DNA of 64,000 nucleotides, taken from positions 64,001 through 128,000 of the IMG/VR virus record IMGVR_UViG_3300005077_000003, one strand, 5' to 3'. Positions 1 through 64,000 of the stretch are shown one piece after another. A program made the translations under genes and the position numbers. How positions within the stretch are numbered: position 1 is the first letter of the stretch; the number at the start of each line of letters is the position of its first letter. Below the pieces are notes generated by a model, which saw only the letters and a list, made by a program, of their open reading frames with translations, was not told the origin of the DNA and did no database searches. This stretch comes from a virus.

Positions 1-2
1 TT

Positions 3-605
3 AAAAAATACTCTGGAGTTGTAGAAGATGATGGTTCTGATAATTTAGATGTTACTACTAGAGATATTGAGCTCACTTCTATATTAACAAGTTTTGTTAC
101 TCTGTTTTCTGTTGACTCAAAATCATTATTGCTACCAATGATAATTGATGGCACTAAAAAGGCCGCAGATGACGCTTCTTGTGAAGAATATACTATAGCA
201 AACAAACTTATTGATAGATTTATAAAAAATAATGTTACTAAATCACTAAATAAATTTATATCATCTGTAAAAGATGAAATACTATCCAACGATAGTATAG
301 CTGGTATTCAAAACAAGGTTCACCCACAAACTGCGTTGGCGTCTATAGTAGACAATAGAATTGCCGATCTAGTTTTATTATCTTCTAAACACATAAATAT
401 GGCGTTTAGATTTGGCTATGTAAAAGCAGCTCGCTCATATGGATATGACTCTGTAATACTCTCACCCATAGAAGAAGGCGCATGCGATGCCTGTATTGAA
501 GCTGGAGATAAGGCTATTTCACTAACACAGAAAGATATACCATACAATATATTGCTTGATACTCATAGCACATGTAAATATGAAATATTTTTCAACGAAG
601 AATAA
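3..605 (+). CDS. 5'-truncated CDS: C-terminal part of a probable portal or MuF-like head morphogenesis protein
   Basis: The frame of the 129..605 ORF is open back to base 3 (KKYSGVVEDDG...), so the gene starts outside the window. The C-terminus has C-x2-C...H-x2-C (ACDAC...DTHSTCKY), resembling the MuF-like CxxC...HPxCxC motif. It lies directly upstream of the protease and capsid genes. Confidence 0.45.
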   Translation, partial: KKYSGVVEDDGSDNLDVTTRDIELTSILTSFVTLFSVDSKSLLLPMIIDGTKKAADDASCEEYTIANKLIDRFIKNNVTKSLNKFISSVKDEILSNDSIAGIQNKVHPQTALASIVDNRIADLVLLSSKHINMAFRFGYVKAARSYGYDSVILSPIEEGACDACIEAGDKAISLTQKDIPYNILLDTHSTCKYEIFFNEE

Positions 606-646
606 AATTATGCGTCGGAAATAAGTTTAGGAGATCACATAATATT

Positions 647-2221
647 ATGGAAATTATTGACACTTTCGGTATAGGGTTAGGCTGCCTAGTCGATGATGCC
701 CTAAACTTGCTTACCGACGTTAAAGATTCCAAGAATAAGCCGGTATTGCAAATTAATATAGATGCAACACATTCAGGTAGGCTTACAAATGATAGAGTAT
801 ATCCAGGGATACACGTGCGCAATGCTGCTGCCACCTGGACCAAACCTGCTCAAAAACCTGTCTTAAAGAACCATAGTTCTGATGCTGATCCAATAGGCAG
901 GGTTACCTCGTCAAAATATATCCAGTTAAAAACAGGCAAAGCATTTGACGAGGACTACCTCCGCCCTTCTACTGGTGTGGGCTCTGGCGTAATACAACTA
1001 GATATAGACATAATGGATACCGACGCTATGGAGAAATTCCTCGACGGTAGATTTATGGAGTTCTCTACTCGCCAGCAGTTTTCAAGTATGATCTGCTCAT
1101 TCTGTGGTAATGACTATGTTAAAAACTATTGTGGGCACTACCCAGGAGACGTAGTAAAAGTAGAATCAAAAAAGAAGGGCGGAGCCGACAAAGAGTACAA
1201 AGTATATGGAATAACTGGCCCATTAACCTATAGAGAGGTTTCTGTGGTAAATATTCCAGCAGACAGCTTTACTCGTATCAATGAGATGAAGGCTGCCGAA
1301 GATGCTTTAGGAGATAGTATTATACTATCTGCATATGATGATACAAATCATGATATATCTAAAATATCATTAATTAGCAGCGCTGGTACTGACTCTGTTG
1401 ATCTTTTAAGATCCGGCAACCGGCAGACAGTTACATCTAGCGACAGAAGAAAACTAACCAACAAATCAATTTTCTGCGTTGCCGGTCCAGATTTCCAGCA
1501 ATTTATAGAAGATACAGATATGAATAAAGCTAAACTAGAAGATCCTCTTAAAGAAGAGGAAAAAGAGAACACTACCGTTATCGAAGACCAGACTGATAGC
1601 GATAGCGAGTCAAGTCAAGAAGGTCAAGAAACTGAAGGCGATCAGGAAGGTGTCGTAGCCCCTGACGGCGAAGGGACTGACGAAAATGATGAGACTATCC
1701 AAGACGTTTCTGATGAAGAAGTAAGAGAAGCTTCAATGAAGGCTCTTACTATTTCAAATAAGAAACTTGAACGCGATGTTAAAGAACTGCGTTCAGAGAT
1801 AGAGAGATTGAAGGGTGACAATACTCATAAAGATGAGGAAATTGATCGCCTACGCACTAGTGCATCTGAGTTCCAAAGTAAGCTAAAGCAAATAACTGCA
1901 AAGCAGCTATTGGATACTAAAATTATGTTAGGAAAACCTGATGTTTCTGATGTATCAGACAAAGAAACATACCAAGAGAAACTATCAGAACTAACAAAAA
2001 GATCTCTTGATTCTCTTAATGACGCCCTTACTGATATTTCTATTGAACTTTCAAATATGAAAAAAGATAAGGGCCTAATTGATTTTACTGAAAAGCCTAT
2101 TGAAAATCCAACTGTTAATGGTACACCAAATACAGAGAAGATAATCAACACCGACAGTAAAAGCGAGAATAAGAAGGTTAAACCTACTCGTAGTCAAATA
2201 ATAGATGCACAATTAAATTAG
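647..2221 (+). CDS. Prohead maturation protease fused to an acidic/coiled-coil scaffold domain
   Basis: HK97/assemblin-type protease motifs: KPVLKNH (His), DPIGRV, EFS (Ser), YREVSVVNIPAD. These are followed by a very acidic linker (DSDSESSQEGQETEGDQEG) and a heptad-rich C-terminus. AGGAG lies at 629-633 and the gene precedes the capsid genes. Confidence 0.8.
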   Translation: MEIIDTFGIGLGCLVDDALNLLTDVKDSKNKPVLQINIDATHSGRLTNDRVYPGIHVRNAAATWTKPAQKPVLKNHSSDADPIGRVTSSKYIQLKTGKAFDEDYLRPSTGVGSGVIQLDIDIMDTDAMEKFLDGRFMEFSTRQQFSSMICSFCGNDYVKNYCGHYPGDVVKVESKKKGGADKEYKVYGITGPLTYREVSVVNIPADSFTRINEMKAAEDALGDSIILSAYDDTNHDISKISLISSAGTDSVDLLRSGNRQTVTSSDRRKLTNKSIFCVAGPDFQQFIEDTDMNKAKLEDPLKEEEKENTTVIEDQTDSDSESSQEGQETEGDQEGVVAPDGEGTDENDETIQDVSDEEVREASMKALTISNKKLERDVKELRSEIERLKGDNTHKDEEIDRLRTSASEFQSKLKQITAKQLLDTKIMLGKPDVSDVSDKETYQEKLSELTKRSLDSLNDALTDISIELSNMKKDKGLIDFTEKPIENPTVNGTPNTEKIINTDSKSENKKVKPTRSQIIDAQLN

Positions 2222-2265
2222 TCTTATTGTAATTAATTTGGAGCTGAAACACAAGGAGTCAAACA

Positions 2266-3120
2266 ATGGCTTATAGAATTCCGAGGGGGTACGCAGTAAA
2301 TCGCCCCCCATATCAGGAAATCTCCGAGGGTATCAGACCATCAGCTAGCGCAGTCCCAATGGGGGCCTGGACAGGGCTTCCTCCAGTCCGTATAGACGAT
2401 ATTACTCATGATCCGATAGTAATAGACGCCGGAACGGTTGTTGGTATAGCCACAGGCGGCTTTGCCGTAGGAAAGCTATTCCCAGCACACCAATTAACTG
2501 GTGCTACTACTATTACTCTTGAGCACCACTCTGATGGTGCTACATGGGGTCTTCCTGCTACTGATGCTGCTTTTACTAGTAACGTGCTTACTGGAGGTCC
2601 TGTACTTCCTCTTGGAGTTGTTTTCCAACCCATATACTCATTTATTCTTCAGGCAAACTTTACCAACTATACCAGAAACGTAAACGTTGGTATTGTTACT
2701 GATTATATGATACAAGTACCTGCAAAATGTGCTGCAGAAAAGAACATTAGAGCAGGACAGATGGTAATGGTGCACTCAACTGCACAAAACTATGGTGTTA
2801 TTGCTGCTGGCACAGCCAGCATGGGTGGATTCCAAGCATGGGATGGTACTGCAGGTACACTAAACTTCGTTGTTGGCAGATGCTTCTCAAACCTGCACTT
2901 CGCTACAGGTACTGCAACCAACACCATACTCTCTGATGATACTGCAGCTGCACTAACTACTAGTGGTGCTGCTGAGTATAAAGACCTAGCTAGGGTCAAT
3001 ACTGTACCAGGCCTAGGCCTCGCAGGCTCAGGCACTGGTGGTGTACCTTCATGGCTTATGAAAGCACAAAGTGATGCCAGTGGCTATTACTATGCTTTAA
3101 CTATTCTTATTAGGCTCTAA
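2266..3120 (+). CDS. Head decoration / minor capsid structural protein
   Basis: Ala/Gly/Thr-rich 284-aa protein between protease and major capsid protein, with a strong SD (AAGGAG 2253-2258). The call rests mainly on position. Confidence 0.6.
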   Translation: MAYRIPRGYAVNRPPYQEISEGIRPSASAVPMGAWTGLPPVRIDDITHDPIVIDAGTVVGIATGGFAVGKLFPAHQLTGATTITLEHHSDGATWGLPATDAAFTSNVLTGGPVLPLGVVFQPIYSFILQANFTNYTRNVNVGIVTDYMIQVPAKCAAEKNIRAGQMVMVHSTAQNYGVIAAGTASMGGFQAWDGTAGTLNFVVGRCFSNLHFATGTATNTILSDDTAAALTTSGAAEYKDLARVNTVPGLGLAGSGTGGVPSWLMKAQSDASGYYYALTILIRL

Positions 3121-3121
3121 G

Positions 3122-3134
3122 GGAGGTAACTGAT
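3122..3134 (+). promoter_or_regulatory. Strong Shine-Dalgarno of the major capsid gene within a GGAG(G/C)TAACTGAT element
   Basis: GGAGGTAACTGAT directly before ATG 3135; near-identical GGAGCTAACTGAT at 5363-5375. Confidence 0.6.
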
Positions 3135-4547
3135 ATGGCTAAAAAAATAAATTTAGATACACAAGATATCGACCTTACTTGCTTTGATGAGAATCAACAG
3201 AAAGTAGTTCTGCAATTAGCACAAAAAATTGCAGATCAAGTAACCGAGGTTAACGACGATAGCCAAGAATATCTTGATATGCCTGTTGAGCATCAAGCAT
3301 TAATTGCTAAAGATGCCCGCAAAGCTAAGAAGATGACTGAGCTATGGAAATCAGGCGGCTATATTCCAGGTCTTCGTGACAGAGTAACTTTCAAAGAGTT
3401 TGCTGGTCACTCACAGAAATGGGATGAGCAATTCCAGCGCGAAGCTGCAGATGCTGGTTTTACTAGTACTGATCATCCAATCCTCATTGCTCGTACTATC
3501 TCCGAAGTAGTAAAAGAAGCTGTTGAACCAAATATAACACTTACCCCACTGCTTCAGCGCATTAACTACTCTCACGGTACAACCCTAACTTTCCCCGCTA
3601 TGGGCGCTTTCCCAGCAGCTGATATCGCGGAAGGTATGGAATACCCAGAGAGATCTATCGACTTCGCAGGGCAAACCGTAGCGACTATTGGGAAGAGCGG
3701 TGTCGCAGTCAAGATGACTGAGGAAATGATCCGCTACTCTCAATATGATGTTATGAGTATGAACCTTCGCGCAGCTGGTAGAGCACTTATCCGCTGGAAA
3801 GAAAGCAAGGTTGCAAGTATGATTACAACCAATGCGGGTGGAAGTAATACTATATTTGATAACACATCTGCTATTTATCCTTCAACTACTGGTCGTGATG
3901 CAGGAGGTACCTACAATGGCACCTTAACGCTAGATGACCTGTTTAAGGCATATGCTGAAATGATCAATAGGGGCTACAACCCCAATACTTTGATCATGAA
4001 CCCATTTGGATGGCAGATCTTTGCTGATGAAGCAATAGCTCGCGCATTTGGTTTCATTAACGGCCTTGCTATGTGGCAGCAGCTACAAGGCTCTCCAGCT
4101 CAAGTAGGCGCCTTTAGTGGTCCTTCACCACTACTTTCACAAAGTCAGCCAACTAGCCCACAGAACCTTGCTACTACATTCACCAACGTACCAACCCAAT
4201 TCCCAGTTGCATTTAATATCATAGTTAGCCCATTTGTGGACTATAACGCCACTAACGGCACTACTGATCTAATTCTTTGCGACAGAAATGAACTTGGTAT
4301 TATAGTAGTTGATGAGGAAGTTACTACAGACGAGTTCAAGGACCCAGCACGCGATATTTACAAAGTAAAACTCCGCGAGCGTTATGGTCTGGCTTCTCTA
4401 AACAACGGTTCTGGTACTGGTCTAATTAAGGCCGTCCACCTGAAGCGCGGTTTTGACTTCAGCCGTAGTCTACAGGCTACTATAGCTTCTACAGGACTTG
4501 GTTCACCACTGACTGGTGATGAAACTAACTATTCAGTAATTTCTTAG
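3135..4547 (+). CDS. Major capsid protein (HK97 fold)
   Basis: Typical motifs: ISEVVKEAVEP...LLQRINY, AADIAEGMEYPE, IGKSGVAVKMTEEMIRYSQYDVM...AAGRALIRWKE, P(N)TLIMNP, KVKLRERYG. Strong SD GGAGGT at 3122-3127. Confidence 0.92.
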   Translation: MAKKINLDTQDIDLTCFDENQQKVVLQLAQKIADQVTEVNDDSQEYLDMPVEHQALIAKDARKAKKMTELWKSGGYIPGLRDRVTFKEFAGHSQKWDEQFQREAADAGFTSTDHPILIARTISEVVKEAVEPNITLTPLLQRINYSHGTTLTFPAMGAFPAADIAEGMEYPERSIDFAGQTVATIGKSGVAVKMTEEMIRYSQYDVMSMNLRAAGRALIRWKESKVASMITTNAGGSNTIFDNTSAIYPSTTGRDAGGTYNGTLTLDDLFKAYAEMINRGYNPNTLIMNPFGWQIFADEAIARAFGFINGLAMWQQLQGSPAQVGAFSGPSPLLSQSQPTSPQNLATTFTNVPTQFPVAFNIIVSPFVDYNATNGTTDLILCDRNELGIIVVDEEVTTDEFKDPARDIYKVKLRERYGLASLNNGSGTGLIKAVHLKRGFDFSRSLQATIASTGLGSPLTGDETNYSVIS

Positions 4548-4581
4548 TAGTTCCCCCAGCGGCAATAATAGCCGATAATAC

Positions 4582-4618
4582 AGTGGGACCTTTGGGGCGA
4601 GTCCCTGGAGGTCCCACT
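4582..4618 (+). terminator. Long GC-rich stem-loop after the capsid gene (terminator-like or RNA processing/stability hairpin)
   Basis: AGTGGGACCT (4582-4591) pairs perfectly with AGGTCCCACT (4609-4618). The stem extends inward to 16 bp with three G-U pairs and a 5-nt loop. No clear U-tract follows. Confidence 0.55.
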
Positions 4619-4653
4619 ACTAATATGTAAATAAAATAAGTTGAGATATAGTT

Positions 4654-5355
4654 ATGGCAAATGAGCAAAAAAAAGTAGTAAAAGTAACACGCAACCAATC
4701 TAATGATTCTCCTTCAAAGAAGGAGAATACTGGAGTACTTGGAGTTATGAACTCCTATAAAGGTCAATTTATTTCTTTAAATATGAAAGTTGCTCCATTC
4801 TTTGGGATAGGTACTTTAGAAGATGGGTCAAATAAAATTTGGCTGTCCGCCAATAATTGGTTTGATCAAGTACCTGATAATCTTACCGAAGAGGAAGTTG
4901 ATATGCTCACAAGAGCGATCAGGGATAAAAAGGTTATTCTTGGTAAGAGGTGGATACCAGCAATTGATAAAGATAAAGAAGTAAAGAATAAGTATATTAA
5001 GCACGTAAAATCTTTTAAGTTCTGCACTGAGGAATTTAAAGATATTGTGCGCGGGTTAGTTAGAAGAAAGAAAGAAGGTAACTATACTGCTATAGAACTA
5101 TTAAGGGCCATGATTGAAACAGAAAGGGCCGCCAATAATAGACCGGACTTTGTCAAGTATCTAGAGGATGCAATTGACCATTGTTCTGGGCCAGTATCTT
5201 TAGTAGAAGATTACCCAACAGATCCTGAAAACTTTACTGTGACAATAGATCCTTTAACAAAGCAAGTGGTAGAAAGCACTAAAAAGATTAAAGAGCCCAC
5301 CATGTCTGATGATCCAGTAACAAGATCAGCCAAAATAGAAGACGCACTAAATTAG
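4654..5355 (+). CDS. Hypothetical protein, head module
   Basis: 233-aa ORF filling the space between capsid and neck genes; no motif recognised. Confidence 0.7.
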   Translation: MANEQKKVVKVTRNQSNDSPSKKENTGVLGVMNSYKGQFISLNMKVAPFFGIGTLEDGSNKIWLSANNWFDQVPDNLTEEEVDMLTRAIRDKKVILGKRWIPAIDKDKEVKNKYIKHVKSFKFCTEEFKDIVRGLVRRKKEGNYTAIELLRAMIETERAANNRPDFVKYLEDAIDHCSGPVSLVEDYPTDPENFTVTIDPLTKQVVESTKKIKEPTMSDDPVTRSAKIEDALN

Positions 5356-5373
5356 TGAATACGGAGCTAACTG

Positions 5374-6708
5374 ATGGCAATACCAGTATTAAGTTCATCT
5401 ACGCCCGCAGAAGGCGCCACAGATGTATATATAAATATACCACTGGATATTACATTTACTGATGATATACTTGAGTCATCAGTTAGTTCAACATCTGTAT
5501 TACTAGAAGATGTTGGCGCAAATGATCTTGTTCCGATAAGTGTTGAGCTAATAGAATCAAATAAAATTCGCATTAGTCCAATAGGGTCTCTTCCAGAAGA
5601 TACTCTATGGAAAATAAGTTTTCCAGGCACTGATATAGCAATAAGCGCAAGCTATGTAATTCAGGGGCTCGCCGGTACTTCGGAAGCCCTTGAAGATACT
5701 ATAACAATAACTTTTAGAACAGGATCTAGAACATACATAGATGATACTTCTATAGATAAAGATGCAGCAGATTTATCTTTAGAAGGAGATCTAAATCTAC
5801 CTATCCACGTAAAGGCTTTAGGAGATTTGGCATTAGATTATGTTGTACCAAAAAATAACTCATACGATGTAGCAGTAGATACAACAATAGTATTTACATT
5901 TAACCAGGTACTTTCAACTGGTGACTTTACACAAAACTGGTTAAATGTTGATATATATCCAATGCTTGATTCTACGGCCTACCTTGCATCTGGAGATACC
6001 CTTGGTAGCGGAAGTATACCAGACTATGGGGTTACTCATAGTGACAAAACATTGACGGTAACATTTTCTGGATATCTACCACAAAATGCTGGTATTGAAA
6101 TAACACTAGATGATAGCATAACTGATGTTGATGGTTCTGAGTATGGGCCAAATAATTATAAATATTCAATAACTACTGATAGATATCCAAGTGTGTCTGG
6201 TATACATGTAATACACAGAGAATTAAAAGCTATTTCCGATGAACTTACTAATGACTATATAGCTGCGACATTATTATCAAGCACTATAAGATATCTAAAT
6301 AGCTTTAGAAATCCAGATATAGATTCACATTTAGCACTTAGGTGGATAACAGCTAGGTCAGTAGTAGATATCCTAGATGATAAAGAATTAGAAAAAGCAG
6401 TAGTAGCTGGCACAAGAAGGCAGCTTGGCGATATGAGTGTATCAGTAGATCCAATAATAGGTCTGCTAGCACTGAAACATAAGCGCGCCCTTGATGAATT
6501 AGATAATATATCTAAAACAATATGCAAAGTTACTGCGGTTAATTATTCATTAGAAGCACAGGTTGGTATATCCAGAACGCCTAGACTTTGGTTTGGAGTA
6601 AACCAGAAGCTTATTGAAGCTAGATTCGTCTATTGGCAGCCAGATATACCAGCCTCTAATATAGCACTAAACCGTGGCGCTAAAGTGCCACCATCATATT
6701 ATTTTTAA
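5374..6708 (+). CDS. Ig-like (Big_5-type) domains fused to a probable head-tail adaptor domain
   Basis: Two Ig-like starts (VLSSSTPAEGATDVYINIPLDITFTDDI and LDYVVPKNNSYDVAVDTTIVFTFNQVL). The helical C-terminal domain has AGTRRQLGDMSVS, an adaptor-like K/R-x-LGD-x-SV motif. Position fits the neck module. Confidence 0.6.
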   Translation: MAIPVLSSSTPAEGATDVYINIPLDITFTDDILESSVSSTSVLLEDVGANDLVPISVELIESNKIRISPIGSLPEDTLWKISFPGTDIAISASYVIQGLAGTSEALEDTITITFRTGSRTYIDDTSIDKDAADLSLEGDLNLPIHVKALGDLALDYVVPKNNSYDVAVDTTIVFTFNQVLSTGDFTQNWLNVDIYPMLDSTAYLASGDTLGSGSIPDYGVTHSDKTLTVTFSGYLPQNAGIEITLDDSITDVDGSEYGPNNYKYSITTDRYPSVSGIHVIHRELKAISDELTNDYIAATLLSSTIRYLNSFRNPDIDSHLALRWITARSVVDILDDKELEKAVVAGTRRQLGDMSVSVDPIIGLLALKHKRALDELDNISKTICKVTAVNYSLEAQVGISRTPRLWFGVNQKLIEARFVYWQPDIPASNIALNRGAKVPPSYYF

Positions 6709-6710
6709 TC

Positions 6711-6884
6711 ATGGCAAAACCACATAAATCAGTAGATAATCCAAAACTAACCAAGATAGCCAAGCAAGCTGCAGAAGAACTTCTAGCAAAGGGGTCTAAT
6801 ATTAGTGGCAAAGTATCTACTACTTATAAGCCACCAATAAAGAACCCAAAAGCAAATAAACTAGTTCATGGTACTGACCTGTAG
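6711..6884 (+). CDS. Small basic protein (57 aa), not in the supplied ORF track
   Basis: ATG 6711 to TAG 6884 gives MAKPHKSVDNPKLTKIAKQAAEELLAKGSNISGKVSTTYKPPIKNPKANKLVHGTDL. It exactly fills the gap between neighbouring genes. Confidence 0.7.
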   Translation: MAKPHKSVDNPKLTKIAKQAAEELLAKGSNISGKVSTTYKPPIKNPKANKLVHGTDL

Positions 6885-6887
6885 TAA

Positions 6888-7358
6888 ATGAGAAAAATTG
6901 AATTCATAGACCTTAGGGGTGAAGTAGATTTTATACAAAAGAGATACTCATTCTACTGGGTAGCTCTCAGGTCTATGTATTTAAATACTAAGTGCCCATG
7001 TTTTGATGGAATTCCAAACAAGAAGTGCTCTAAATGTATGGGTACTGGTTATCTATATGTAGATAAATTAGTTAAGGCACAAAATGCTAGAACCACTCCT
7101 GGATTAGATTTTAGTACTCAAATAGGGAAAATAAATACACAAACTATTACCTGGATAATTCAGCACGACAAGAGACCTAAAACTACTGATTGGATATTAG
7201 AACTAGATTTAGATGAATCTACGAGAATACCAAGACAGCCGTTTGTGGTAAAAAGATCGTTTGCCATACAGGATGCTTGGCCTTATAGAGGCAAAAATGG
7301 CGAAATAATATACTGGTATTGTCTCTCTGAAGAGCGAAACTTTGTGTCTATTAATTAA
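6888..7358 (+). CDS. Probable neck / head-closure protein with Cys4 Zn motif (paralog 1)
   Basis: CPC...KKCSKCMGTGY motif; clear full-length similarity to the next ORF; located between adaptor and tail terminator. Confidence 0.55.
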   Translation: MRKIEFIDLRGEVDFIQKRYSFYWVALRSMYLNTKCPCFDGIPNKKCSKCMGTGYLYVDKLVKAQNARTTPGLDFSTQIGKINTQTITWIIQHDKRPKTTDWILELDLDESTRIPRQPFVVKRSFAIQDAWPYRGKNGEIIYWYCLSEERNFVSIN

Positions 7359-7359
7359 G

Positions 7360-7866
7360 ATGACTGATTTTTTTAGAGAGCGCCTAGATATAAGAAAAGA
7401 GCTGCGTGTTCTTGTAGAGACATCTGGATTCAGATGGGTAGCATTAAGGTCCGCACAGCTTGATCAGGCGTGCACAAGGTGCATAAATAAGATATCACCT
7501 CAATATGACAGCCCTACAGGAGTATGTCTCAAGTGCCTAAATACCGGCCACCTATTTGCAGATAAGCTCGTAAAAGCCTATAGCTATTTACCAGCAGCTG
7601 GTAGAGACTTTCTATCAGATATAGGGATAATAAACACTGAAACAGTAGTATATATATTTGAACACGGCTCAAAGCCCAAAACTGGTGATATAGTATGTGA
7701 ATTAGACCTAAATGAAGCTACGGGTACTCCAAGGCAACCATTTTCTATAAGGCGGATGTTCACTATACAAGACTCAAAAGAAATGCGCGGAGATGATGGT
7801 AGAATAGAATTCTATAAAACATATTGTGAAGAACTTAATTTAGACAAGGGTCAAAGCATACTATAA
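7360..7866 (+). CDS. Probable neck / head-closure protein with Cys4 Zn motif (paralog 2)
   Basis: CTRC...CLKCLNTGH motif. Likely start is the ATG at 7360, just after the previous stop (the track starts it at 7342). Shares DKLVKA, IGxINT, PKTxD, ELDL, PRQPF, FxIQD and RGxxG with the upstream ORF. Confidence 0.55.
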   Translation: MTDFFRERLDIRKELRVLVETSGFRWVALRSAQLDQACTRCINKISPQYDSPTGVCLKCLNTGHLFADKLVKAYSYLPAAGRDFLSDIGIINTETVVYIFEHGSKPKTGDIVCELDLNEATGTPRQPFSIRRMFTIQDSKEMRGDDGRIEFYKTYCEELNLDKGQSIL

Positions 7867-7882
7867 TAGCGGAAATATAATA

Positions 7883-8968
7883 GTGAGTACTACTAATGAC
7901 AAATATGGCATGCCTGATCTAGAATCATCAGATCAGCCATTCTATATGAAACATATTGTATCATCTACAATGCCTTTAAGCGTATTCCCGCGCCTTAAGG
8001 CAGATAGGTGTGCATCTTTGTCAGACTCTATGATGATGATAGATATTCTGATAAAGAAATATGAAGCACAATATTATACCGCTACAAAAGATAAAAATTT
8101 ATTAGTACTACCAAATTTATTTCTTAAGCCCTTACAGGGCACTAAAATTAAAAACCTGAACACTGATGAGGTATATGAAATTGCTGATGTAATCAGCAAT
8201 CCCGTAACTGGTCTATGGGAGGGCCTTATCAGAATTAATTCTATTACACCACCCAATAGAGATCTGCAAGAAAAACTGCAATTCCTTACTGATGATAGAT
8301 TAGTAAGATTTTCTGCAGAATTTACGCGCTCTCTAGGTGTAGAGAATCAGACTGAAGATGAGTTATTAAAAGACGTTGGGCCAATAAGGCCAACAATAAT
8401 ATATGCGCTCATTAAAAAAGAACCAGGGTCAATAGGCAAAACGCCTTTTGGTCCTCAAAAACAAGCCAAACCTATGCACCGCGAATTTATTCGCGATCAA
8501 CACTGGGCTGGTCACTCTGTTGAGATGCTTGGTCAATGGTTTGATCTGCTTGTAGAGTTTGGGTGCTTTACAACAGACAACCGCTCTGCTGATCTGTTAG
8601 CTGATTGGTTTGAGCGATTTATGCGGCAGAATACATGGGTTCTAAAGCTAAATGGTGTACAAGAACTTATGTACTTCCAAAGACTACGTGATAGTGCTGT
8701 TACGAAGTGGAGACAAGATCTTATAAGTAGGACAGTCCAATATTACTTCAGGTTAGAGGAGATTCTGCCAACCGTCGTACGTAATATTAGAAAGCTAGAT
8801 ACAACAGTAAACCTAGCAACTGAAATTGCTGAATCAGGAAAGCGTTGGATTGCCGGTAGAGAAGTGACTGGTCCACTTACTCAAGAGGAATATAATGCTT
8901 TATTCTATGGTCCAGACGGTACAAGAATCTTTGACACTATCTTAGTAAACGATAACAATTTAACATAA
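7883..8968 (+). CDS. Tail completion / terminator-like protein
   Basis: Directly upstream of the sheath gene. C-terminal GQWFDLLVEFGCFTTDNRSADLLADWFERFM...ISRTVQYYFRLE pattern is typical of tail terminators. GTG start. Confidence 0.6.
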   Translation: MSTTNDKYGMPDLESSDQPFYMKHIVSSTMPLSVFPRLKADRCASLSDSMMMIDILIKKYEAQYYTATKDKNLLVLPNLFLKPLQGTKIKNLNTDEVYEIADVISNPVTGLWEGLIRINSITPPNRDLQEKLQFLTDDRLVRFSAEFTRSLGVENQTEDELLKDVGPIRPTIIYALIKKEPGSIGKTPFGPQKQAKPMHREFIRDQHWAGHSVEMLGQWFDLLVEFGCFTTDNRSADLLADWFERFMRQNTWVLKLNGVQELMYFQRLRDSAVTKWRQDLISRTVQYYFRLEEILPTVVRNIRKLDTTVNLATEIAESGKRWIAGREVTGPLTQEEYNALFYGPDGTRIFDTILVNDNNLT

Positions 8969-8980
8969 TGGAGGTCCTAA

Positions 8981-10510
8981 ATGGCTTATCCGCATCTTCC
9001 TGGAGTTACGCTAAACTTAGCTGACCTAGGACTTAAGATTGCGCCACCGCCTGCTGGTCCTAAAGTAACTTTACTTGGTGTTACATGCAATACTGGAGTT
9101 CCACTACTAGAGCCATTATCAGTAACCAACGTAGGTAAAACTATTAATGCTCTATGGGCTTCTGGTGCTACATCATCATTAACATTCCCAAGTGAACTTG
9201 CTTTAGCGGTAGAAGAAGCATCCGCTGCTGGCGCTGAAAACATTGAAATATTAGTCATTGCCAATCCAACTGGCAATGATTATGACTATTGGATTGATCC
9301 AACAAGTGCTGTTGGACGATCTGCGCGCTTCTCGGCGCTTAGTGGAGCATATGATGTATTGCTTCAATCCAACGTAGACGTTGTTCATCCAGTAAATGCC
9401 TGGATTGATAATCCCGGTAGCACTATTAGATTTGGGAGCCAACTAGCTAATTTCTGTCACCAAAAATCAAAAGAGTTTGATAATACTTGTGTTGGAGTTC
9501 TTCCAATGATGACTCCAGTAGAGTGGGCTCAAACTATGACTGGCAGAATAACCGGTGGGGGTTTTAGCTTCTCTGCCACAGTTTCTGGAGAAATGTCGGA
9601 TGTTACTGGTGCAGCAGATAGATATTTTGGTTCTGCTTCAAGTGCACTAGTAACAGAATGGGCAAAATATGCTTCAAATGTTTCTGCAGATCCAACTTGC
9701 TATTATACTCCTGAATTCTCAGGTTACTTAGCAGGCTCTGAAGATACTACTAATACTTATTATCCAACAAACTATGAAAACGAAGCTACTGCAGTTAACT
9801 CTGCTTACTGGACATACTGGCAGGCGGTTGATGCTGATGGTACTGCAGCTACAGACCAAAAGGGAAATAAAGTTGACGCAGGCAGAAGAGTGTGCGTATT
9901 TGGATGCCCAGTAGTTACTAACGGTACTCAAACATCATTGCTCGCGGCTGGAGTTGGAGCATCGTTAACTAATACTGTTTATAACACCAATGGCGCTGCT
10001 GCATATGCTGCTAGAATAACTACACTAGCACCACAGTCTGCAACTACCAATAAACCAATTTACAACCTAACTTATTCGCGTCCTCTTTCTGGTTCGCAAG
10101 CTAATAAACTTGCAGGAAGACGTATTACCACCATGCACAATAGAGCCAATGGCTTCGTTGTTACTAGTGGTATAACTGGCGCCCATAACGTTAGCAAGTA
10201 TGTAAGATCTGACTTCGTAAGACTAACCACGATTAGAATCGTTGACTCAGTCGTTAACCTGACCAGATCAGTATCTGACAAATATATTGGCGAGCCCAAT
10301 ACTGCAACAGCACGTAATGCGCTATACAATGACATAGAAAAATACCTGAAGCAGATGCGCGTTGCAAATGCATTAAGAGGTTGGACTATGTATATTTCTT
10401 CTTCACCAGATCAACAAGTACTAGGTGAAGCTACCATTGACCTTACCTTAGTCCCAGCATTTGAACTTGTTAAGATCGAATGCAACATAGCCCTCGCTAA
10501 GAGCGTATAA
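8981..10510 (+). CDS. Contractile tail sheath protein
   Basis: N-terminal MAYPHLPGVTLNLAD; C-terminal sheath domain SQANKLAGRRIT...VVTSGIT...LTTIRIVD...KYIGEPN...IDLTLVPAFELVKI; SD GGAGGT at 8970-8975. Confidence 0.92.
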   Translation: MAYPHLPGVTLNLADLGLKIAPPPAGPKVTLLGVTCNTGVPLLEPLSVTNVGKTINALWASGATSSLTFPSELALAVEEASAAGAENIEILVIANPTGNDYDYWIDPTSAVGRSARFSALSGAYDVLLQSNVDVVHPVNAWIDNPGSTIRFGSQLANFCHQKSKEFDNTCVGVLPMMTPVEWAQTMTGRITGGGFSFSATVSGEMSDVTGAADRYFGSASSALVTEWAKYASNVSADPTCYYTPEFSGYLAGSEDTTNTYYPTNYENEATAVNSAYWTYWQAVDADGTAATDQKGNKVDAGRRVCVFGCPVVTNGTQTSLLAAGVGASLTNTVYNTNGAAAYAARITTLAPQSATTNKPIYNLTYSRPLSGSQANKLAGRRITTMHNRANGFVVTSGITGAHNVSKYVRSDFVRLTTIRIVDSVVNLTRSVSDKYIGEPNTATARNALYNDIEKYLKQMRVANALRGWTMYISSSPDQQVLGEATIDLTLVPAFELVKIECNIALAKSV

Positions 10511-10523
10511 GGAGGATTGAACT

Positions 10524-11195
10524 ATGGCTAGTACATTAGATAGTTATACTAAGAGCTATAACTCATTCTCTGGTGCTGATATGGTTGTAACCTTCGGTAA
10601 ATATATTATCGGAGAGCTACAGGGTATATCATATACAATACAAAGAGAAAAGGCTCCACAGTATGTACTAGGTCAATCTGACCCAGTATCATTTTCAAGA
10701 GGGAAGCGCGGGATAGCAGGTTCTTGTGTATTCCTGGTATTTGACCGGTCTGCATTACTTGATGCGTTCCAGGATACGCCATTCTTAGCATGGGAGCATG
10801 AATTTGCTGCACTCGTATCCGATCCAATAGTAAGTGCGCCCGTCCTGATAACAGCAGGATTAAGCAGTGCTTCTTCTGGGTATGGTCAACCTCAAACCGC
10901 CAACTCTTTTGCGGTTGCTAATTCAATTCAAATTAGCAAAATACTTGCGCGCCCCGCTTACCATGACCAAGTATTACCATTTGAAATAGTGGTTACTGGT
11001 GCAAACGAGTATGGTGCTACAGCATCCATGAAAATACACGGTGTCGAAGTCATCAATGTCGGCTCCGGGTTCTCAATTGATGATATGCAAATTGATGAAG
11101 CTTGTACTTGGATAGCCAAGGGTATTACCAACTGGCGTCCAGGAATACAAATACATATTCCTAACTATACTCTACCTACTACTATCGCTGGCTAG
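10524..11195 (+). CDS. Tail tube protein
   Basis: Follows the sheath gene. SFSGADMVVTF...GELQGISYTIQREKAPQYVLG...SFSRGKRGIAGSCVF and IHGVEVINVGSGFSIDD are tube-fold motifs. SD AAGGAGG at 10509-10515. Confidence 0.88.
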   Translation: MASTLDSYTKSYNSFSGADMVVTFGKYIIGELQGISYTIQREKAPQYVLGQSDPVSFSRGKRGIAGSCVFLVFDRSALLDAFQDTPFLAWEHEFAALVSDPIVSAPVLITAGLSSASSGYGQPQTANSFAVANSIQISKILARPAYHDQVLPFEIVVTGANEYGATASMKIHGVEVINVGSGFSIDDMQIDEACTWIAKGITNWRPGIQIHIPNYTLPTTIAG

Positions 11196-11211
11196 ATGCT
11201 ATAACTATTTT

Positions 11212-11243
11212 GGGTAGACCCAGAAATGGGTCTACCCTTTAAT
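11212..11243 (+). terminator. Intrinsic terminator-like hairpin after the tube gene
   Basis: Perfect 11-bp stem GGGTAGACCCA / TGGGTCTACCC with a GAAA tetraloop, followed by TTTAATTAT (short U-tract). Confidence 0.7.
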
Positions 11244-11247
11244 TATA

Positions 11248-12141
11248 ATGCCTTTATTTGATCCACAAACAGTTTTAGGTAAAGAAAAAGTATCATTTTC
11301 TGGTACTGATGTTAGCGTTGTATTTAGTATTCATGGCAGTATGCCATCGTACATAGCAGATAAGCGATACTTTAGATCAGCACAATTACAAACTATATCT
11401 TTAACTTCAGCAGCATCATTATTCCCAGTTCGCAGATGCGGAGAAGCATCTGCCACAACGCTCACAAAGGGTGCGCGTACGGTTGCGGGTTCTATGGTAT
11501 TTACCATACTAGGACAAGATCCTTTACAAGAAATATTTTCTATTGATGCAATAAAATCTGCAGCCAGAACAGATAGTTTATGGCACATAGATCAAATGCC
11601 ACCAATAGACTGTTTGCTAATATTTGCTACTGAAACTGGCGGTAGAGGATTACAAGTAATCCAAAACATGCAAATATCTAACTGGGGAGAAGTAGTAAGT
11701 ATTGATGACATGTATATTGAATCTAGTTATACTTTTATTGCTGAACATATAACTCCATTTTTGTCTATGGATCTTATGTCAGCAAGCGGCACCAGTAGTA
11801 ATAGGGTTGCTAAAGTATTAGAAGATAGAATGTCAGACATAAGATCTAATGCATTAACCCCAGATGATGCAGCTATAACTGCGATAGGTATTTCTCAGAA
11901 AGAAATAATAGATAAGTATGGATGGCATGCGCCTACTATTATGGCACAACTTGCTAAGGATGAATTAAAATTAAGAGCAGGCAAAGCTCTTAATTTAATG
12001 GATATAGGAGTCTCAAGACTTATAGATAATATAGAAACAGGTACAACAAAAGCTGGAGAAGTATATGCAATATGGACAACAGCACCAGAAATACCTTCAA
12101 CAATATTTGATCTTACTAATTTAAAATATGTCACGCGCTAG
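11248..12141 (+). CDS. Tube-fold paralog (tube initiator / baseplate tube-like protein)
   Basis: SFSGTDVSVVF, LQTISL...FPVRRCG...TKGARTVAGSMVF and WGEVVSIDDMYIESSYTFIA align by eye with the tube protein. Confidence 0.7.
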   Translation: MPLFDPQTVLGKEKVSFSGTDVSVVFSIHGSMPSYIADKRYFRSAQLQTISLTSAASLFPVRRCGEASATTLTKGARTVAGSMVFTILGQDPLQEIFSIDAIKSAARTDSLWHIDQMPPIDCLLIFATETGGRGLQVIQNMQISNWGEVVSIDDMYIESSYTFIAEHITPFLSMDLMSASGTSSNRVAKVLEDRMSDIRSNALTPDDAAITAIGISQKEIIDKYGWHAPTIMAQLAKDELKLRAGKALNLMDIGVSRLIDNIETGTTKAGEVYAIWTTAPEIPSTIFDLTNLKYVTR

Positions 12142-12883
12142 GCATTATCCAACACCAATAACTACTACCTTTTACATAGGGCAGTATTTAATTGATGATG
12201 TATATAGGGTTGATTTTACAAGAAAAGTAACTCATCAACCAATATGGGGGTATGCCAGTAAACAATATGATTTTATTGCCAAAGGTAGAGAAATAGTAAC
12301 TGGCAATATTATAATTAACTTTAGGTATCCAGGCTATCTGACTAATGCCATTAAAGTAGCAACTCAAGATTCTGATACAAATAAAGTTCTAGTTAAATCT
12401 GGAATTAAAAAGGATTCAAAACAATCACTTGGAAACCTACTTGATGATATACACAATGTTAATAGTATTTCATCGGTAATGGAAAAAATAAGCAATATAT
12501 TGCTTGGCACTAAAATAAATAATTCGCAACAAGAGAATACCGCATCTCTTAGTAATATAAATGAAATAAACGAAACATATAATGAACTAAAAAAATCTTT
12601 AGTTGAGCGACATACTAAACAGTTTTCAAAACTCGATACTGGCGTTAAGCACTTAGAATCTCCATTATCAATAGAACTTCCTTTATTTGATCTTGAAATC
12701 CAGTATGGTTTCCAAGGAGTATCTGGTGGGTGGAGAAGAATATTTAAAGATATAACACTGGTTGGAGAGTCGCAAGTAATACAAGCAGGGGGAGATGGCA
12801 GCGGTATGGGTAGTAGTGCACAATGTTTATTAGAAGCATACCCATTTTTTGCATCTAGTACAATAGTTAAAAGGACAGTATAA
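12128..12883 (+). CDS. Second tube-fold paralog
   Basis: FYIGQYLIDDVYRVDFTRKVTHQPIWGYASKQYDFIAKGREIVTGNIIINF matches the tube-fold pattern (YI-G...P-x2-G...G-x-R-x2-G-x3-F). Confidence 0.6.
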   Translation: MSRARHYPTPITTTFYIGQYLIDDVYRVDFTRKVTHQPIWGYASKQYDFIAKGREIVTGNIIINFRYPGYLTNAIKVATQDSDTNKVLVKSGIKKDSKQSLGNLLDDIHNVNSISSVMEKISNILLGTKINNSQQENTASLSNINEINETYNELKKSLVERHTKQFSKLDTGVKHLESPLSIELPLFDLEIQYGFQGVSGGWRRIFKDITLVGESQVIQAGGDGSGMGSSAQCLLEAYPFFASSTIVKRTV

Positions 12884-13239
12884 TGAATATGTTACCAGAA
12901 GACGTAAAGGAAGCCGCCGAAAAAGCAAAGGCCGATGGCTTCCGTCCATATTGGATTACACTTAATGGCGTTAGTTTTGTATATAGACCAATTAAGCGTA
13001 AAGAATGGAGAGAATTAACTAGAGCTCAAAATAAAGAGCTTGTTGCTTCTCAAGAAGATCCTCTAGAATTGGCTGAAATAAAGGCTAAATATGTTGAGGA
13101 AATAGTAAAAATGTGTGTTCTATGGAGCGAGCTACCTATTGATGACAATCTAGGTGCAGGCTATGTAGAAACACTTTCCGACGCAATCTTAATAGATTCA
13201 GGTTTTGGTTCTCCTGATGTTCCTTCAGTTGAAGTATAA
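12883..13239 (+). CDS. Tail assembly chaperone
   Basis: 118-aa acidic protein with FVYRPIKRKEW...EEIVKMCVLW...LSDAILIDSGF, placed between tube genes and the tape-measure region. Confidence 0.65.
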   Translation: MNMLPEDVKEAAEKAKADGFRPYWITLNGVSFVYRPIKRKEWRELTRAQNKELVASQEDPLELAEIKAKYVEEIVKMCVLWSELPIDDNLGAGYVETLSDAILIDSGFGSPDVPSVEV

Positions 13240-13874
13240 TGGAAAACAATGTACTGGATAAGTACACAGAGCTAATACTTCAAGGTAACAAAGACATATT
13301 TATTACCGAACTCGGGGGCTTGTCATTTATTTGCAAGCCCCTTACTTATTATCAGTATAAGCTTTGTTTAGATATAGAAAAGAATGTGGGCGCACCAGAT
13401 TCTAATGAAGCCATTCTAAAATTATCAATTATATTTCCAGAAAGGAATGAGTTAGAAAATTGGATAGATAGCACAAACGCCTGTTTCCCAGATATATTAG
13501 CAGATAAAATCCTAGCTAAATCTAGTTTTAAAAGCCAAGAAGATATATATAGCTTATATCTTTCATCCAGGGATGATGTTGAAAAAGACTTTATTGGCTT
13601 AGCACAAATATATATTTGCACCGCATTTAAGGCCATATCGCCAGCAGATATAGATAAAATGCCAATGAAAGATATTATGTGCCTACTAGTAAAGGCAGAA
13701 GAAGCTTTAGGTAAAAAGATTAATATAGAAGAATTATTTAATATAGAATCAGAAGGTAAACAAAAAATACCTATTCCTCCAGGAATGGAGTCAACTGCTT
13801 TTGATCCTTTCTCTAAAGAGTATATGTTAGATCCAGATAATGCGAGCCCAATACCACCAGAGGCATTCAGATAA
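13239..13874 (+). CDS. Tail assembly chaperone, second paralog
   Basis: FICKPLTYYQY...EAILKLSII...LADKILAKSSF parallels the previous ORF; TAATG-coupled. Confidence 0.55.
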   Translation: MENNVLDKYTELILQGNKDIFITELGGLSFICKPLTYYQYKLCLDIEKNVGAPDSNEAILKLSIIFPERNELENWIDSTNACFPDILADKILAKSSFKSQEDIYSLYLSSRDDVEKDFIGLAQIYICTAFKAISPADIDKMPMKDIMCLLVKAEEALGKKINIEELFNIESEGKQKIPIPPGMESTAFDPFSKEYMLDPDNASPIPPEAFR

Positions 13875-15322
13875 TGGCCAGGCAAGGAGAAGAGCCTAGG
13901 TATACTGGTCCACGCGAGGGTGAACTAGAAGCCTATAATGCAGAAGTAGATCAGGCCAATGAGCGTGATGCTAGTTGGCTAGCCAAAATAGCTATAATAG
14001 GTTTTGGTACACACGTACTAGGAAGGGCAGTTGGGCGAAATATAATTGCTGATATTATCCACACTGGTGGATTAATGTCCAAGTGGGCTGGCGGCCTCTA
14101 TAAGAGAAAAGGCAAATCTTTATTAAGACCAGAAGTATACAATAGAGTTGCTAGGGCTATTGATGATAATAGTGGCGTTTCTGGTGAGGTAATAAAAAGA
14201 ACCTGGGAAGGTTCAAACCTAGAAGAAATAGAGGGCGTAAGAAGGCTAATAGAGATGTCCTCTATTATAGGGGATCCTAAAAATATTACTTCCCGCCCTA
14301 GACTAATAGAGTTTTTTAAAGAAGAGCTCGCCAGAGATGCGCGGGTTCTTCAAAGACCAACACCTTTACAAAAAGAAATGTCGCATAGCCTAGATAGGCT
14401 AACCTTTGGTGACATTCTAGAAAATGAATCATATTTCTTTAGACCAAAAGAAATAGCAAAGTCATACCAAATAGAATCTATTAATCTTGCAATAGATCAA
14501 GGGCTTATAACAAAAGAAACAGTAGTAGGACCAAAACTATTTAAGCGCCTCGATAAACAAGGCAAGTTTGCATCACTAATAGATTTAAGACTTACTGATC
14601 CAAGATATGCACTTGAAAGTGCAGCTAAAATAGTTGGCGACGTAGCTGGTATATTTAGGGGTTTCGCGTCTTTATTTGGTAATGCCAGAACATTAGCTGA
14701 ACTACCAAGCGAGCATCCAGGTGGACCGCTAAGGGTATTTATAAAAGGACAAGCCGATTCTGCCGTAGCACCGCGCAGACCAACAATAAAAGGTCCATGG
14801 AATGATGCAGATGTATTAGCTTTTGATATAGAGACAAACAAAGCCAAAGCAATTAATGATGTAACAAAATTGCATATGGTTTCTATCGCCGCCAAAGAGA
14901 AGGGCGGAGCATGGAAGAGCTATACATTCTGGGATGATACTGCAGTAACCCACCCTGATGTTGTAAGATCTGGCAGTATACAAGACGCCTTAGATATACT
15001 AGAGGCTCATAAGGGTACATTATTTGGCCATAAGATTTTAGATTTTGACTTACCCGTAATTAAAAACTTACGCGGTGGGCTTACTATAGAAAGCGGCGCA
15101 GAAATAAGGGATACACTAGAAATGTCCCACGTTGCTTTTGGTACCTTTAAATCTGGAAAGCTACGCGAGATAGACAGACTAGCAGCTATAGGAAAAGAAC
15201 AAGAGTTCTCTGGACAAGTTCTTCATAAAATACCAAGCGAAATGAGGGGGAGACATTCCCTAGAAGCTTGGGGGCAAAGGCTTGGTAAAACTGCAAAACT
15301 GGAATATAAGGGCGACTGGTAA
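13874..15322 (+). CDS. N-terminal part of a giant tape-measure-region protein; contains ExoI and ExoII of a PolA/T7-type 3'-5' exonuclease
   Basis: LAFDIETN (14816-14839), GHKILDFDLPVI, IRDTLEMS, RHSLEAWGQRLG...EYKGDW. Ends at TAA 15320-15322, in frame with the next ORF. Confidence 0.75.
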   Translation: MARQGEEPRYTGPREGELEAYNAEVDQANERDASWLAKIAIIGFGTHVLGRAVGRNIIADIIHTGGLMSKWAGGLYKRKGKSLLRPEVYNRVARAIDDNSGVSGEVIKRTWEGSNLEEIEGVRRLIEMSSIIGDPKNITSRPRLIEFFKEELARDARVLQRPTPLQKEMSHSLDRLTFGDILENESYFFRPKEIAKSYQIESINLAIDQGLITKETVVGPKLFKRLDKQGKFASLIDLRLTDPRYALESAAKIVGDVAGIFRGFASLFGNARTLAELPSEHPGGPLRVFIKGQADSAVAPRRPTIKGPWNDADVLAFDIETNKAKAINDVTKLHMVSIAAKEKGGAWKSYTFWDDTAVTHPDVVRSGSIQDALDILEAHKGTLFGHKILDFDLPVIKNLRGGLTIESGAEIRDTLEMSHVAFGTFKSGKLREIDRLAAIGKEQEFSGQVLHKIPSEMRGRHSLEAWGQRLGKTAKLEYKGDW

Positions 15323-15337
15323 GCCCTAACGCCAGAT

Positions 15338-18300
15338 ATGCTTAAGTATGGATCGCATGATCCAGTAGTAACTGGTGACCTATTTGACTTTCTCAAAACA
15401 CTAGCTAAACCAACACATAAAGAAGTAAGCGCCACTGCTTCTATTGCTAAAAAAGCAGAAGACATTAAAGGAAGTGTCGGTAGAGTATATGAGTTTGTTG
15501 GTGATGAGCCTCCAAAACTAGTAGAATCTGGTGTTCGTCTTGGAGAAACCGGAGATATATTGTTCAAGCCTTCTGTTCTTAGAAAGCTCCATAGAGAAGG
15601 CAAATTAGAATCTATTTATACAAAACCCGGCCCTAATGCTACTTGGCTCCAAAAGTTACAACACAAGGCTGGTATAGGACCAGAATTCCAAGAGCGACCT
15701 GGTGGCTTTGTTCAAACACTATTAAGAGCAGTTAGGTCTATAAAGGCAATACATACTGGTGAAGCAAAGTTTGCTGGTAAAAGATATAAATCTAGTCCAA
15801 GCTCATTATTAAACGTTGTAGCTGGCAGCACAATACCACTAGAGGAAAGACTGCCTGAATATATTTCTCGTGGTAAATATTATAAACAAGCCGGTGAGCC
15901 AATAAAACCCGGGTTCTTTGATAGGATCAAAGCATACTTAGGGATATCTGAAGACGTAGATATAGTAAAAGCATCAGCTTTTGAGCCAGGTCGTATGCAA
16001 ATAGAAGCAGCAGATCTGCTAATCCCTCCAAAAACAGGTGGATTAAAACCACTTACTAAATCAGCATATTCTGCTACAGAAAAAACAATTGGCCCAACTG
16101 GAACGTTATCAGCCAGAAGAACTTCAGAATTTTATACTTCTAGTGCCAATCCTATAGATAAGCTATATGATTTTGCAAACTATTTAACAATAAGATTAAA
16201 TACATTAGCTAGCAGCCAAATGCTTGGCATAGGATACCGCGCATCAGGTAGCCTTACTGCTAATGCATTAAGATTGGCGGCAATCCCAGCAATATATATA
16301 GCTGGTACTGAAGCAATAAAATATGCTGATTATGAAATAGGCGAGCTAACAGGAGTCCGCCCATCATTCTTGGTATCAGATTTATATACTAAAGCTAGAG
16401 TACTACAACAGCAAGCAAGAGAAACCACTGGAATACGTAAAGGGGCAGAGACATTTGAGCTTACTTTCCCAGGCATAAGTGCCGGCCTAGCAGGAACAGG
16501 GCTAGCAGCCTTAGGCGCATTTGCTACCCTAAAAGGCACTGGATCATTTAAAGCCGCAGCTGCTGCTGGCGCCGCCATTTATTCATTGATAGGCGGCCCA
16601 GATGTAGCTCAAAAGCCAAAAGAATTAGAAGAGGAATATGAAGGCATACGCAAAGTGCCAGTAAGGTCATCTTCCTATTGGTTACTGGGATACGCTCCTT
16701 TTATTGGCGGCCACATAACCCACCATGAGCCAAGTTGGTATGTAAAACACAAATCGCAAGCGTATAAAACAAATATATATGGATCTGAAAAAGAATATTG
16801 GTCCAGCGGCACATTCTTACCAACGCCACAAAATTGGTTTGGTTTAAAAAATATAATTGATCCATATAAATTAGAAAGGGAAAACTACTACAGAAGGCCA
16901 TACCCTACTACTGCTGGCTGGGGAGAAGAGTTCCCAATTATTGGCCCATTAGTAGCAGATACAATAGGTGAGATATTTAAGCCTCGTGTAAGAATGCATG
17001 AGGAAGACAACCAACGTGTTGTAATAAGCAACTTACAACAAAGAGGTGCGCCAAAAGATATTGCATCATATCTCGGTATACCAGAATTGCCAGTATCAAT
17101 TGTAGAATATGGCAAACCTGAAGTATTAAGAGAAAGGCTTAAAAAATATGCAAATGTCGCTTTAGAGCCTGCTGGTATATGGAAGTTTGCTTTACAATAC
17201 TTTGGTATTAGTTTTGACGAAGGATATGAGGAAGCTACTGCTTCTAATATGGGATCCATATCAAGAAGATTCTATGAAGCAAACCTGGGCGGGGCATTCG
17301 GAGAAAGTGAATTCCTTAGGCGCTTCCTACTATCTGATTATGGTAGGGCTTCAAAGTTCAACCAACAATTAAATCCAATACCAAACTATCTTCCTAGATG
17401 GCTACCTGGATCATTAAGCAACTTCGAAGAAGACAGAGCTGCATTCTATGATTTTTCTCTTGGAGATGCATATACCAAGATACAAGGCGGGGAATATAAT
17501 TTACCTGGTGTTGGATATGAAAGCTATACTCCGCTACACGGTAAAGAAGCAGAAAGAGAAGAAGAGAAAATTAAATTTACTGCTAGAGTAGTTAAAGTAG
17601 TTGACGCTGATACTGTTGATATATCAATTAATGGCGGCAGACAGCGTATACGTCTAGCAGAAACTATGGCTCCAGAGAAGAATACGACAGAAGGTCAAAT
17701 TGCTATAGCAGCAATGAAATCTTTGTTGTCTCCTGGTGACAATATAACAGTAGAAACTACAAGAGACGAATTTGATTCTGGTGAATCTCAAGGCCCTTAC
17801 GGACGGACTATCGCGCGTATTTGGAAGAATGGCCTGTCTATTAATAGGGCAATGGTAGACTCTGGACACGCTACACAAATAGATTCAAGCTATGATGCAG
17901 TAGACAGATTCTTAATACTATCCAATATAGCACCATTCTCAAGAGCTTACAAAGATGCAGAACGCCAAGTTCGCCATATGCATCTTACAGAAGATTGGCA
18001 GGCCAGGGTTAATGCTGCCTATGAAGAAAGAGAGGCAAAAGTAGATAGGTTAGGGCTAAAAAAGTACCTACAAGAAGAAGCCGAAGCAGCTAAATTAAGT
18101 CCTCAACTAAGAGTCATAAGAAGTACATATCAATCTGTACATGAGAATCTACTTTCAGAAATACCAATAGTTGGATCAAAGTTTTTCCCAAAAAGAAATC
18201 CAGTTGATTTATATAGGAAGTTTGAAGTAGAAGGATCTGGCTTTGCAAACTGGGAAGAGCCATATGAAACCATATTACGCCCAGCTATATATGATATAAT

Positions 18301-19243
18301 TGGAAACAACCCAGTAATAGCTACAGCAAAAGCAGGTGGTTTAACTTGGCTAGCATCATCCTCTATGGGTAAATGGCTAAATCCAATAAGCGCCTTAGCA
18401 TATCCAGCAAATAGAGCTGCCACAATAGCAAGTGCCGCCGCAGTAGGTGGCGCGTTGTCAACTACAAGAATGGTTGCTACCGGCAAACTGGAAGGAGGAT
18501 TTACCCCGCCTCATATTGAAGAAGAGAGAGAAGTAGAAGAATATTTTGATCAACTAAAATATTTAAAGCATAGAAACTTAGAAGAAGCCGCTAATGATGA
18601 ACAGGCATACCATGTAGCAAACTATGCTAAAAAGCAATCGCGCAAAACATTGTTATATGGTCTACATGCACTAGAAACTAAAGGAAATATATTTGCTTAT
18701 AAAGGAGCACTTAAATCTAAAGAGAGGGCTTACTTTGAGGCCTTTGTAGAGGCTCCAGAAGAGGACAGGAGTGACATCCTATCAATGACCCCTGACCATA
18801 TGAAACGCGCGCTGGAAGCAATATGGGACCGCCAGCGTAAAGATAGACCGCCCGTAGAAGAACAGGCAGAACAATACTGGGATAAACATGCTATGCCAAA
18901 GCCGACGTGGATAGGTTGGCACCCAGATATTGATGATGATGAGGTAAGAATAAAAGCTATTGAGGGTGGCATAAATGGTATTTCTGATAATTTACAAAGA
19001 TTTGGTTATTTCCCCTCACAAAGAAGAGAAGTAAAAGCCAGATTTGGCTACCTTACTTCGCCAGTAGATGATATACATCCAGCAAGTAAAACATTTGAAT
19101 TACCATGGAAAGTTAAGAAGAGAGGAGGAAATATACTTAGCGAGTTCAATTTTGGTGCTGGCGCTGCAATTAATTTATCTAATATTAATATATCAGATGA
19201 TCGCAGTGAAGAGATAGCCTATTTTGCTAATTATATTAGATAA
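15338..19243 (+). CDS. C-terminal part of the giant tape-measure-like protein; starts with ExoIII and contains an inserted thermonuclease (SNase) domain
   Basis: In frame with 13874..15322 across one TAA. Begins (ALTPD)MLKYGSHDPVVT. Has Ala/Gly-rich hydrophobic stretches typical of tape-measure proteins and an SNase-like segment at about 17570-17880. Confidence 0.7.
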   Translation: MLKYGSHDPVVTGDLFDFLKTLAKPTHKEVSATASIAKKAEDIKGSVGRVYEFVGDEPPKLVESGVRLGETGDILFKPSVLRKLHREGKLESIYTKPGPNATWLQKLQHKAGIGPEFQERPGGFVQTLLRAVRSIKAIHTGEAKFAGKRYKSSPSSLLNVVAGSTIPLEERLPEYISRGKYYKQAGEPIKPGFFDRIKAYLGISEDVDIVKASAFEPGRMQIEAADLLIPPKTGGLKPLTKSAYSATEKTIGPTGTLSARRTSEFYTSSANPIDKLYDFANYLTIRLNTLASSQMLGIGYRASGSLTANALRLAAIPAIYIAGTEAIKYADYEIGELTGVRPSFLVSDLYTKARVLQQQARETTGIRKGAETFELTFPGISAGLAGTGLAALGAFATLKGTGSFKAAAAAGAAIYSLIGGPDVAQKPKELEEEYEGIRKVPVRSSSYWLLGYAPFIGGHITHHEPSWYVKHKSQAYKTNIYGSEKEYWSSGTFLPTPQNWFGLKNIIDPYKLERENYYRRPYPTTAGWGEEFPIIGPLVADTIGEIFKPRVRMHEEDNQRVVISNLQQRGAPKDIASYLGIPELPVSIVEYGKPEVLRERLKKYANVALEPAGIWKFALQYFGISFDEGYEEATASNMGSISRRFYEANLGGAFGESEFLRRFLLSDYGRASKFNQQLNPIPNYLPRWLPGSLSNFEEDRAAFYDFSLGDAYTKIQGGEYNLPGVGYESYTPLHGKEAEREEEKIKFTARVVKVVDADTVDISINGGRQRIRLAETMAPEKNTTEGQIAIAAMKSLLSPGDNITVETTRDEFDSGESQGPYGRTIARIWKNGLSINRAMVDSGHATQIDSSYDAVDRFLILSNIAPFSRAYKDAERQVRHMHLTEDWQARVNAAYEEREAKVDRLGLKKYLQEEAEAAKLSPQLRVIRSTYQSVHENLLSEIPIVGSKFFPKRNPVDLYRKFEVEGSGFANWEEPYETILRPAIYDIIGNNPVIATAKAGGLTWLASSSMGKWLNPISALAYPANRAATIASAAAVGGALSTTRMVATGKLEGGFTPPHIEEEREVEEYFDQLKYLKHRNLEEAANDEQAYHVANYAKKQSRKTLLYGLHALETKGNIFAYKGALKSKERAYFEAFVEAPEEDRSDILSMTPDHMKRALEAIWDRQRKDRPPVEEQAEQYWDKHAMPKPTWIGWHPDIDDDEVRIKAIEGGINGISDNLQRFGYFPSQRREVKARFGYLTSPVDDIHPASKTFELPWKVKKRGGNILSEFNFGAGAAINLSNINISDDRSEEIAYFANYIR

Positions 19244-22200
19244 TGAGTATAATAAATGAAATTATAGCATCCCTGATAGGTGATGAAGGGAAAGCTGCAA
19301 TAGGCTATGCTTCAGTAAGCACGAACAGGGTTAGACCTGCTCTAGACAAAGTAGGCATAGAGGCATCTCTTGGCAGTACCAGAGTAAAGTCTATTAGGGC
19401 AAAACAGTACTTGACTACTGATTTTGGTGAGTCTAGAACAGCGTCTACTTTAGTAAAACAGATTGGCATTAAAATGCCAGAGACGCTTACTTCTGTTATT
19501 GGGAAAACAACAGAAGAAAATATACCAAAAGCTCTGTTTGTATACGACGTAGAATTCTTTAAGAGAGCTGCTCTACAAACTGGCGCTAGGCCAAAAAGTG
19601 GTATGGCGCATCTTATAGATGTAAAGCAATTAGTTTTACAAACACTTCCAGAGCTTGCTCCCCAAAACACAAGGATTGAGAACGTATATAGGGCACTGGG
19701 GTTAAGGGGCATAAGCATCCCCGAAGGTAGGGAATTTTTTACAAATAAAGAACGCCTTCAAGCAGTAGAAGAAATAGTACAAGAGGTTTTTTCAAGATCT
19801 CCTGTAGAAGCAAAAAGATTTTTAGAAAGATCTGTCGGACGCCGCTTTGGGATAAATCCACTTGATAAGTATGCCTCATTAATTGATGAGCACCCTTTAC
19901 AAAAGCTTATTGGCCCGGAAACGCTTAACGTAATCCCAGTTAAGAATAAGCTAAAGTCAACTGTACATGTAAGCAACCTAAAATCTCTTAATGAGGGATT
20001 AGTACCGATATTAGAATCTAGGTTTGGGAAACCATTTGCGGAAACATTCAAAACCTTTTCGCATAGATTATTTGAAAGCGTTGACCGCCCAGGAGACGTA
20101 TCCTTCTTACTAACAGGCGGCAATAGACTATTTGTTGGTGTTACTGGTGTAGCCAGTACATACGAAGAGCTTCCTACCCAAATAGGCGGCCTTATAGGCT
20201 ATAAAGGCAAACTGGCTTCTGCGCGCAATATTCTTATAGAGTCAAAAGAAGAAGGCGTTAAAGGAGTAAAAACACTAACAGAAGCTTTCTTTGATGAATT
20301 CATTAAGGGCGTAGAAGAGTATGGAGAAGGTGGTAAGAACGTTACCGCCGCCTTAGAAAAAGGTAGAAAACAAGCTCTTGGTACAGAGCTTTTACCAGGC
20401 TTAAGATTCAAAGATATCAAGGGAGCAGTATCCACATATGGCGATATAAGTTTCCATCAAGCTGCATATATGCAGCACTCTCTTGTAGTTGGCAAAGAGT
20501 CTATGCCACTGCTAGATGAGGAGATTAGGGAAGCTTCACTTAAGGCACAAACATTCCAGGTTACTAAGGAAAGTACTACAGAAAGACTATTAAAAGCACA
20601 AGAAGCAGATCTCGCTAAGCTTGAAGCCAAAGGTATAGAACTCCAAAAAATAACTGGAAGTGATGTTACCATAGGCAAAGAAGGGTATGAAATGATAAGC
20701 AATAAAACAGGCTTATCATTAGCCCCATACTCTTCAATAAGATCATATTTCCCTCCTGGTGCACAAACAGAAAGAGATCTATCAAAGGGAGCCTATCAAC
20801 TAGGTGGTATCAAGGAGACGTGGGAGCCACTAAGACATAGAGTTTTAGAACTTACCAGAAGAAGGCTAGGTCTCACAAGTGCACATCCAGTAGGTACTAC
20901 AATAGGAGTAGTGTCCGAAGAGCAGACTATGCACCAAATGCTTAAGTCTGCTACTGGGAAAGCTGTGATCGAAAAGCCGCTACTTATGTGGCAAGGCTTA
21001 ACCACAGTAGTAGCTCCAGGAGAAAGCCTAAAAGTAAGGAGCATGCTTGGTGATCAAGGTGCTATACTTACTCCTATAGGAAGATTATCTACTCAGAAAA
21101 GAAGAGCACTAGTAGGTACTGAAGCCGCGCTCAATGCGAGCGATTTAATAGATACTATTCGCACCCTTGCTGGGGTAAGAAAAGGAGAAGAATTACCTAA
21201 ACAGTGGAGCAATATATTAGAAAAAGCTCTACAGCAACAAGAGGTCTCTATTAGAGATATTGGCGAAGGTATAAAAATAAAAGGGAAAAGCTCTCTTGTT
21301 CCAAGGGGTGCAGAAGTACTTACTGGCATCTCATATGACGACTGGAATAAAGTATATAAATTTAATTGGAAGACCAAAGCAGGTAGCACATTAACAGAAG
21401 CCTTATTACTAGACAATCAAAGAATAACAGCTAGCGTAGCTGGTGAGTCTTTTCTAGAAGAGCTATTCGGAACTAAAGCCCTAAGAAGTGATATAATCAC
21501 TTCTTCTGAAACCTTTGCAAAAGCAGGTAAAGCCAATATACTTTATACACATATGCTTGGTCTGCTTGGCACCGAAAAGCTACAAAAAGCTGGTGGTGTA
21601 GCAAGGTTCTTAAGGTTATATGAAAAGCATGGCGGTAAGGGATTAGAAAGGGTAGGCAGAAAACAGCAGATCATAGCGACTTCTGAATTTTCATTTAAAA
21701 ACTTCCTTAGCCAAGGTGCTATAGAAGGGCCTGCTGAAAAAGCTCTATCTGAAATGGGCGCATCAGTAGCGCAAATATATGGACTTGCTAAAAGCTCTAC
21801 AGAGTATGGGGAGAGTATATATGAACTTTTCCCGCAAGCTATTAAGCCTGGTCCTAAAGGACCAGAAGTAAAAGGCACTATTTTAGATGAAATAGGAGCA
21901 AAAACTCTTCCTACTTTAGAGGAGCTTAGAGAGGTATCTATGAAAAGCAATATGTTTGCTTTCATAACCAATATGGCAAATAGAACCTCTGAAGTAACTG
22001 ACTTCTTAAATTCTGAAAAGTCATTTAGAATGAGACTCTTTACTTTGCATCAAATGGGTCAATCTCTACCAACTATGTTTGGCCTAGAAAATCCAATGCA
22101 ACATCCTATATATAGGATGGAAATAGAACATCTACAAGAAAGTGTGCCGGGATTAATCTTGAATCCTAACGCCAAAGCAGCTATTGGGAAACCAGGAGGA

Positions 22201-24663
22201 GAAGCTTTCGTAAAACAATTACCAAGAGACATTAAAAATGTGGCATATGCACTCAAATTACCTGCTCTTGAAAAGCTGAAAGTACGTGGCGGCAAAAAAT
22301 ATTTTAAAGGTGTAGAGGTATTAACAAGACAAGAGGCCGCAGAAAGATTCATAAATGCTCCTGGCGGTATAAATGTACAAATGTTAGAAGGAGAAATGAG
22401 TGCCAAAGAGCTTTTTGAAAAAGAGCTCTTAAGAAAGGAAAGACCCGGGTTCTTCCTTCATACTGGAGATACGCCATGGTTTGCGCCAGAAAACCTCGAA
22501 GCAGAAGGCAAAGTTATGAAGGCCTTGCCAGTTAGGGGTACATATATACCGTCTGGTGAAGAACTAAGAAGAATGATAGGACAAGGGGAATTTCCAAGAG
22601 GATCTCTGCTGCATTCTATGGTATCATTGCTACAGCAACCTAATGCAGTATATGGAGCCAAAGAACCTAGCGCAGCAACTAGTGTTACAGTAAGAGGTGC
22701 ATTTGAAAATGTATGGAGGTGGTGGGCTAAAGCTGGAGCAAAAGGCGGCTATTTCCATGAAACTAAGCTTACTAGCAAAAAAATGCCTGGCTCTGCCAGG
22801 GTCAGGCTAACACAGAAAATAGCAAGTAATCGTTCAGAGTTTAATCTTATAAACTCTATGGAGGACATTTATTCCGTTAAAATACAGAAAGATACTCTCC
22901 ATAAAATGGCAAAAGAAATTGCAATAGCTGAGGGTGCAAAAACTCCAGAAGAATTACTTGCAATAGAGGAAGACCTTATTGAAAAAGCATCAAAAGGAAA
23001 ACTATATGGCGCAGTTACGCCAAGACCTCAACATGCTCCATCACATCAAAGGCTGGTAAAATTACAACTTATAAAAGAAGAGGTTACAAAGAAATTAATA
23101 TATGCTGATCAGGCTACTGCAGGAGTTAGTCCATACTTGGCACACGAACTAAGTAGAGACTTTGACAAGGACGCAATAGAAGTTGCAATAATAAGAGCTA
23201 GGCATCTCAAAGGAACTGTCGACCCAGAAGAACTTATAAAGAAGCAGTATGAGATGTCTGCATCACAAAGGAAGCAGTTTGATAGACTAAAAATAGAAGC
23301 AGATAAAGCTCTTTCCACTATAGAAGAAACATTGGAAGGGGCAACAAAAATAGAACAAAAACAGCTGCTAAATAAATATGCGCTAAAGTACTTTGCATTT
23401 GGTAGGACCCCGGCCCTATCACAAGTAGGCTCTTGGACAACCCTTGCATTTGCTCAAAAGATAGCTGATACGGCTACTAGTGAAAAACAAATTGCTGAAG
23501 AGCTAAATAGATTGTTTACAATTTCTGCTGGCGGTGAATATACAGAAGGAATCATACAAAGATATAGAGATATTTTAGGAGAAGGGTCCGAAGCTGGATT
23601 TGCTGGTAGAGTAGAGCGCGCCATAGAAATGTATAGAACTCCATTCCAAGGCGCTCTTACAAAAGCAGGAGAGATTAAAGACTTGCTTGATGATTTCCTA
23701 AATATTCCCGGCATTATTAAAGAAAGAGCAGAATCTTATGTAGTTGGTAAGGAAAAACCATTAATAGAAGAAACCATAAGTATGGTTGAAGAATATCTAA
23801 CTAAAGCCCTTGGAGCTACAGATGAGGAAGTTCTTGGAAATATAGCCACAGGATATGGAGAATACTACGTAAGAGAGGCAGCAAAATCAGCAACTAGTGG
23901 AGTCAAGAAAGCCATCACCAGATTAGCGGCAGAAGATCTTGGCACCGTTATAGGCGTTTCTGCTATTGCAATGCAGAGACATCACGGCGGGAGAGTAATA
24001 GGTAACCCAATGAGAGACGCTTTCCAAAAAGTAAAAGGATCAATGGCGTCTCTGTGGTCGTTTGTTACTGGTGAACCAGTTCAAAATATTAGAGAGTCCA
24101 TGGTAGAAATTGCTATGGAACATAGCGATAGATCTGCTGAAGAACTTGGCGAAAAAGCTGCCAAGGTCATGGAAAAGACCATAGACAAAGCAACCACTAA
24201 AGCCAGCAATATTCTGAAAGATTCAGAAGTACTAAATGATATCTCTGCGAAGATGAAAGGTAAGTGGGGATTAGTTGCTGGTATAGCTGCCGGGCTATTT
24301 GTTTTGCGAGAGTTAAGCGGAATAGTTTCTGATGTTGGCGGGTTTGCCGGCGGTAGTGCTCCTATCCCAAGACAGCCACTGCTGTCATTCCCAGAAGTGC
24401 ATAATTTATTCGATAGCCAACAACCTACTGCCAACGTAATGCCGGTTGAAGGATATAACTCTTCACTAAACTATCAAGGTGGTGGCTATCAAGATGTTGA
24501 AGATATCACAGATAATCTAGGTGAAATCACAAATAGAGGTGCCAACTTCTCTAATATAAATATCAGAGATAGCAGAAAATACTCTAGTAATTTTGCTATG
24601 TCACAAGCATACAAGAAACAGGGTGTTAGTGATTTTACACACCAATATCAATATAATCAGTAA
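19243..24663 (+). CDS. Giant virion-associated protein with two-barrel (double-psi beta-barrel) RNA polymerase-like motifs; candidate single-chain virion RNAP
   Basis: Ordered motifs: ERDLSKGAYQ, GLTTVVA...GDQGAIL, LLDNQRITAS...DIITSS...NILYTHMLG (beta-like), then GAKGGYFHETKLTSKKMPGSARVRL, TPRPQH, VSPYLAHELSRDFDKDAIEV (beta'-like; triad at 23158-23172), then FQGALTKAG. Confidence 0.6.
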   Translation: MSIINEIIASLIGDEGKAAIGYASVSTNRVRPALDKVGIEASLGSTRVKSIRAKQYLTTDFGESRTASTLVKQIGIKMPETLTSVIGKTTEENIPKALFVYDVEFFKRAALQTGARPKSGMAHLIDVKQLVLQTLPELAPQNTRIENVYRALGLRGISIPEGREFFTNKERLQAVEEIVQEVFSRSPVEAKRFLERSVGRRFGINPLDKYASLIDEHPLQKLIGPETLNVIPVKNKLKSTVHVSNLKSLNEGLVPILESRFGKPFAETFKTFSHRLFESVDRPGDVSFLLTGGNRLFVGVTGVASTYEELPTQIGGLIGYKGKLASARNILIESKEEGVKGVKTLTEAFFDEFIKGVEEYGEGGKNVTAALEKGRKQALGTELLPGLRFKDIKGAVSTYGDISFHQAAYMQHSLVVGKESMPLLDEEIREASLKAQTFQVTKESTTERLLKAQEADLAKLEAKGIELQKITGSDVTIGKEGYEMISNKTGLSLAPYSSIRSYFPPGAQTERDLSKGAYQLGGIKETWEPLRHRVLELTRRRLGLTSAHPVGTTIGVVSEEQTMHQMLKSATGKAVIEKPLLMWQGLTTVVAPGESLKVRSMLGDQGAILTPIGRLSTQKRRALVGTEAALNASDLIDTIRTLAGVRKGEELPKQWSNILEKALQQQEVSIRDIGEGIKIKGKSSLVPRGAEVLTGISYDDWNKVYKFNWKTKAGSTLTEALLLDNQRITASVAGESFLEELFGTKALRSDIITSSETFAKAGKANILYTHMLGLLGTEKLQKAGGVARFLRLYEKHGGKGLERVGRKQQIIATSEFSFKNFLSQGAIEGPAEKALSEMGASVAQIYGLAKSSTEYGESIYELFPQAIKPGPKGPEVKGTILDEIGAKTLPTLEELREVSMKSNMFAFITNMANRTSEVTDFLNSEKSFRMRLFTLHQMGQSLPTMFGLENPMQHPIYRMEIEHLQESVPGLILNPNAKAAIGKPGGEAFVKQLPRDIKNVAYALKLPALEKLKVRGGKKYFKGVEVLTRQEAAERFINAPGGINVQMLEGEMSAKELFEKELLRKERPGFFLHTGDTPWFAPENLEAEGKVMKALPVRGTYIPSGEELRRMIGQGEFPRGSLLHSMVSLLQQPNAVYGAKEPSAATSVTVRGAFENVWRWWAKAGAKGGYFHETKLTSKKMPGSARVRLTQKIASNRSEFNLINSMEDIYSVKIQKDTLHKMAKEIAIAEGAKTPEELLAIEEDLIEKASKGKLYGAVTPRPQHAPSHQRLVKLQLIKEEVTKKLIYADQATAGVSPYLAHELSRDFDKDAIEVAIIRARHLKGTVDPEELIKKQYEMSASQRKQFDRLKIEADKALSTIEETLEGATKIEQKQLLNKYALKYFAFGRTPALSQVGSWTTLAFAQKIADTATSEKQIAEELNRLFTISAGGEYTEGIIQRYRDILGEGSEAGFAGRVERAIEMYRTPFQGALTKAGEIKDLLDDFLNIPGIIKERAESYVVGKEKPLIEETISMVEEYLTKALGATDEEVLGNIATGYGEYYVREAAKSATSGVKKAITRLAAEDLGTVIGVSAIAMQRHHGGRVIGNPMRDAFQKVKGSMASLWSFVTGEPVQNIRESMVEIAMEHSDRSAEELGEKAAKVMEKTIDKATTKASNILKDSEVLNDISAKMKGKWGLVAGIAAGLFVLRELSGIVSDVGGFAGGSAPIPRQPLLSFPEVHNLFDSQQPTANVMPVEGYNSSLNYQGGGYQDVEDITDNLGEITNRGANFSNINIRDSRKYSSNFAMSQAYKKQGVSDFTHQYQYNQ

Positions 24664-27600
24664 TGACCTTAAATATATTTGATGAGACTGGTATTGAAAG
24701 ATCTGAGCAGACTCTTACCAGTGAGCAGCTAGCTGCAGCGCATGCTTCTACTAGGAACCTTGGTACTCCTATTAGAAGTACGTATAATACTCCATCTACT
24801 AATAGAAACAATCCAGTACTACCACCTATCAAACATACTGTTTACGGTAAAAATCCTGGTTCATTAGCTGCCAAGGATCAAACCTTTTTACAGATAGGAC
24901 CACATATATATGGTGGTGAAGTACAGGATATACAAATATTAGAGAATAAGGCAGTCGCACAATTTCTTGGTGTTAGAACATCAGCAGACTTTTTAGTTGA
25001 TAGCGGAGATGGTGATGCAAATATAGTTATTAGTTTACTATTTTCTGGAGTAGAACATATCTACTCTGGTTTAGTACCACTTATAGCTTTATTTAAAATA
25101 TCTCCGCTAACAAGTATAAAAAATGAGATGATAACATCATCTCTATCAAATGAATTTGTTGATAATATTGCTGATGGTGCGACAAAGCTTGCTCTAGATA
25201 AAGCTGACGAAATAATAAACAAAGCTTCTTTATATGAAGCATCAAGTATATTTATAGAGAATATTAGGCCATATTATGATGGCATACTCCCACAGGTTGT
25301 TAATTTAGAGTTTTTTAACAGTTTTAGAAATAATCAAGATTATAATAAACTACCCATGTGGGGTTACTATAACTGGGATACTTATGATGATTTTATTAAC
25401 TATAAAGCATTACCAAGATACAGCAACTCTGAAAAACTTAAATTAGCTTCTTCGGAAGAATATACTGAAAAACTTAAGAAGAAGCTAGTAAACAGAAAGC
25501 CCTCTAATTTCGTTCCGGTAGCTTTTACTGATATAACAATACAAACACATACTGAACTATCTGATACACTAATAGCCCGCTTAGTGTTTAAGAGGGTAGA
25601 TGTTTCTGCTTATAGCTCAACTAGTTTATTATATAGAAGTGCTAACAATACTCCTACAGATGATCCATTGAACGCCTATTGGCTACGTAGGATGCTAGAT
25701 CTTTATATAAACAAGTATTTAGATAAGAGCTATGTATTTGCTAATATGGGAGATGGGATAAGTGAAGAAGTATCACTAAGGTTTGCAGGCAATGATATAG
25801 TATTAAATATATTTAAGAAAGAATATAATCTAAATAATCTTGTGGTACAAGATACAGGATCAAATAGAGATTCTGTTGTAATGCAAATGCAAATTGCATA
25901 TGGTAATAAATTTTCTTTTGTAAGAAGGGCGGGTACAAGCTTCCCAACAGCACAGTTTATGGGCTATGGTAGTGGCACCTGTGCGATGGCTATAAAAACA
26001 AAGTCTGCTGAAAAGTTTAAGTCCATACATGCATACAAATCTGCCGCCGACTTCTTTATAAGAACACAAGATAGATTTGATAGATTTACTGGTTGGGAAA
26101 TAAGATCATCAATAGTTAAGATGTTTAATACATCTAGCTTACCCAATTCTTTACCAAATAAGCCAGCAGAATTTAAATCAGCATGGTATCCAATACAAGT
26201 ACAGTCATCTACTGATCCAGATTATCCTAATGTAAAAAATATATCTATAACATTTAAAGAAACAAACCCGGATTTCTATTCTGATTTTGGATTTTCAGTA
26301 TATAGAAAAGGATATCGCCTTGATAACCTAAGAGATTTCTTTAATGAAATATGGGATAGAGCAGTAAGGTATAGAAAAGGTGAGGGAGATTCTTTAGACA
26401 TTACTGCACATACAGCAGTATTTGGTACAGGAGATCCATATGAACTAGAATACAGTATGGTTAATGAAGATACTATAGCTGCTGTATTCTATAACGCATA
26501 TAGATTTAATACAAAAAGTCAATACTTCTCTCCAGAAGCTAATGATATTAGTGAAAAACTTTTTTCAAGACTAATGTACAGTAAAAAGTTTTCTGGATTT
26601 GAAGGATCATCTGTTACACTACCAGAGCATTTAAATAATGAACTTGGAGAAATCTTATCTCCTTTTGAATTAACTAGTGATTTTGAACTTAATAATGAAA
26701 CATTTGCAAATCTAGCTACTCTAGTAGCTGACTATTATTTTGATGTAGATGACACAGATGTATATAATGGTCTTGTAAATGCTATAAATAAAGTAGCATC
26801 TGGAGAATCTGGCAGAAGGAGTTTATATTCATATATATACCAACACATGGATATATTAATGAATAATGAATTTAGAGACTCTCTGTTTGCAGTAATCGCC
26901 AGAAGACCAAAGCCAGAAGTTAATGAGCATCAGTATAGCCTACACGGACTAAGTTCTGCGTTTTCGACACTGTCGCTTGTTTTGGAAGCAAAAGGTAAAG
27001 AACTATTAAGTGACGAATCCTACAGTGCACTATCTCAAACAAAAAGAGATGAAACAAAAATAATATTGGATTCTAATAATACGCAATCTAGAACAGAAAC
27101 CGCAACAGCATATCCAGATTATTTTAGAGCCACTTATGGTGAGCTGTTTAATGTTGTAGATGGCAACCCATTATATTGGAAAAACTTTGCCCCTACATTT
27201 CAGGATATGGGCATAATAAATGCCGATCCAAAGTTCTTAGAAAAGTATGATAGTTTTACAGAGTCGTCTGTTAAAGATGCGCAAAATCAGACTATAGCTA
27301 CTATAGATAGTCCAGTACCACCAAGTATAATATTCTATCACGAAAGATTATTAGACAAAGAGTTTATGCATCAGGTAGATGAAGATGTGTCTAACTATCA
27401 TGACAAACTTTCTAAGATGCGCATGTATATATCTTTTGATATACAAAAAGTATTAAAAGATGAATATGGCAGATATCTTGGGGAGAATGAAAACTTTGAC
27501 CAGTCTAAAATAGACGGATTAGCTGACGTAATAGAAAAAGGATTACAAAAACAAAACTCTTCTAAGAGCAGACAAGACTATATCAAATCAGGCGGTTTAC

Positions 27601-30600
27601 TTGTAAATGATTTACTTGATCAATACAGTAAGCAAAGGGGGGTTGATAGAACCGAAGTAATAAAAAAAGATTCATCATATAGAGCTGAATTTGAAAAGCA
27701 TATTAGAGATATACTTGATGGTAAAATAGAAAATTACAGTGATTATGATTTTAACAAAATATTGACCCCATTCTTAATTGGTACTAATATAAATGCTCCA
27801 GTAGCAAAGTGGAAATCATATTCAAGCGTTATTGGCGAAGGTATATCCAGAGGAATACTTAAAGGTGCTGGAGCAAACGTAGACTTGTCATCGTTTTTAG
27901 ATAATACATTAGTAACAACTGAAAATGGTGGTGTTACTCTTTCATGTGCAAATAGAGATGAAGAAAGAGTATCTATGTTAAAAATTATGCAGCGAGTCGC
28001 TGATAATTCATACTCTATGATAAGAGCATTCCCAACTATGAGATTATATCTTATAGAATTTCTTGGGCCTAGAATAATAGTACAAGATAACTTTTGGGGA
28101 TATAATGCTATTATATCTATGGACATAACTCTTGATAAAAATGATGCAGATCTAGCTGTAATAAGAATAGCCGACCCCTTCCACATATTACAAGGTTCCG
28201 CATTTGGTTCTGAATGGGCTGGTGGAGATACTGTGGTTGATCATATAGCTGTTCCAGTAACAAATGATGATCCATCACAAGGAAATATACTAGAAAGAAT
28301 AAAACTAAAAGTTGGTAGAGCAATTCAGATACGCGGCGGCTATTGCGTGGACGATAGGACCGAAATTCTCACACAAAGAGGATGGCTTACAAAGGACGAG
28401 TTAAAGGTTGGCGATATGTCTCTAACTCTCAACCACAATACCGGCTTATCTGAATGGCAGCCAGTAAAAGAGATCCACGTTTTTCAGCATGATGGCCCAA
28501 TGGTCTCTATAGATGGCAATAGGCATTCGTCTCTAACAACTTTAGGGCACAAATGGCCCGTCATCTATAAATCCAGAATGATAAATAGAAAGACCATCAA
28601 AAAGGTTAGAGAGTGGACTACTTCTGAGAAATTAAATGGCGCCCACATTCTTATCGGCGGGGCGAAGCATAATAGCGATATAAAAGAAAAAGTATATAGC
28701 GATGCCTTTGTTGAAATAGTAGCATGGTTTTGGACAGAGGGAAATATAAGAAACAATATAGGAATAAAAAGGGCTCCTATTATTAGGATATCTCAATCTC
28801 CTACTGCTAATCCAGATAATGTAAAAAGAATAAGTGCAGCTCTGGAAAATGAGTTTGGTAAACCAAGTGATAATATTAGTTCTGGTAATAGAATATCTCT
28901 GGGTGTCCCAAAATGGAAATCAAAAAAAAGACGTACTAGGAATGAGATTGTATTTAGTTTGAATAAAGCTGCTTCTGCTTTAATACTAAAGGTTGCACCA
29001 GGCAAGGTAGTGTCTAAAGAGTTCATACTTCAGCTTACCCAAGATCAGCTTGAGCTATTTGTCCAGATCTCTAACAAGGCTGATGGTCACAATAGTAAAT
29101 TAAATGATAAAATACTATTGTCACAAAAAAATCCTAAGTTTTTAGATGCGCTGGAGCTCGCAGCTATTCTCGCAGGATATAGAACTCATAGATACTTTGC
29201 AAAAGCAAGCTGTCAAGATCGTAGAGGTAACTGGTATCATCCTGATAGACTAAACATAAGCCCTAAAGTCAACATTTGGGTTGATACTTCTAGACCTGAA
29301 GTAGTAAACTACAAAGGCATTGTATGGTGCCCAACAACAAAAAATCATTCGTGGATGGCACGCAGAAATGGACACTGCTATTTTACCGGGAACAGTAGTG
29401 ATCCTGAAAACTTAGATATTATATTTACAGGTAGAGTAGCTGAAGTAGAATATGGAGATATCATAACTATAGCGGCACAAGGCTGGAAGTCAGAACTATT
29501 AGGTAGAACAGTAGAATTCCAGCTTAATAATAGGAATGAAAGTTCTGTTAAAGATTTAGTTGTAACGACTATTCAAAAAGCTTCTCCAGGAGGAATTGGA
29601 GAAGAATACTCTGGCAAAGTCACTGACGTTCTTACTTCAATAGGAGGTAATCTGCCAGCATCTCAAGCTATATTTAACTCACTACTAAACAGTAGCGGGA
29701 CTGCCGTAGGAGTCCCAGGTTCTGGCGGGACAGCTGGTATAGGTACTATTATAGGCAGCTGGAGATTCCTTAAAAATCTAGGGATGGGCCTAGATACTAG
29801 GCTAAGAAACATATGGATACCAGATAAAGACAGGACGCGACTTGACTATTTTGCAGATATATCTGATACAGGTTGGGAAGGCAAACACTGGGTATTCCCG
29901 CCTACGGATGCGTGGGAGATATTACAAAAAGCCACTAATTATACATGGAGATATATTTGTCAAGTAGTACCATATGAAGGAGAAGCCACATTATTTTTTG
30001 GGAGACCAGATCAACTCTATTACCATAGAGACGTAGATACTCGCCAATATCAAGCACAGGATAAAAGAAGAACTGCTTATAAAACAGAGTTGACAAAACT
30101 AATATCTGAAGTGATTGAACAATGGTATTCTACGTTAAACCCTGTTGTATCAAATAAATATTCTGATGGATATGAAAATCCAGGCGTAACGCTTCCCGCC
30201 CTTAATAGAAATTCGTATTATCCTTTATTTAAAGCTAGCTTCTATAAAAATTCAATATGGGATGTATTTAAATCATATAAAGACTTAGCAACCATATATA
30301 AAGTAGAAAATAGCTGGATTGCTCAAGCATCAAAGGACATATTAAATGTAGATGTTTATAATGATTTTGAAACTATTATAGAGTATTTTGGTGATCCAAT
30401 AATCATATCTAAGTTACTTCTTGTAGAGTTCTATGGGCTTAATTATGATTATGTAGAACAATATTTAGAACCTTATGTTTTATCATCTGTTATAGCTAGA
30501 AAGCTAACTGAAAATGACCTAATATCACTAAAGAATACTTTAGTTGAAGAAACTAATAATAACAAAGTTAGTGATGTTTTAGAAAAAATAAGTGCTTTAC

Positions 30601-32504
30601 CACAACAAAAAATTATTGAGGCTCAAGAGTTTTTTAAATCAATTCCTCAATCTGTAAGAGATATTAGGATAATATCAGTAGAACCAGGAGGTAGGTTTGA
30701 AAACAATATAATAGTTAAACTTGAAGAGTATGATAGTGATTTAGATAGCTATATTAATAAAACTAATGATTTTATTAATTATGTACGGAAAACTTCAGTT
30801 GAAAATCCACATTCTATAGCCTCAATACAATTACGGAATCATCTTTTCAGAGATAAATATATTTCTGTACCATCAAATGCTAAAACTAAATTACATTATG
30901 ATATATTGGCTGTTTTATCTGTAGGTTCTACATTTGGTAGAATTATACATATAGCAGAAGAATATGCTAGACTAAACTATAATCAACAGAACTTAGTAGA
31001 TACTGTCAATATAGCGCAGAAATTTATTCCGCTATCTAACTCTCCTTCTATATTATCAAAAGATAATCTTGGTGATACTAAAGATACGTCAGAGTATATA
31101 ATATACTATATGCCATTATACAAAGTATTTATACATAGTTTTGCCGAATTCTTAAGAAGATCATCAAGTAGTGGAAATACTAATGTAATTGACCCAATTA
31201 ATAAATTTAGATCTATTAGCACATTCCCGTTTGATAAAGCACTAAACATGAAAGTGTTTAGGGATTATCATTATATTAATAACTATGATGATATTATAGA
31301 AAACAATATATCAGCAAGCACCAGAGAAATGTTTAATACAGTCTTGTTGAGACATCCTGGTGACTTAGAAACTACGAACTCTAATTGGTATGATATATCA
31401 GATTTTTTTGGCAGTGGAAGGCAGAACTTTGATTCTGTAGAAATATCTGGTGATACAGAATGGCGCACATGGCCAGAGTCAAAAGACTATGGGCAAATAG
31501 GGCTGCAATTCCAACCAAACATAATACTACAAGAAAAGAAGGTCGCAGTATATAGTGATCTAAACGTTCATAGGAGGGACCAAGCTTCTAAGGTAGCTAC
31601 TAATGTTCTTGCAAAAGTAATGCGCCCAATGTATAGGGATAATTTGCTTATACTTGGTAGAGTTATAAAACCATGGGATGTAATATATCTTAAAGATGAC
31701 TATAATGATATGTATGGCCCACTAGAAGTAGAAAGGGTAGTACATCATTATAGTGCAGAAACTGGATGGGTAACCAATATAGTTCCCCACTTAATGTGTG
31801 AAGCGAACCCCGGCAATAGTGCTGTGCAAATTGCTTTGTTTAATAATAAAATAGATAAAATATTTAATCTAGTTGATTACGGCCTTTGGGCGTTGACAAT
31901 AGCATCAATGGGATCTGCCTTAGGAGTAGCTGGCATTGCAGGAATAGCCAAGAGCTCATATGCTGCCGGTTCAAATAGTTTTAAATATATTCTTGGTAAT
32001 CTGCTAGGAAGTAAACTAAAGACGGAAGCAACAAAAGCCGGAGTGACTTCTGTTACTGCTGCAGCTGCAGGACAGTTTACTAAAAGATCTTTGTTCCCAG
32101 TATTAGGAAGAGAAATTGCTGGGAATATTACAATTAAATCAATAGGAGTACAACTAAAAACTCTTGGTATCGCATTAGGAGAAGTTAGCCCAGCATTCTT
32201 AAAATCATATGTAAAATATAATTTAATTGGATCATATGTAGCTGGAGCAATATCAAGATTGCTTATTCAGAATGCTCAAGTTGGTAATAAGGCTCTACCT
32301 ATAACAATGATGCCACTTATCTTTAAGGGCGCTCCACTAGAGGCTGGTTTAAATAGTACTGATTACGGATATTGGTCATTATCATCTAAAATACATTGGG
32401 CTTATAAAGACTTTACTTCAACCGTAGGACGATTGTTCCACGAGCTAACATCTCCAAATGCAGACTCACAAGAGTATAATATAATTAAGGAGTTATCTAA
32501 ATAA
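24663..32504 (+). CDS. Giant baseplate hub-like protein (gp27/VgrG-type region) containing an intein; 2613 aa precursor, 2263 aa after splicing
   Basis: Hub-like motifs IRAFPTMRLYLIE...NFWGYNAIISMDI...IQIRGGY|SSDPENLDIIFTGRVAEV...ITIAAQGWKSEL, WEILQKA...QVVPYEGEATLFFGRPDQLY and LIILGRVIKPWDVIYLKDDYNDMYGPLEVERVVHHYSAETGWVTNIVP. Located between tape-measure region and wedge genes. Confidence 0.7.
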   Translation: MTLNIFDETGIERSEQTLTSEQLAAAHASTRNLGTPIRSTYNTPSTNRNNPVLPPIKHTVYGKNPGSLAAKDQTFLQIGPHIYGGEVQDIQILENKAVAQFLGVRTSADFLVDSGDGDANIVISLLFSGVEHIYSGLVPLIALFKISPLTSIKNEMITSSLSNEFVDNIADGATKLALDKADEIINKASLYEASSIFIENIRPYYDGILPQVVNLEFFNSFRNNQDYNKLPMWGYYNWDTYDDFINYKALPRYSNSEKLKLASSEEYTEKLKKKLVNRKPSNFVPVAFTDITIQTHTELSDTLIARLVFKRVDVSAYSSTSLLYRSANNTPTDDPLNAYWLRRMLDLYINKYLDKSYVFANMGDGISEEVSLRFAGNDIVLNIFKKEYNLNNLVVQDTGSNRDSVVMQMQIAYGNKFSFVRRAGTSFPTAQFMGYGSGTCAMAIKTKSAEKFKSIHAYKSAADFFIRTQDRFDRFTGWEIRSSIVKMFNTSSLPNSLPNKPAEFKSAWYPIQVQSSTDPDYPNVKNISITFKETNPDFYSDFGFSVYRKGYRLDNLRDFFNEIWDRAVRYRKGEGDSLDITAHTAVFGTGDPYELEYSMVNEDTIAAVFYNAYRFNTKSQYFSPEANDISEKLFSRLMYSKKFSGFEGSSVTLPEHLNNELGEILSPFELTSDFELNNETFANLATLVADYYFDVDDTDVYNGLVNAINKVASGESGRRSLYSYIYQHMDILMNNEFRDSLFAVIARRPKPEVNEHQYSLHGLSSAFSTLSLVLEAKGKELLSDESYSALSQTKRDETKIILDSNNTQSRTETATAYPDYFRATYGELFNVVDGNPLYWKNFAPTFQDMGIINADPKFLEKYDSFTESSVKDAQNQTIATIDSPVPPSIIFYHERLLDKEFMHQVDEDVSNYHDKLSKMRMYISFDIQKVLKDEYGRYLGENENFDQSKIDGLADVIEKGLQKQNSSKSRQDYIKSGGLLVNDLLDQYSKQRGVDRTEVIKKDSSYRAEFEKHIRDILDGKIENYSDYDFNKILTPFLIGTNINAPVAKWKSYSSVIGEGISRGILKGAGANVDLSSFLDNTLVTTENGGVTLSCANRDEERVSMLKIMQRVADNSYSMIRAFPTMRLYLIEFLGPRIIVQDNFWGYNAIISMDITLDKNDADLAVIRIADPFHILQGSAFGSEWAGGDTVVDHIAVPVTNDDPSQGNILERIKLKVGRAIQIRGGYCVDDRTEILTQRGWLTKDELKVGDMSLTLNHNTGLSEWQPVKEIHVFQHDGPMVSIDGNRHSSLTTLGHKWPVIYKSRMINRKTIKKVREWTTSEKLNGAHILIGGAKHNSDIKEKVYSDAFVEIVAWFWTEGNIRNNIGIKRAPIIRISQSPTANPDNVKRISAALENEFGKPSDNISSGNRISLGVPKWKSKKRRTRNEIVFSLNKAASALILKVAPGKVVSKEFILQLTQDQLELFVQISNKADGHNSKLNDKILLSQKNPKFLDALELAAILAGYRTHRYFAKASCQDRRGNWYHPDRLNISPKVNIWVDTSRPEVVNYKGIVWCPTTKNHSWMARRNGHCYFTGNSSDPENLDIIFTGRVAEVEYGDIITIAAQGWKSELLGRTVEFQLNNRNESSVKDLVVTTIQKASPGGIGEEYSGKVTDVLTSIGGNLPASQAIFNSLLNSSGTAVGVPGSGGTAGIGTIIGSWRFLKNLGMGLDTRLRNIWIPDKDRTRLDYFADISDTGWEGKHWVFPPTDAWEILQKATNYTWRYICQVVPYEGEATLFFGRPDQLYYHRDVDTRQYQAQDKRRTAYKTELTKLISEVIEQWYSTLNPVVSNKYSDGYENPGVTLPALNRNSYYPLFKASFYKNSIWDVFKSYKDLATIYKVENSWIAQASKDILNVDVYNDFETIIEYFGDPIIISKLLLVEFYGLNYDYVEQYLEPYVLSSVIARKLTENDLISLKNTLVEETNNNKVSDVLEKISALPQQKIIEAQEFFKSIPQSVRDIRIISVEPGGRFENNIIVKLEEYDSDLDSYINKTNDFINYVRKTSVENPHSIASIQLRNHLFRDKYISVPSNAKTKLHYDILAVLSVGSTFGRIIHIAEEYARLNYNQQNLVDTVNIAQKFIPLSNSPSILSKDNLGDTKDTSEYIIYYMPLYKVFIHSFAEFLRRSSSSGNTNVIDPINKFRSISTFPFDKALNMKVFRDYHYINNYDDIIENNISASTREMFNTVLLRHPGDLETTNSNWYDISDFFGSGRQNFDSVEISGDTEWRTWPESKDYGQIGLQFQPNIILQEKKVAVYSDLNVHRRDQASKVATNVLAKVMRPMYRDNLLILGRVIKPWDVIYLKDDYNDMYGPLEVERVVHHYSAETGWVTNIVPHLMCEANPGNSAVQIALFNNKIDKIFNLVDYGLWALTIASMGSALGVAGIAGIAKSSYAAGSNSFKYILGNLLGSKLKTEATKAGVTSVTAAAAGQFTKRSLFPVLGREIAGNITIKSIGVQLKTLGIALGEVSPAFLKSYVKYNLIGSYVAGAISRLLIQNAQVGNKALPITMMPLIFKGAPLEAGLNSTDYGYWSLSSKIHWAYKDFTSTVGRLFHELTSPNADSQEYNIIKELSK
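28344..29393 (+). mobile_element. Intein (350 aa) with LAGLIDADG homing endonuclease
   Basis: Starts CVDDRTEILTQRGW (block A); LTTLGHKW (block B, T-x2-H); EIVAWFWTEG and LFVQISNKADG (LAGLIDADG-like blocks); ends IVWCPTTKNHSWMARRNGHCYFTGN followed by Ser at +1. Confidence 0.93.
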
Positions 32505-32507
32505 GAT

Positions 32508-33221
32508 ATGTCAGTAGATAATGAAAGAAGGTTTGAGTTATGGCCAGGCTTATCATATGAGCTATTGCCAGAAAAAATACTTAATTTTGTATTCCATCCT
32601 CTTGTAAGAGGTAAGATACTTGGGCTATTTTCTGGTACTGAAGGTGTATTTGAAGAGAATAGAAAATATATATACTGGAATACCCAATTTGGTGTGGCCG
32701 CAAAAAGCTCTAGCGATGAACTAATATTTCTTGGCGCCAGCTCTTCTGATATAAAATCAATAGTAAATACTATGAAGTTTTTAAACATAGAAGGTTTACT
32801 ATCAAATAGCAGCGATTACATAAGAGATGCCAGCATTGAAGATATTAGTAACTCTACTTATACAACTGATTTTATCAAAAAGACTATTAATATTGCTATA
32901 ACAGAAATAGGCAAAAGGATATCTCTTGTAACAGCTGCAAATTACGGATCAAAGGATTCAGCTTTGTTTATAACTGATCATACATCTCCTGGTAATGGTA
33001 TTCAGCCAATAAAAAGGCTAACTGGATTTTATTCTAAAGATACTAATAAAGGGAAAATAATAGCATATTCTCATTTTACTGGGTCAAACAGATCAAATGT
33101 ATCTGATTCACACGCTGGAAGAATAAAAGATTCTGTGGCCCATATATCTAACCAAGAATTTACAGGCCCATTTGCAGAAGCAAAAATGAGATATCTTATG
33201 TATAAGGATACCCATGAGTAA
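32508..33221 (+). CDS. Hypothetical baseplate-region protein
   Basis: 237-aa ORF tightly packed after the hub gene; no motif recognised. Confidence 0.65.
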   Translation: MSVDNERRFELWPGLSYELLPEKILNFVFHPLVRGKILGLFSGTEGVFEENRKYIYWNTQFGVAAKSSSDELIFLGASSSDIKSIVNTMKFLNIEGLLSNSSDYIRDASIEDISNSTYTTDFIKKTINIAITEIGKRISLVTAANYGSKDSALFITDHTSPGNGIQPIKRLTGFYSKDTNKGKIIAYSHFTGSNRSNVSDSHAGRIKDSVAHISNQEFTGPFAEAKMRYLMYKDTHE

Positions 33222-33681
33222 TTTTGTAGCAAACCTATATCCAGATATTAATGGATATACACCAGCAGATATAACCAATTGGTTGGTTGCATCTACTGAT
33301 GGCAAATTAATGGTATTGTCTCCAAACAGCGGGAAGACGGTTCCGGTCCTACAGGTTGGTGGCGCAGATAGTGAACTAGTATCACAAGCAGATAGTGAAA
33401 CAGAAGGCACTGTAGACAAGAATTACTCTAAAGAAGGATTAAGGACTAATCCATTATCACTGTTCCCATCATCATTTTTTACTCCTATCCCACCACAATT
33501 AAGCGCGCTTCTTCCTGGTCCTCTATCTGTTATAAGTAATCCAAATTTATTGGTTACTATATTAGCCATATCTGCTGCTGCAACAAAGGATGAAGTAAAA
33601 TATAGTTATAATGTAAAAACTTTACCAATTAAAGTTATTGACAATCAAGATCTTGAAGATAAGTTCTTTGGGAGAGAATAA
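33214..33681 (+). CDS. Hypothetical protein, possible central spike-associated protein
   Basis: 155 aa, between hub and gp25-like gene where spike genes usually lie; Pro-rich C-terminal segment. Function is from position only. Confidence 0.4.
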   Translation: MSNFVANLYPDINGYTPADITNWLVASTDGKLMVLSPNSGKTVPVLQVGGADSELVSQADSETEGTVDKNYSKEGLRTNPLSLFPSSFFTPIPPQLSALLPGPLSVISNPNLLVTILAISAAATKDEVKYSYNVKTLPIKVIDNQDLEDKFFGRE

Positions 33682-34112
33682 TGGCATATAATCAAGTTGA
33701 TATATATATGGGTCTATCTGGAGATTTTCAATTAGGTTCAAATGGCGATATAATGCTTGCAGAATCATTTGAATCAACTAAACAGACAGTGAATTATATT
33801 GCGCGTACTGATAAAGGCGACTATATCCCTGATGGGAGAATTGGCGGGGACTTGGGGACCTTTGTTGGCGATATACTAGATGAAGAAATACTATCTAATA
33901 TGGAGCGCTCATTATCGTCAAATTTATCTAGATTTATTCTAAATGAGAGCGATTTCAAAGTACATTGTATGCCAATATCTATAAACGACGTTGGAGTATT
34001 CATAGTTTTAGGCGGTCAGTATCTTGATAAAGACGGAAATATATTAGATACAGATACAGAAGTTATATCATTCTCCTTCCCATATGCTGAGGGATCATCT
34101 TCTTTAGAGTAA
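33681..34112 (+). CDS. Baseplate wedge gp25/GpW-like protein
   Basis: DIYMGLSGDFQLGSNGDIML...KQTVNYIARTDKGDYIPDGRIGGDLGTFVG matches the gp25 pattern; immediately precedes the gpJ-like gene. Confidence 0.8.
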   Translation: MAYNQVDIYMGLSGDFQLGSNGDIMLAESFESTKQTVNYIARTDKGDYIPDGRIGGDLGTFVGDILDEEILSNMERSLSSNLSRFILNESDFKVHCMPISINDVGVFIVLGGQYLDKDGNILDTDTEVISFSFPYAEGSSSLE

Positions 34113-34118
34113 TATGCC

Positions 34119-35273
34119 ATGAGAGCGCTTAAGACGTACGATCATATGATTGCAGACTCGCTAATTTATTTAGCTGAGAATACTGATATAACATATTTAT
34201 CAGAAGGATCGGTCGCGAGATCTCTAGTAGAAGCTACTATGCTAGAGATTGCTAAAGTACAAGAATATATAGCTGCTGGTTATGCCAATGTTTTTATTAA
34301 CTCAGCTACGGGGACATATCTTGATCTTATAGGGGAGATGGTTGGGACAGCCAGACTTACCAGTGCTAAGTCATCAGTTTCAGCAGAAGATAAAAATATT
34401 AAGTTTAGCGTGGTTTCTGGCGTATTAAGGGACAAATTCCCTCACCCAACTGATTCTACATTAGGACAAATTCCGGCTGGAATTATAATACAAACGTCAG
34501 ATGGTGCAATAAAATTCATTACTTCTGCTGCGATAACCTTCCCAGGAGGCGCCACAGAAGTCTTTGTAAGCGCAGAAGCGGAGGATTATGGCTCCATATA
34601 TAACATAGGTAAATACAGGCTAAATACGCATGATGGGCCGTCTGGAGTAAGCGTCACTAATCTATACCCTATAAGCAATGGCGGATCAGAAGAGAGTGAT
34701 GCCAACTATAGATATAGGCTAAGCAATATATTTGCTGCAGCTCCTTCTTCAAATGCGACATCTATAAGATTAGCCGTAGCTGGGATACCAGATGTTTCGC
34801 GCGTCATTTTAAATGAGTACTCAAGAGGAGCTGGCACTTTTGATGCTATGCTAATTCCTATTGGTAATAAGGTAAGCTCCAGAGCCAGAAGCTTGGCTCA
34901 AGCAGCCGTAAATCACGCATCTGCATTTGGTGTAAGTGCATTTGTAACAGAACCATCTTATTTGCCATTCAAAATAACAATACAATTAATACCAGCTAAT
35001 GGTGCGACAGCAGGTACTGTGGATGTTAATAGAATTAGTGCTAAAAATGCAGTACTTAATTATATGGAAACCATCCCCATTGGTGGAGAGCTTATAATAA
35101 ATAGGCTCCGCGCCGCAGTTATTGACAGCGTAATAAGCCAAATAAAAGACATAAAGATTATTGATATATGCTTAGAAGGTCGTTCTCGCGTAATTAGAAA
35201 TTATCAGCTAGAAAGAAACCAGCTGTTCACACCAGACACAGAATCAGGCAGCGAAGCTGTTGTTATAGTATGA
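34119..35273 (+). CDS. Baseplate J-like wedge protein
   Basis: SEGSVARSLVEA...FINSATGTYLDLIGEMVGTAR...VSAEAEDYGSIYNI...VTNLYPISNGGSEESDANYRYR...GIPDVSRV. Confidence 0.9.
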   Translation: MRALKTYDHMIADSLIYLAENTDITYLSEGSVARSLVEATMLEIAKVQEYIAAGYANVFINSATGTYLDLIGEMVGTARLTSAKSSVSAEDKNIKFSVVSGVLRDKFPHPTDSTLGQIPAGIIIQTSDGAIKFITSAAITFPGGATEVFVSAEAEDYGSIYNIGKYRLNTHDGPSGVSVTNLYPISNGGSEESDANYRYRLSNIFAAAPSSNATSIRLAVAGIPDVSRVILNEYSRGAGTFDAMLIPIGNKVSSRARSLAQAAVNHASAFGVSAFVTEPSYLPFKITIQLIPANGATAGTVDVNRISAKNAVLNYMETIPIGGELIINRLRAAVIDSVISQIKDIKIIDICLEGRSRVIRNYQLERNQLFTPDTESGSEAVVIV

Positions 35274-35752
35274 CAGAGTATTTTAAGTTCTATTTTCCAC
35301 AGTATAACCCTGCAGAATTAACTGGGGCAGTTGGTGGAGCTATTAGTTCAAAAGAACTTGCTTCATCAATAAATGAATTGTTTGTACCAATAGATGTATC
35401 ATCTGGTGGGTACGCATCTGAGTTTTATCAATATAGGAAAATGTGGATCAAGCAAGTTTCGCATACCAGCTATTCTTATTTAAGTATGCAAACTGCAAAT
35501 GTGGAATATAATAGCAGGTTTGCCATAGCAACAGGGAATCACTCAGTAGGTACAGGAACAGCAACAAATGCGCTTACCGCTCCATCAGAAGTAGGGACCT
35601 GGACTTCAAATTTAGGTGCTCAGGTAAACTTATTGACAGGAGCTACCAGCGAATATAATAGTAAATATTGTATCTGGATAAGGCAAAAAATAGTATCAGG
35701 TGATACACCCGATACTATAAATAGCTTAAACATTAGATTAATTGGCTATTAA
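35270..35752 (+). CDS. Baseplate/tail structural protein
   Basis: 160 aa with GGAISS...NELF...YRKMWIK...CIWIRQKI pattern seen in small phage tail proteins; ATGA and TAATG coupled. Confidence 0.5.
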   Translation: MTEYFKFYFPQYNPAELTGAVGGAISSKELASSINELFVPIDVSSGGYASEFYQYRKMWIKQVSHTSYSYLSMQTANVEYNSRFAIATGNHSVGTGTATNALTAPSEVGTWTSNLGAQVNLLTGATSEYNSKYCIWIRQKIVSGDTPDTINSLNIRLIGY

Positions 35753-37404
35753 TGACAGTATCAGAAAACATAGGCGAGTACTATACATATAGTACTTCAT
35801 CACCATTTCTTGGTAATATAACAATATCTACCAAGCTGGTAGATAATTCTATAACATCAATTAAGCCAAGATATGGTTGCCGCGCATATTCTACTCAGAA
35901 GATTATGAACAATCTTCCTGCATGGATGGAAATGCGCAAAAACCATGAGTCAATTGCACAACAATTAACTCACGCATGGGGTAAAGAATTAGATGATACT
36001 ATATCACTATATAATGAGTATAGAGCAAATCAGTTCATAGGTACTTCTGATACCTTCTGTGACATAAGTACTGGTATTTCAGATTTATCTTTTAGTGAAT
36101 ATAAAGTTTATGAACCAAGATTAGTAAACTTATTATTTAACTCATCTTTTAGTATTAAAGGAGCAGCAAGGCTGCAAAAGCCAGAAGGCTGGCATGTTGA
36201 AAGAGATGAATTAAATGCTCTATCTTTTTATACAGAAGATACATTATTTGGAGAGAACTCCCTATTACTCGATGGCTCTATTGGAGAAGTTGTTTTAAAA
36301 CAAAGCAGGGAATATACTCAAAGTGGTGGCTCCCTAAACCTAAGTATATTTGTAAAAACAATTGGTTCTACTGGTTCTACTACTAGTAAAGTACAAGAAC
36401 ATAAAGGTGGAATTATATTAGTACTACAATATGCTGATGGTGAAACAAGGTCGTATGGTATAGGATTCCCTAATAATACACAAGACAAATGGGCGCGCGC
36501 CACTTTCTCTGTAGAGGTAACCAAAAAAATATTTAAGTATGAAGTTCTAATAATAAATAGAACAGCATATATTTATGCAGTAGATCTACCACAGCTTGAA
36601 GTAGGTAAGTCAGCAACTAACTGGACACCTAGCTTATATGATACTCCTATATTCTTAAACTCTAATGTAAGACATATGGCGGCAGTACAAGTATTACTTG
36701 GGAAGTCTGATGGTGCTATAAATAAATTAGAGCTACTAGCAATAAATTCCTCGGATGAATTCAAGGATACTATTATACCAACAAGAATAGAGGCAGCTAC
36801 TATAGTAGATAATCCAAGACATTCATTTAATTTAGAGTATCTACAAGAAGTAACATATGGTAAAGAAGAACTACCCACTAAATGGGTTGTCTATAACAAT
36901 AAAATAAGACAACAAAGCATAACTACTCCAGATGTATATGGAGAAGAAATGCTACCAGTAGATTTATATATGAATGAAGATGGCGTATTATTACTAAATA
37001 CTTATGATGCCGATAATGGTAATATATCAGTATGCGCTTTGACTATATATAACAACTGGATGTTTGTTGTAACTAAAGAATCATATATGGGCAGTACTAA
37101 GTATGTGCTAAAATTTGTAAGACCTGGAAAGCTTACGTATGATGATGTGTACTTGCAATCTTTTGGAGATATAGAACTACCATTAGATTTAGCGGGCAAC
37201 CCACAACTTGATGAACCAGAAGATACAATAACAAGGATAGGTATATGTAAGAATATACCATTTACAATTTTCATAGACACAGATTTAAGAAAGAGATTCT
37301 ACTTCAGCATGAAGTATGATTATACCTATGCTGATTTTAGACAACGTAAACTTTATTGTAGAGAAAATTACGTCGCTAACGGTAGTAGATTACAAGTAGT
37401 GTAG
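35752..37404 (+). CDS. Baseplate structural protein with a CBM4/9-like jelly-roll domain
   Basis: NLLFNSSF...PEGW...LSIFVK...KWARATF...DLPQLEVGKSATNW at about 36127-36624. Confidence 0.55.
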   Translation: MTVSENIGEYYTYSTSSPFLGNITISTKLVDNSITSIKPRYGCRAYSTQKIMNNLPAWMEMRKNHESIAQQLTHAWGKELDDTISLYNEYRANQFIGTSDTFCDISTGISDLSFSEYKVYEPRLVNLLFNSSFSIKGAARLQKPEGWHVERDELNALSFYTEDTLFGENSLLLDGSIGEVVLKQSREYTQSGGSLNLSIFVKTIGSTGSTTSKVQEHKGGIILVLQYADGETRSYGIGFPNNTQDKWARATFSVEVTKKIFKYEVLIINRTAYIYAVDLPQLEVGKSATNWTPSLYDTPIFLNSNVRHMAAVQVLLGKSDGAINKLELLAINSSDEFKDTIIPTRIEAATIVDNPRHSFNLEYLQEVTYGKEELPTKWVVYNNKIRQQSITTPDVYGEEMLPVDLYMNEDGVLLLNTYDADNGNISVCALTIYNNWMFVVTKESYMGSTKYVLKFVRPGKLTYDDVYLQSFGDIELPLDLAGNPQLDEPEDTITRIGICKNIPFTIFIDTDLRKRFYFSMKYDYTYADFRQRKLYCRENYVANGSRLQVV

Positions 37405-37407
37405 ATC

Positions 37408-40182
37408 ATGGCTTACAAACAGTATTCTGATTATGCATATACGGGCAACCAAGAATCCTATAAAAATAGGATACAAAATAATGCATTCGACACTAATTAT
37501 GCGGAAGAAATCTCTTTCCCATATAAATATGATGTCTTTGTAAATAAAGAAAATACAACAGAAGGTCCATTCTCTGTTACTGAGAGCCACATAAGCTCTC
37601 AGATAGATGGCGGTGTATTATATTTAGACCACAGATTCGCGGTAGATGCTACCGGCGGTATTGCAAGTGTAACATGTTCTGATGGTTCCGCGACAATAGT
37701 CGGATATGATACGTATGTTGGTTCAATAGAGTTTGGTGTTGAACCAACAACTTCGCCTTTTACTATAACATATTCAGCGCGCGGAGATAAGACCTGGGAC
37801 TCACATATAAATGCCGTACAAAACGCAGTAATGCGTATAGAGAATACTATTGGCCTACATGATAATGACCCTGCCCAAACAGGATTAATATCTCTTCCTC
37901 TTGTAACTACTTGGGAGCCAGCTAATCAAGCAGACCTTGATAATATGAAGCTGAATACTCTCAAGAATATAGTGCTACTTGAACACTTACAAGATGATAT
38001 TAAGATAGGTAGTACCCGTGGTGCAATTACTTCTACTGGCCCTCATACAATTACAATAGGCAATCCTGGTGGTGCTGATACTGATAGCATAGTAATAGAT
38101 GCTGCATCTATTACAGTTAATTCATCTAATACTGATGGCGGCACACTAATATATAGTGCCAGCACTGGAGACTTTGTATATTTTACTGGTCAATCTGAGT
38201 TTGCATCTCAGATGACAATCGGTAAATCTTGGGCGGTAACCGGCCTATATTCTGGGGTTATCCCATCACATATGACCGGCTTCTACAATGACGCAATGCT
38301 TAGAGTAAATGGGAACATTTACTTTGGCGGCAATATGTCTGGGAATGGTTCCATAACCTTCGTTTTATCGACAGGAGAAATGGTTGATGTTGTTGGTGGC
38401 AACATGTATATAGACAACCTTACTGTAGATTCATCTCTAACAGTAAATGCGCCATCTACTTTCTCAAAAAGATTATACGTACAAGGTCCTGGATATTTTG
38501 AAACAAATAATGATATTACATTAACTAATAAAACAAACTACAGCCCTACAAAAATTGATGGCCTAGATCCCAGCTATGCCGATGCAGCAGTAAATAGCAA
38601 CGCAATGTTGCCAGGTACTATTGGTACTCCTATATATAAAGAACCATTTGATGGCACTGATTATAGTAATCCATATATATCTGGAGCCAAAGAACATCCT
38701 ATACTTAGAAGCTGGATGTATCCGATGCTAGGTGGGTGGATGTTTACAGGCACAGTAAATTACGAAAAAGCATCCTATTATTCTCATAAAAATGTACTAT
38801 TAGTTAATGCTAATATGAGAGCTGCCAGTGGTGGCTATGGCGATGTTGATGACTATTTTACATATTGCCCTGGACTATTCTCACCTGGTGATACATATAT
38901 AGAAATAGAAAATTCTACATCAGATGCTTTTGCATACCCAATATATTATCACGAAGCTCTTACTGGAACAGTAAGTACGGTTGTAACAGCAACTGGGTTA
39001 AATTTATATGTAGTTGCAGATGACGATGCTTTTGAGGGAGCAACAATAGCTGGTAGCACGTATAGATTATTCCAGCCAAGCAATGCACCAATGGGGTATT
39101 TGTCAGGATGGGGAGGCGCTACAACTTCTCCTAATGTAAGCTTTGGAGTACAATCATATAGCTACTATGGAGGATCAACGCAAAAAACTATTGATATTAA
39201 AACGCACCCATCACACATTGGTCCATCAGCTGGAGCTACTCCTTGGCCTATATATAGAAGGATAAAAAATAATTCTATATTGACTTGTAGTGTAAAAACA
39301 GCACTACAAAGGAATATAGACCATGAAGGAATATCTGACTTACCTGGAGGGTACGGAGATATAACTACTCCCATAAATGGTATTGCATATATATATGCAG
39401 CTAGCCATAATTCATATGGAACACTAGATGAAAACGTAACTTTAATAGCATCTCCAAGTCCATATGGTATATGTGCAGAAAATACTTGGGGAGTAGGATT
39501 AAACCTAAATCCTGGTCAGTGGACTATCGTTGGTGAGGTAGCAGCATCTACTTCAGATGGAAATACCTGGACACATATAGAGACAGTTGGCTATAGGCCA
39601 AATGGATTGTACGATTCTTGCTGGGTACCTATTACTCAATATAGAATGACGGATTTATCTTTACCATGGTCTACTATACCATCAGAACCGGTTGAGAATA
39701 TGGGCAGGTGCTTGCCTATTATTGTACATGATGATTGGATTTCTGTAGCCGATGATTTATGGAGGGATAATGTATATGAAGGGAGGATGAATTTTTATGT
39801 TGAACATAACTTAGGCCCAATTAGAAATCTCTCAGATGTTTCATTAGAAGTATACGTTGGAGATATAAAACCAGATATATTTATGCATCCATTATCTGGT
39901 GCATCTGCAAATGATTGGGGAAGTTTCCATCAGGCATCTTCAACATGGGCATCAGTATGGGGCGGTTTAACATCCCCATTTGGCGATCGACATTGGCTTG
40001 GTGATGGATATAAACCAACTTGGAATGACAGAAGAGGATTCTTAAGACAAATACCTGATGCTCAGCTAGCATTTTTTGATTCAAGATTTGCTAGGATATC
40101 TATCTTTGATGAAGAATATATGAAAGCATATGATGAATCTCTACCTCAATATATTAGAGTTATTATAAAGAGAACTAAGTAA
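37408..40182 (+). CDS. Large tail/baseplate structural protein (fibre-like)
   Basis: 924 aa, Gly/Thr/Ser-rich, with HINAVQNAVMRIENTIG (tail-protein helix motif) and beta-rich stretches. Confidence 0.5.
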   Translation: MAYKQYSDYAYTGNQESYKNRIQNNAFDTNYAEEISFPYKYDVFVNKENTTEGPFSVTESHISSQIDGGVLYLDHRFAVDATGGIASVTCSDGSATIVGYDTYVGSIEFGVEPTTSPFTITYSARGDKTWDSHINAVQNAVMRIENTIGLHDNDPAQTGLISLPLVTTWEPANQADLDNMKLNTLKNIVLLEHLQDDIKIGSTRGAITSTGPHTITIGNPGGADTDSIVIDAASITVNSSNTDGGTLIYSASTGDFVYFTGQSEFASQMTIGKSWAVTGLYSGVIPSHMTGFYNDAMLRVNGNIYFGGNMSGNGSITFVLSTGEMVDVVGGNMYIDNLTVDSSLTVNAPSTFSKRLYVQGPGYFETNNDITLTNKTNYSPTKIDGLDPSYADAAVNSNAMLPGTIGTPIYKEPFDGTDYSNPYISGAKEHPILRSWMYPMLGGWMFTGTVNYEKASYYSHKNVLLVNANMRAASGGYGDVDDYFTYCPGLFSPGDTYIEIENSTSDAFAYPIYYHEALTGTVSTVVTATGLNLYVVADDDAFEGATIAGSTYRLFQPSNAPMGYLSGWGGATTSPNVSFGVQSYSYYGGSTQKTIDIKTHPSHIGPSAGATPWPIYRRIKNNSILTCSVKTALQRNIDHEGISDLPGGYGDITTPINGIAYIYAASHNSYGTLDENVTLIASPSPYGICAENTWGVGLNLNPGQWTIVGEVAASTSDGNTWTHIETVGYRPNGLYDSCWVPITQYRMTDLSLPWSTIPSEPVENMGRCLPIIVHDDWISVADDLWRDNVYEGRMNFYVEHNLGPIRNLSDVSLEVYVGDIKPDIFMHPLSGASANDWGSFHQASSTWASVWGGLTSPFGDRHWLGDGYKPTWNDRRGFLRQIPDAQLAFFDSRFARISIFDEEYMKAYDESLPQYIRVIIKRTK

Positions 40183-42221
40183 TGACTGCAGTAACTGGAT
40201 TTTATACTGGTCAGTACGGTGGTTTCGTAACTGGCGCAAGCACTTCATCTAGTGCTTGTGGAGAATATTGGCGTGATGTCTACGGCGATGCGACCGTAGG
40301 CTATATACCTCCGGTATCAGGATATAATTATGTTGAAAATATTCCCAAGCGCGGTCCTTATGATGGCATATTTCGCTGGGAAGAAGTAACCATACAACTT
40401 GAAAATGTGCAGTCTGGTGCACTATTAGAATTCACAGTACCAGATTCATATACTATACAAATTACTCCTGACTTAGGCTGGCAAAGTACAATCGCCATGT
40501 TTGGCGATGATCCAGATGCTAAAGCAAATAACCCGCACCTTAAAACTGCTGGGGTATTTTCTATACTTGAGGGAACTCTTACTGATAATGGTGATGGTAC
40601 AGTAACAGCAGATATTAGCGGGAATGCTTTCGCTAATGCTGCCACAGATGGATATGGCCCCCATTTATGGCGCGCAGTTCCTTGGGCAGATGGTAACCCA
40701 GGACTAGGTGGCTATCCCGCTAGGTTTGAATATTACTCAGATGAGTCTCAATTAGATTTTACTATTGATAATATAATAAAAGAAACAAATCATCCAAACC
40801 AAGTAATAACAGGGAAGAAATCACTCAGGGCTACTATATCAATAGAGGACGAAAATAACCCCACAGTATTTATAGAACAGAATAATACTGCTTGGAGAGT
40901 ATGGTTTTCAATTGATAGGCCACAAGTAAAATTTAAAATAGTTGCCTCTGATAGTGGTGGTGGAATAGTTGGCTACCATAGTGTATCAATAGACTATGAT
41001 AGTTTTAACCAATATAATAGTCACATATGGAACTCGATAGATAGCTTTGCGCTATTTGCAAGCTTAGCCAGATTACCAGGTGAAACCAGCTATTCATTAA
41101 AAGAAAGAATAGTAGACGCCTATAATAATAAAGGCGGCTCCCATTATACTGGGCTTATTAGAGCTATCAATAGAGAGCTTGGTATTCATAGATTTGATGA
41201 GGCCCTAAATATATCAAGAGCAACTGATCAATTTGGCCAGCCTAATGTTGATATACTTTCTGTTATCACAACTCATACTAGACTATCACTATATTGCAAC
41301 TCTCTAATAAGAGATGAAGAAGTCAAAGTCGTAGATACATACGAGCATTTAGTATATACAGATTATAGAATAAATTCTATTGCAAGGATTACTACTGAGC
41401 GCGGCGATCTTTTGCCAGAAAAAGATTGGTATGTGTACAATACTCCTGATTATAACTGCATAAGATTTGCTGATTATGTAGAGGGTATAATAAAAATAAC
41501 ATATCAATATTATATAGACTTTAATTATGAAGACTATTCTACACTAGTAGATCTAGTAGATGCAATTAATTTAGCCGCTAATCCATCTGGAACGCTAATA
41601 GCAGAAGCCTCGCTTGCTGATAACATATCTGGTATAGAAAATCCAAATAGATTATATCATACAACTATTACATTAGATATAAATAACACAGAAGATACTA
41701 TTGGATGGTCTACTATAAAGCTTAGCAGCATTGCTGACCAAGAATGGAAAGAATCTTTTAAAGACGAAAGTCTTATGTATTTTGGCAGTGCATTCTATAA
41801 ATATATATTAGAACTAAAAAGCCAAACAAATGTTGAATGGGGATTTGTTGTGGCTGATAAAGATATATGGGATGCTGTTGAATCTGATACATATGGCCAT
41901 ACACACCTACCACTGGTATATGATATAAAATTATCTAATTGGAAACTAACTGCGCCTGTTGCTATAAAGCATTCATTTGATATATGGGATGCATTTAGAA
42001 TGGGTTTCTATTATGATGGCAGGCTAATTAAAAATACTGGTATGAACAAAGAGTTGTTCAGATCAGGAGTTGGATTTAAAAAAGACTGTATGGTATCTCT
42101 TAAATTTACAAGCGTATCATCAAAAGATAAAAGAATAAATTTAAATCCATATTTATCTCTCCCAATAGATACTATTGATATAGATGATAGCCTAATACAA
42201 GATATTATATTGGATATTTAA
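40182..42221 (+). CDS. Baseplate wedge protein with a P2 gpI-like segment
   Basis: IDSFALFASLARLPGETSYSLKERIVDAY...GLIRAINRELG is the typical wedge motif. Confidence 0.6.
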   Translation: MTAVTGFYTGQYGGFVTGASTSSSACGEYWRDVYGDATVGYIPPVSGYNYVENIPKRGPYDGIFRWEEVTIQLENVQSGALLEFTVPDSYTIQITPDLGWQSTIAMFGDDPDAKANNPHLKTAGVFSILEGTLTDNGDGTVTADISGNAFANAATDGYGPHLWRAVPWADGNPGLGGYPARFEYYSDESQLDFTIDNIIKETNHPNQVITGKKSLRATISIEDENNPTVFIEQNNTAWRVWFSIDRPQVKFKIVASDSGGGIVGYHSVSIDYDSFNQYNSHIWNSIDSFALFASLARLPGETSYSLKERIVDAYNNKGGSHYTGLIRAINRELGIHRFDEALNISRATDQFGQPNVDILSVITTHTRLSLYCNSLIRDEEVKVVDTYEHLVYTDYRINSIARITTERGDLLPEKDWYVYNTPDYNCIRFADYVEGIIKITYQYYIDFNYEDYSTLVDLVDAINLAANPSGTLIAEASLADNISGIENPNRLYHTTITLDINNTEDTIGWSTIKLSSIADQEWKESFKDESLMYFGSAFYKYILELKSQTNVEWGFVVADKDIWDAVESDTYGHTHLPLVYDIKLSNWKLTAPVAIKHSFDIWDAFRMGFYYDGRLIKNTGMNKELFRSGVGFKKDCMVSLKFTSVSSKDKRINLNPYLSLPIDTIDIDDSLIQDIILDI

Positions 42222-45200
42222 TGGCAGACAAGATCAAAAATATCTATAACGTCGGCCCCGGCTCACCTTATAGAACAGTAAATAAAGCATTAGAAGAAAT
42301 AGCTAATGCTTTATTTGGAGGTGATTTTGAATTACCATCATCACTATTATCAGATGGTGGACAAATTAATATAGTACTAAGAGGCGCTAATAAATTTCTG
42401 CCATTCTCAGTACCAGATAATATGACATCTATTTTAGTAGACTATAATAGATATCTTATTATAAAAAGAGAAGAATATACAACTAGTGGCCAAGTTATAT
42501 CTGATAAGCTTGCAGTAATATCTCCAGATGCTCCAGAGGCAAACTTATTAGATAAAGAATATTTAGTAATAGGATGCGACCTCGGTACTAATAATCCAAA
42601 TATAATATTAAGAGGACTTAGAGTACAAGAGTTTGTGATAGGAGTTAGGTCAGGAACAAACAATAATAACCTGCACATAGACAGATGTTTTATTACTAAT
42701 AACTCCAACGTACAAATATATTGCAGAGATTCTGATAAAGTAACTATTACAAACAATATAGCTGTCGGTGGACAATACGGAGTTGTTGCTACTAATTGCA
42801 AGAGAATTAGATCATACCATAATACGGTATTTCTTGATGGATCAACTGCCTTAGGTGGAGAGATAAAGGCTGGTATGATCCTACAGGGCGAGCGCTTATT
42901 TGGTAATACATCGCCAAGCACATTATATAATAATGGCAATCTAATATATACAATAGGTGCGCCAGCAGTAATATATTATGATGAAGATATAAAACAAGGC
43001 AGACTTATATCTGATTATAATGATATATTTGCTTTAGACGCGCCTTTAGTCCAAGTAAGACAAGACAGTGCTCAACTTCCAGACGAAGCACAGATTATAG
43101 GGAAAGAATTCTATGATCTTCTTTCGTGGACTAAGGAAGCACAAATGTCTAATTTTACTGATGATTATGGTGCTCCAATTGGATTAGATCAACATTCCAT
43201 ATCTGCACATCCAATATTTATAACATCAGTAAATGACATAAGCTATGAGAACGTAAGTATATTAGATCTTACATTACTAAATAACTCGCCATTATTAGGG
43301 AGGGTTCCTTCCTGGTATGATGAAACTATAAATGGTCCATATATCCCAAGTGATTTTAATACGGAGCATATATGGAAAGACTGCTTACTAAATATAAGAG
43401 AAAAACCATTTACTGCAATTGGTGCAAATGATTCACCATCTTTAAACGGATTCTTCGGCGACGATATTTTCACATCTCCACTTGATAGCGCAATAGAAAA
43501 TGATTGTGGAACTGACCCACTAATTAGTGCCGCATCACAACATATTAATATGGCTTTCCCAGAAATACTCCCAGGGTATTTCTATTCACATGAAAGAAAA
43601 TATTATCTATATGCCAACAAAGGAGCATATCAACTTGGCTACCTAATAAAAGCAGAGTTTAAATTACCAGGGTTCCTTGATAAAAATAACTTATCAGTAA
43701 AAGTTAATGGTACAGAAATCCCAGAAAATGATTATGACATTGCTGGTAGAAGATTATATGTATATACAAGAACTAGTGGATTAACTACACTAGATGATGA
43801 AGTACATATAGACGGATATATTAGAAAATGGTCTTCTGGTGGATTAGCATTAGCTCCTGTATACTATAGATATAAATTTAGTGATGCTATAATAAAATAT
43901 ATATTACCAAGTAACTTTGTGCCAAGCGGTCCAGTAGTAATAACTGATGATAGAGTAAACTATAGAGATCCAATAGATGTAGTAAGGAGAGAGTTTAAAG
44001 TAGAGTTTAACGAAGATACACAAGAATCTGAAATAATATTTGGTGGAAATAAGAATTGGATTAAAAATGCCCAGTTTGATATAACAATAGATAATGCTAC
44101 TCCAGCATACTGGATAACCTCAACTGGTTCAAGAGTAGTATTGGCAGAAAGAGACTTTGCTCATATAGGAGATTGGAGTTGCGCACTATTAAATGGTAGT
44201 GGTATAGGTACACTAAAATCTAATTATGTACCAGTAGAAAGCGGTAAGCCATTAACATATTCATGGCATTCTATGTTCCCTTCTGTAAACCAATCATCTA
44301 TAGTTGTAGAAACTGGGATATTAGATGTAGACATAAACTTTTATAAATCAGATTATACGATACTATCTGGATCTGGAGAAAGCTACTCGTTTACATGCGA
44401 ACCAATATCATATCAGTTTACCAGGTTCTATGCTACTCTAGAAGATAGCTCTGGAAATATACCAGACAATATATTTGAATCAGAGTATGCACCACTTGAA
44501 ATGGCTACTGGCATAATGCAGATACCATACAATGCATCATACTCGACTATAAAATTCTCTTCAAGAGATTCTGTTGACTGGGATCCACCAGGATGGATGG
44601 TTGTTGATGCAGTTATGGCTGAGCAATCTAATTATCCAACTGCCTTTATTCAAGAAGAAGATCCTCTGCATATGACCGTAGAGTTTGAAACTTCTACTGG
44701 AAAATTTGTTGATAAGAGAATGAACTTATCACCAATAATAAATGAAAATCCAAACGGATTCCTATATATTTCTGATATGCCCGCATCAATTTGGGGAGGA
44801 CCAGAAACTTTAGAGACCACTACCCTTCATGAATATAGGTGGCCAGAAGGTAGATTATTTGTAATGCCTTGGGCGCGCATGGTAGGGAAAGATAAGTTAA
44901 CACAAAAATCTTATTTCTCTTCTACTCCAACTGAGCCATTAGATATAATAGAAGTATTTAATTATCCCAAGAAAGCATTTCAAGCACATTTATATCCATC
45001 AACAGTAATAGCAGTACAGGGTGATACAAGCGCATATGGTATCAACGTACAAGTTCTTGATGACATAGGCAACCCATACGCTCTTAGGAACTATGTTCTT
45101 TCACTGCACGAACAAAATGATATGTTCCCTGGGTGGCTATCAAAAAGAAAGTTTGGCGCCAAAGAGCAGCTAGGTACAACAGTATATGGACAACTTAATG

Positions 45201-45874
45201 AGCGCGGTACGGCTATAGCATATTATACTCCGCCATCAGCAGAATCAGTTAGGTGGGTTGGTATGACTCCAACACCACTATCAAACACTGATGCACAAAA
45301 TAGTTCTGATACTATATCTTCAATAAAAACAGCATACGCTATTAATCCAGATAACAATGGAAATATAACTATCTTTGGTAAAGATAGTAGATATATAAAG
45401 ATATCTGATGATACCCCAATAACAGGAACATATAGTATCATATCAGACAATAGTACTGGGCCATATGTAACGCTACAATATCCACCGGTATTTGGTACAG
45501 TTTCTATATATGTTGATAACACTAAATACTTTGAAACATATGGTGATCCACAAAATCTAGAATATTTAGTTGATTATGAAAATGCGCAAATAGTATTAAG
45601 TAGATCAACTGATACATTATCAGAAGTATATGTATCATACCTGCCGCGCTATGCATATAAAGATCCAACAGACGATAATACTATTGTGTTTCATCATAAT
45701 AAAATATTTAGCGGATATTCTGGAGCAATAGAAATAGATTATGATGCTCAAATAAGACTTGAAATAAACGCGCACCTACCAATGTCAGGGGAGTTTGTTG
45801 ATAGTTATTATATAGTAGCTCAAAACAGTAAGCTATCATCTGCCTTTAATAACAGCGATGCATTAGAGTTCTAA
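42221..45874 (+). CDS. Tailspike/adhesin with pectin-lyase-like parallel beta-helix and CBM-like domain
   Basis: VGPGSPYRTVNKALEE start; beta-helix coils (IILRGLRVQEF, LHIDRCFITNN, VTITNNIAVGG, YHNTVF, LYNNGNLIY, SDYNDIF); second CBM-like block NWIKNAQFD...AEQSNYPTAF at about 44054-44650. Confidence 0.7.
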   Translation: MADKIKNIYNVGPGSPYRTVNKALEEIANALFGGDFELPSSLLSDGGQINIVLRGANKFLPFSVPDNMTSILVDYNRYLIIKREEYTTSGQVISDKLAVISPDAPEANLLDKEYLVIGCDLGTNNPNIILRGLRVQEFVIGVRSGTNNNNLHIDRCFITNNSNVQIYCRDSDKVTITNNIAVGGQYGVVATNCKRIRSYHNTVFLDGSTALGGEIKAGMILQGERLFGNTSPSTLYNNGNLIYTIGAPAVIYYDEDIKQGRLISDYNDIFALDAPLVQVRQDSAQLPDEAQIIGKEFYDLLSWTKEAQMSNFTDDYGAPIGLDQHSISAHPIFITSVNDISYENVSILDLTLLNNSPLLGRVPSWYDETINGPYIPSDFNTEHIWKDCLLNIREKPFTAIGANDSPSLNGFFGDDIFTSPLDSAIENDCGTDPLISAASQHINMAFPEILPGYFYSHERKYYLYANKGAYQLGYLIKAEFKLPGFLDKNNLSVKVNGTEIPENDYDIAGRRLYVYTRTSGLTTLDDEVHIDGYIRKWSSGGLALAPVYYRYKFSDAIIKYILPSNFVPSGPVVITDDRVNYRDPIDVVRREFKVEFNEDTQESEIIFGGNKNWIKNAQFDITIDNATPAYWITSTGSRVVLAERDFAHIGDWSCALLNGSGIGTLKSNYVPVESGKPLTYSWHSMFPSVNQSSIVVETGILDVDINFYKSDYTILSGSGESYSFTCEPISYQFTRFYATLEDSSGNIPDNIFESEYAPLEMATGIMQIPYNASYSTIKFSSRDSVDWDPPGWMVVDAVMAEQSNYPTAFIQEEDPLHMTVEFETSTGKFVDKRMNLSPIINENPNGFLYISDMPASIWGGPETLETTTLHEYRWPEGRLFVMPWARMVGKDKLTQKSYFSSTPTEPLDIIEVFNYPKKAFQAHLYPSTVIAVQGDTSAYGINVQVLDDIGNPYALRNYVLSLHEQNDMFPGWLSKRKFGAKEQLGTTVYGQLNERGTAIAYYTPPSAESVRWVGMTPTPLSNTDAQNSSDTISSIKTAYAINPDNNGNITIFGKDSRYIKISDDTPITGTYSIISDNSTGPYVTLQYPPVFGTVSIYVDNTKYFETYGDPQNLEYLVDYENAQIVLSRSTDTLSEVYVSYLPRYAYKDPTDDNTIVFHHNKIFSGYSGAIEIDYDAQIRLEINAHLPMSGEFVDSYYIVAQNSKLSSAFNNSDALEF

Positions 45875-48529
45875 ATGGAACACAAAATAGTAATACTAGA
45901 TATAGAGCACGTAGAATATGCTGGTAGGATTATAATTAGATACCAGCTATTGTGGGATACTGCTAACTATAATTCACCGGGTTGGCTATACATATCAGAT
46001 GGCTGCGGATATAGAGACATATGCAGTAATGAGTGGATGTGCATAGAACCAAATACTCAACACCCACTTCACTCTGATACAATAAAGCAAGCTGGCGTAT
46101 ATTATTTTGTTTGGGATTATCATGGCATAAATGGATTATCTAATGAAGATTTTTCTAGTGAAAGAAGCTTCCTAATACAGCTTGCATTACAAGATAGCGG
46201 CGTAGGCTGGGTAGATCCTTGTATAGAAGATCCAAACCTATCACCATTAGATGGATCACCAGTTACAGGAGATGTAGGTACTCAAGGCAATTGTGGAGAA
46301 GGATATCTAATAGATTTAGATTGGAGAGGTTGTCCAATATGCGTAAAGCAGGATGATCCTCCTGGTACCACAGGAGATTATGCAGGTACGCTCCCACCAA
46401 TTACTGGTACATCTGTGCCACCAGGGCCACCTCCACCTCCTCCAAAGATACCTAAAAACCCATTACCAAAGCCGCCATTTATTACAACTATAACACCAAT
46501 AGATGGTGGAACCATTGGAGCTATAGGCTCAGAAGGCTATGGCGATACTAATGACCAAGGCGGTGGTGGGACAACAGAAACAACTCTACACAGAAACTAT
46601 TTTACAAAACCAACAGTAGGGGATAATTCTAATGGTGGTGGCAATGATAATGATGACAACATTCCCGGAGTTGAGGATATCCCACCAGAAGCTACAAATC
46701 TAGATAGAGGCCTAGTAATTAAATTTGAGTCAGTAGGATCTGATGGATCTCCATTGGGCCATATCCCACCATGGATGGTGCAAAATACTCCAGACGACTC
46801 AGACGGCGATGGCACATACAATATCGGTGTCAGCAAAATAACTACGCCAGCTACCTACTTAGATAGGGGATATTTTGCCGGTAAATCTCCACATATAAAT
46901 AATATTACGAACCTCTATTATAATCAAAGGTATAACCAATATATAATAAACTCCTACGGTAAGAGTAAAATTGCCCCATCAGAAAATGAGGCTAATATAA
47001 CTACTAGGCATTTTAGAACTGCTAGCAATACAATAAATTCTACTGCTAATAAACAAATTGTTAGAAGTAAGTCTATGCCATCTAATGCTATTTCTGTTAG
47101 TAGCATGACCGCAAAAATATCTTCTCCAACAAGCGCCTCATTAGCAAATAGTATTTTAAGACGTACTAGTACAAAAAATAAAATACAAAGAGAAACATTA
47201 GCTTCAGTAAATCAAGCTGATAAATCAGTAGAATCAAGAGCAGCAAAATTTGGAATACACAAAGAAGATGGGGTAATTAACACCAAGCCGGGATCTGCAA
47301 ACAGAAAGCCGACCACCTCTTCTTTTGAAAGAAATATAACAGTAGCAGATAGATCACCAAAAAGATTAGTAAACACAAGAGATAAGGAGAAAGCAGAACT
47401 GTTTAATCTTGTTAGTAACGATAATAGCTTTACTAACTTAAATAGGGTTGGTCTTTCGTGTGTACCAAAGACTGGTCCTGTAGGATCAAACTTTTATGCA
47501 ACTTGTTATGCAATACCACATGACAAAAACAACCTACAAACTTTTACATTATCACTATATATCAAAGACTCCGCAGGTAAAACAGAAAAAGTAGCCTCTA
47601 CTAATTTAGAATCTACAGTAGGTATGGCAAGGAGAATAGCGGCAACTATAGGTACATCCAATTTGTCATCAGGAAGAGCAATAGTATATTTTGTTGCAAA
47701 AGATTCTACTGGGTATCCAATATTTACAAAGGGACAGCCAATATATTTATATCCACCTGGACAAATTGTTGGAATGCCTGATAGGGCCATATCAAATTCT
47801 GGAGTAAGTTCTGGAGGAAGAAACTTTATATCTGGTCTGACAAAAAAAGGCATATCATCATCTATAGATATCCCAATTGGGGGCGGGAATAGCCCCGCAA
47901 GATTATTGGCTGATTTAACCAAAACATCTGGAGTAATTGAATTAGGAGCACAAACAATATCTCTTAGGGGAAGAAAACATCACATACTAAACATATATGA
48001 TGGGTTTGTATCAAACCACACATCATCTACTGGGAAAATACTAAGCGCAGAGCTGTTCGCAGCCAATAGCCTAAATAACTACGGACAAAATATATTTGGT
48101 ACATCTGGCTATGTTTCTAGCGCATTATATCAAGAAGTAGACTATAGCAGATTTAGTGAAGAAAGGGACTTCGTTCTAATTACTATATCAAACACAGAGG
48201 ATACTAAATTAAGTTACGTTACTCTAGAAGTTGGTGGTGATCTAACTCTAAAAGAAACATATATATATTCAACAACAAACAATGGAGATGGGACATATAC
48301 TTTTGTAATGTATACCCCATTTTGCAGCACTGATTTGATAGCCTTCCAAGCTGGCGGAAATAATATAATAAGTTCAGATTCTTCTACTGTTGGTGTAACT
48401 ACAAATACTGGAGGCAAAATTACAAGTCTGACCATAGCACTAGATGACAATGCATGGCTTGCTTTAGCACTAAAAGAACCATCAAATGCCCCATTAGCTA
48501 GTAGAACATTTTTCTTTGAGCAAATATAA
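45875..48529 (+). CDS. Large protein with Cys cluster, polyproline hinge, low-complexity stalk and C-terminal beta domains
   Basis: C-x24-C-x12-CPIC, then PPGPPPPPPKIPKNPLPKPP, then a long S/N/T/K/R-rich stretch; coupled within the tail operon. Confidence 0.5.
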   Translation: MEHKIVILDIEHVEYAGRIIIRYQLLWDTANYNSPGWLYISDGCGYRDICSNEWMCIEPNTQHPLHSDTIKQAGVYYFVWDYHGINGLSNEDFSSERSFLIQLALQDSGVGWVDPCIEDPNLSPLDGSPVTGDVGTQGNCGEGYLIDLDWRGCPICVKQDDPPGTTGDYAGTLPPITGTSVPPGPPPPPPKIPKNPLPKPPFITTITPIDGGTIGAIGSEGYGDTNDQGGGGTTETTLHRNYFTKPTVGDNSNGGGNDNDDNIPGVEDIPPEATNLDRGLVIKFESVGSDGSPLGHIPPWMVQNTPDDSDGDGTYNIGVSKITTPATYLDRGYFAGKSPHINNITNLYYNQRYNQYIINSYGKSKIAPSENEANITTRHFRTASNTINSTANKQIVRSKSMPSNAISVSSMTAKISSPTSASLANSILRRTSTKNKIQRETLASVNQADKSVESRAAKFGIHKEDGVINTKPGSANRKPTTSSFERNITVADRSPKRLVNTRDKEKAELFNLVSNDNSFTNLNRVGLSCVPKTGPVGSNFYATCYAIPHDKNNLQTFTLSLYIKDSAGKTEKVASTNLESTVGMARRIAATIGTSNLSSGRAIVYFVAKDSTGYPIFTKGQPIYLYPPGQIVGMPDRAISNSGVSSGGRNFISGLTKKGISSSIDIPIGGGNSPARLLADLTKTSGVIELGAQTISLRGRKHHILNIYDGFVSNHTSSTGKILSAELFAANSLNNYGQNIFGTSGYVSSALYQEVDYSRFSEERDFVLITISNTEDTKLSYVTLEVGGDLTLKETYIYSTTNNGDGTYTFVMYTPFCSTDLIAFQAGGNNIISSDSSTVGVTTNTGGKITSLTIALDDNAWLALALKEPSNAPLASRTFFFEQI

Positions 48530-49635
48530 TGGAATGTAATTTCAGAGAACTGGGTACTGATATAATCTATAACGATCTGGATGATCGTGATGATCCAGCA
48601 CTTGCTGTTGGTATTGGCGGCAAAATAGTACCAGAATTAGTAAGCATAAAAGAAGTATGCCAAGATCCAGATAATGTAAATATAGTTTATCTACTCGTCG
48701 ATGTTAACGGAGTATTTAATTATATTCCAAAAGTAACTATATATTATACAGATTTTGAAGATAAAGAACAAGCAGTTGATATATCATCTGGTTTAATATT
48801 AAACTATAAATCTTCTCCAAACTCATTACAAAGTATTCCATTTAGTACAGCTTGTGGGTCGCAAACTATCCTATTAGCATATGATGTAGCTCAATTTATT
48901 CCAAGCTTCCCAACGCTATATAAGTTTACAATTGTACTCAAATTATATGGAGAATTTGATACTTCAAAGTTTGACTTTTTACAAGACTTCCCAGAGCTTG
49001 TTGAAACAGTAAATATATTTAATTCATCCAATCCAAGTGATACAATAGTATTTACTAAGGGCATACAAGCGAAACCATATAAGCTATATTATGACTCTAC
49101 TACTGGAGAACTGAAATTACAGTTCTATACAGTTGGATCAAATAAATGCATATGCAATATAACATGTGTAGACGTAACTTTTGAAGATCAAGACTTAACT
49201 CCATGCGAGGATGAGATACAAGAAGTTGTTGTAAACACAAGTTCATTAGTTGGAGACCCAACATATGTTAATATAGTTATACGAGATTCAATTGGTAATA
49301 TATCAGATTTATCATATCTGATATTATTAGGCGTGACCCCGCTGGCCCCCGGATTATTAAGGAAAGAATCTCCAACTAGAGTAGATGTTGTTCCACATAT
49401 AGCTGCTGATGATTTAGACTATATTGATCCTAAAAAAGTACAGTACCAAATATGGAGATACATAAACAATACTGGTACAGCAAAATTAGTATTGGATTGG
49501 ACCACAAAATCTTTTAAGCAATTCACTGATACAGACATACAGCCAGGCAATACGTATGGCTATGCAATAAGACTTCGCGGCGAATTTAAAGAAGTAAGTA
49601 ACTTCTCTAGTTGGGCTACAGTATATATACCATGA
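48529..49635 (+). CDS. Structural protein with C-terminal fibronectin type III-like domain
   Basis: PLAPGL...VQYQIWRY...FTDTDIQPGNTYGYAIRLRGEFKEVSNFSSWATV is an Fn3-type ending. Confidence 0.65.
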   Translation: MECNFRELGTDIIYNDLDDRDDPALAVGIGGKIVPELVSIKEVCQDPDNVNIVYLLVDVNGVFNYIPKVTIYYTDFEDKEQAVDISSGLILNYKSSPNSLQSIPFSTACGSQTILLAYDVAQFIPSFPTLYKFTIVLKLYGEFDTSKFDFLQDFPELVETVNIFNSSNPSDTIVFTKGIQAKPYKLYYDSTTGELKLQFYTVGSNKCICNITCVDVTFEDQDLTPCEDEIQEVVVNTSSLVGDPTYVNIVIRDSIGNISDLSYLILLGVTPLAPGLLRKESPTRVDVVPHIAADDLDYIDPKKVQYQIWRYINNTGTAKLVLDWTTKSFKQFTDTDIQPGNTYGYAIRLRGEFKEVSNFSSWATVYIP

Positions 49636-52600
49636 CATTTCATCCGCAATACGGACATTGGTCTAGAGAAACCTTTTCAGATTCTGGCGGGGCAATATAT
49701 GAAAACCCCGGAGAGTTTGAAATACGTGGTGGCGTAACCAAGCTTATACCAGTAAATTTTAATACTGGAACTTATTCTTTTAATGCGCCCTGGGACCAAG
49801 TACCTGAATGGCATATTAATTCTACAATGGATTCCAAGTCCATTGTAACAGGAGACTTTTTTATATATACTGGCACAACTACGTCATCCTATGGTAATAT
49901 AGGTACATATTACAATAGTGCATTTTATACTAGCGGTAATCAATCCTGTTTTGTATTAGGTCTTGGTCCAGACGGTTTAGGATCTGGTGTAACAATTGAA
50001 CTTGATACAAGATCTTTATGGGCAGCTCAAAGCGGTAGCTTAACAGGGACTGGAGACTGCGCCTTTTATCCAAGTATAATATTTGCGAGAAATGGTACCG
50101 AACTTAAATATGCGCAAATAGAAATTCGCCCAGATGGTTTAAGGATACCATATATATCAGGTGCCTATATACCAGGAGACTATAACGATGCACTAAGAGC
50201 AATTAGAATAATTAAGAATGGCGACGATATTATACTAATGACTCAAAAGGATGAACAGGTCCTTTATGTTAACGATGGTATGCAAGATTATTCTTCGGCA
50301 ATTCCTAATGTAGAAGACTATATCGCATTTGGTAGTTGGCCACAAGTACAAAGTAATAAATATTATTCTGGAGCAGCAGGAAACGCAAAGTTTATAGATT
50401 TTTATACTTCTCCTAACTCATCTGGCTTTCAAGGTATGGCCTTATGGGATGATGTTAAAATAAATACTGGCTTAGCTGTTTCAATTAGACCAGAAGATTA
50501 CTTCCCGGATTATCCAGGCGGGGATAAGGTTATATACACTGATGAATGGCATCCAAGCAATAGTATAACATCATATCAAAATGCTTTTGTTTCTGTTATA
50601 GGGACAAGTGGAGGTAGAACAAAAGTAGAAGTAGAATATCTTGAACCACTTGGTGATTACGGCGATAAGCAGTGGACTCAATATTCTGAATACTTAAATA
50701 TAACTAGTGGTCATAATGAAACCTATTACTTAGGCTTAACTGACATACCAGTTCAAAGTGATAAATTTGGTAATGCATTAAGATTTAAGATAACTTCTAC
50801 AAAAGCCGCTTTTGATCGTGGCGTTCCACCAGAAGTAGATACTATAACAGTAATAGCAAACAATAATGCAAATGTAGGTATTATAAAACCAAACTGGAAA
50901 ATGTCTGCTCTTCCAAAAGAGCATATAGTATATCCAGACATTATAGCTCACGATAAGTACATACCAAAACCAAGCCCCCAAGATATTTGGTTCTTACATA
51001 ACGAAGATGGTATAGATAATATAGCTTGCAATACCTATATAAGTCAAGCACAAGTAGGATTACTTAGTGGATTAGTTACTGGTACTTTAACAGATTTTGA
51101 TACTGTACCGCAGGGGCTTGTCAAAATAACTGACGGTATATATGGTAATGCATGGAGTAACTTTGGATATAGCGGTGAATATGTAGCAGTATGGGAATCT
51201 ACTAATTCATATTTTACCGGCTCATCCGGCGATGGTGGGATGGCTGAAGGCGAGCTACTTGATATATATTCTATATATCCCACTGGAGCTATGACATTAG
51301 CTTACGGTACCCATTCAGTAAAATATAGTATTTATAAATATAGTGACTTTGATGGTGTAGAACGTAAAGCTCAAAAAGTAAGAGTAATTAACTATAACAA
51401 AGAAACTACAGACTCAAGCTACTATGATACATGGGTTGGAATGCATATTAATAATATGCAAGTTCCTAGCAAAACTGGTACGCAAAGGCAATTTGGTATA
51501 ATAGAAGGCATAATCAAAATACCAAAAGGTCCTGGTGTTACTATTGCTCTTCATGAAGGAGCTACAACTTCAAAAGTTTTCCTTAAAGGATCTGAGTATC
51601 GTACGCCAAAACCATTTGCTTGTGCCACAAAATATTTTAAAACACATACAGGAGAAGGGCAAAACGGTCCCACCTACGCTTCATTTGGAGTATTACCAAG
51701 AAGCACTGGACTCTCAATTCCAAACTACTATGAATACGGAGAATGGACAGAGCCATTTGATAGAGATAGAGTAGACGAGTTTATACTATATAGCGTTACT
51801 GGATATATAGCAGACCACTCATATATTATATATAGTGGTGGTGACGTAACTAACTGGAGAATAGGCGCTGGCATTACTGGTGGCGCTCAAATAGCTCTCA
51901 ACTGGGGTACTGGTTGGGGAGAGTCCGGCACACTAGGTACAGTACAAGAAATAAATGAAAATTTCAATGAACAAGGGTATGTTGTTGATTACGTCCCAGT
52001 AAGGAGAAATTCATTATTGTTCGAAGGCTGGTTCAGGCCATATGGAATTAGAGATCATACCGAAACAGAGCAGCTATTAGCTTCACTAACTGACAACCAT
52101 GCTTCTGCGAGAGGAATGCATGTATACCTATCAAGAGATGGTTCAATAAGAACTACCGTACAAACCGCTACGTGCTATGCATCATTTGGATTAATGGGCG
52201 ACAGCGTAGTTGCGTCACCAGTTACAAATGAACTAAACTCAAAAGAGTATAGAGTTTTATGGGGCAACTGGAATCATATAGGGATATGTACAGAATTTGC
52301 TGCAATAGGAGATGGTAATATAGCATCAAATCAACCTGCTGCACCAATAGATCCATATACTAGAGAAGTATTGCATGGTGCCAGGGCATCAAAAATATAC
52401 TTAACTCTTAATGGCAGAATAGTTGATGAAGTAGATTGTTGTTATGATACATATAGCAAATTAAATTATAATAGTGGAGCATTAGCTGCTGGATATCCTC
52501 CAGTAGATGCAGTAAAAGATTCTTTACCCCCATTAAAAATGTTAGCCGCCAGGACTGGCGCATTTATTTCTACCATTGGGTCTGGAGTATATACAGATTT

Positions 52601-54767
52601 TGACCACGTCAGAATGAGCGTAAGAGATAGTGCTGACGTGCTTACAGACATATTTACACTTGGTAGTAAAGACACACCAGGTCTCCTATCCCATAAGAAT
52701 GCGCCAAAGCCATTTGCTCCAGTCGCTAGTGGAGTATCCCATTGGGAGCTTGCACATATATATAGATTTGATGAGCAATTAGATAAATATAATTTACTGG
52801 ATGACGGGTTTGCTCCTGGCCACGCATTATTAGCGGGGTGGCCGACATTAGCCTCTGGTACTTCAGAACTTGAACCATATGAAGCAGACCCAATATATTT
52901 TATAAGTGAAGATACTGGTCCAGATGGAAGGAGAGCTCTTCGTATAGGTCCAGGTGCACGCATTGATATTCCATGGAATTCATTTGATGAAAGACTATTT
53001 AACGGTCCCTATTCTATGGATTATTCTGGTAATTATATAGTAACAGGTACTTCTCATTATACTGGCTATATGGCAGATAGAGGGTATGCTTTTAGCAGAC
53101 AATGCTCCGACTCTGCTCCAAGAATGGGAGGATGGTTCAAGCTTAATAAATATCCAACCACAGGTATAATGGATCTTTGTACCTTTGATGAGTTTGGAGC
53201 CCCGGAAGATTATGGTAAACATCAAGTTTATATGGGAGTTGATTATACTGGAGGCTTTAAACTTGGTACAAGATATAACTTCTCTACAACAAATGAGGTA
53301 GGCCCATATCATGCCAATGTTGGTGTGCTTGACTTAAATACCTGGTACCATCTTGGTCTCAACTTCTCTTTAAGAGAGAATATGATTGAAGTAGCCAATA
53401 GAAACCTATGGAAACTATACTTAAATGGTGAAAGAGTCTGGCAAGCAAGTATAAGCGCAGGAACCGGGGGTGGTTCAGTATTAAGCCAAGGGCGGGCAAT
53501 GGCTTACCAGGGGATTCAGGGCTATGGAGCAGGCACTAATTTCTCTAAGTTTAGAGTAGGTGGAGACCTTCCCAGAACAGGAGCAACCCATTCTTGGTCA
53601 TACTGCTATGGCGATATAAGCGTACAAGATTTCGTTATAGGATACCAGCTACAGCTAGATGCCACCGGCGATTCAGTAGGAGACACCAGCCAATGGGACT
53701 GGGCAGCCTTAGCAAGCACCGGGCAAAAGTATGGACGAGATGAGATAATGGTAGCCAATGGAACCACAGTAGCTACTATATCTGGTGGTCCTGGTACTGG
53801 TACTGCATACTATCCCGCCACATTATATGAAGATGCTGGTGAGCAATTAGTTTTCTTTACTGTCAATAGAGGTAATGATTATGAGTCTCTATTAAATAGA
53901 GGTTTAGCACTATACCCAGAGGTACCATTTGTTAATGCCGCATCATATTATGTAATATACCAAGATGACAATTCAAGAGAAGTAATAGGATCTACTGATT
54001 CCCCAATACAAATTGGGGATACTGTTCCAAGTGAAGGAGTAAATCTCGCACTTGTAAATATAAGCTCGTGGGATCCAGAGAAGTCTATATCAACATTTAA
54101 TTTGTCAGATAGGACATATAGTAATATTACTCCAAAAATATTTGGCGATAGATACCTATCATTTGATACTATATCTGGTAGTATGATATCACGCCAAGCC
54201 ACTATGACTGATAATGTTAGGGTATCAAGTATCCCAGTATATTCTAATAATAGTAGTATATCAAATCCTGGTTACTTTATGCACCAGATAGGAGATGATA
54301 AAAAGGGCGTATATATTAAGAGTGCATATGGGCATGCCAGTGCTTCAGGTGATTTAGTATTTAGTAATCTTGATAAGATCAATAACGCGATTTCAATAAA
54401 AGATGTTGATGGTAATGAAATTGATTATGAAACATTCTCCTATAAACTAATCGCAACTGGTAGTTTTAATAATATTCAACTTCAAGACGGCACTTTCGCT
54501 GTTACCTTGGTAGGCCAAAAACAAACTATTGGCCAATCTGTATTCATTCATTATCCATCAATAGACTATAGGAATGGTTACATAAACCTACAGGATAAAG
54601 AAGTATATAATCCAATACCAGTTATGAAGCATATTTATACAGATATGTCTACTCCATTTAGTGGAGAGTTTTCTACTAATTATGGAATATTTAAAAACAA
54701 ATTTGATATAACAATATATGGAGCTACCACTGGCGAATTAATGACTGATAACCAAGGATCACTATGA
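49632..54767 (+). CDS. Large adhesin-like protein with two LamG/concanavalin A-like domains
   Basis: FEGWFRP...WGNWNHIGI...LTLNGRIVD...DFDHVRMS and HIYRFDE...GGWFKL...LNTWYHLGL...KLYLNGERV...FRVGG. Likely start is the ATG at 49632 (ATGA overlap with previous stop) rather than 49611. Confidence 0.7.
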   Translation: MTFHPQYGHWSRETFSDSGGAIYENPGEFEIRGGVTKLIPVNFNTGTYSFNAPWDQVPEWHINSTMDSKSIVTGDFFIYTGTTTSSYGNIGTYYNSAFYTSGNQSCFVLGLGPDGLGSGVTIELDTRSLWAAQSGSLTGTGDCAFYPSIIFARNGTELKYAQIEIRPDGLRIPYISGAYIPGDYNDALRAIRIIKNGDDIILMTQKDEQVLYVNDGMQDYSSAIPNVEDYIAFGSWPQVQSNKYYSGAAGNAKFIDFYTSPNSSGFQGMALWDDVKINTGLAVSIRPEDYFPDYPGGDKVIYTDEWHPSNSITSYQNAFVSVIGTSGGRTKVEVEYLEPLGDYGDKQWTQYSEYLNITSGHNETYYLGLTDIPVQSDKFGNALRFKITSTKAAFDRGVPPEVDTITVIANNNANVGIIKPNWKMSALPKEHIVYPDIIAHDKYIPKPSPQDIWFLHNEDGIDNIACNTYISQAQVGLLSGLVTGTLTDFDTVPQGLVKITDGIYGNAWSNFGYSGEYVAVWESTNSYFTGSSGDGGMAEGELLDIYSIYPTGAMTLAYGTHSVKYSIYKYSDFDGVERKAQKVRVINYNKETTDSSYYDTWVGMHINNMQVPSKTGTQRQFGIIEGIIKIPKGPGVTIALHEGATTSKVFLKGSEYRTPKPFACATKYFKTHTGEGQNGPTYASFGVLPRSTGLSIPNYYEYGEWTEPFDRDRVDEFILYSVTGYIADHSYIIYSGGDVTNWRIGAGITGGAQIALNWGTGWGESGTLGTVQEINENFNEQGYVVDYVPVRRNSLLFEGWFRPYGIRDHTETEQLLASLTDNHASARGMHVYLSRDGSIRTTVQTATCYASFGLMGDSVVASPVTNELNSKEYRVLWGNWNHIGICTEFAAIGDGNIASNQPAAPIDPYTREVLHGARASKIYLTLNGRIVDEVDCCYDTYSKLNYNSGALAAGYPPVDAVKDSLPPLKMLAARTGAFISTIGSGVYTDFDHVRMSVRDSADVLTDIFTLGSKDTPGLLSHKNAPKPFAPVASGVSHWELAHIYRFDEQLDKYNLLDDGFAPGHALLAGWPTLASGTSELEPYEADPIYFISEDTGPDGRRALRIGPGARIDIPWNSFDERLFNGPYSMDYSGNYIVTGTSHYTGYMADRGYAFSRQCSDSAPRMGGWFKLNKYPTTGIMDLCTFDEFGAPEDYGKHQVYMGVDYTGGFKLGTRYNFSTTNEVGPYHANVGVLDLNTWYHLGLNFSLRENMIEVANRNLWKLYLNGERVWQASISAGTGGGSVLSQGRAMAYQGIQGYGAGTNFSKFRVGGDLPRTGATHSWSYCYGDISVQDFVIGYQLQLDATGDSVGDTSQWDWAALASTGQKYGRDEIMVANGTTVATISGGPGTGTAYYPATLYEDAGEQLVFFTVNRGNDYESLLNRGLALYPEVPFVNAASYYVIYQDDNSREVIGSTDSPIQIGDTVPSEGVNLALVNISSWDPEKSISTFNLSDRTYSNITPKIFGDRYLSFDTISGSMISRQATMTDNVRVSSIPVYSNNSSISNPGYFMHQIGDDKKGVYIKSAYGHASASGDLVFSNLDKINNAISIKDVDGNEIDYETFSYKLIATGSFNNIQLQDGTFAVTLVGQKQTIGQSVFIHYPSIDYRNGYINLQDKEVYNPIPVMKHIYTDMSTPFSGEFSTNYGIFKNKFDITIYGATTGELMTDNQGSL

Positions 54768-57700
54768 TATCTAATAGAGCAATAGCACATGCTAGGGAAA
54801 TAATTTTGCCTCATACTACAAGGCCTGTTGGGGTTCTATTATTTACTGATCCACTATATCCAAATAATAGTGTTGATTATAAAGTAAGTTTAACCACAAC
54901 ACAAATTGGTATATATACTAGTGGTCAAGATCCATTTATGGTAGACTACGTTGGTAAAACTATAAAGCAAGTAGCTGCTGAATTAAGCAATTCGCCATTT
55001 CCAATAGAAGTAAAGTCACTTGTAGATATATCTTATTTACAAGAAGGAGAGCTGCTAACAAGTGGGACCACTATACCATCTAGTTTTAGCCTAATAGATA
55101 GAAGTATAGACGGGAAAGGCGCTATAATAAGAGCGCGTCGCTGGTCAATTAGTTATAATAAACAAACAACAGTAGAAGTAAAAGCGCCGTACAACACAGG
55201 TTCTGTGCAGCCATGGTATGCAAGAATTAGCAATGGTTCATTTTCTAAAATAGAGAATGCCACATTATATTACTTTGGCGTACCAGAATATAAAAACCAA
55301 GCATGGTCTACCAGATTTGGTTATCCCTTTGTAGACGTAGAAGGAGAGAGAGTTAATTTAGTAGGTGATAAAAAAATAAGAACTAATAGGTCACCTATAT
55401 ATTGGAAAGGTAACAATATAGTTATTACAGATATATCTGGTAGTAGAGTATATCCATCTACTATTATAAAAGATGTTGATACTATTAATGGAATAATCTA
55501 TTTAACAGATGGTGCTAGGGTTGGCAGCAATGCATTAATTCACTATACATATAAAGAAGATAATCTAATATATAGGGGGGTGAATTTAAATGCACATTTC
55601 TCACAGAATCCGCAGATTCTTGATATGTATGTTGTATACTATGCGCTACCAATAAAATCTACTGCAGGTGGGGAGAGAGAAAAAGGTATATATCATTCTA
55701 TTGGTAATAGTATACCAGAAGCAATTAATAATATAACAGATGTATCTATGGCAGAAGCTATTGCTATACTTGGAGCAATACATGTTACATCTAATTTGGG
55801 ATATGAAGAATCAAATATAATTGATACAAGAAGTTATGGCGGCGGCCTTACTGAAGATAGAGTTGGTAAACTAGCAGAGAAAAGATTCCCGCAAACTCAA
55901 TACTTTAATGATCTAAGCACATATGATGGTATACCATATCATGGATCTGCAGCAGTTGTGGTAGAACTACCAAAAGAAATTACTAACGTAATGTCATTGG
56001 AAGACTTGAAAAGAGCTACCAAAAAGTTTATTGCTGCAGGTGTATATGTAATCATGGACTATGAGAACATATCAAATATATGGTATCCAACTGAAAGAAC
56101 GCCTGATATATCGCAGGTAAGTTTTGGGCTTAGAAGAAGGGCCGAACCAGAAAGAAGAAACTATCTTGACTTTACAACTACCTGGTATGACTCTGGTGAT
56201 GCAATTGCTGCTGGGTTCGGATCAAGCTGGGCATATCAATATCAGGTTAAGCTAGCTGTTAGGGGTAACCCTTTATATTATACACTATATAATGATGTAG
56301 AAAGATCAGATGGACAAGTACCAACATGGAAGCTATGGATACAAAGCGGTCAAGGCGGCGGTCTTGATGCCTACCATGTTATGTGGGGATATGTAAGAAA
56401 AGATTGGGGGTACCCATATAACTGGGAAACAGAACACTCATTTGGTCATGATACTCCATACTATGATCCTCTAGTAATAGGATATGCAACAGATTACAAT
56501 ACAATTTCTGTAGAAGTTAAAGAGCCTGAAACTGATGCTGCAGAATATTTCTCTATTTCAATGGAAGTTAGGGGAACAACAGGAACCCCAACTATAGTAA
56601 AGAAAGATTTCTGGGGTGCATGTTTTAAATGGGTAAATGGAGTTCCTGTATGGAACAATAGTTTAGCTGCCGGTGCACTTAATAAGAACCTCCCTTCTGG
56701 TAGTTCTTTTGTTAAGTATGTTAGAGATGGTTGGTATAGATGCGGTATAACTGTACACTTAACAGGAAGTGATCTTGATTATTTTAGTGGTGATTATAGG
56801 CAACTATTCCTCCGCCCTAATGATCCAGGAAGCGTTGGTCCTGTTTTACCAGGTATTGGAGATTTTGGTAAAGGAACTTACTTTGCTAGACCTCAAGTTC
56901 AGGATACTCCAAACTTCACCTATTATCAAGAGATACCTGGCATGTGGGATGTTACTCTTAAAGATGATGATCCACGCAAAGATAGTTTTCATACACTATT
57001 AGATAAACAAGTAGGACCAACAGGTACTGCACCAGGTTGGATCAACTCTAGGTTAAGACTCCCTAATGATATAACAACTGGTTATAATGCATTAACATAT
57101 GATTGTACTCCTGATGTAAAAAATAATCATATACATATAGAGCCGGGCCAAACTTATTATGTAAAATATCTGCGTAGCTCTCCACATGCGAACTTCTCTT
57201 GGGAAGAGCTAAATAATGAAGGTAAGTGGGTAAGCAAAACACATATAGATAAAAGAGATGTACCTGCTAATACTATAGCTGCTGGTAAGATAACTTTCTC
57301 AAGTAGAGCCGAGAAAGAGATCCGCAATTTTTCTGGTATTGCCCCGTTTAAAGCAAACACTATTGATAGCTTAATAGATAAAATAATACCAGAAGTACAT
57401 CAAATATATTTAGACCTATCCGCGCTTAGTCTTACAGGTACTTCATACCAAGTAGCCACAGGTGTGGTATCAAATATATCAGACGGTACAATATCATTAC
57501 CAAACGTAGGAACAACAACAGAACTGCTAACAGATTTGTCATACAAACAATTTTTACTTAATACCTATAACATAGGTAGTATGGTTGCTAACTATAAATC
57601 TGTTGCTCTTAGTACAAATCCTTTAGCCGTAGGAAGGGCGCTCTTATTTGCCAGCGGAGTTCTATACACAAGTGATTATCCAAGAAGATATGATTGGAAC

Positions 57701-59044
57701 ACTAAAACACTTATACCACATATAAATACTCCATATGATTTTATGGATGAACTATATACATATTCAAAATACACACAAGATGTAATTAATGAATATGTAT
57801 ATGGAAGATATTATCCAACATCTACTGCGCCAACAGAAGCAGATCCTTTATTAGCAGTTGTACAATCTGGTATATTTGCTTTAGCCACTCAGTTTGAAGA
57901 AGACACTACTGCTCCAGGCGGATGGGATATTGGTGGTCAAATAAGATCTCCATTCTTTAGAGCCTCATCTACAACAGAATATCCTTTAAGCGGAGATTAC
58001 GCGGAAACAGCTGAAGACATAAGCAATATGTATCTATCAACTGATTACGTAAGAGCGTATGCAAAACTTTATACTGCCCAAGATAGACATACTAATGCAG
58101 AGTTTGCAAATGCTACAAGTATACAATATAATATATCACCGCTTAATATCGCGGTATCAGGCATAAATTCAGCTATACATCATTTTGAAAGATATTACTT
58201 TGCTCCTAGGTTTAGTGGAGAATACAAAACCCTAAACTGGCTATATACATATAATAGACACGGGAAATTAGCTGGCAGATTTGTAAGGAACATAACATCT
58301 GCTATTGATGATATCTATTTTGGAAATGGAGAATGGGCTGGTTGGTATGGCGAAAAAGGCGGCGGCTATGCAGGCCCTCCACAACAGTTTGAAGACACTA
58401 GATTTAGCGGCCAATTTAGTAGACCAGAAGGCGGAAGTGTAGTACTATCAGGGCATTTCCCGCTTATGATAAGTGGATATAAGCAAATTCTTGATGAAAT
58501 GCGCCCGCTTGTTGAAGCAAATATGCAGTTTGGTGGTATTACAACACCTGAAATGGTAGACTTAATAAGAGGCTATCTATGGATACCAAGGCGTGCTGCA
58601 AGGAATTACCCGTACTTTGTTGATGCATTCAATCAAGATGATATTGATACATTTGAATTAGGTATGACATCATTACTAAAAGGGTCTTTTACAGAAGACG
58701 GACAATTCTTTGAAAGTACCTCTTTCAAGCATGAGCCAGTAGGGCAGCCATATTTCCCAGTAGAAGTATTTAAGGGAGCTGTTGATGCAGTAGAGTACTA
58801 TAGACAAATAGATGATTCTTACAATGAAGCTAGGTGGATAGCCATATTAGATGGTATGTGGAATACAGCTACTGGCCTATATAAGAATACCTATGGATAT
58901 CCAACAATGCTAACCTTTGATAATAGTGGTGATTCTGGATCTAAATTACTTGAAGCTGCCCTACCTATATTATCTCTTAAGCCCGATCAATATACTAGTG
59001 GAGATCTGTTCACATTAACTGGTGGTATGTCATCTAGGATATAA
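54764..59044 (+). CDS. Large baseplate/tail structural protein with inserted CBM-like module
   Basis: N-terminal block IIDTRSYGGGL...YDGIPYHGSAAVVVELP...KKFIAAGVY, followed by an aromatic-rich insert with GWYRCGITV...FARPQVQD. Confidence 0.55.
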   Translation: MISNRAIAHAREIILPHTTRPVGVLLFTDPLYPNNSVDYKVSLTTTQIGIYTSGQDPFMVDYVGKTIKQVAAELSNSPFPIEVKSLVDISYLQEGELLTSGTTIPSSFSLIDRSIDGKGAIIRARRWSISYNKQTTVEVKAPYNTGSVQPWYARISNGSFSKIENATLYYFGVPEYKNQAWSTRFGYPFVDVEGERVNLVGDKKIRTNRSPIYWKGNNIVITDISGSRVYPSTIIKDVDTINGIIYLTDGARVGSNALIHYTYKEDNLIYRGVNLNAHFSQNPQILDMYVVYYALPIKSTAGGEREKGIYHSIGNSIPEAINNITDVSMAEAIAILGAIHVTSNLGYEESNIIDTRSYGGGLTEDRVGKLAEKRFPQTQYFNDLSTYDGIPYHGSAAVVVELPKEITNVMSLEDLKRATKKFIAAGVYVIMDYENISNIWYPTERTPDISQVSFGLRRRAEPERRNYLDFTTTWYDSGDAIAAGFGSSWAYQYQVKLAVRGNPLYYTLYNDVERSDGQVPTWKLWIQSGQGGGLDAYHVMWGYVRKDWGYPYNWETEHSFGHDTPYYDPLVIGYATDYNTISVEVKEPETDAAEYFSISMEVRGTTGTPTIVKKDFWGACFKWVNGVPVWNNSLAAGALNKNLPSGSSFVKYVRDGWYRCGITVHLTGSDLDYFSGDYRQLFLRPNDPGSVGPVLPGIGDFGKGTYFARPQVQDTPNFTYYQEIPGMWDVTLKDDDPRKDSFHTLLDKQVGPTGTAPGWINSRLRLPNDITTGYNALTYDCTPDVKNNHIHIEPGQTYYVKYLRSSPHANFSWEELNNEGKWVSKTHIDKRDVPANTIAAGKITFSSRAEKEIRNFSGIAPFKANTIDSLIDKIIPEVHQIYLDLSALSLTGTSYQVATGVVSNISDGTISLPNVGTTTELLTDLSYKQFLLNTYNIGSMVANYKSVALSTNPLAVGRALLFASGVLYTSDYPRRYDWNTKTLIPHINTPYDFMDELYTYSKYTQDVINEYVYGRYYPTSTAPTEADPLLAVVQSGIFALATQFEEDTTAPGGWDIGGQIRSPFFRASSTTEYPLSGDYAETAEDISNMYLSTDYVRAYAKLYTAQDRHTNAEFANATSIQYNISPLNIAVSGINSAIHHFERYYFAPRFSGEYKTLNWLYTYNRHGKLAGRFVRNITSAIDDIYFGNGEWAGWYGEKGGGYAGPPQQFEDTRFSGQFSRPEGGSVVLSGHFPLMISGYKQILDEMRPLVEANMQFGGITTPEMVDLIRGYLWIPRRAARNYPYFVDAFNQDDIDTFELGMTSLLKGSFTEDGQFFESTSFKHEPVGQPYFPVEVFKGAVDAVEYYRQIDDSYNEARWIAILDGMWNTATGLYKNTYGYPTMLTFDNSGDSGSKLLEAALPILSLKPDQYTSGDLFTLTGGMSSRI

Positions 59045-61803
59045 TGGAAATACTAAAGAAAATATTTTCTGCAATACCAGCAGGACATCAAGCTGCAATT
59101 AAGCAAGTAATGCTTGCTATAAGGAAATCTAGTGAAGATAAAACTTCACGAGAATTACAATTTGATGCCAAAAGATTGGTAAATATGGTTAAGGGTAATA
59201 AATCAGTATATAATCCAATATATGCTAATACTCTTACTGTAATAAGTTCTGATGTACACAATCAGAATATGGAAGGTGCTTATATAGATCTAAAAACTCT
59301 ATATACAGAATCTGCGCATATAGGGAATATACAAAGCTATCAGAAAGCATCAATTGAAAGTAATTTCTCCAAAGCTAGGGCGGCTATTCTTAAACTAATA
59401 AATGATGCTCGCATATTTACGCTTAGAACAAGATACCAAGAGTTTGATGATATTAAACTAGTTAATTTTAATATTGCACGTAATGAAACCAAGCTAACAC
59501 CAACCGCAATAATTGATCAAGAAAGCAGACTACTTAAACTTCCCGAAGTAGCCAAAGTAAGAAACCATATTAAGAGGAGAGGCCAGCGCAATACAAAAGC
59601 TTCTGTTGAATTATTAAGCGCTGGTCAAAAGGGACTTCTTTCAACCCAGTTTTCCCCAGACTTAGCCCTTGATAGTAAAACAGAAACATTCTGGGGAGAG
59701 ATAATATATTCTTCAGAACCACTTCAAACAACTTATACGCGCATAAATATATCTGGACATGGATATCAAAATGAATTTGTAACAGGTCCAGTAGTAAAAT
59801 TCAAAATAGAATTCAGCTCTGCAGAATCAATAAATCAAATAAAAATTCTACCATTTGCACCAACAGCCGTAAAAGTATTAGATATAACATATAAACCATC
59901 TAGTGCATCAACCGTAAAATATCCAATACCAGACTTTACTGTTGAAGAAAGCTTAGACTGGATAGAATATAATTTTGATAGAATTTATGCAAAAGAAATT
60001 GAAATAGTTTTTGCACAAGAAAGTTACCGCGAATATATTATCCATGCACCAAAGCATGTTTTATACTCCACTGACTTTTTCCTACGTCTTTTAGAAGAGC
60101 GCAAATTACAACTACAAGAAATACCAGACTTAGACTCTATAGATATTGGTGGCAATCATGAAATTTATAATCAGGCAATAGAAGATTTATCTAGTTTAAT
60201 ACTAGAAAAAGAATTAGATAAATCACCAAGTACAGAATTAGATTTAGCCGGCAAAGTTATAATGTCTATAGGCGAGGCATTGGCCAGCTTTAGCCCTGAT
60301 GTAGCAACCTTATTAGAAGATGTATCAAACTATACGGCTGCATTACCAAAAGAAATATCTGATAAAATAGAAACCATAACAAAGTATGAGTATATATTAG
60401 GGGCTAAAGAAATACAAGTAAATTATGTTGTATACTCTCCTTATGGGATATATCAGTCACCAGAGTTTGATACTGCGGCAACAGTAGTTTCTGCGCAATT
60501 ATTAGTAGAAGAATCACACCCATCTTCTGTATCAATTAATGGATCAAGACCAAATACCTCAACAGAATGGGAGGTCGAATTTTCTAGTGATAGAAAGGTT
60601 CCTATATATCCCGCAAATAATGTTGAGAATGGATTCCTGCCAGTAATAGGGGAAAGATTAATACTAGACCCAATAACAAAGCTGGGCTTGTCAAGATTCT
60701 CTGCCCATATGAGTACGGTTGCTGTGAGAGAAAATGGTAGACTTTTAGATCCTTATTGGGGATATAGTTCTGTATGGTCATCTGATTATGATGGCAGATT
60801 ACAGATAACTATAACAGAAACAGAGTACGATAGTAATGCAGTATATACTATAGATTATTATGCCGCGCCATCTTCAAAAGAAATAGATGTGCTATCTAGA
60901 TATGATGCGAAAAAAATTCCGTCTCCTGATTCATATGATAAAACAGATTCTGATAAGAAAGTAGTAACCAGCTATTTCCCATTTGTAGATTATAATATAA
61001 TTAACTCTGATGTATTCTTAAAAGATACAGATACAAATGACTATAAATATATTGCACCAACAGGCGTATATAATCTTGGGCTATTACGAGTAAATCCAAA
61101 CTGGGTATTTGCATCTGGAATAGTACCTGATTCTGTTATATCTGGGAGTAACCAAGTAGTATTACAAACTGGGTGGGTTACAACAGGGGACTTTTCTGTA
61201 CTTGATAGTGCATATCTAACAAATCCATATAGGTACTACTTAAAAATACAGAACTATGAAACTCCATTTGAAGTACAGTCTATTGACAGTTCAACCGGCC
61301 TATCTCTTACAAGAGTTCCATTAATAAGCTCTGGAGAAATAGGGGATACTATTGATAGTCAGTATTTTATTGGGAATGCCCTATCTGGCACTACATGGCC
61401 CGACGTTACTAGCGGCCTTACTGGATATCTTGAAGTACCATATGAGCTCCATGTTGTATATAAAAATGGCGATGAACTATTCGGATTTGACCACCTAACT
61501 TATGCTCCTATCACGGTTTATATCGGTGGTAGTAGAGCAAAAAATATTTCAGACTATGAAAATCTAGAGCAGCCGGCATTTACTGTATCAGAAAGTAATG
61601 ATGATGAGTACGAATTTATTCATGATGGTAAAAATATTTACTTCAATCAAGGAATATCTAGTACTGAAATACTAGTAGATTATAAGAAAATAATAGACTA
61701 TATAAGAGTAAACTGCATTCTTAGGTCTAATAAGATTATAAATCCTAACGTTAGTCCGCAAGTAAACGAGTATACTCTTATGCTCAATACAACAGTACTG
61801 TAA
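59044..61803 (+). CDS. Baseplate-associated structural protein (paralog family A)
   Basis: N-terminal Y-x-P...S-x3-N...DLxxLY helix, then a jelly-roll-like region (LALDSKTETFW...INQIKILP...EIEIVF...YEYILGAKEI). Confidence 0.55.
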   Translation: MEILKKIFSAIPAGHQAAIKQVMLAIRKSSEDKTSRELQFDAKRLVNMVKGNKSVYNPIYANTLTVISSDVHNQNMEGAYIDLKTLYTESAHIGNIQSYQKASIESNFSKARAAILKLINDARIFTLRTRYQEFDDIKLVNFNIARNETKLTPTAIIDQESRLLKLPEVAKVRNHIKRRGQRNTKASVELLSAGQKGLLSTQFSPDLALDSKTETFWGEIIYSSEPLQTTYTRINISGHGYQNEFVTGPVVKFKIEFSSAESINQIKILPFAPTAVKVLDITYKPSSASTVKYPIPDFTVEESLDWIEYNFDRIYAKEIEIVFAQESYREYIIHAPKHVLYSTDFFLRLLEERKLQLQEIPDLDSIDIGGNHEIYNQAIEDLSSLILEKELDKSPSTELDLAGKVIMSIGEALASFSPDVATLLEDVSNYTAALPKEISDKIETITKYEYILGAKEIQVNYVVYSPYGIYQSPEFDTAATVVSAQLLVEESHPSSVSINGSRPNTSTEWEVEFSSDRKVPIYPANNVENGFLPVIGERLILDPITKLGLSRFSAHMSTVAVRENGRLLDPYWGYSSVWSSDYDGRLQITITETEYDSNAVYTIDYYAAPSSKEIDVLSRYDAKKIPSPDSYDKTDSDKKVVTSYFPFVDYNIINSDVFLKDTDTNDYKYIAPTGVYNLGLLRVNPNWVFASGIVPDSVISGSNQVVLQTGWVTTGDFSVLDSAYLTNPYRYYLKIQNYETPFEVQSIDSSTGLSLTRVPLISSGEIGDTIDSQYFIGNALSGTTWPDVTSGLTGYLEVPYELHVVYKNGDELFGFDHLTYAPITVYIGGSRAKNISDYENLEQPAFTVSESNDDEYEFIHDGKNIYFNQGISSTEILVDYKKIIDYIRVNCILRSNKIINPNVSPQVNEYTLMLNTTVL

Positions 61804-61806
61804 AAT

Positions 61807-61951
61807 ATGGAGTACTTGTAGAGATTTACTAAATCTTAGTGGCGGTGTATATTCAGTAGACATACATCCAAGTGGCTCTTATGCAGTAGTTTCAAATAGC
61901 AACACATTCTCCTACAATAGTGTTGGAGACATAATTTGTATTAACCTATAA
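61807..61951 (+). pseudogene. Small ORF apparently frameshifted by one base right after its ATG, or started at a non-ATG codon
   Basis: ATG 61807 reads only MEYL-stop. The +1 frame (61808-61951) is open for 47 codons (WSTCRDLLNLSGGVYSVDIHPSG...ICINL) and ends in a TAATG overlap with the 61951 start, like most genes here. Confidence 0.4.
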
Positions 61952-63525
61952 TGGATATCTTTCAAGCTATAGAAGTATCTCCTCTTTCATCAGAAAGAGT
62001 AAGGTATCACTTATCAAAAATAAGCGAAGCACAATCTCAGTCAGGTGATATTGGAGAAGCTATAGCTGAAGCTATAACGGAGTTCAATAAATTCTTTTTG
62101 AATTATGGCAAACCATATTTTAAAGTAAATAAGTTTCATAAAAATATAGATACACCAAATTCAAAAAAATATAATGAAACTCTTGAAACATTAAAGGAAG
62201 ATATTGACAGACTATATAACATGGCAGAGGCTGCAGCAAACTCTACAGTCTCTGCCTATAACTATTCTTCTATCACATCAGAAGAAATAAAAAACCTTGC
62301 TGCTCAAGCATCTAGCAAAGTACTTGATCTTAAAATACTAAATGACTTTGTAAAAGGCACTACTATAGTAGCTGGCGACGACTTTATTGATACGTCTAAA
62401 ATAGATACGACTATACAACCAGAAACTACACAAGCCGAAGTTCTTGAGGGCGCAAGCTCTATTGGACTAAAAGCAGTAGGAGTAGAGCGAGTTAGCAGAC
62501 CAGACAACACATCTATCAGAATAACCCCTATTTCACCAGCATTTAGAATAGAACAATATTACACAACTAACCATTCTCTCTTTGGACATTCCATTGAAAG
62601 CCAAAATAGATACGTAAGCGCTGATAGAGTTAATACTGAACCAACCCCAGATAACATAGAGCGGTTTTACGAAGGCCATTTTTATGCACCAGTAGGCGAA
62701 ATAAGACCAGAAGGTGGAAGTTTAAACTTTAAATATATTGTTGATCCTGCTGATTTGCCACCAGAAATTGCCACAAGAGTAGTACAAAATAATACAACTG
62801 TAAGCGACGATGGCGTGGCAGAAGCTCAAGAATATAAGCATGCTGGGTATTATTCAGTAGTAGCAGCCTCTGAAGAAGACAAGCAGGCAATTAGGCTTAG
62901 AATGATTGATGGGAAGCCAGAAACCTTCTGGGAATGTGAATACGTTTGTGCTACGCCATCTCTTATAGATACAGTAAATATTGAAGATGGTATCGTAGAT
63001 GGATCAAGCGATACCGTTGCAAATGTTTCAGAAGAAGTAACTAGCGTTTCTGTAAATGTTAGCGCAGCAGAGGCATTAGCAAAAGCATATGACTTTGCAG
63101 GCAGAGATTTAATAATTCATATAGATTATGAATTTGATCAAGAAGTGCCAATGAACTTCGTTGTAATCAATCCTGTACAATTTCATACTTCAGCATTTGC
63201 TGAAGTTATAGATGTCGCCACGTCATCTAATGATAAAGAATTTGAAACAGTCGATGGATTTGATGAACAAATGTTTGATAAGATTCTTACTCCAGAAGCA
63301 AATAAGATAGTCAATAATGAAATTGTTGAAAAGACATTCGCGCCATCTAATTTTGCATATCAAGGACTTGGAGTATTTTCATTCCCTATGAGGATAGGGA
63401 ATAAACTTAGAGTAACCATAGCTATGAAAGACCCAGTATTAGTTCCATATGAAAGAATTCATATATTATTGCAAGAAACATTCTTGTTGACTAATACTAC
63501 AACGGTAAAGAAATCTCTATTCTAA
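61951..63525 (+). CDS. Baseplate-associated structural protein (paralog family A, N-terminal portion)
   Basis: KPYFKV...PNSKKYNETLETLKEDIDRLY and MIDGKPETFWE...MNFVVINP...KLRVTI parallel the 59044 protein. Confidence 0.6.
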   Translation: MDIFQAIEVSPLSSERVRYHLSKISEAQSQSGDIGEAIAEAITEFNKFFLNYGKPYFKVNKFHKNIDTPNSKKYNETLETLKEDIDRLYNMAEAAANSTVSAYNYSSITSEEIKNLAAQASSKVLDLKILNDFVKGTTIVAGDDFIDTSKIDTTIQPETTQAEVLEGASSIGLKAVGVERVSRPDNTSIRITPISPAFRIEQYYTTNHSLFGHSIESQNRYVSADRVNTEPTPDNIERFYEGHFYAPVGEIRPEGGSLNFKYIVDPADLPPEIATRVVQNNTTVSDDGVAEAQEYKHAGYYSVVAASEEDKQAIRLRMIDGKPETFWECEYVCATPSLIDTVNIEDGIVDGSSDTVANVSEEVTSVSVNVSAAEALAKAYDFAGRDLIIHIDYEFDQEVPMNFVVINPVQFHTSAFAEVIDVATSSNDKEFETVDGFDEQMFDKILTPEANKIVNNEIVEKTFAPSNFAYQGLGVFSFPMRIGNKLRVTIAMKDPVLVPYERIHILLQETFLLTNTTTVKKSLF

Positions 63526-63587
63526 TGGAAGATCTAAATAAATTATCATCTGCTTTAGCGGACTATATCATATATAGTATAAAATAA
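63525..63587 (+). CDS. 20-codon mini-ORF bridging two genes by consecutive TAATG overlaps
   Basis: ATG 63525 overlaps the upstream stop; MEDLNKLSSALADYIIYSIK; its TAA (63585-63587) overlaps the next ATG. Confidence 0.45.
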   Translation: MEDLNKLSSALADYIIYSIK

Positions 63588-64000
63588 TGGGCTGGTTTTC
63601 AAAATCATCTACTACAATTACAAAGACTACTACTGTAGCTAGTACTGTAGTAAAGTTATCATATTTGCAAACGCTTGCTACTTCCCAAAATTTAATAAAT
63701 GCGTCTGATCTAGAAACAGAAGCATTTGATGAAGACATAAAAAATGCACAACAAAAAGATTCCTTAATAAAAGCCCACGGCATAATTGGCGGGTTAATAG
63801 GTGCTGGATTCGGCGCTATTGGAGCTATATTAGGATTCTTTGGATTTGGACATACTAAAGTATCAACTAATGAAAACCTGAAATCTTCTGGAGCTAAAGT
63901 AAAAGATACTTGGAACCAGCCATATTTCGACAAAATATCCTACAAGTTGGGTATTAAAGAAATGGCTGTATCAAGGTATACATTTGCAGATACATCAGAA
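63587..64000 (+). CDS. 3'-truncated CDS, not in the ORF track; resembles the C-terminal half of family A proteins
   Basis: MGWFSKSSTTITKTTTV...IIGGLIGAGFGAIGAILGFFGFG...FDKISYKLGIKEMAVSRYTF, open to the window end. YKLGIKEM matches YILGAKEI of the 59044 protein. Confidence 0.7.
   Translation, partial: MGWFSKSSTTITKTTTVASTVVKLSYLQTLATSQNLINASDLETEAFDEDIKNAQQKDSLIKAHGIIGGLIGAGFGAIGAILGFFGFGHTKVSTNENLKSSGAKVKDTWNQPYFDKISYKLGIKEMAVSRYTFADTSE

What the first reader, a model, noticed from the sequence alone, without database searches (positions are those of the whole stretch)
13874..24663. Tape-measure-position proteins as a possible ejected nucleic-acid enzyme payload
Seen in sequence: the genes between the tail chaperones and the baseplate hub, where one mostly helical tape-measure gene is normally expected, carry four nucleic-acid enzyme folds. 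These are a PolA-type 3'-5' exonuclease, a thermonuclease, a degenerate DnaQ-like domain and RNAP barrels. If the TAA at 15320 is bridged, the two products are similar in size (1789 and 1806 aa) and end in a shared motif. Established: tape-measure proteins are ejected into the host ahead of DNA. Inference: this could be a system that co-delivers a transcription enzyme and nucleases at injection, for host DNA/RNA degradation, anti-defence or genome end processing.
Basis: inference. Interest (0 to 1): 0.82.

Follow-up and report, generated by a model that had tools for sequence, protein, structure and literature searches.

The report
Tail-module RNA polymerase and nuclease-bearing partner
In an uncultured 178-kb contractile-tailed phage, the genes where a tape-measure protein is expected encode a complete, very divergent single-chain RNA polymerase and a partner virion-type protein carrying two inserted nuclease domains, which extends the recently found "polymerase fused to the tail tape" idea to a new phage lineage.

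Summary

**ORF A and ORF B (13874-19243)**
- They are one ancestral gene. About 20 relatives encode a single chain of 1436-1585 aa.
- That gene is homologous to gp145 of Bacillus phage 0305phi8-36, whose record notes detection in virions by mass spectrometry.
- This phage added a T7/PolA-type DEDDy exonuclease module. It is unique here and is cut by an in-frame TAA nine codons before the ExoIII Tyr.
- It also carries a staphylococcal-nuclease module, which three relatives share.

**ORF C (19243-24663)**
- Sequence methods find nothing, but the two predicted models give a clear layout.
- The layout is a degenerate DnaQ fold (16-214), an RNAP beta/Rpb2-like module (259-928), a beta'/Rpb1-like module (972-1618) and a C-terminal tail.
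- An RDxDxD motif is present in all 28 family members whose sequence reaches that region.
- The tail resembles that of the 0305phi8-36 tape-measure protein, and a short motif in it is also found in ORF B.

**Reading**
- The most likely reading is a virion-delivered early RNA polymerase with a nuclease-bearing ejected companion.
- The closest known case is the tape-measure-fused virion RNAP gp96 of Thermus phage P23-45.
- Virion location, delivery and enzyme activity are inferred, not shown.
- The nucleases are accessory inserts, and the equal protein sizes are a coincidence.
- I rate it a new variant of a known kind.

The parts
12883..13874 (+). Two small ORFs (118 and 211 aa) in the tail-chaperone position
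   Evidence: The 118-aa ORF matches gp143 and gp144 of 0305phi8-36, annotated 'hypothetical tail chaperonin' (E 7e-6 and 1e-4). The 211-aa ORF is assigned by position only.
13874..15322 (+). ORF A, 482 aa: N-terminal part of the gp145-type protein plus most of the inserted exonuclease
   Evidence: Residues 13-293 align with the N-termini of single-chain homologs P0004, P0005, P0037 and others.
14753..15451 (+). Inserted T7/PolA-type DEDDy 3'-5' exonuclease module (AB residues about 294-526), spanning the TAA
   Evidence: PHROG 17 and 403; T7 DNA polymerase residues 113-147 match; ExoI at 14822, ExoII at 15035, ExoIII at 15347. The module is absent from all about 24 close homologs. A duplicated host segment of about 25-30 aa flanks it.
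15320..15322 (+). In-frame TAA between ExoII and ExoIII
   Evidence: TAA is the commonest stop codon in the window (24 of 33). No suppressor tRNA is found in the genome.
15338..19243 (+). ORF B, 1301 aa: remainder of the gp145-type protein
   Evidence: Five collinear BLASTP segments match 0305phi8-36 gp145, down to E 2e-21. Metagenomic homologs number 42.
17552..17893 (+). Inserted staphylococcal-nuclease (SNase) module
   Evidence: PF00565 scores 26.7 bits; thermonuclease E 8.5e-9. It sits cleanly between the host motifs GYE..LHG and YDAVD. P0037, P0038 and P0042 share it. Asp21, Arg35, Glu43, Tyr85 and Arg87 are kept; Asp40 is Met and Thr41 is Ala.
19181..19204 (+). C-terminal motif NINISDDR of ORF B
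19243..24663 (+). ORF C, 1806 aa: single-chain RNA polymerase in the tape-measure position
   Evidence: The family has 32 representatives, mostly 1700-1890 aa. Start and stop overlap the neighbouring genes as TAATG.
19288..19884 (+). Degenerate DnaQ/ExoI-like fold (ORF C residues 16-214)
   Evidence: VIA Z 12.3-13.5 against E. coli ExoI; Foldseek probability 1.0 for a DnaQ domain and RNase T. ExoI and ExoIII residues are not conserved in the family.
20017..22026 (+). RNAP second-largest-subunit (beta/Rpb2)-like module (residues 259-928)
   Evidence: The Foldseek list is led by Rpb2/beta chains, E down to 7e-5, with DnaQ-fold chains lower down. VIA Z about 12 with 440-485 residues aligned. K515, G603, R727 and F789 are invariant.
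22156..24096 (+). RNAP largest-subunit (beta'/Rpb1)-like module (residues 972-1618)
   Evidence: All listed Foldseek hits are beta'/Rpb1 chains or QDE-1; the best is the AR9 non-virion RNAP at E 5e-4. VIA Z about 9.
23158..23172 (+). Catalytic-type metal-binding motif DFDKD (residues 1306-1310)
   Evidence: R1305, D1306, D1308 and D1310 are invariant, as are P1262 and H1264 of an upstream PxPTHGxGH block.
24100..24660 (+). C-terminal tail: helices, a hydrophobic helix at residues 1677-1695, a Pro-rich linker and the motif NINIRDSR (24553-24576)
   Evidence: It aligns weakly but collinearly with the last 140 aa of the 0305phi8-36 tape-measure protein gp146.
24663..32504 (+). ORF D, 2613 aa: gene in the hub/lysin position (context)
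   Evidence: It matches phrog_20474, labelled endolysin, at E 3e-23. Its position is that of 0305phi8-36 gp147, which PMC2147016 describes as a T4 gp27-type hub. I did not compare ORF D with gp147 directly.

Best explanation
The region holds a conserved pair of giant late genes of a clade of uncultured myoviruses related to 0305phi8-36.

Gene 1 (ORF A plus ORF B) is a gp145-type virion protein. In this phage alone it gained a T7-like proofreading exonuclease module, now split by a TAA. Together with three relatives it also carries a staphylococcal-nuclease module.

Gene 2 (ORF C) is a complete RNA polymerase in one chain. It has an inactive DnaQ-fold domain, a beta-like module, a beta'-like module with the DxDxD metal site, and then a short tail that resembles the end of the lineage's tape-measure protein.

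Proposed mechanism (inferred):
1. Both proteins are made late, together with the tail proteins.
2. Both are loaded into the virion through the shared C-terminal motif, which would be recognised by the hub or by the tail chaperones.
3. Both are expelled at sheath contraction.
4. ORF C then transcribes the first phage genes.
5. A phage sigma factor later redirects the host polymerase.
6. The nuclease modules ride in as accessory weapons or processing enzymes.
For: Shown:
- Domain identities.
- The DxDxD motif is kept in all 28 members whose sequence reaches that region, at 18-33% overall identity, which argues for a working active site.
- A and B form a single chain in about 24 relatives. The pair AB-C, followed by the hub-position gene wherever the contig reaches that far, is adjacent in all 5 loci examined.
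- The genes are coupled to their neighbours through TAATG overlaps.
- ORF B is homologous to gp145, whose GenBank record notes detection in virions by mass spectrometry.
- The C-terminal motif is shared by both families and by gp145 and gp146.
- Pfam finds no other RNAP in the genome, but it does find a sigma-70 gene.

Precedent: the tape-measure-fused virion RNAP gp96 of P23-45 transcribes pre-early genes (PMC10770324).
Against: - There is no direct evidence that ORF C is in the virion. It has no cultured relative.
- A folded polymerase of about 180 kDa does not fit a tail-tube lumen, so it may instead travel in the capsid.
- Only about 190 residues of ORF C could act as a ruler.
- The hydrophobic helix is weak and poorly conserved.
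- The RNAP relationship rests on predicted models (pLDDT 72-75) with Z 9-12 and on one motif. Profile searches against PDB sequences find nothing.
- The exonuclease is interrupted by a stop, and the SNase lacks Asp40.
- The genome is 92% complete, so a second RNAP could be missing from the record.
Confidence: 0.6

Rival explanations
1. ORF C is an active phage RNA polymerase but is not packaged. It is merely encoded in the late tail operon and works inside the cell as a late or non-virion enzyme.
For: No proteomic data exist for this family. 0305phi8-36 encodes its YonO-like RNAP (orf99) outside the structural module, among non-structural genes. Nearly all of ORF C is globular.
Against: A polymerase first made with the tail proteins cannot start the infection that made it. 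ORF C carries the C-terminal module of the lineage's tape-measure protein and shares a motif with the virion protein gp145. It always sits between the gp145-type gene and the hub-position gene.
Confidence: 0.15
2. ORF C is a structural tail or ejection protein that only keeps an RNAP-derived fold and no longer polymerises RNA.
For: The N-terminal DnaQ fold of the same protein has clearly lost its catalytic residues. Sequence similarity to any RNAP is undetectable.
Against: R-D-x-D-x-D and the upstream PxPTHGxGH block are invariant across the whole family, and basic residues K515 and R727 in the beta-like part are invariant too. A purely structural role would not need this.
Confidence: 0.1
3. 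The nuclease modules are not a delivered payload. They are opportunistic or decaying domain insertions. The TAA marks a dying exonuclease or an assembly error, and the SNase is a nucleic-acid-binding remnant.
For: The exonuclease insert occurs in this genome only, is cut by a stop, and is flanked by a duplicated host segment. Most relatives do without either insert. Asp40 is replaced in all four SNase copies. Only one contig carries this sequence.
Against: All DEDDy residues on both sides of the stop are intact. The SNase keeps Asp21, Arg35, Glu43 and Arg87 across four proteins that are only 42-51% identical to ORF B overall. Translation downstream of the stop must still happen, because ORF B is the conserved core of the protein.
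Confidence: 0.35

Closest known systems
Thermus phage P23-45 gp96, tape-measure-fused virion RNA polymerase (PMC10770324)
   Same: A very divergent two-barrel RNAP with a DxDxD motif, encoded in the tape-measure gene position. It was recognised first by the motif alone and is proposed to enter with the DNA and transcribe pre-early genes, with the host RNAP used later.
   Different: P23-45 is a siphovirus. Its RNAP occupies about 1100 aa of a 5002-aa protein whose remainder is a real tape measure with a peptidase and membrane domains. Here the phage is a myovirus, the polymerase fills about 90% of an 1806-aa protein, and it has an extra DnaQ fold. The solved structures that come up best are subunits of multisubunit RNAPs. 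No gp96 chain appeared among the listed fold hits, and no sequence similarity was found.
Bacillus phage 0305phi8-36 gp145, gp146 and gp147 (NC_009760; PMC2147016)
   Same: The gene order is the same: sheath, tube, tube paralog, chaperones, two giant genes, hub. ORF B is a true homolog of gp145. The C-terminal tail of ORF C resembles that of gp146, the assigned tape-measure protein. Hardies et al. already described conserved structural domains fused to exchangeable domains in this module.
   Different: gp146 has no DxDxD motif and does not match the ORF C profile. 0305phi8-36 keeps a separate YonO-like RNAP (orf99) outside the structural module.
Virion RNAPs of jumbo phages (phiKZ, AR9), of crAss-like phages (gp66) and of N4
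   Same: They are late-made, packaged polymerases that start early transcription. The AR9 and phiKZ beta' chains are among the best Foldseek hits.
   Different: The phiKZ and AR9 enzymes are split into several subunits and, as I recall, are carried in the head. N4 has a T7-like fold. None of them is encoded between the tail chaperones and the hub.
Polyvalent proteins of phages and conjugative elements (PMC5512222)
   Same: They are large multidomain proteins that combine nucleases and other enzymes and are predicted to be injected with the DNA.
   Different: They are linked to portal, MuF or capsid packaging and have different domain sets. Here the scaffold is a tail-module protein with only one or two inserted modules.

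Membership tests
Two-barrel (double-psi beta-barrel) RNA polymerases | beta'-type barrel carrying an invariant DxDxD metal-binding loop | tested here: met
   The motif is present in all 28 family members whose sequence reaches that region. The model matches beta'/Rpb1 chains and QDE-1.
Two-barrel (double-psi beta-barrel) RNA polymerases | Second, beta-type barrel supplying conserved basic residues | tested here: inconclusive
   At fold level the match to Rpb2/beta is good (Z about 12, 440-485 residues aligned). K515 and R727 are invariant, but I could not map them onto the catalytic Lys and Arg positions.
Two-barrel (double-psi beta-barrel) RNA polymerases | Template-dependent RNA synthesis | not testable with these tools
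   This needs biochemistry.
Tail tape-measure protein | Gene lies between the tail assembly chaperones and the baseplate hub | tested here: met
   and syntenic loci.
Tail tape-measure protein | Mostly extended or helical chain whose length sets the tail length | tested here: not met
   For ORF C, residues 16-1618 are globular enzyme folds and only about 190 residues remain. The AB protein was not modelled.
P23-45 gp96-type TMP-fused virion RNAP | Homology to the gp96 polymerase | tested here: inconclusive
   No PDB sequence hit. gp96 is not among the listed fold hits, which does not exclude a relationship.
DEDDy 3'-5' exonuclease (PolA/T7 gp5 type) | ExoI DxE, ExoII D and ExoIII Yx3D in one domain | tested here: inconclusive
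   All motifs are present, and PHROG 17 and 403 match. ExoIII, however, lies beyond an in-frame TAA.
Staphylococcal nuclease (PF00565) | Pfam gathering score, plus the catalytic Arg35, Glu43 and Arg87 and the calcium ligands Asp21, Asp40 and Thr41 | tested here: inconclusive
   The score is above the cut-off. Asp21, Arg35, Glu43 and Arg87 are kept. Asp40 is Met and Thr41 is Ala, and Asp40 is missing in all four copies.
DnaQ-like DEDD exonuclease (ORF C N-terminus) | Fold plus the four acidic catalytic residues | tested here: not met
   The fold is present (Z 12.3-13.5). ExoI and ExoIII residues are absent across the family, so this is a degenerate domain.
0305phi8-36 gp145 family of virion proteins | Collinear sequence homology along the protein | tested here: met
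   Five collinear segments match, down to E 2e-21.

The most novel reading that the evidence does not exclude
A clade of contractile-tailed phages delivers through or with its tail a full beta-beta' single-chain RNA polymerase and a second giant protein that serves as a scaffold for exchangeable nuclease modules. Both would be addressed to the virion by one short C-terminal signal (hydrophobic-x-D-[S/D/E]-R). That signal would then be a general cargo-loading tag for tail-delivered enzymes.
Probability: 0.4. Interest if true: 0.8.

Novelty: new variant of a known kind. Interest (0 to 1): 0.68.

Why it matters
- Only one experimentally studied case of an RNA polymerase in the tape-measure gene turned up in my searches, P23-45. 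This family would show that the arrangement arose in a distant myovirus lineage with a different, beta-beta' fused architecture.
- Sequence methods do not see the family at all, so phage surveys of RNAPs will have missed it.
- It sharpens an open question: how does a large folded enzyme get loaded into and expelled from a tail?
- It offers a candidate loading signal.
- It provides a natural scaffold where enzyme modules (SNase, exonuclease, an intein) are inserted.

Tried and rejected
Searches that found nothing for ORF C:
- Pfam, PHROGs and phmmer against the PDB.
- A family profile against PDB sequences gave only noise.
- tblastn of ORF C and of two distant family members against 50,697 phage records gave no match.
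- The scan of viral contigs by peptide patterns gave no match.
- The ORF C profile against the whole 0305phi8-36 genome gave no match. A local hmmsearch gave only a weak C-terminal alignment.

Searches that found nothing for the AB core:
- A profile of the AB core against the PDB.
- The ESM Atlas returned only the SNase.

Ideas rejected or left unsupported:
- An hhalign comparison of the AB family with the C family showed no overall relationship, so the shared element is only a short motif.
- TAA recoding or suppression is rejected. TAA is the main stop codon, and the only tRNAs are Arg-tct, Leu-caa and Met-cat.
- A second RNAP in the genome was not found with PF05183, PF00623 or PF00940. The PF00940 control rang nowhere, so that answer is empty.
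- A strong, conserved transmembrane helix is not supported.
- My first guess of a crAss-like phage was dropped once the sheath and tube genes were seen.
Full report
**Context**

The window is bases 64001-128000 of a 177.6-kb IMG/VR viral contig that is estimated 92% complete. It is a myovirus. PHROGs identify a major head protein (3135-4547), a tail sheath (8981-10510), a tube protein and its paralog (10524-12141), and a baseplate wedge gene (34119-35273).

The only cultured relatives seen are distant. Among them are Bacillus phage 0305phi8-36, other Bacillus phages and a Moorella phage, with about 31-36% identity over part of the sheath.

The annotated 0305phi8-36 locus has the same gene order:
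- sheath gp139
- tube gp140 and gp141
- gp142
- 'tail chaperonins' gp143 and gp144
- gp145 (1930 aa, virion protein)
- gp146 (2537 aa, hypothetical tape-measure protein, found in virions by mass spectrometry)
- gp147 (annotated endolysin; PMC2147016 describes it as a hub homolog)

So two giant genes between the chaperones and the hub are normal for this lineage (PMC2147016).

**ORF A and ORF B are one gene**

BLASTP links ORF B to gp145 in five collinear segments, down to E 2e-21.

A search with the read-through product found P0004 (1449 aa) and P0005 (1476 aa). In each of them a single chain matches ORF A residues 13-293 and then continues directly into ORF B.

A wider search gave 42 homologs. 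About 24 close ones, of 1436-1585 aa, are all single chains. Two syntenic loci show one gene, of 1441 aa (L016) and 1577 aa (L017), followed by an ORF C homolog and a hub-position gene.

Compared with these relatives, the window's protein has two extra blocks.

**Block 1: the exonuclease (AB residues about 294-526)**

- It matches PHROG 17 and 403, which are DNA polymerase and its exonuclease subunit.
- It matches Pfam DNA_pol_A_exo1 weakly.
- It matches residues 113-147 of T7 DNA polymerase.
- ExoI (FDIET) and ExoII (ILDFD) precede the TAA at 15320. ExoIII (YGSHD) follows it, starting four residues into ORF B.
- No close homolog has this block.
- It is flanked by a duplicated host segment of about 25-30 aa.

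TAA is the usual stop codon here (24 of 33 genes), and the genome has no suppressor tRNA. The ATG at 15338 has no Shine-Dalgarno sequence, but many genes in this phage also lack one and rely on coupling to the preceding gene. I cannot tell whether the stop is an assembly error, a recent mutation tolerated through re-initiation, or a functional split. Only one contig carries this sequence.

**Block 2: the SNase (AB residues 1227-1340)**

- It passes the Pfam SNase threshold and matches thermonuclease at E 8.5e-9.
- It sits cleanly between two host motifs. P0037, P0038 and P0042 share it.
- Asp21, Arg35, Glu43, Tyr85 and Arg87 are kept.
- Asp40 is Met, Phe or Gln in all four copies.

At the same site, the 0305-like branch carries about 240 aa of other sequence. 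One relative has an intein nearby.

**ORF C is a single-chain RNA polymerase**

Sequence methods give nothing.

An exhaustive profile search found 32 representatives, most of them 1700-1890 aa. In their alignment R1305, D1306, D1308 and D1310 are invariant, as are P1262 and H1264. From my own knowledge of bacterial beta', the PxPTHGxGH...NRDxDKD pattern parallels the RAPTLHRLGIQAF...NADFDGD region.

Two AlphaFold2 models were made:
- residues 680-1680 (pLDDT 72, pTM 0.69)
- residues 1-1150 (pLDDT 75, pTM 0.73)

| Part of ORF C | Foldseek result | VIA result |
|---|---|---|
| Residues 972-1618 | All listed hits are beta'/Rpb1 chains or QDE-1; best is the AR9 non-virion RNAP at E 5e-4 | Z about 9, 250-440 residues aligned |
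| Residues 259-928 | List led by Rpb2/beta chains, E down to 7e-5 | Z about 12, 440-485 residues aligned |
| Residues 16-214 | DnaQ-fold enzymes: ExoI, a DnaQ domain, RNase T | E. coli ExoI: Z 12.3-13.5, rmsd about 3 A, 157-165 residues aligned |

The family lacks conserved ExoI and ExoIII residues in the N-terminal domain, so that domain is degenerate.

In the viral structure library the best hits are an unnamed protein (E 2e-8) and a 'minor tail protein' (E 2e-5). Phage RNAP beta' chains come next.

**The tail of ORF C and the shared motif**

After residue 1620, ORF C is helical, with one moderately hydrophobic helix. It ends in N-[IV]-x-D-S-R...SDFIHxY, which is conserved in the family.

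The AB family ends in [IL]-x-D-[DEN]-R. gp145 ends with NIAHDRR and gp146 with NISDDRS.

The last 140 aa of gp146 align collinearly, but weakly, with the ORF C profile. gp146 has no DxDxD motif.

Profile-profile comparison shows no wider relationship between the AB and C families. My rough estimate, not a tool result, is that such a motif would turn up by chance at about the 1% level.

**Interpretation**

The pair is translationally coupled to the tail genes and always lies next to the hub-position gene.

Three things make a delivered early polymerase the best reading:
- a polymerase made late, together with the tail proteins
- the ending of the lineage's tape-measure protein on that polymerase
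- the P23-45 precedent (PMC10770324)

The genome also encodes a sigma-70 factor, and no other RNAP was detected. This fits a hand-over to the host enzyme later in infection.

The nuclease blocks are accessory and specific to sub-lineages. Whether they act in the host is open.

Several things are not shown: virion location, the route of delivery (tail lumen or capsid), and any enzyme activity.

**Earlier notes of this scan**

Earlier first-stage notes on this genome made the same domain calls. I checked them independently here.

Noticed in passing
window 13874-13876, 19243-19245, 24663-24665 and many other gene starts: Most late genes start at a TAATG or ATAATG stop-start overlap and lack a Shine-Dalgarno sequence. 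This suggests widespread termination-reinitiation coupling.
   Followed up: partly
window 14690-14760 and 15400-15490: A host segment of about 25-30 aa (ASLFGNA...GGxxRVF) is duplicated on both sides of the exonuclease insert. It looks like the footprint of the insertion event.
   Followed up: partly
L002 (0305phi8-36) gp146, residue about 1223: The cultured phage's tape-measure protein contains a DIETTG string that looks like a DnaQ ExoI motif. Pfam does not detect a domain there.
   Followed up: no
G000:C1:24941-25111 (minus strand; outside the window): A sigma-70 region-2 match (35.5 bits, above the cut-off) lies in a 238-aa ORF, so the phage encodes its own sigma factor.
   Followed up: no
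G000:C1:160184-163840 and 172990-177393 (outside the window): The primase-helicase and the ribonucleotide reductase carry endonuclease and HNH hits that look like inteins. An AB homolog (P0052) also carries an intein.
   Followed up: no
window 28344-29393: An earlier first-stage note reports a LAGLIDADG intein inside ORF D, the hub-position gene. I did not check it.
   Followed up: no
window 15338-17550 and 17900-19180: The AB core is unusually well conserved for a tail-lumen protein (42% mean column identity, with many invariant Pro, Gly, Trp, Tyr, Arg, Asp and Glu). It has no detectable relative of known structure, so it may itself be an enzyme.
   Followed up: partly

Follow-up and report, generated by a model that had tools for sequence, protein, structure and literature searches.

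Why does a stop codon fall between the catalytic motifs of what otherwise reads as a single exonuclease domain, and what kind of protein carries that domain? The question arises in a stretch of 64,000 nucleotides (hereafter the window, positions 64,001 to 128,000 of the IMG/VR record IMGVR_UViG_3300005077_000003), taken from the 177.6-kb genome of an uncultured contractile-tailed phage that is distantly related to Bacillus phage 0305phi8-36. The initial annotation had described two ORFs in the same frame, 15 nt apart from stop to ATG, with ExoI and ExoII of a T7/PolA-type 3'-5' exonuclease before an in-frame TAA and ExoIII behind it, and this layout was recovered exactly:

13874..15322, + strand: ORF1 (482 aa), gp145-like N-terminal module and residues 1-190 of the exonuclease insert, ended by the TAA
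14825..14833, + strand: ExoI D-I-E, with the metal-ligand Asp and Glu (from the alignment)
15029..15049, + strand: ExoII H-K-I-L-D-F-D, catalytic Asp at 15047-15049, Lys in place of the family Asn at 15032-15034 (from the alignment)
15320..15322, + strand: in-frame TAA, insert residue 191, opposite T7 W161 (from the alignment)
15338..15340, + strand: ATG of a family-conserved Met, likely re-initiation site (from the alignment and a start-codon scan)
15347..15361, + strand: ExoIII Y-G-S-H-D, catalytic Tyr and Asp, 3' of the stop (from the alignment)
15338..19243, + strand: ORF2 (1301 aa), the last 48 insert residues followed by the gp145-like C-terminal module

The motifs were compared in an alignment of the insert with T7 gp5 and 14 database homologues. 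ExoI reads FDIETN (D at 14825, E at 14831, residues present in 97% of homologues), ExoII reads GHKILDFD with an Asp at 15047 that is found in 100% of homologues, the HSLEAWGQRLG segment aligns to the T7 family, and ExoIII reads KYGSHD (Y at 15347, D at 15359) on ORF2, downstream of the TAA. The order (ExoI D-x-E, ExoII x-x-x-F-D, HSLEAWGxRLG, ExoIII Y-x3-D) is that of T7 and collinear with its catalytic residues, the numbering of which (D5, E7, D65, Y170 and D174) agrees with the T7 record. Profile searches, proposed earlier as a check, matched PHROG 17 'DNA polymerase' (E 8.8e-13) and PHROG 403 'DNA polymerase exonuclease subunit' (E 8.9e-07), while Pfam PF01612 scored 16.4 bits, under its 23.6-bit cut-off. 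With tblastn, 876 phage records matched, and single alignments run across the stop (query 40-254, stop at 208); identity to the nearest homologues of the domain is 34-41%. An AlphaFold2 model of the domain made with the stop read as Lys (pLDDT 83, pTM 0.81) found its best Foldseek matches in T7 DNA polymerase (2ajq_A, E 3.5e-8), Klenow, NrnC and WRN exonuclease, all at probability 1.00. Alignment, homology and modelled fold thus bear out a DEDDy exonuclease with five catalytic residues; as judged from sequence comparison, the relationship to the exonuclease domains of T7-family polymerases is solid and continues across the stop, and the model would give the insert an RNase H-like DnaQ fold, the same as that of T7 gp5 (residues 1 to about 190) and the Klenow exonuclease domain. 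Unlike in T7 and Klenow, the exonuclease has no polymerase domain joined to it, forms part of a tail protein and has an interrupted catalytic core, the TAA between ExoII and ExoIII placing the motifs on two ORFs.

A further difference from T7 and Klenow lies in two Lys replacements. The Asn of ExoII (97% of homologues) is Lys here, against the pattern N-x(2-3)-[FY]-D, and so is an Asp (insert position 137) that is invariant in 33 aligned homologues. The earlier description of "intact catalytic residues" holds for the five residues themselves, with these two near-invariant family positions as a qualification; because of them, the exonuclease may already have been altered or weak in its activity when the stop arose.

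To which protein the domain belongs had been missed by the initial annotation. By alignment, it is an in-frame insertion in a homologue of gp145 of 0305phi8-36, whose parts are as follows:

13874..14749, + strand: N-terminal module of the gp145-like virion protein (ORF1 aa 1-292), aligned to the N-termini of relatives' proteins
14750..15481, + strand: 244-residue in-frame insertion, T7-DNA-polymerase-type DEDDy 3'-5' exonuclease domain (boundaries by alignment)
15482..19243, + strand: conserved C-terminal module of the gp145-like virion protein (homology to relatives)
17543..17884, + strand: staphylococcal-nuclease-like domain (ORF2 aa 736-849; PHROG 452, E 6.6e-15)

The N-terminal module has a moderately hydrophobic stretch (aa 36-54, by hydropathy) and the C-terminal module carries Gly/Ala-rich hydrophobic segments (aa 794-912 of the readthrough product). 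Relatives that match ORF1 aa 1-293 at their N-termini together with ORF2 from about aa 49 onward are single polypeptides of about 1,420-1,900 aa; one of them, P0002, shares 51% identity across 96% of ORF2. Those examined at the insertion junction have no exonuclease and are single chains, save for one frameshifted assembly (L001). In 9 of 9 relatives with both motifs the spacing from FxGGDVF to LGxVxD is 22-23 residues, compared with 22+244 here, and at five related loci the sequences that flank the insert here adjoin each other directly, the exonuclease being absent. An exhaustive phmmer search of 1.84 billion representatives gave matches to the N-terminal module as good as E 9.9e-45, yet none in which the N-terminal module and the exonuclease occur together. 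The insertion therefore appears to be lineage-specific and to sit at the junction of the N- and C-terminal modules. Given that it lies within a protein that relatives make as one chain, the stop splits the tail protein as well as the nuclease. The staphylococcal-nuclease-like domain is a second nuclease insertion, common to only some of the relatives: P0002 and P0004 have it, whereas P0003, P0005 and P0006 do not.

A check for a target-site duplication or flanking repeats gave only short repeats at chance level, and tblastn found no donor copy within the genome, a weak match at genome 30607-30996 being rejected as a DUF4406 protein. An intein was dismissed on inspection (the insert begins with Q and ends with G, without the Cys/Ser...HN signature), and for an intron or other structured RNA Rfam gave no match.

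The insert might alternatively be a functionless fragment captured from a polymerase gene, the stop being its first visible decay and only the structural modules mattering. The Lys replacements would fit, as would the final ~30 insert residues, which resemble the start of the otherwise absent polymerase domain as expected of a captured fragment, and the restriction of the insertion to this genome. However, the five catalytic residues and most core motifs have been kept despite 34-41% identity and the base composition (GC of the insert 0.42) is similar to that of the host gene, which together indicate long-term purifying selection, and a genome that is 91% coding would be expected to shed 732 nt of no use to it. 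We consider a mere passenger very improbable.

The tail chaperone genes lie on one side of the gene and the gene in the tape-measure position on the other. As in 0305phi8-36, sheath, tube, tube paralogue, chaperones, gp145-like gene, tape-measure-position gene and a hub with a lysin domain are present, and ORF145 of that phage matches the C-terminal module (tblastn 1e-14 over three pieces); its product, gp145, is a virion protein by mass spectrometry according to a note in its GenBank record. Unlike gp145 and the relatives examined, which are single chains without an exonuclease, the protein here has the 244-aa insertion and the stop. A proofreading role in replication is argued against by the phage's own replicative enzyme, which is of the Pol III alpha type: no PF00476 polymerase domain was matched anywhere in the 177.6-kb genome, nor was any PolA domain, PolB domain or second PolA-type exonuclease found there, so the exonuclease domain is not a replicative proofreader. 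Enzyme-carrying virion proteins are familiar in the 0305phi8-36 lineage: the BtI1 hub homologue, for instance, bears a staphylococcal nuclease domain and gp147 bears lysin domains, and recombination with stand-alone genes has been proposed as the source of such imported domains (Hardies et al. 2007, PMC2147016). The gp145-like protein resembles these cases in that a conserved structural scaffold bears imported enzyme domains that vary among relatives, and departs from them in that a DEDDy exonuclease is absent from that paper and in that it sits in a gp145-like protein instead of the hub. Another likeness is to the polyvalent proteins that are injected along with the DNA of phages or plasmids (Iyer et al. 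2017, PMC5512222): the gp145-like protein, too, is large, multidomain, equipped with several nucleic-acid-directed enzyme domains and probably co-delivered with DNA. A word search of PMC5512222, however, found neither a DEDD 3'-5' exonuclease nor SNase among their components, and the scaffold here, unlike theirs, is a conserved tail-internal structural protein.

What, then, is the TAA? Its alignment column is variable, with W, E, D, S, K, A or H in homologues, and codons for K, E and S are one base away from TAA. Conservation is about equal on both sides (29 of 39 conserved columns matched before the stop, five of seven after it), and the five codons between TAA and ATG (ALTPD) still fit the family consensus. 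A stop at a variable column, one base from sense codons and with both sides still fitting the family, looks young. The codon in relatives had been suggested as a check; homologues of the domain do have sense residues at this column, but no relative carries the insertion itself. Nor did we find a second copy of the locus: an exact pattern spanning the stop, with the codon itself left as NNN, had no hit in viral or metagenome contigs, protein-seeded scans gave no close relatives of ORF1 or of the N-part of the exonuclease, and blastn against 50,697 phage records returned no match.

The genome is a single metagenomic contig, seen once, and the TAA could have arisen as an artefact of sequencing or assembly, or be a minority variant picked by the assembler, the real product being one 1,789-aa protein with an intact exonuclease. 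The one-base distance from residues that homologues have there, the even conservation and the fact that every intact relative is a single polypeptide all agree with this. So does L001, another public assembly in which the gp145-like protein is split at this junction, as 268-aa and 1169-aa parts. In its 90%-identity cluster five relatives are intact (1437 aa, with the same Met), which led us to reject L001 as an evolved, tolerated split: it is a one-off 1-nt deletion, and it tells us that public assemblies of this gene can contain isolated lesions, which may be errors. No viable split of the gp145-like protein was found. On the other hand, the change here is a substitution and not a homopolymer indel, and contigs that reach 177 kb in assembly seldom carry a substituted base in their consensus. 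Moreover, giant ORFs totalling ~40 kb of the window contain no break, which speaks against an assembly prone to errors. An artefact is accordingly an unlikely explanation, albeit one to be taken seriously, and it is more likely that the TAA is real in the sequenced DNA.

A real stop need not be obeyed. The UAA might be read through, either by a programmed event or with the help of a tRNA of the host or of the unassembled part of the phage genome, yielding a 482-aa and a full-length product in a fixed ratio. Homology does continue in frame straight after the stop without a gap, and since the genome is estimated to be 92% complete, a suppressor tRNA could be missing from it. A weak hairpin also surrounds the stop:

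15299..15335, + strand: weak predicted RNA hairpin, CUGG...GGGCG / GCCC...CCAG, UAA in the loop and AUG just 3'

Its significance is doubtful (z = -2.2; 6 of 200 shuffles fold equally well). Against readthrough, UAA is the least leaky stop in bacteria, no suppressor was found among the three tRNAs of the genome (Arg-tct, Leu-caa, Met-cat), no Rfam recoding element matched, and the short product would end within a folded domain. TAA is, moreover, the commonest stop in the genome, closing 86 of 151 large ORFs (57%; TGA 39, TAG 26), so that an efficient suppressor would be costly. These counts also uphold the earlier statement that TAA, TAG and TGA all end genes here, without genome-wide recoding, and the low rank it had given to readthrough is sustained by the missing suppressor tRNA, the missing recoding RNA and the majority status of TAA; we regard readthrough as very improbable indeed, scarcely to be expected. 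A translational bypass or hop was rejected on reading the sequence, since homology picks up again right after the stop without a change of frame, whereas the following TGG lies out of that frame.

If the stop is obeyed, ORF2 needs a start of its own. ATG 15338 had been noted for lacking both a Shine-Dalgarno sequence and a TAATG overlap, and it does lack them. GGAGG sites precede the capsid, sheath and tube genes and TAATG overlaps are found at neighbouring genes, most genes of the operon having no Shine-Dalgarno sequence and overlapping the preceding stop. No canonical start other than ATG 15338 occurs in frame from the TAA up to the conserved host segment, which, together with this habit of the operon, makes re-initiation plausible. 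The Met of this ATG is that of the E-M-x-x-Y motif, found in 93% of the family, and hence is not a newly evolved start.

These observations bear directly on the most elaborate of the options raised by the initial annotation, a genuinely split nuclease acting as a "safety switch", in which a chain with ExoI/ExoII and a chain with ExoIII evolved to become active only upon assembly of the tail protein. All five catalytic residues are indeed kept, on both sides of the stop, and T7-type exonucleases do exist as separate polypeptides (PHROG 403, standalone proteins of 190-340 aa). In the model, the helix that follows the stop (insert 195-218) packs on the core at a pLDDT of about 95, so that fragment complementation is structurally conceivable. 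Yet the AlphaFold2 model puts the stop within the fold, immediately ahead of an ExoIII helix that is modelled with confidence, and not at a domain boundary. There is also no Shine-Dalgarno sequence, stop/start overlap or new start, the Met being ancestral to the family; the five untranslated codons are still coding-like; and, as no relative shares the arrangement, there is no sign of the split being conserved. An evolved two-chain nuclease is therefore improbable, and slightly more so is the specific version in which the TAA is real and maintained and the DEDDy exonuclease forms only in an assembled tail-internal ejection protein. Among the options offered earlier, a nonsense mutation or sequence error is favoured and the evolved switch is unsupported. 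The best reading of the sequence is that the TAA would be an evolutionarily young, single-base nonsense change, neither recoding nor an evolved split.

The explanation that we propose, and in which we place about half of our confidence, is that ORF1 and ORF2 together represent the phage's homologue of gp145 with an exonuclease insertion found in this lineage only, and that the TAA is a young nonsense lesion, probably real and tolerated through re-initiation. The homologue would be a large virion protein with hydrophobic Gly/Ala-rich segments which, given its gene position and composition, is most likely carried in the tail and ejected at infection. Into the junction of its modules a T7-polymerase-type exonuclease domain would have been inserted in frame, in this lineage alone, and since the same protein also bears a staphylococcal-nuclease-like domain, it most likely serves to bring nuclease activity into the host. 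A single-base change would then have created the TAA at a variable residue, where ORF1 ends, and ribosomes would resume 15 nt further on at the conserved Met codon, unaided by a Shine-Dalgarno sequence, much as at the TAATG junctions of the operon, to give chains of presumably 482 aa and 1301 aa. The structural role of the tail protein could survive such a split, and the exonuclease might still work by non-covalent docking of its last helix.

The stop codon itself is probably mundane. It nevertheless calls for caution, as it splits a single-chain structural gene that gene callers will annotate as two unrelated-looking proteins. Of wider bearing is the insertion, which shows that the module junction of the conserved gp145-like protein accepts a whole foreign domain. 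Proteins of the tail and tape-measure region are known to carry cell-wall-degrading domains and, occasionally in the 0305phi8-36 lineage, a staphylococcal nuclease domain; for a polymerase-type proofreading exonuclease within such a protein we found no precedent in the databases and literature searched. If active, this 3'-5' exonuclease would join the enzymes that the phage may inject ahead of its DNA, with host-DNA attack, processing of DNA ends or counter-defence as possible roles. Should the TAA be both real and maintained, the exonuclease would be active in no other state than the assembled or ejected particle and, together with the staphylococcal-nuclease-like domain, would constitute a virion-delivered nuclease payload.

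The locus encodes a gp145-like tail protein of conserved type with two nuclease domains, the first a unique DEDDy exonuclease inserted in frame, and contains one TAA codon. It lies on a single virus contig of 177,611 bp (36% GC, completeness estimate 92%), of which the window represents bases 64001-128000. As the initial annotation had described, ORF1 and ORF2 share one frame and are separated by the TAA at 15320-15322 followed by 15 bases; downstream of ORF2, a 2613-aa protein carries a lysin domain.

Features of the tail protein locus and its upstream genes
3135-4547, major capsid protein, upstream of ORF1
8981-10510, tail sheath, upstream of ORF1
10524-11195, tube protein, upstream of ORF1
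11248-12141, tube paralogue, upstream of ORF1
13874-15322, ORF1, 482 aa, same frame as ORF2
15338-19243, ORF2, 1301 aa, same frame as ORF1
17543-17884, staphylococcal-nuclease-like domain (PHROG 452, E 6.6e-15), second insertion in the same tail protein

The adjacent paralogous tube-like genes (10524-11195 and 11248-12141) both belong to PHROG 9206, labelled 'major head protein' in PHROGs; as the pair mirrors gp140/gp141 (tube and tube paralogue) of Bacillus phage 0305phi8-36, this label looks misleading.

Searches with the sheath and ORF2 retrieve 0305phi8-36 and its kin. ORF2 matches ORF145 (gp145) of this phage, whose record describes it as a structural protein of the virion that mass spectrometry identified, and the gene order there (tail chaperonins ORF143/144, ORF145, hypothetical tape measure ORF146, hub ORF147) is the same as around the tail protein in the window. 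The metagenomic relatives are single polypeptides (including P0002, P0003, P0004, P0005, P0006, P0010-P0013, P0015, P0016 and P0023; P0002 has 1557 aa and is 51% identical), their N-termini aligning to ORF1 residues 1-292 and the remainder to ORF2 from about residue 49. The tail protein contains moderately hydrophobic Gly/Ala-rich segments, and its staphylococcal-nuclease-like domain, situated between conserved LPGxGYE and L[SA]D[IV]AP motifs, occurs only in some relatives (P0002 and P0004 have it; P0003, P0005 and P0006 do not). Two distant homologues carry LAGLIDADG inteins (P0012, aa 919-1348; P0008, aa 596-942). Such elements are uncommon in a structural tail gene, and they suggest that their host sites are highly conserved.

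The exonuclease domain (244 residues, 14750-15481) is absent from this family pattern. The spacing between the FxGGDVF and LGxVxD motifs is 22-23 residues in all nine relatives in which both were located and 22 + 244 in the window, and in five related loci the DNA sequences that flank the insert here adjoin directly, with no exonuclease match in any of them. When ORF1 was compared exhaustively by phmmer with 1.84 billion representative proteins, the matches fell into two disjoint sets: proteins of 1,420-1,900 aa that begin with the N-terminal module, and proteins with the exonuclease, which are either 600-780-aa polymerases that begin with it or short 110-380-aa proteins that contain it. No single representative matched both. 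Thus, based on the motif spacing, the contiguous flanks and the disjoint match sets, we consider the exonuclease a lineage-specific in-frame insertion. As read from the sequence, it occupies residues 293-536 of the predicted readthrough product, where two modules of the conserved tail protein meet. The GC content of the insert (about 0.42) is the same as that of the host gene, and no flanking repeats stand out around it.

The insert shares homology with the 3'-5' exonuclease domain that T7-family DNA polymerases carry at their N-terminus. It matches PHROG 17 ('DNA polymerase', E 8.8e-13) and PHROG 403 ('DNA polymerase exonuclease subunit', 8.9e-07), and tblastn matched 876 phage records, almost all annotated as DNA polymerase, with single alignments covering query residues 40-254 and thereby crossing the stop at 208. 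A tblastn match to a 301-aa protein encoded elsewhere in the phage genome (C1:30442-31347, minus strand, locus L005) was weak and rejected as spurious; this protein has a DUF4406 domain (nucleoside 2-deoxyribosyltransferase-like, E 3.8e-28). With phmmer against PDB sequences, three collinear segments were found on T7 gp5. The motifs proposed earlier all recur at their places when the window is aligned with T7 gp5 and 14 database homologues, and the T7 record bears out the catalytic numbering D5, E7, D65, Y170 and D174.

Exonuclease motifs in the alignment with T7 gp5 and 14 homologues
14825 (D) and 14831 (E), ExoI, FDIETN
15047 (D), ExoII, GHKILDFD
between ExoII and the stop, HSLEAWGQRLG segment
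15347 (Y) and 15359 (D), ExoIII, KYGSHD, 3' of the stop

An AlphaFold2 model of the 244-residue insert, built from a 34-sequence alignment with the stop read as Lys, reached a mean pLDDT of 83 and a pTM of 0.81 (about 95 pLDDT in the post-stop helix, insert residues 195-218). In Foldseek the best match was T7 DNA polymerase (2ajq_A, E 3.5e-8), with Klenow, NrnC and WRN exonuclease next. The insert is a T7/PolA-type DEDDy exonuclease in fold, as had been proposed and as the PHROG profiles also indicate; its Pfam PF01612 score (16.4 bits) is below the 23.6-bit threshold of that family. The insertion keeps all catalytic residues, and departs from its homologues at the ExoII Asn (97% of homologues, Lys in the window) and at insert position 137 (Asp invariant in 33 aligned homologues, Lys in the window). 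We regard it as very unlikely that the insert is a functionless relic in decay.

The gene bearing this exonuclease is not a DNA polymerase: a search for the polymerase domain that would define it as one found nothing. For replication the phage has a polymerase of the Pol III alpha type, as does 0305phi8-36 (C1:3980-4735, locus L006, outside the window; PF07733, E 2.9e-87, in a 1139-aa open frame), and neither a PolA/PolB polymerase domain nor a second PolA-type exonuclease was found in the 177.6-kb genome; the insert is therefore not a replicative proofreader. Its last ~30 residues faintly resemble the start of the homologues' polymerase domain in the alignment with T7 gp5 and 14 homologues, which suggests that it may be a captured fragment of a polymerase gene.

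Genome-wide recoding, already discounted in the initial annotation, does not explain the stop, given that 86 of the 151 ORFs of at least 90 aa end in TAA (39 in TGA and 26 in TAG), that the three tRNAs in the genome are Arg, Leu and Met, and that no Rfam match was found at 14500-15700. The same tRNA set and Rfam result give no indication of a programmed site, and readthrough or suppression of the TAA, one of the options raised earlier, is hardly to be expected. Translational bypass was rejected since homology picks up at the very next codon in the same frame. The stop aligns with T7 W161 in a variable column (W, E, D, S, K, A or H in homologues), and AAA, GAA and TCA are each one base from TAA. 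Where at least 70% of homologues share a residue, the window has it too at 29 of 39 columns before the stop and, within the exonuclease fold, at 5 of 7 beyond it. The five codons from the TAA to the ATG (A-L-T-P-D) still match the family pattern, and the ATG at 15338 encodes a Met that is conserved in the family (93% of homologues) and is the only canonical in-frame start ahead of the conserved host segment, the next being TTG at 15560. In the model the stop falls within the fold rather than at a domain boundary. Taken together, the variable column, the conservation on both sides, the ancestral Met, the position within the fold and the exclusion of recoding describe what would be a young single-base interruption of a domain previously kept under selection. 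An evolved two-chain nuclease, the "safety switch" proposed earlier, does not fit with a stop inside the fold, a restart Met that is the family's own and intervening codons that are still family-like, and we consider it improbable.

A gp145-like gene in a 173.8-kb relative (L001:8760-8810; JGI 3300075516, Ga0634391_00043) is also called in two pieces, of 268 aa and 1169 aa; their stop and start overlap in an ATGA situated some 25 codons before the point at which the window has its insertion. The lesion is a single-T deletion (GATATTGCT to GATATGCT). The five other full-length members of the 90%-identity cluster of the 1169-aa piece, from other assemblies, are all intact 1437-aa proteins and share the Met at the restart position; we therefore rejected an evolved split at the same junction in favor of a one-off lesion, which probably arose by sporadic mutation or through a sequencing error. 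L001 shows only that isolated lesions of the tail-protein gene occur in public assemblies, and with it the sole evidence for a tolerated natural split is gone. This precedent counsels caution on whether the TAA of the window is a real base, as does a contig seen only once (no other copy of the locus was found in the collections searched). However, the change is a substitution, without a homopolymer indel, and in the window giant ORFs totalling about 40 kb are unbroken, which argues against sloppy assembly. We give even chances to a TAA that is real and tolerated, and hold an artefact or a minority variant to be rather unlikely.

In most tail-operon genes the start ATG shares bases with the TAA of the gene before (TAATG), and there is no Shine-Dalgarno sequence (boundary positions listed for this pattern: 12883, 13239, 13874, 19243, 24663, 33681, 35752, 40182, 42221, 48529, 59044); strong GGAGG sites precede the genes for capsid, sheath and tube. 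Based on these starts, translation of the operon seems to lean heavily on termination-reinitiation coupling, which makes re-initiation at AUG 15338 plausible. With the TAA present, translation would stop after 482 residues, ribosomes may re-start at this AUG without a Shine-Dalgarno sequence, and the structural modules could function as two chains. The exonuclease may then either re-form when its last helix docks or be lost.

Virion proteins of the 0305phi8-36 lineage have been described as conserved scaffolds decorated with imported enzyme domains, e.g., the BtI1 hub homologue, which bears a staphylococcal nuclease domain (Hardies et al. 2007, PMC2147016), and we group the tail protein of the window with them. 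A looser kinship is to injected polyvalent proteins, in whose survey a word search found neither a DEDD exonuclease nor an SNase domain (PMC5512222). What sets this locus apart is the kind of domain and the fact that it occurs uniquely here; the stop codon is not the unusual part. We postulate that the gp145-like protein would be packaged in the tail and ejected, and so may bring nuclease activity, with host DNA, DNA ends or defence-related nucleic acids as possible targets, into the host.

Follow-up and report, generated by a model that had tools for sequence, protein, structure and literature searches.

A divergent gene in a contractile-tail operon as a candidate single-chain two-barrel RNA polymerase

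A reading frame of 1,806 codons, lying among the tail genes of the phage in IMG/VR record IMGVR_UViG_3300005077_000003, had been described from its letters as carrying six motifs of the two-barrel RNA polymerases (RNAPs), which raises the question of whether a polymerase is encoded in the interior of a tail operon and what it would do there. The window analyzed is a stretch of 64,000 nucleotides, positions 64,001 to 128,000 of that 177.6-kb record, a size to which the label "jumbo" used in the preliminary description does not strictly apply. The frame (P0001) is uninterrupted, with no internal stop, and overlaps its neighbors at both ends through the TAATG stop/start coupling originally noted (19240–19244 and 24660–24664). 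It is found within one continuous plus-strand structural block, in a structural operon of 87 kb, and six loci have the same gene order, namely sheath, tube, four small genes, a tape-measure-like gene, P0001, a giant hub-like gene and Baseplate_J. The coupling to both neighbors therefore stands as first reported, whereas their identities as tape measure (P0002) and baseplate hub (P0003) rest on position. P0002 carries a DnaQ-like exonuclease as well as the SNase. The phage has no cultured relative, the nearest sheath being that of Bacillus phage 0305phi8-36 (31.6% identity).

All-against-all HMMER comparisons revealed ~30 metagenomic relatives of P0001, 22 of them full length, sharing roughly 20–30% identity; the family amounts to ~30 clusters among 1.84 billion representatives. 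Sequence libraries were otherwise silent. P0001 had no match in Pfam at E ≤ 1, was unmatched by the curated Pfam HMMs RNA_pol_Rpb1 and RNA_pol_Rpb2, and returned nothing from Pfam and PHROGs when the whole protein and its ends were used. The PDB sequences, searched by phmmer and with a family profile, gave nothing meaningful. Among 50,697 phage records, tblastn found zero relatives, whether the query was the protein or its catalytic part, nor did a pattern scan of IMG/VR yield one. The ESM Atlas was uninformative by feature and by shape alike. In BFVD, a structure search picked out two full-length structural look-alikes, of which one bears the annotation "minor tail protein". A few Gly, Asp and Pro positions are conserved in the N-terminal region, among them G203, D215, G262, G299 and G400 (MAFFT alignment). 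Segments comparable to the hydrophobic stretch near the C terminus occur in some relatives (P0007 and P0022), not in all.

The six RNAP-like motifs are all present at the positions first given for them; aligning 23 full-length relatives with MAFFT gave their conservation (Table 1). Motif 1 (TERDLSKGAYQ) includes R511, encoded at 20773; motif 2 (GLTTVVA...MLGDQGAILT) comprises residues 585–610, motif 3 residues 716–773, motif 4 residues 1164–1189 and motif 6 (FQGALTKAG) residues 1468–1476. Motif 5 (TPRPQH...SRDFDKD) ends in the DFDKD sequence, residues 1306–1310, encoded at 23158–23172, and the three aspartates, whose conservation in homologues had been named as decisive, are invariant, as is the preceding R1305. 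These motifs far exceed chance, each holding invariant or near-invariant residues. A second alignment, of 27 rows over residues 480–1580, contains only 8 invariant columns, six of which are the P, H, R, D, D and D of the β'-type motif and two the Q and K of motif 6. Among the conserved positions, G603-D604 is the candidate counterpart of the NFED sequence of β, where the pair would be equivalent to E813/D814, and Q1469...K1474 possibly marks the start of the bridge helix; the model contains only short helices in this region, near Q-x-x-I-x-K-G (1469–1475).

Table 1. Features of the gene at 19243–24663 and its neighbors (positions in the window; fractions are counts among 23 full-length relatives)
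Feature	Position	Strand	Description
P0001, whole gene, 1,806 aa	19243..24663	+	candidate single-chain two-barrel (β-like then β'-like) polymerase; intact ORF, relatives, fold matches
N-terminal region, aa 1-494	19243..20724	+	no Pfam match; a few conserved Gly, Asp and Pro positions
β/Rpb2-like module, aa 495-935	20725..22047	+	predicted first barrel DPBB-B ~aa 580-915; PAS-like insert ~aa 622-714
K515-G516, family motif T-K-G-x-Y-Q	20785..20790	+	23/23 and 22/23
G603-D604, family motif F-G-D-A-G-A	21049..21054	+	23/23 and 21/23; remaining two relatives Glu
R727, basic, strand of first barrel	21421..21423	+	23/23; strand 232-238 of domain model
H770, family motif F-x-H-R-T-G-L-L	21550..21552	+	22/23
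R914, end of first barrel's last strand	21982..21984	+	23/23; strand 410-420 of domain model
β'/Rpb1-like module, aa ~987-1580	22201..23982	+	Foldseek and VIA-align matches
G1169...R1188, first strands of DPBB-A (cf. β' GKQGRF...SGRSVI)	22747..22806	+	21/23 and 23/23; model strand 705-710
Second barrel DPBB-A, aa 1183-1317	22789..23193	+	match to designed DPBB 7dww_A
P1260-x-P1262-x-H1264...H1268	23020..23046	+	place of β' NRAPTLH, without the [RK]xP arginine; 22, 23, 23 and 21 of 23
R1305-D1306-F-D1308-K-D1310	23155..23172	+	putative Mg-binding catalytic loop; R, D, D, D each 23/23; K 20/23
Q1469...K1474, family motif Q-x-P-I-x-K-G-G	23647..23664	+	both 23/23
Hydrophobic, membrane-helix-like segment, aa 1677-1695	24271..24327	+	Kyte-Doolittle 19-residue window 1.84
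C-terminal motif N-I-N-I-R-D-S-R	24553..24576	+	D1776 and R1778 invariant; common to C terminus of P0002
Upstream P0002, 1,301 aa	15338..19243	+	tape-measure-like by position; SNase insertion; ends with N-I-x-D-x-R motif
Downstream P0003, 2,613 aa	24663..32504	+	giant hub-position protein; intein-like insert; start TAATG-coupled to P0001

Both halves of P0001 were modeled with AlphaFold without templates. The model of the β-like domain (m28d976804a71) has a pLDDT of 82.8 and a pTM of 0.81, and the top 50 Foldseek matches to residues 495–935 are all second-largest RNAP subunits. In an exhaustive VIA-align search of 48,161 PDB chains with the same residues, nine chains scored Z ≥ 5, all of the β type (Z 9.8–12.5), with the best fold other than RNAP β at Z 4.9. 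The double-psi β-barrel (DPBB) expected in this half is recovered: residues 101–436 of the larger model described below match an expansin-type DPBB (Z 6.9), and a further DPBB match covers residues 86–421 of the domain model.

The larger model, which includes the β'-like half, is moderate (pLDDT 69.7, pTM 0.57; catalytic loop pLDDT <50). Its top 50 Foldseek matches are all of the β'/Rpb1 type, the best being the non-virion RNAP (nvRNAP) of AR9 (7s00_d, E 6.3e-5), and largest RNAP subunits fill the first ten rows of the exhaustive VIA-align search. Model residues 508–1101 align with residues 17–1265 of Escherichia coli β' at Z ~9, values of 8–9 for this half being "middling" on VIA-align's own scale. 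A second DPBB is apparent at model residues 704–838, which match the designed barrel 7dww_A over 86 of 86 residues (Z 7.3, rmsd 2.7) and also the VAT-N and Cdc48-N barrels. The DFDKD sequence sits in a loop of this barrel, between helix 818–824 and strand 832–837 of the model, as in β'. The two checks named beforehand as able to refute the polymerase reading, one for DPBBs in the model and one for conserved aspartates in a barrel loop, came out in its favor. Profile comparison by hhalign yielded no significant match of the family to E. coli β; against E. coli β' the best segment is exactly residues 445–466, containing NADFDGD, at an E-value of 0.15, which is not significant.

The order proposed at the outset, β then β', is thus borne out by the models, in which the N-terminal half matches only β/Rpb2-type and the C-terminal half β'/Rpb1-type subunits. 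Because these template-free models place a β-type fold before a β'-type fold, with the DFDKD loop in a DPBB, they support the assignment of P0001 to a new, very divergent family of predicted single-chain β-β' two-barrel polymerases. In such an enzyme the β-like module (aa ~495–935) would be fused upstream of the β'-like module (aa ~987–1580), the two barrels would form the active site between them, and Mg ions would be held by the loop of D1306, D1308 and D1310. The early caveat that the two canonical lysines of β, K1065 and K1073, might be missing was a fair one: the position matched to K1073 is the invariant R727, its candidate counterpart, and that of K1065 has no conserved Lys. The first barrel thus has no conserved lysine pair, its invariant basic residues being R727 and R914 in barrel strands, with K515 upstream, and it is these (R727, R914 and perhaps K515) that may take the role of the two lysines.

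The precedent cited for single-chain polymerases in phages, gp96 of Thermus phage P23-45, is real: this phage, like P74-26, G20c and TSP4, has a virion two-barrel RNAP joined in one protein with the tape measure of the tail (PMC10770324; PDB 8H2M/8H2N). Like P0001 it is a single-chain two-barrel protein that a tailed phage encodes at its tape-measure locus, has a DFDxD-type loop, and resembles other RNAPs in sequence only within the catalytic loop; chain 8h2m_A aligns over both barrels (Z 6.1, 189 residues, rmsd 4.5). QDE-1, likewise a single-chain two-barrel enzyme, also aligns with both barrels at once (Z 6.1). The differences are nonetheless considerable. P0001 is a separate gene downstream of a tape-measure-like gene, whereas the gp96 RNAP forms the N terminus of a 5,002-residue fusion; its phage is contractile-tailed, unlike P23-45, and its loop reads R-D-F-D-K-D as opposed to DFDGD. 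No tape-measure-fused form was present among 33 HMMER matches of all lengths, the longest relative having 2,097 residues, and the gene is a separate ORF in all six loci. The P0001 family profile showed no similarity to gp96 (residues 1–1200) by hhalign. Structurally, P0001 is closer to multisubunit β and β' than to gp96, and the P74 gp62 chain 8f5m_A (Z 5.4) likewise scores below the multisubunit matches. P23-45 also has a second, non-virion RNAP (gp64), whereas none was found in the P0001 record.

In fold, both halves are matched best by the multisubunit β and β' subunits, including those of the split AR9 and phiKZ nvRNAPs (7S00, 7OGP), with AR9 7s00_C at Z 11.3 and phiKZ 7ogp_C at Z 9.8 on the β-like module, and the β' of AR9- and phiKZ-type nvRNAPs shares with P0001 a Lys at the fourth loop position (DxDKD). 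P0001 differs from these enzymes in packing into one chain of ~1,100 residues what takes ~2,750 in β plus β', in matching neither Rpb1 nor Rpb2 of Pfam, in having neither the lysine pair nor the [RK]xP arginine, and in its tail-operon context. The virion RNAP gp66 of phi14:2, a crAss-like phage (PDB 6VR4; bioRxiv 10.1101/2020.03.07.982082), is similarly large, lies among giant virion proteins, is presumably delivered with the DNA, and has a residue other than Gly at the fourth DFDxD position. It belongs, however, to a podovirus, has ~2,180 residues, and its chain 6vr4_B reaches only Z 4.7 on the β-like module, as compared with Z 9.8–12.5 for multisubunit enzymes. YonO of SPbeta, compared by description, also combines both barrels in one phage-encoded chain, but YonO-type enzymes are non-virion and kin to the RdRP/QDE-1 clade. 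Bacillus phage 0305phi8-36 encodes a YonO-like single-chain RNAP (ABS83659.1; PMC7824862), and its three giant tail-slot proteins have neither DxDxD nor similarity to the P0001 family.

The reading we favor, and consider reasonably likely, is that P0001 is a catalytically competent two-barrel polymerase, with DNA as the most probable template and RNA as the product, that is built into the virion, ejected, and transcribes the first phage genes. The protein would be made late, translationally coupled to the tail-interior genes, and housed in the tail or baseplate beside the tape-measure-like protein; the C-terminal motif N-I-x-D-x-R is common to the two and may serve in docking. A similar sequence in the large terminase, NVDIRDARR, was judged coincidental, since that protein is a terminase. 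After ejection with the DNA, P0001 would transcribe the first genes in the next host, so that the phage probably arrives in the cell with a transcription enzyme of its own. Packaging and ejection are suggested by gene context: a late structural operon, coupling to tail-interior genes, the conserved slot among the tail genes, the common C-terminal motif, and the lack of any other recognizable RNAP. In the 177.6-kb record, PF00623 and PF00562 (Rpb1 and Rpb2) gave no second RNAP and there is no other D[hydrophobic]DxD candidate, the remaining matches to this pattern being the PHP motif of DnaE, a match in P0002 and a pair in a structural ORF of 1,386 residues. The T7-type model (PF00940) was also unmatched, a result that is uninformative as control genomes were likewise unmatched. 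Counting against the reading, a 9-mer enrichment in 56 intergenic regions, for a phage-specific promoter, returned AT-rich words only, with no common flanks.

The same observations could describe an active RNAP that stays out of the virion, made with the late genes and transcribing late and structural genes in the same cell. P0001 is the sole recognizable RNAP in the record, its presence in the virion is argued from gene context, and non-virion single-chain RNAPs exist, P23-45 gp64 among them. We regard this as unlikely, since an enzyme that transcribes the late operon could not be encoded solely inside it; moreover, P0001 is coupled at either end to a giant gene of the tail interior, in a slot kept in six divergent loci, and toward its C terminus it holds a hydrophobic segment as well as the motif in common with the tape-measure-like protein.

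The signature residues bear on the chemistry. The filter used for known two-barrel RNAPs, [RK]xP x20-100 DxDxD, seeks an [RK]xP motif 20–100 residues ahead of DxDxD (PMC10770324, Supplementary Data 4), a combination that the P0001 family lacks. The family consensus at this site is P-x-P-T-H-G-x-G-H (T-P-R-P-Q-H in P0001 itself), and because P-x-P-T-H stands there, the arginine equivalent to β' R425 is absent. In β' this arginine contacts the ribose of the NTP. Its family-wide replacement, the invariant Arg found instead ahead of the first Asp, and the variable residue two before that Asp (Asn in only ~14 of 23 relatives, Ser in P0001) would fit a two-barrel polymerase whose chemistry or role is other than ordinary DNA-dependent RNA synthesis. 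Possibilities include relaxed sugar selectivity, allowing primers or DNA to be made, the copying of RNA templates, or a motor driven by transcription whose main task is pulling in the genome, and the RNA-dependent two-barrel enzymes QDE-1 and RDR2 do align, at Z ~6. The subunits of DNA-dependent multisubunit RNAPs are, however, the best matches by a wide margin (Z 9.8–12.5 versus 6 or less for QDE-1 and RDR2), which makes such a departure distinctly unlikely.

The losses could also mark an RNAP-derived protein that is catalytically dead and serves as a structural part of the tail core or baseplate. Its place among tail-interior genes, the loss of the canonical lysines together with the [RK]xP arginine, and the fast divergence of the remainder of the protein (23% identity to L002 versus 34–41% for neighboring genes) are all compatible with this view. 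Against it, the metal-binding Asp triad and the basic residues of both barrels are invariant in 23 highly divergent relatives, as would be expected where an active site works but not in a scaffold, and we hold a dead protein to be very unlikely. That an ordinary tape-measure protein, or internal protein of the tail, resembles RNAPs by mere chance, as the want of a significant RNAP sequence match in Pfam, PHROGs, PDB and hhalign might suggest, is extremely improbable and effectively refuted by two independent template-free models that match only RNAP subunits, β alone in one half and β' alone in the other, with both barrels recovered and the motif residues invariant.

Size counts against ejection. 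A folded protein of ~200 kDa cannot pass through a tail tube, and delivery would therefore require unfolding or another route. A bolder extension, which we consider fairly unlikely, is that the tail-interior block is an ejected enzymatic payload and not a mere ruler, in which a minimal one-chain β-β' polymerase lies beside a tape-measure-like protein decorated with exonuclease and SNase. With the ribose-sensing arginine of all known two-barrel RNAPs replaced, this polymerase may select its substrates in an unusual way, or its chief function may be that of a transcription-driven motor drawing in the genome. As P0001 is structurally nearer to cellular β and β' than to the clade of YonO, QDE-1, the crAss-like enzymes and gp96, it would be either an independent minimal derivative of the multisubunit enzymes or an early branch from them.

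To our knowledge, experimental demonstration of virion-delivered two-barrel RNAPs is limited to crAss-like podoviruses, phiKZ-like jumbo phages, whose enzymes are multisubunit, and a single lineage of Thermus siphoviruses, which has the enzyme fused to the tape measure. The P0001 family, unseen by sequence libraries, places a predicted one-chain β-β' core of ~1,100 residues in an interior slot of the contractile tail. If the protein is active and ejected, the strategy of bringing one's own polymerase to an infection would reach a third tail type, and the core would be among the smallest of the cell-type RNAPs for structural and mechanistic work, as well as a natural test of what it means for the ribose-contacting arginine and the lysine pair to be absent. 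It would also mean that enzymes can hide behind the labels "tape measure" and "minor tail protein" given to giant tail genes.

P0001, the product of the reading frame between the tape-measure-like and hub-position genes, is almost certainly a homologue of the two-barrel RNA polymerases (RNAPs), most likely a minimal, fusion-type enzyme in β-then-β′ order. The source record is an IMG/VR virus of 177,611 bp (estimated completeness 92%), of which the window covers bases 64001–128000. The six motifs of the preliminary description (motifs 1–3 β-like, 4–6 β′-like) were all found in place and accurately described, including DFDKD, and the reported TAATG coupling was seen at both ends of the gene, where the start of P0001 overlaps the stop of the upstream 1,301-residue reading frame (P0002), and its stop overlaps the start of the 2,613-residue frame that follows (P0003).

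Features of the P0001 region and conservation of its motifs (residue counts out of 23 full-length members, MAFFT alignment, P0001 numbering)
Feature	Position	Strand	Details
Major head protein	3135–4547		PHROGs
Tail sheath	8981–10510		PHROGs
Tube-type proteins	10524–12141		PHROGs
Tape-measure-like gene, first part	13874–15322		482 aa
Tape-measure-like gene, second part (P0002)	15338–19243		1,301 aa
Staphylococcal-nuclease insertion, P0002	17543–17884		aa about 736–849
N-I-x-D-x-R, P0002	19189–19212		NINISDDR
P0001 reading frame	19243–24663	+	1,806 codons, no interruption
First-barrel insert, P0001	21106–21384		aa about 622–714
DFDKD, P0001	23158–23172	+	residues 1306–1310
N-I-x-D-x-R, P0001	24553–24576		NINIRDSR
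Intein-like insert, P0003	28275–29414		aa about 1205–1584
gp6-like baseplate wedge	34119–35273		PHROGs
Large terminase, upstream of the window	L004:11433–14420		995 aa; genome 57433–60420
Fe-S-type genes, one relative	L011:8913–9866
Motif 1			K515 23/23, G516 22/23
Motif 2			G603 23/23, D604 21/23
Motif 3			R727 23/23, H770 22/23
Between motifs 3 and 4			R914 23/23
Motif 4			G1169 21/23, R1188 23/23
Motif 5			P1260 22/23, P1262 23/23, H1264 23/23, H1268 21/23
Motif 5, catalytic-type loop			R1305, D1306, D1308, D1310 each 23/23
Motif 6			Q1469 23/23, K1474 23/23

Searches with P0001 of Pfam, PHROGs, PDB sequences and, by tblastn, 50,697 phage records returned nothing, and a word-based search gave a single relative (P0004, 23% identity) in which RDFDKD is conserved exactly. 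With an HMMER profile run exhaustively against 1.84 billion representatives, 33 family proteins were recovered, 22 of them full length (1,529–2,097 residues). Among 23 aligned full-length members 65 positions were at least 85% conserved, and only eight columns (P, H, R, D, D, D, Q, and K) were invariant in a 27-row alignment of residues 480–1580. From these columns and the residue counts, all six motifs hold the most constrained residues of the family. The aspartate triad, on whose conservation the preliminary description had staked its assignment, is invariant; the loop consensus is N-R-D-x-D-K-D, with Ser at the first position in P0001.

Two template-free AlphaFold2 models were built from family alignments. 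For the larger (residues 480–1580, pLDDT 69.7, pTM 0.57), the best 50 Foldseek matches in the PDB were all β′/Rpb1-type chains, headed by the non-virion RNAP (nvRNAP) of phage AR9 (7s00_d, E 6.3e-5) and then that of phiKZ, and the ten best rows of an exhaustive alignment against 48,161 representative chains were all largest RNAP subunits (Z 8.0–8.9). VIA-align placed model residues 508–1101 on Escherichia coli β′ 17–1265 (Z about 9, ~400 residues aligned, r.m.s. deviation 6–7) and 24–442 on vaccinia Rpo132 678–1025 (Z 8.9, 255 aligned, r.m.s. deviation 5.4). Isolated double-psi β-barrels fit model residues 704–838 (designed 7dww_A, Z 7.3, r.m.s. deviation 2.7, 86/86 residues), as do the VAT-N and Cdc48-N barrels, with expansin-type barrels fitting 101–436 (Z 6.9). 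Alignment over both barrels was obtained with the single-chain enzymes QDE-1 (Z 6.1), P23-45 gp96 (8h2m_A, Z 6.1), RDR2 (Z 6.0), and P74 gp62 (8f5m_A, Z 5.4). Around the triad, strand 813–816, helix 818–824, the RDFDKD loop (826–831) and strand 832–837 follow in the order known for the β′ catalytic-loop stretch, which is exactly where the best, non-significant, hhalign segment against E. coli β′ falls. Both anticipated barrels are thus present in the predicted structure, with RDFDKD in a helix-to-strand barrel loop.

As a prediction, the smaller model (residues 495–935, pLDDT 82.8, pTM 0.81) is decisive for the first barrel. Its best 50 Foldseek matches were all second-largest RNAP subunits, and in the exhaustive search of 48,161 chains only nine reached Z ≥ 5, all β-type at Z 9.8–12.5 (Pol I A135, vaccinia Rpo132, plastid β, Pol IV NRPD2, ASFV, AR9 nvRNAP β, phiKZ nvRNAP β, Pol III, and Xanthomonas β). 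The next fold (Z 4.9) was a PAS/LOV match to an insert, and crAss gp66 scored Z 4.7. The insert is PAS/LOV-like over ~74 aligned residues (Z 4.0–4.9, r.m.s. deviation ~3), a likeness that may simply reflect a common small fold.

In contrast to gp66, YonO, and QDE-1, P0001 has a β-like half that is clearly closer in its modeled fold to multisubunit β, and the Lys at the fourth loop position is shared with AR9- and phiKZ-type nvRNAP β′ (DDDKD, DNDKD, DYDKD). In multisubunit β′, R425 contacts the incoming ribose. The P0001 family has no obvious counterpart, since P-x-P-T-H replaces [RK]xP, and carries instead an invariant Arg immediately before the first Asp. The signature '[RK]xP x20–100 DxDxD', used for gathering two-barrel RNAPs (PMC10770324), is not matched by the family, where the stretch reads P-x-P-T-H-G-x-G-H (T-P-R-P-Q-H in P0001). 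The β lysine pair (K1065/K1073) is not present as lysines, as had been cautioned; in the barrel strands the basic residues that stay invariant are R727 and R914. Because the triad, the preceding Arg, and the basic residues of the other barrel are invariant while the rest drifts to ~20–30% identity, P0001 is probably catalytically active, and the modeled kinship to DNA-dependent multisubunit RNAPs makes DNA-dependent RNA synthesis the default reading.

Sheath, tube, baseplate wedge, and head matches, with terminase and portal genes just upstream of the window, identify the virus by gene content as a contractile-tailed phage. The lineage is uncultured and deeply divergent, the nearest cultured phage by sheath being Bacillus phage 0305phi8-36 (31.6% identity over 45% of the protein). 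The P0001 gene lies within an unbroken plus-strand block of 54 reading frames (genome coordinates 51–138.6 kb), and six loci of different origin keep the order sheath, tube, four small genes, tape-measure-like gene (1,449–1,555 residues), P0001-family gene, giant gene (2,257–2,728 residues), and Baseplate_J.

The tape-measure-like gene, a single frame in relatives, is split here; residues 9–292 of its first part match the N terminus of a 1,468-residue protein of one relative (L006; 29% identity, E 2e-32) and are followed by a DnaQ-like 3′-5′ exonuclease domain (phrog_17, phrog_403). P0002, at the tape-measure position, contains a staphylococcal-nuclease domain (phrog_452; PF00565, E 6.8e-6) missing from its L002 orthologue, the alignment jumping exactly that stretch. 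P0003, at the hub position, has phage-database matches only to its intein-like insert, all to inserts that Gordonia and Mycobacterium phages carry in their terminase and portal genes, and its orthologues are ~350 residues shorter. The large terminase may also carry an insert, since ATPase and nuclease matches are scattered over residues 106–895. One relative has small ferredoxin-like, NifU-like, and Fe-S-biosynthesis-like genes between the tape-measure-like and polymerase genes.

The tape-measure-like and polymerase families share N-I-x-D-x-R about 20–35 residues from the C terminus, at an equal distance in both families, here and in relatives (C termini of L002, L005, and L006 compared; in L002, YNIYDERR and VNVRDSR, respectively). 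The motif could serve both as a signal for docking or processing. This motif together with a hydrophobic segment at P0001 residues 1677–1695, the position and translational coupling of the gene inside a late structural operon, the conserved slot, and the lack of any other recognizable RNAP gene in the 177,611-bp record make it somewhat likely that P0001 is virion-borne and ejected. By analogy with P23-45 gp96, P0001 would be assembled together with tail-interior proteins, be ejected when the sheath contracts, and transcribe the first phage genes during DNA entry; an active single-chain enzyme acting in this way is, as a whole, moderately favored.

Unlike gp96, which is fused to the tape measure, P0001 is unfused, as are all 33 family members. 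A full-text literature search turned up the precedents in P23-45 and crAss-like phages and a review of jumbo-phage RNAPs, and nothing that describes contractile-tailed phages with a single-chain RNAP as a separate gene in the tail slot. A BFVD structure search with the 1,101-residue model gave two near-full-length viral look-alikes (A0A7R7G2L5_2 and A0A8S5SD80_1; E 1.2e-10 and 4.4e-9, over 1,072–1,172 alignment columns), which may by their predicted folds be further polymerases encoded by tail genes. As one of them, from an uncultured siphovirus, bears the annotation 'minor tail protein', polymerases hidden in tail genes may be more widespread.
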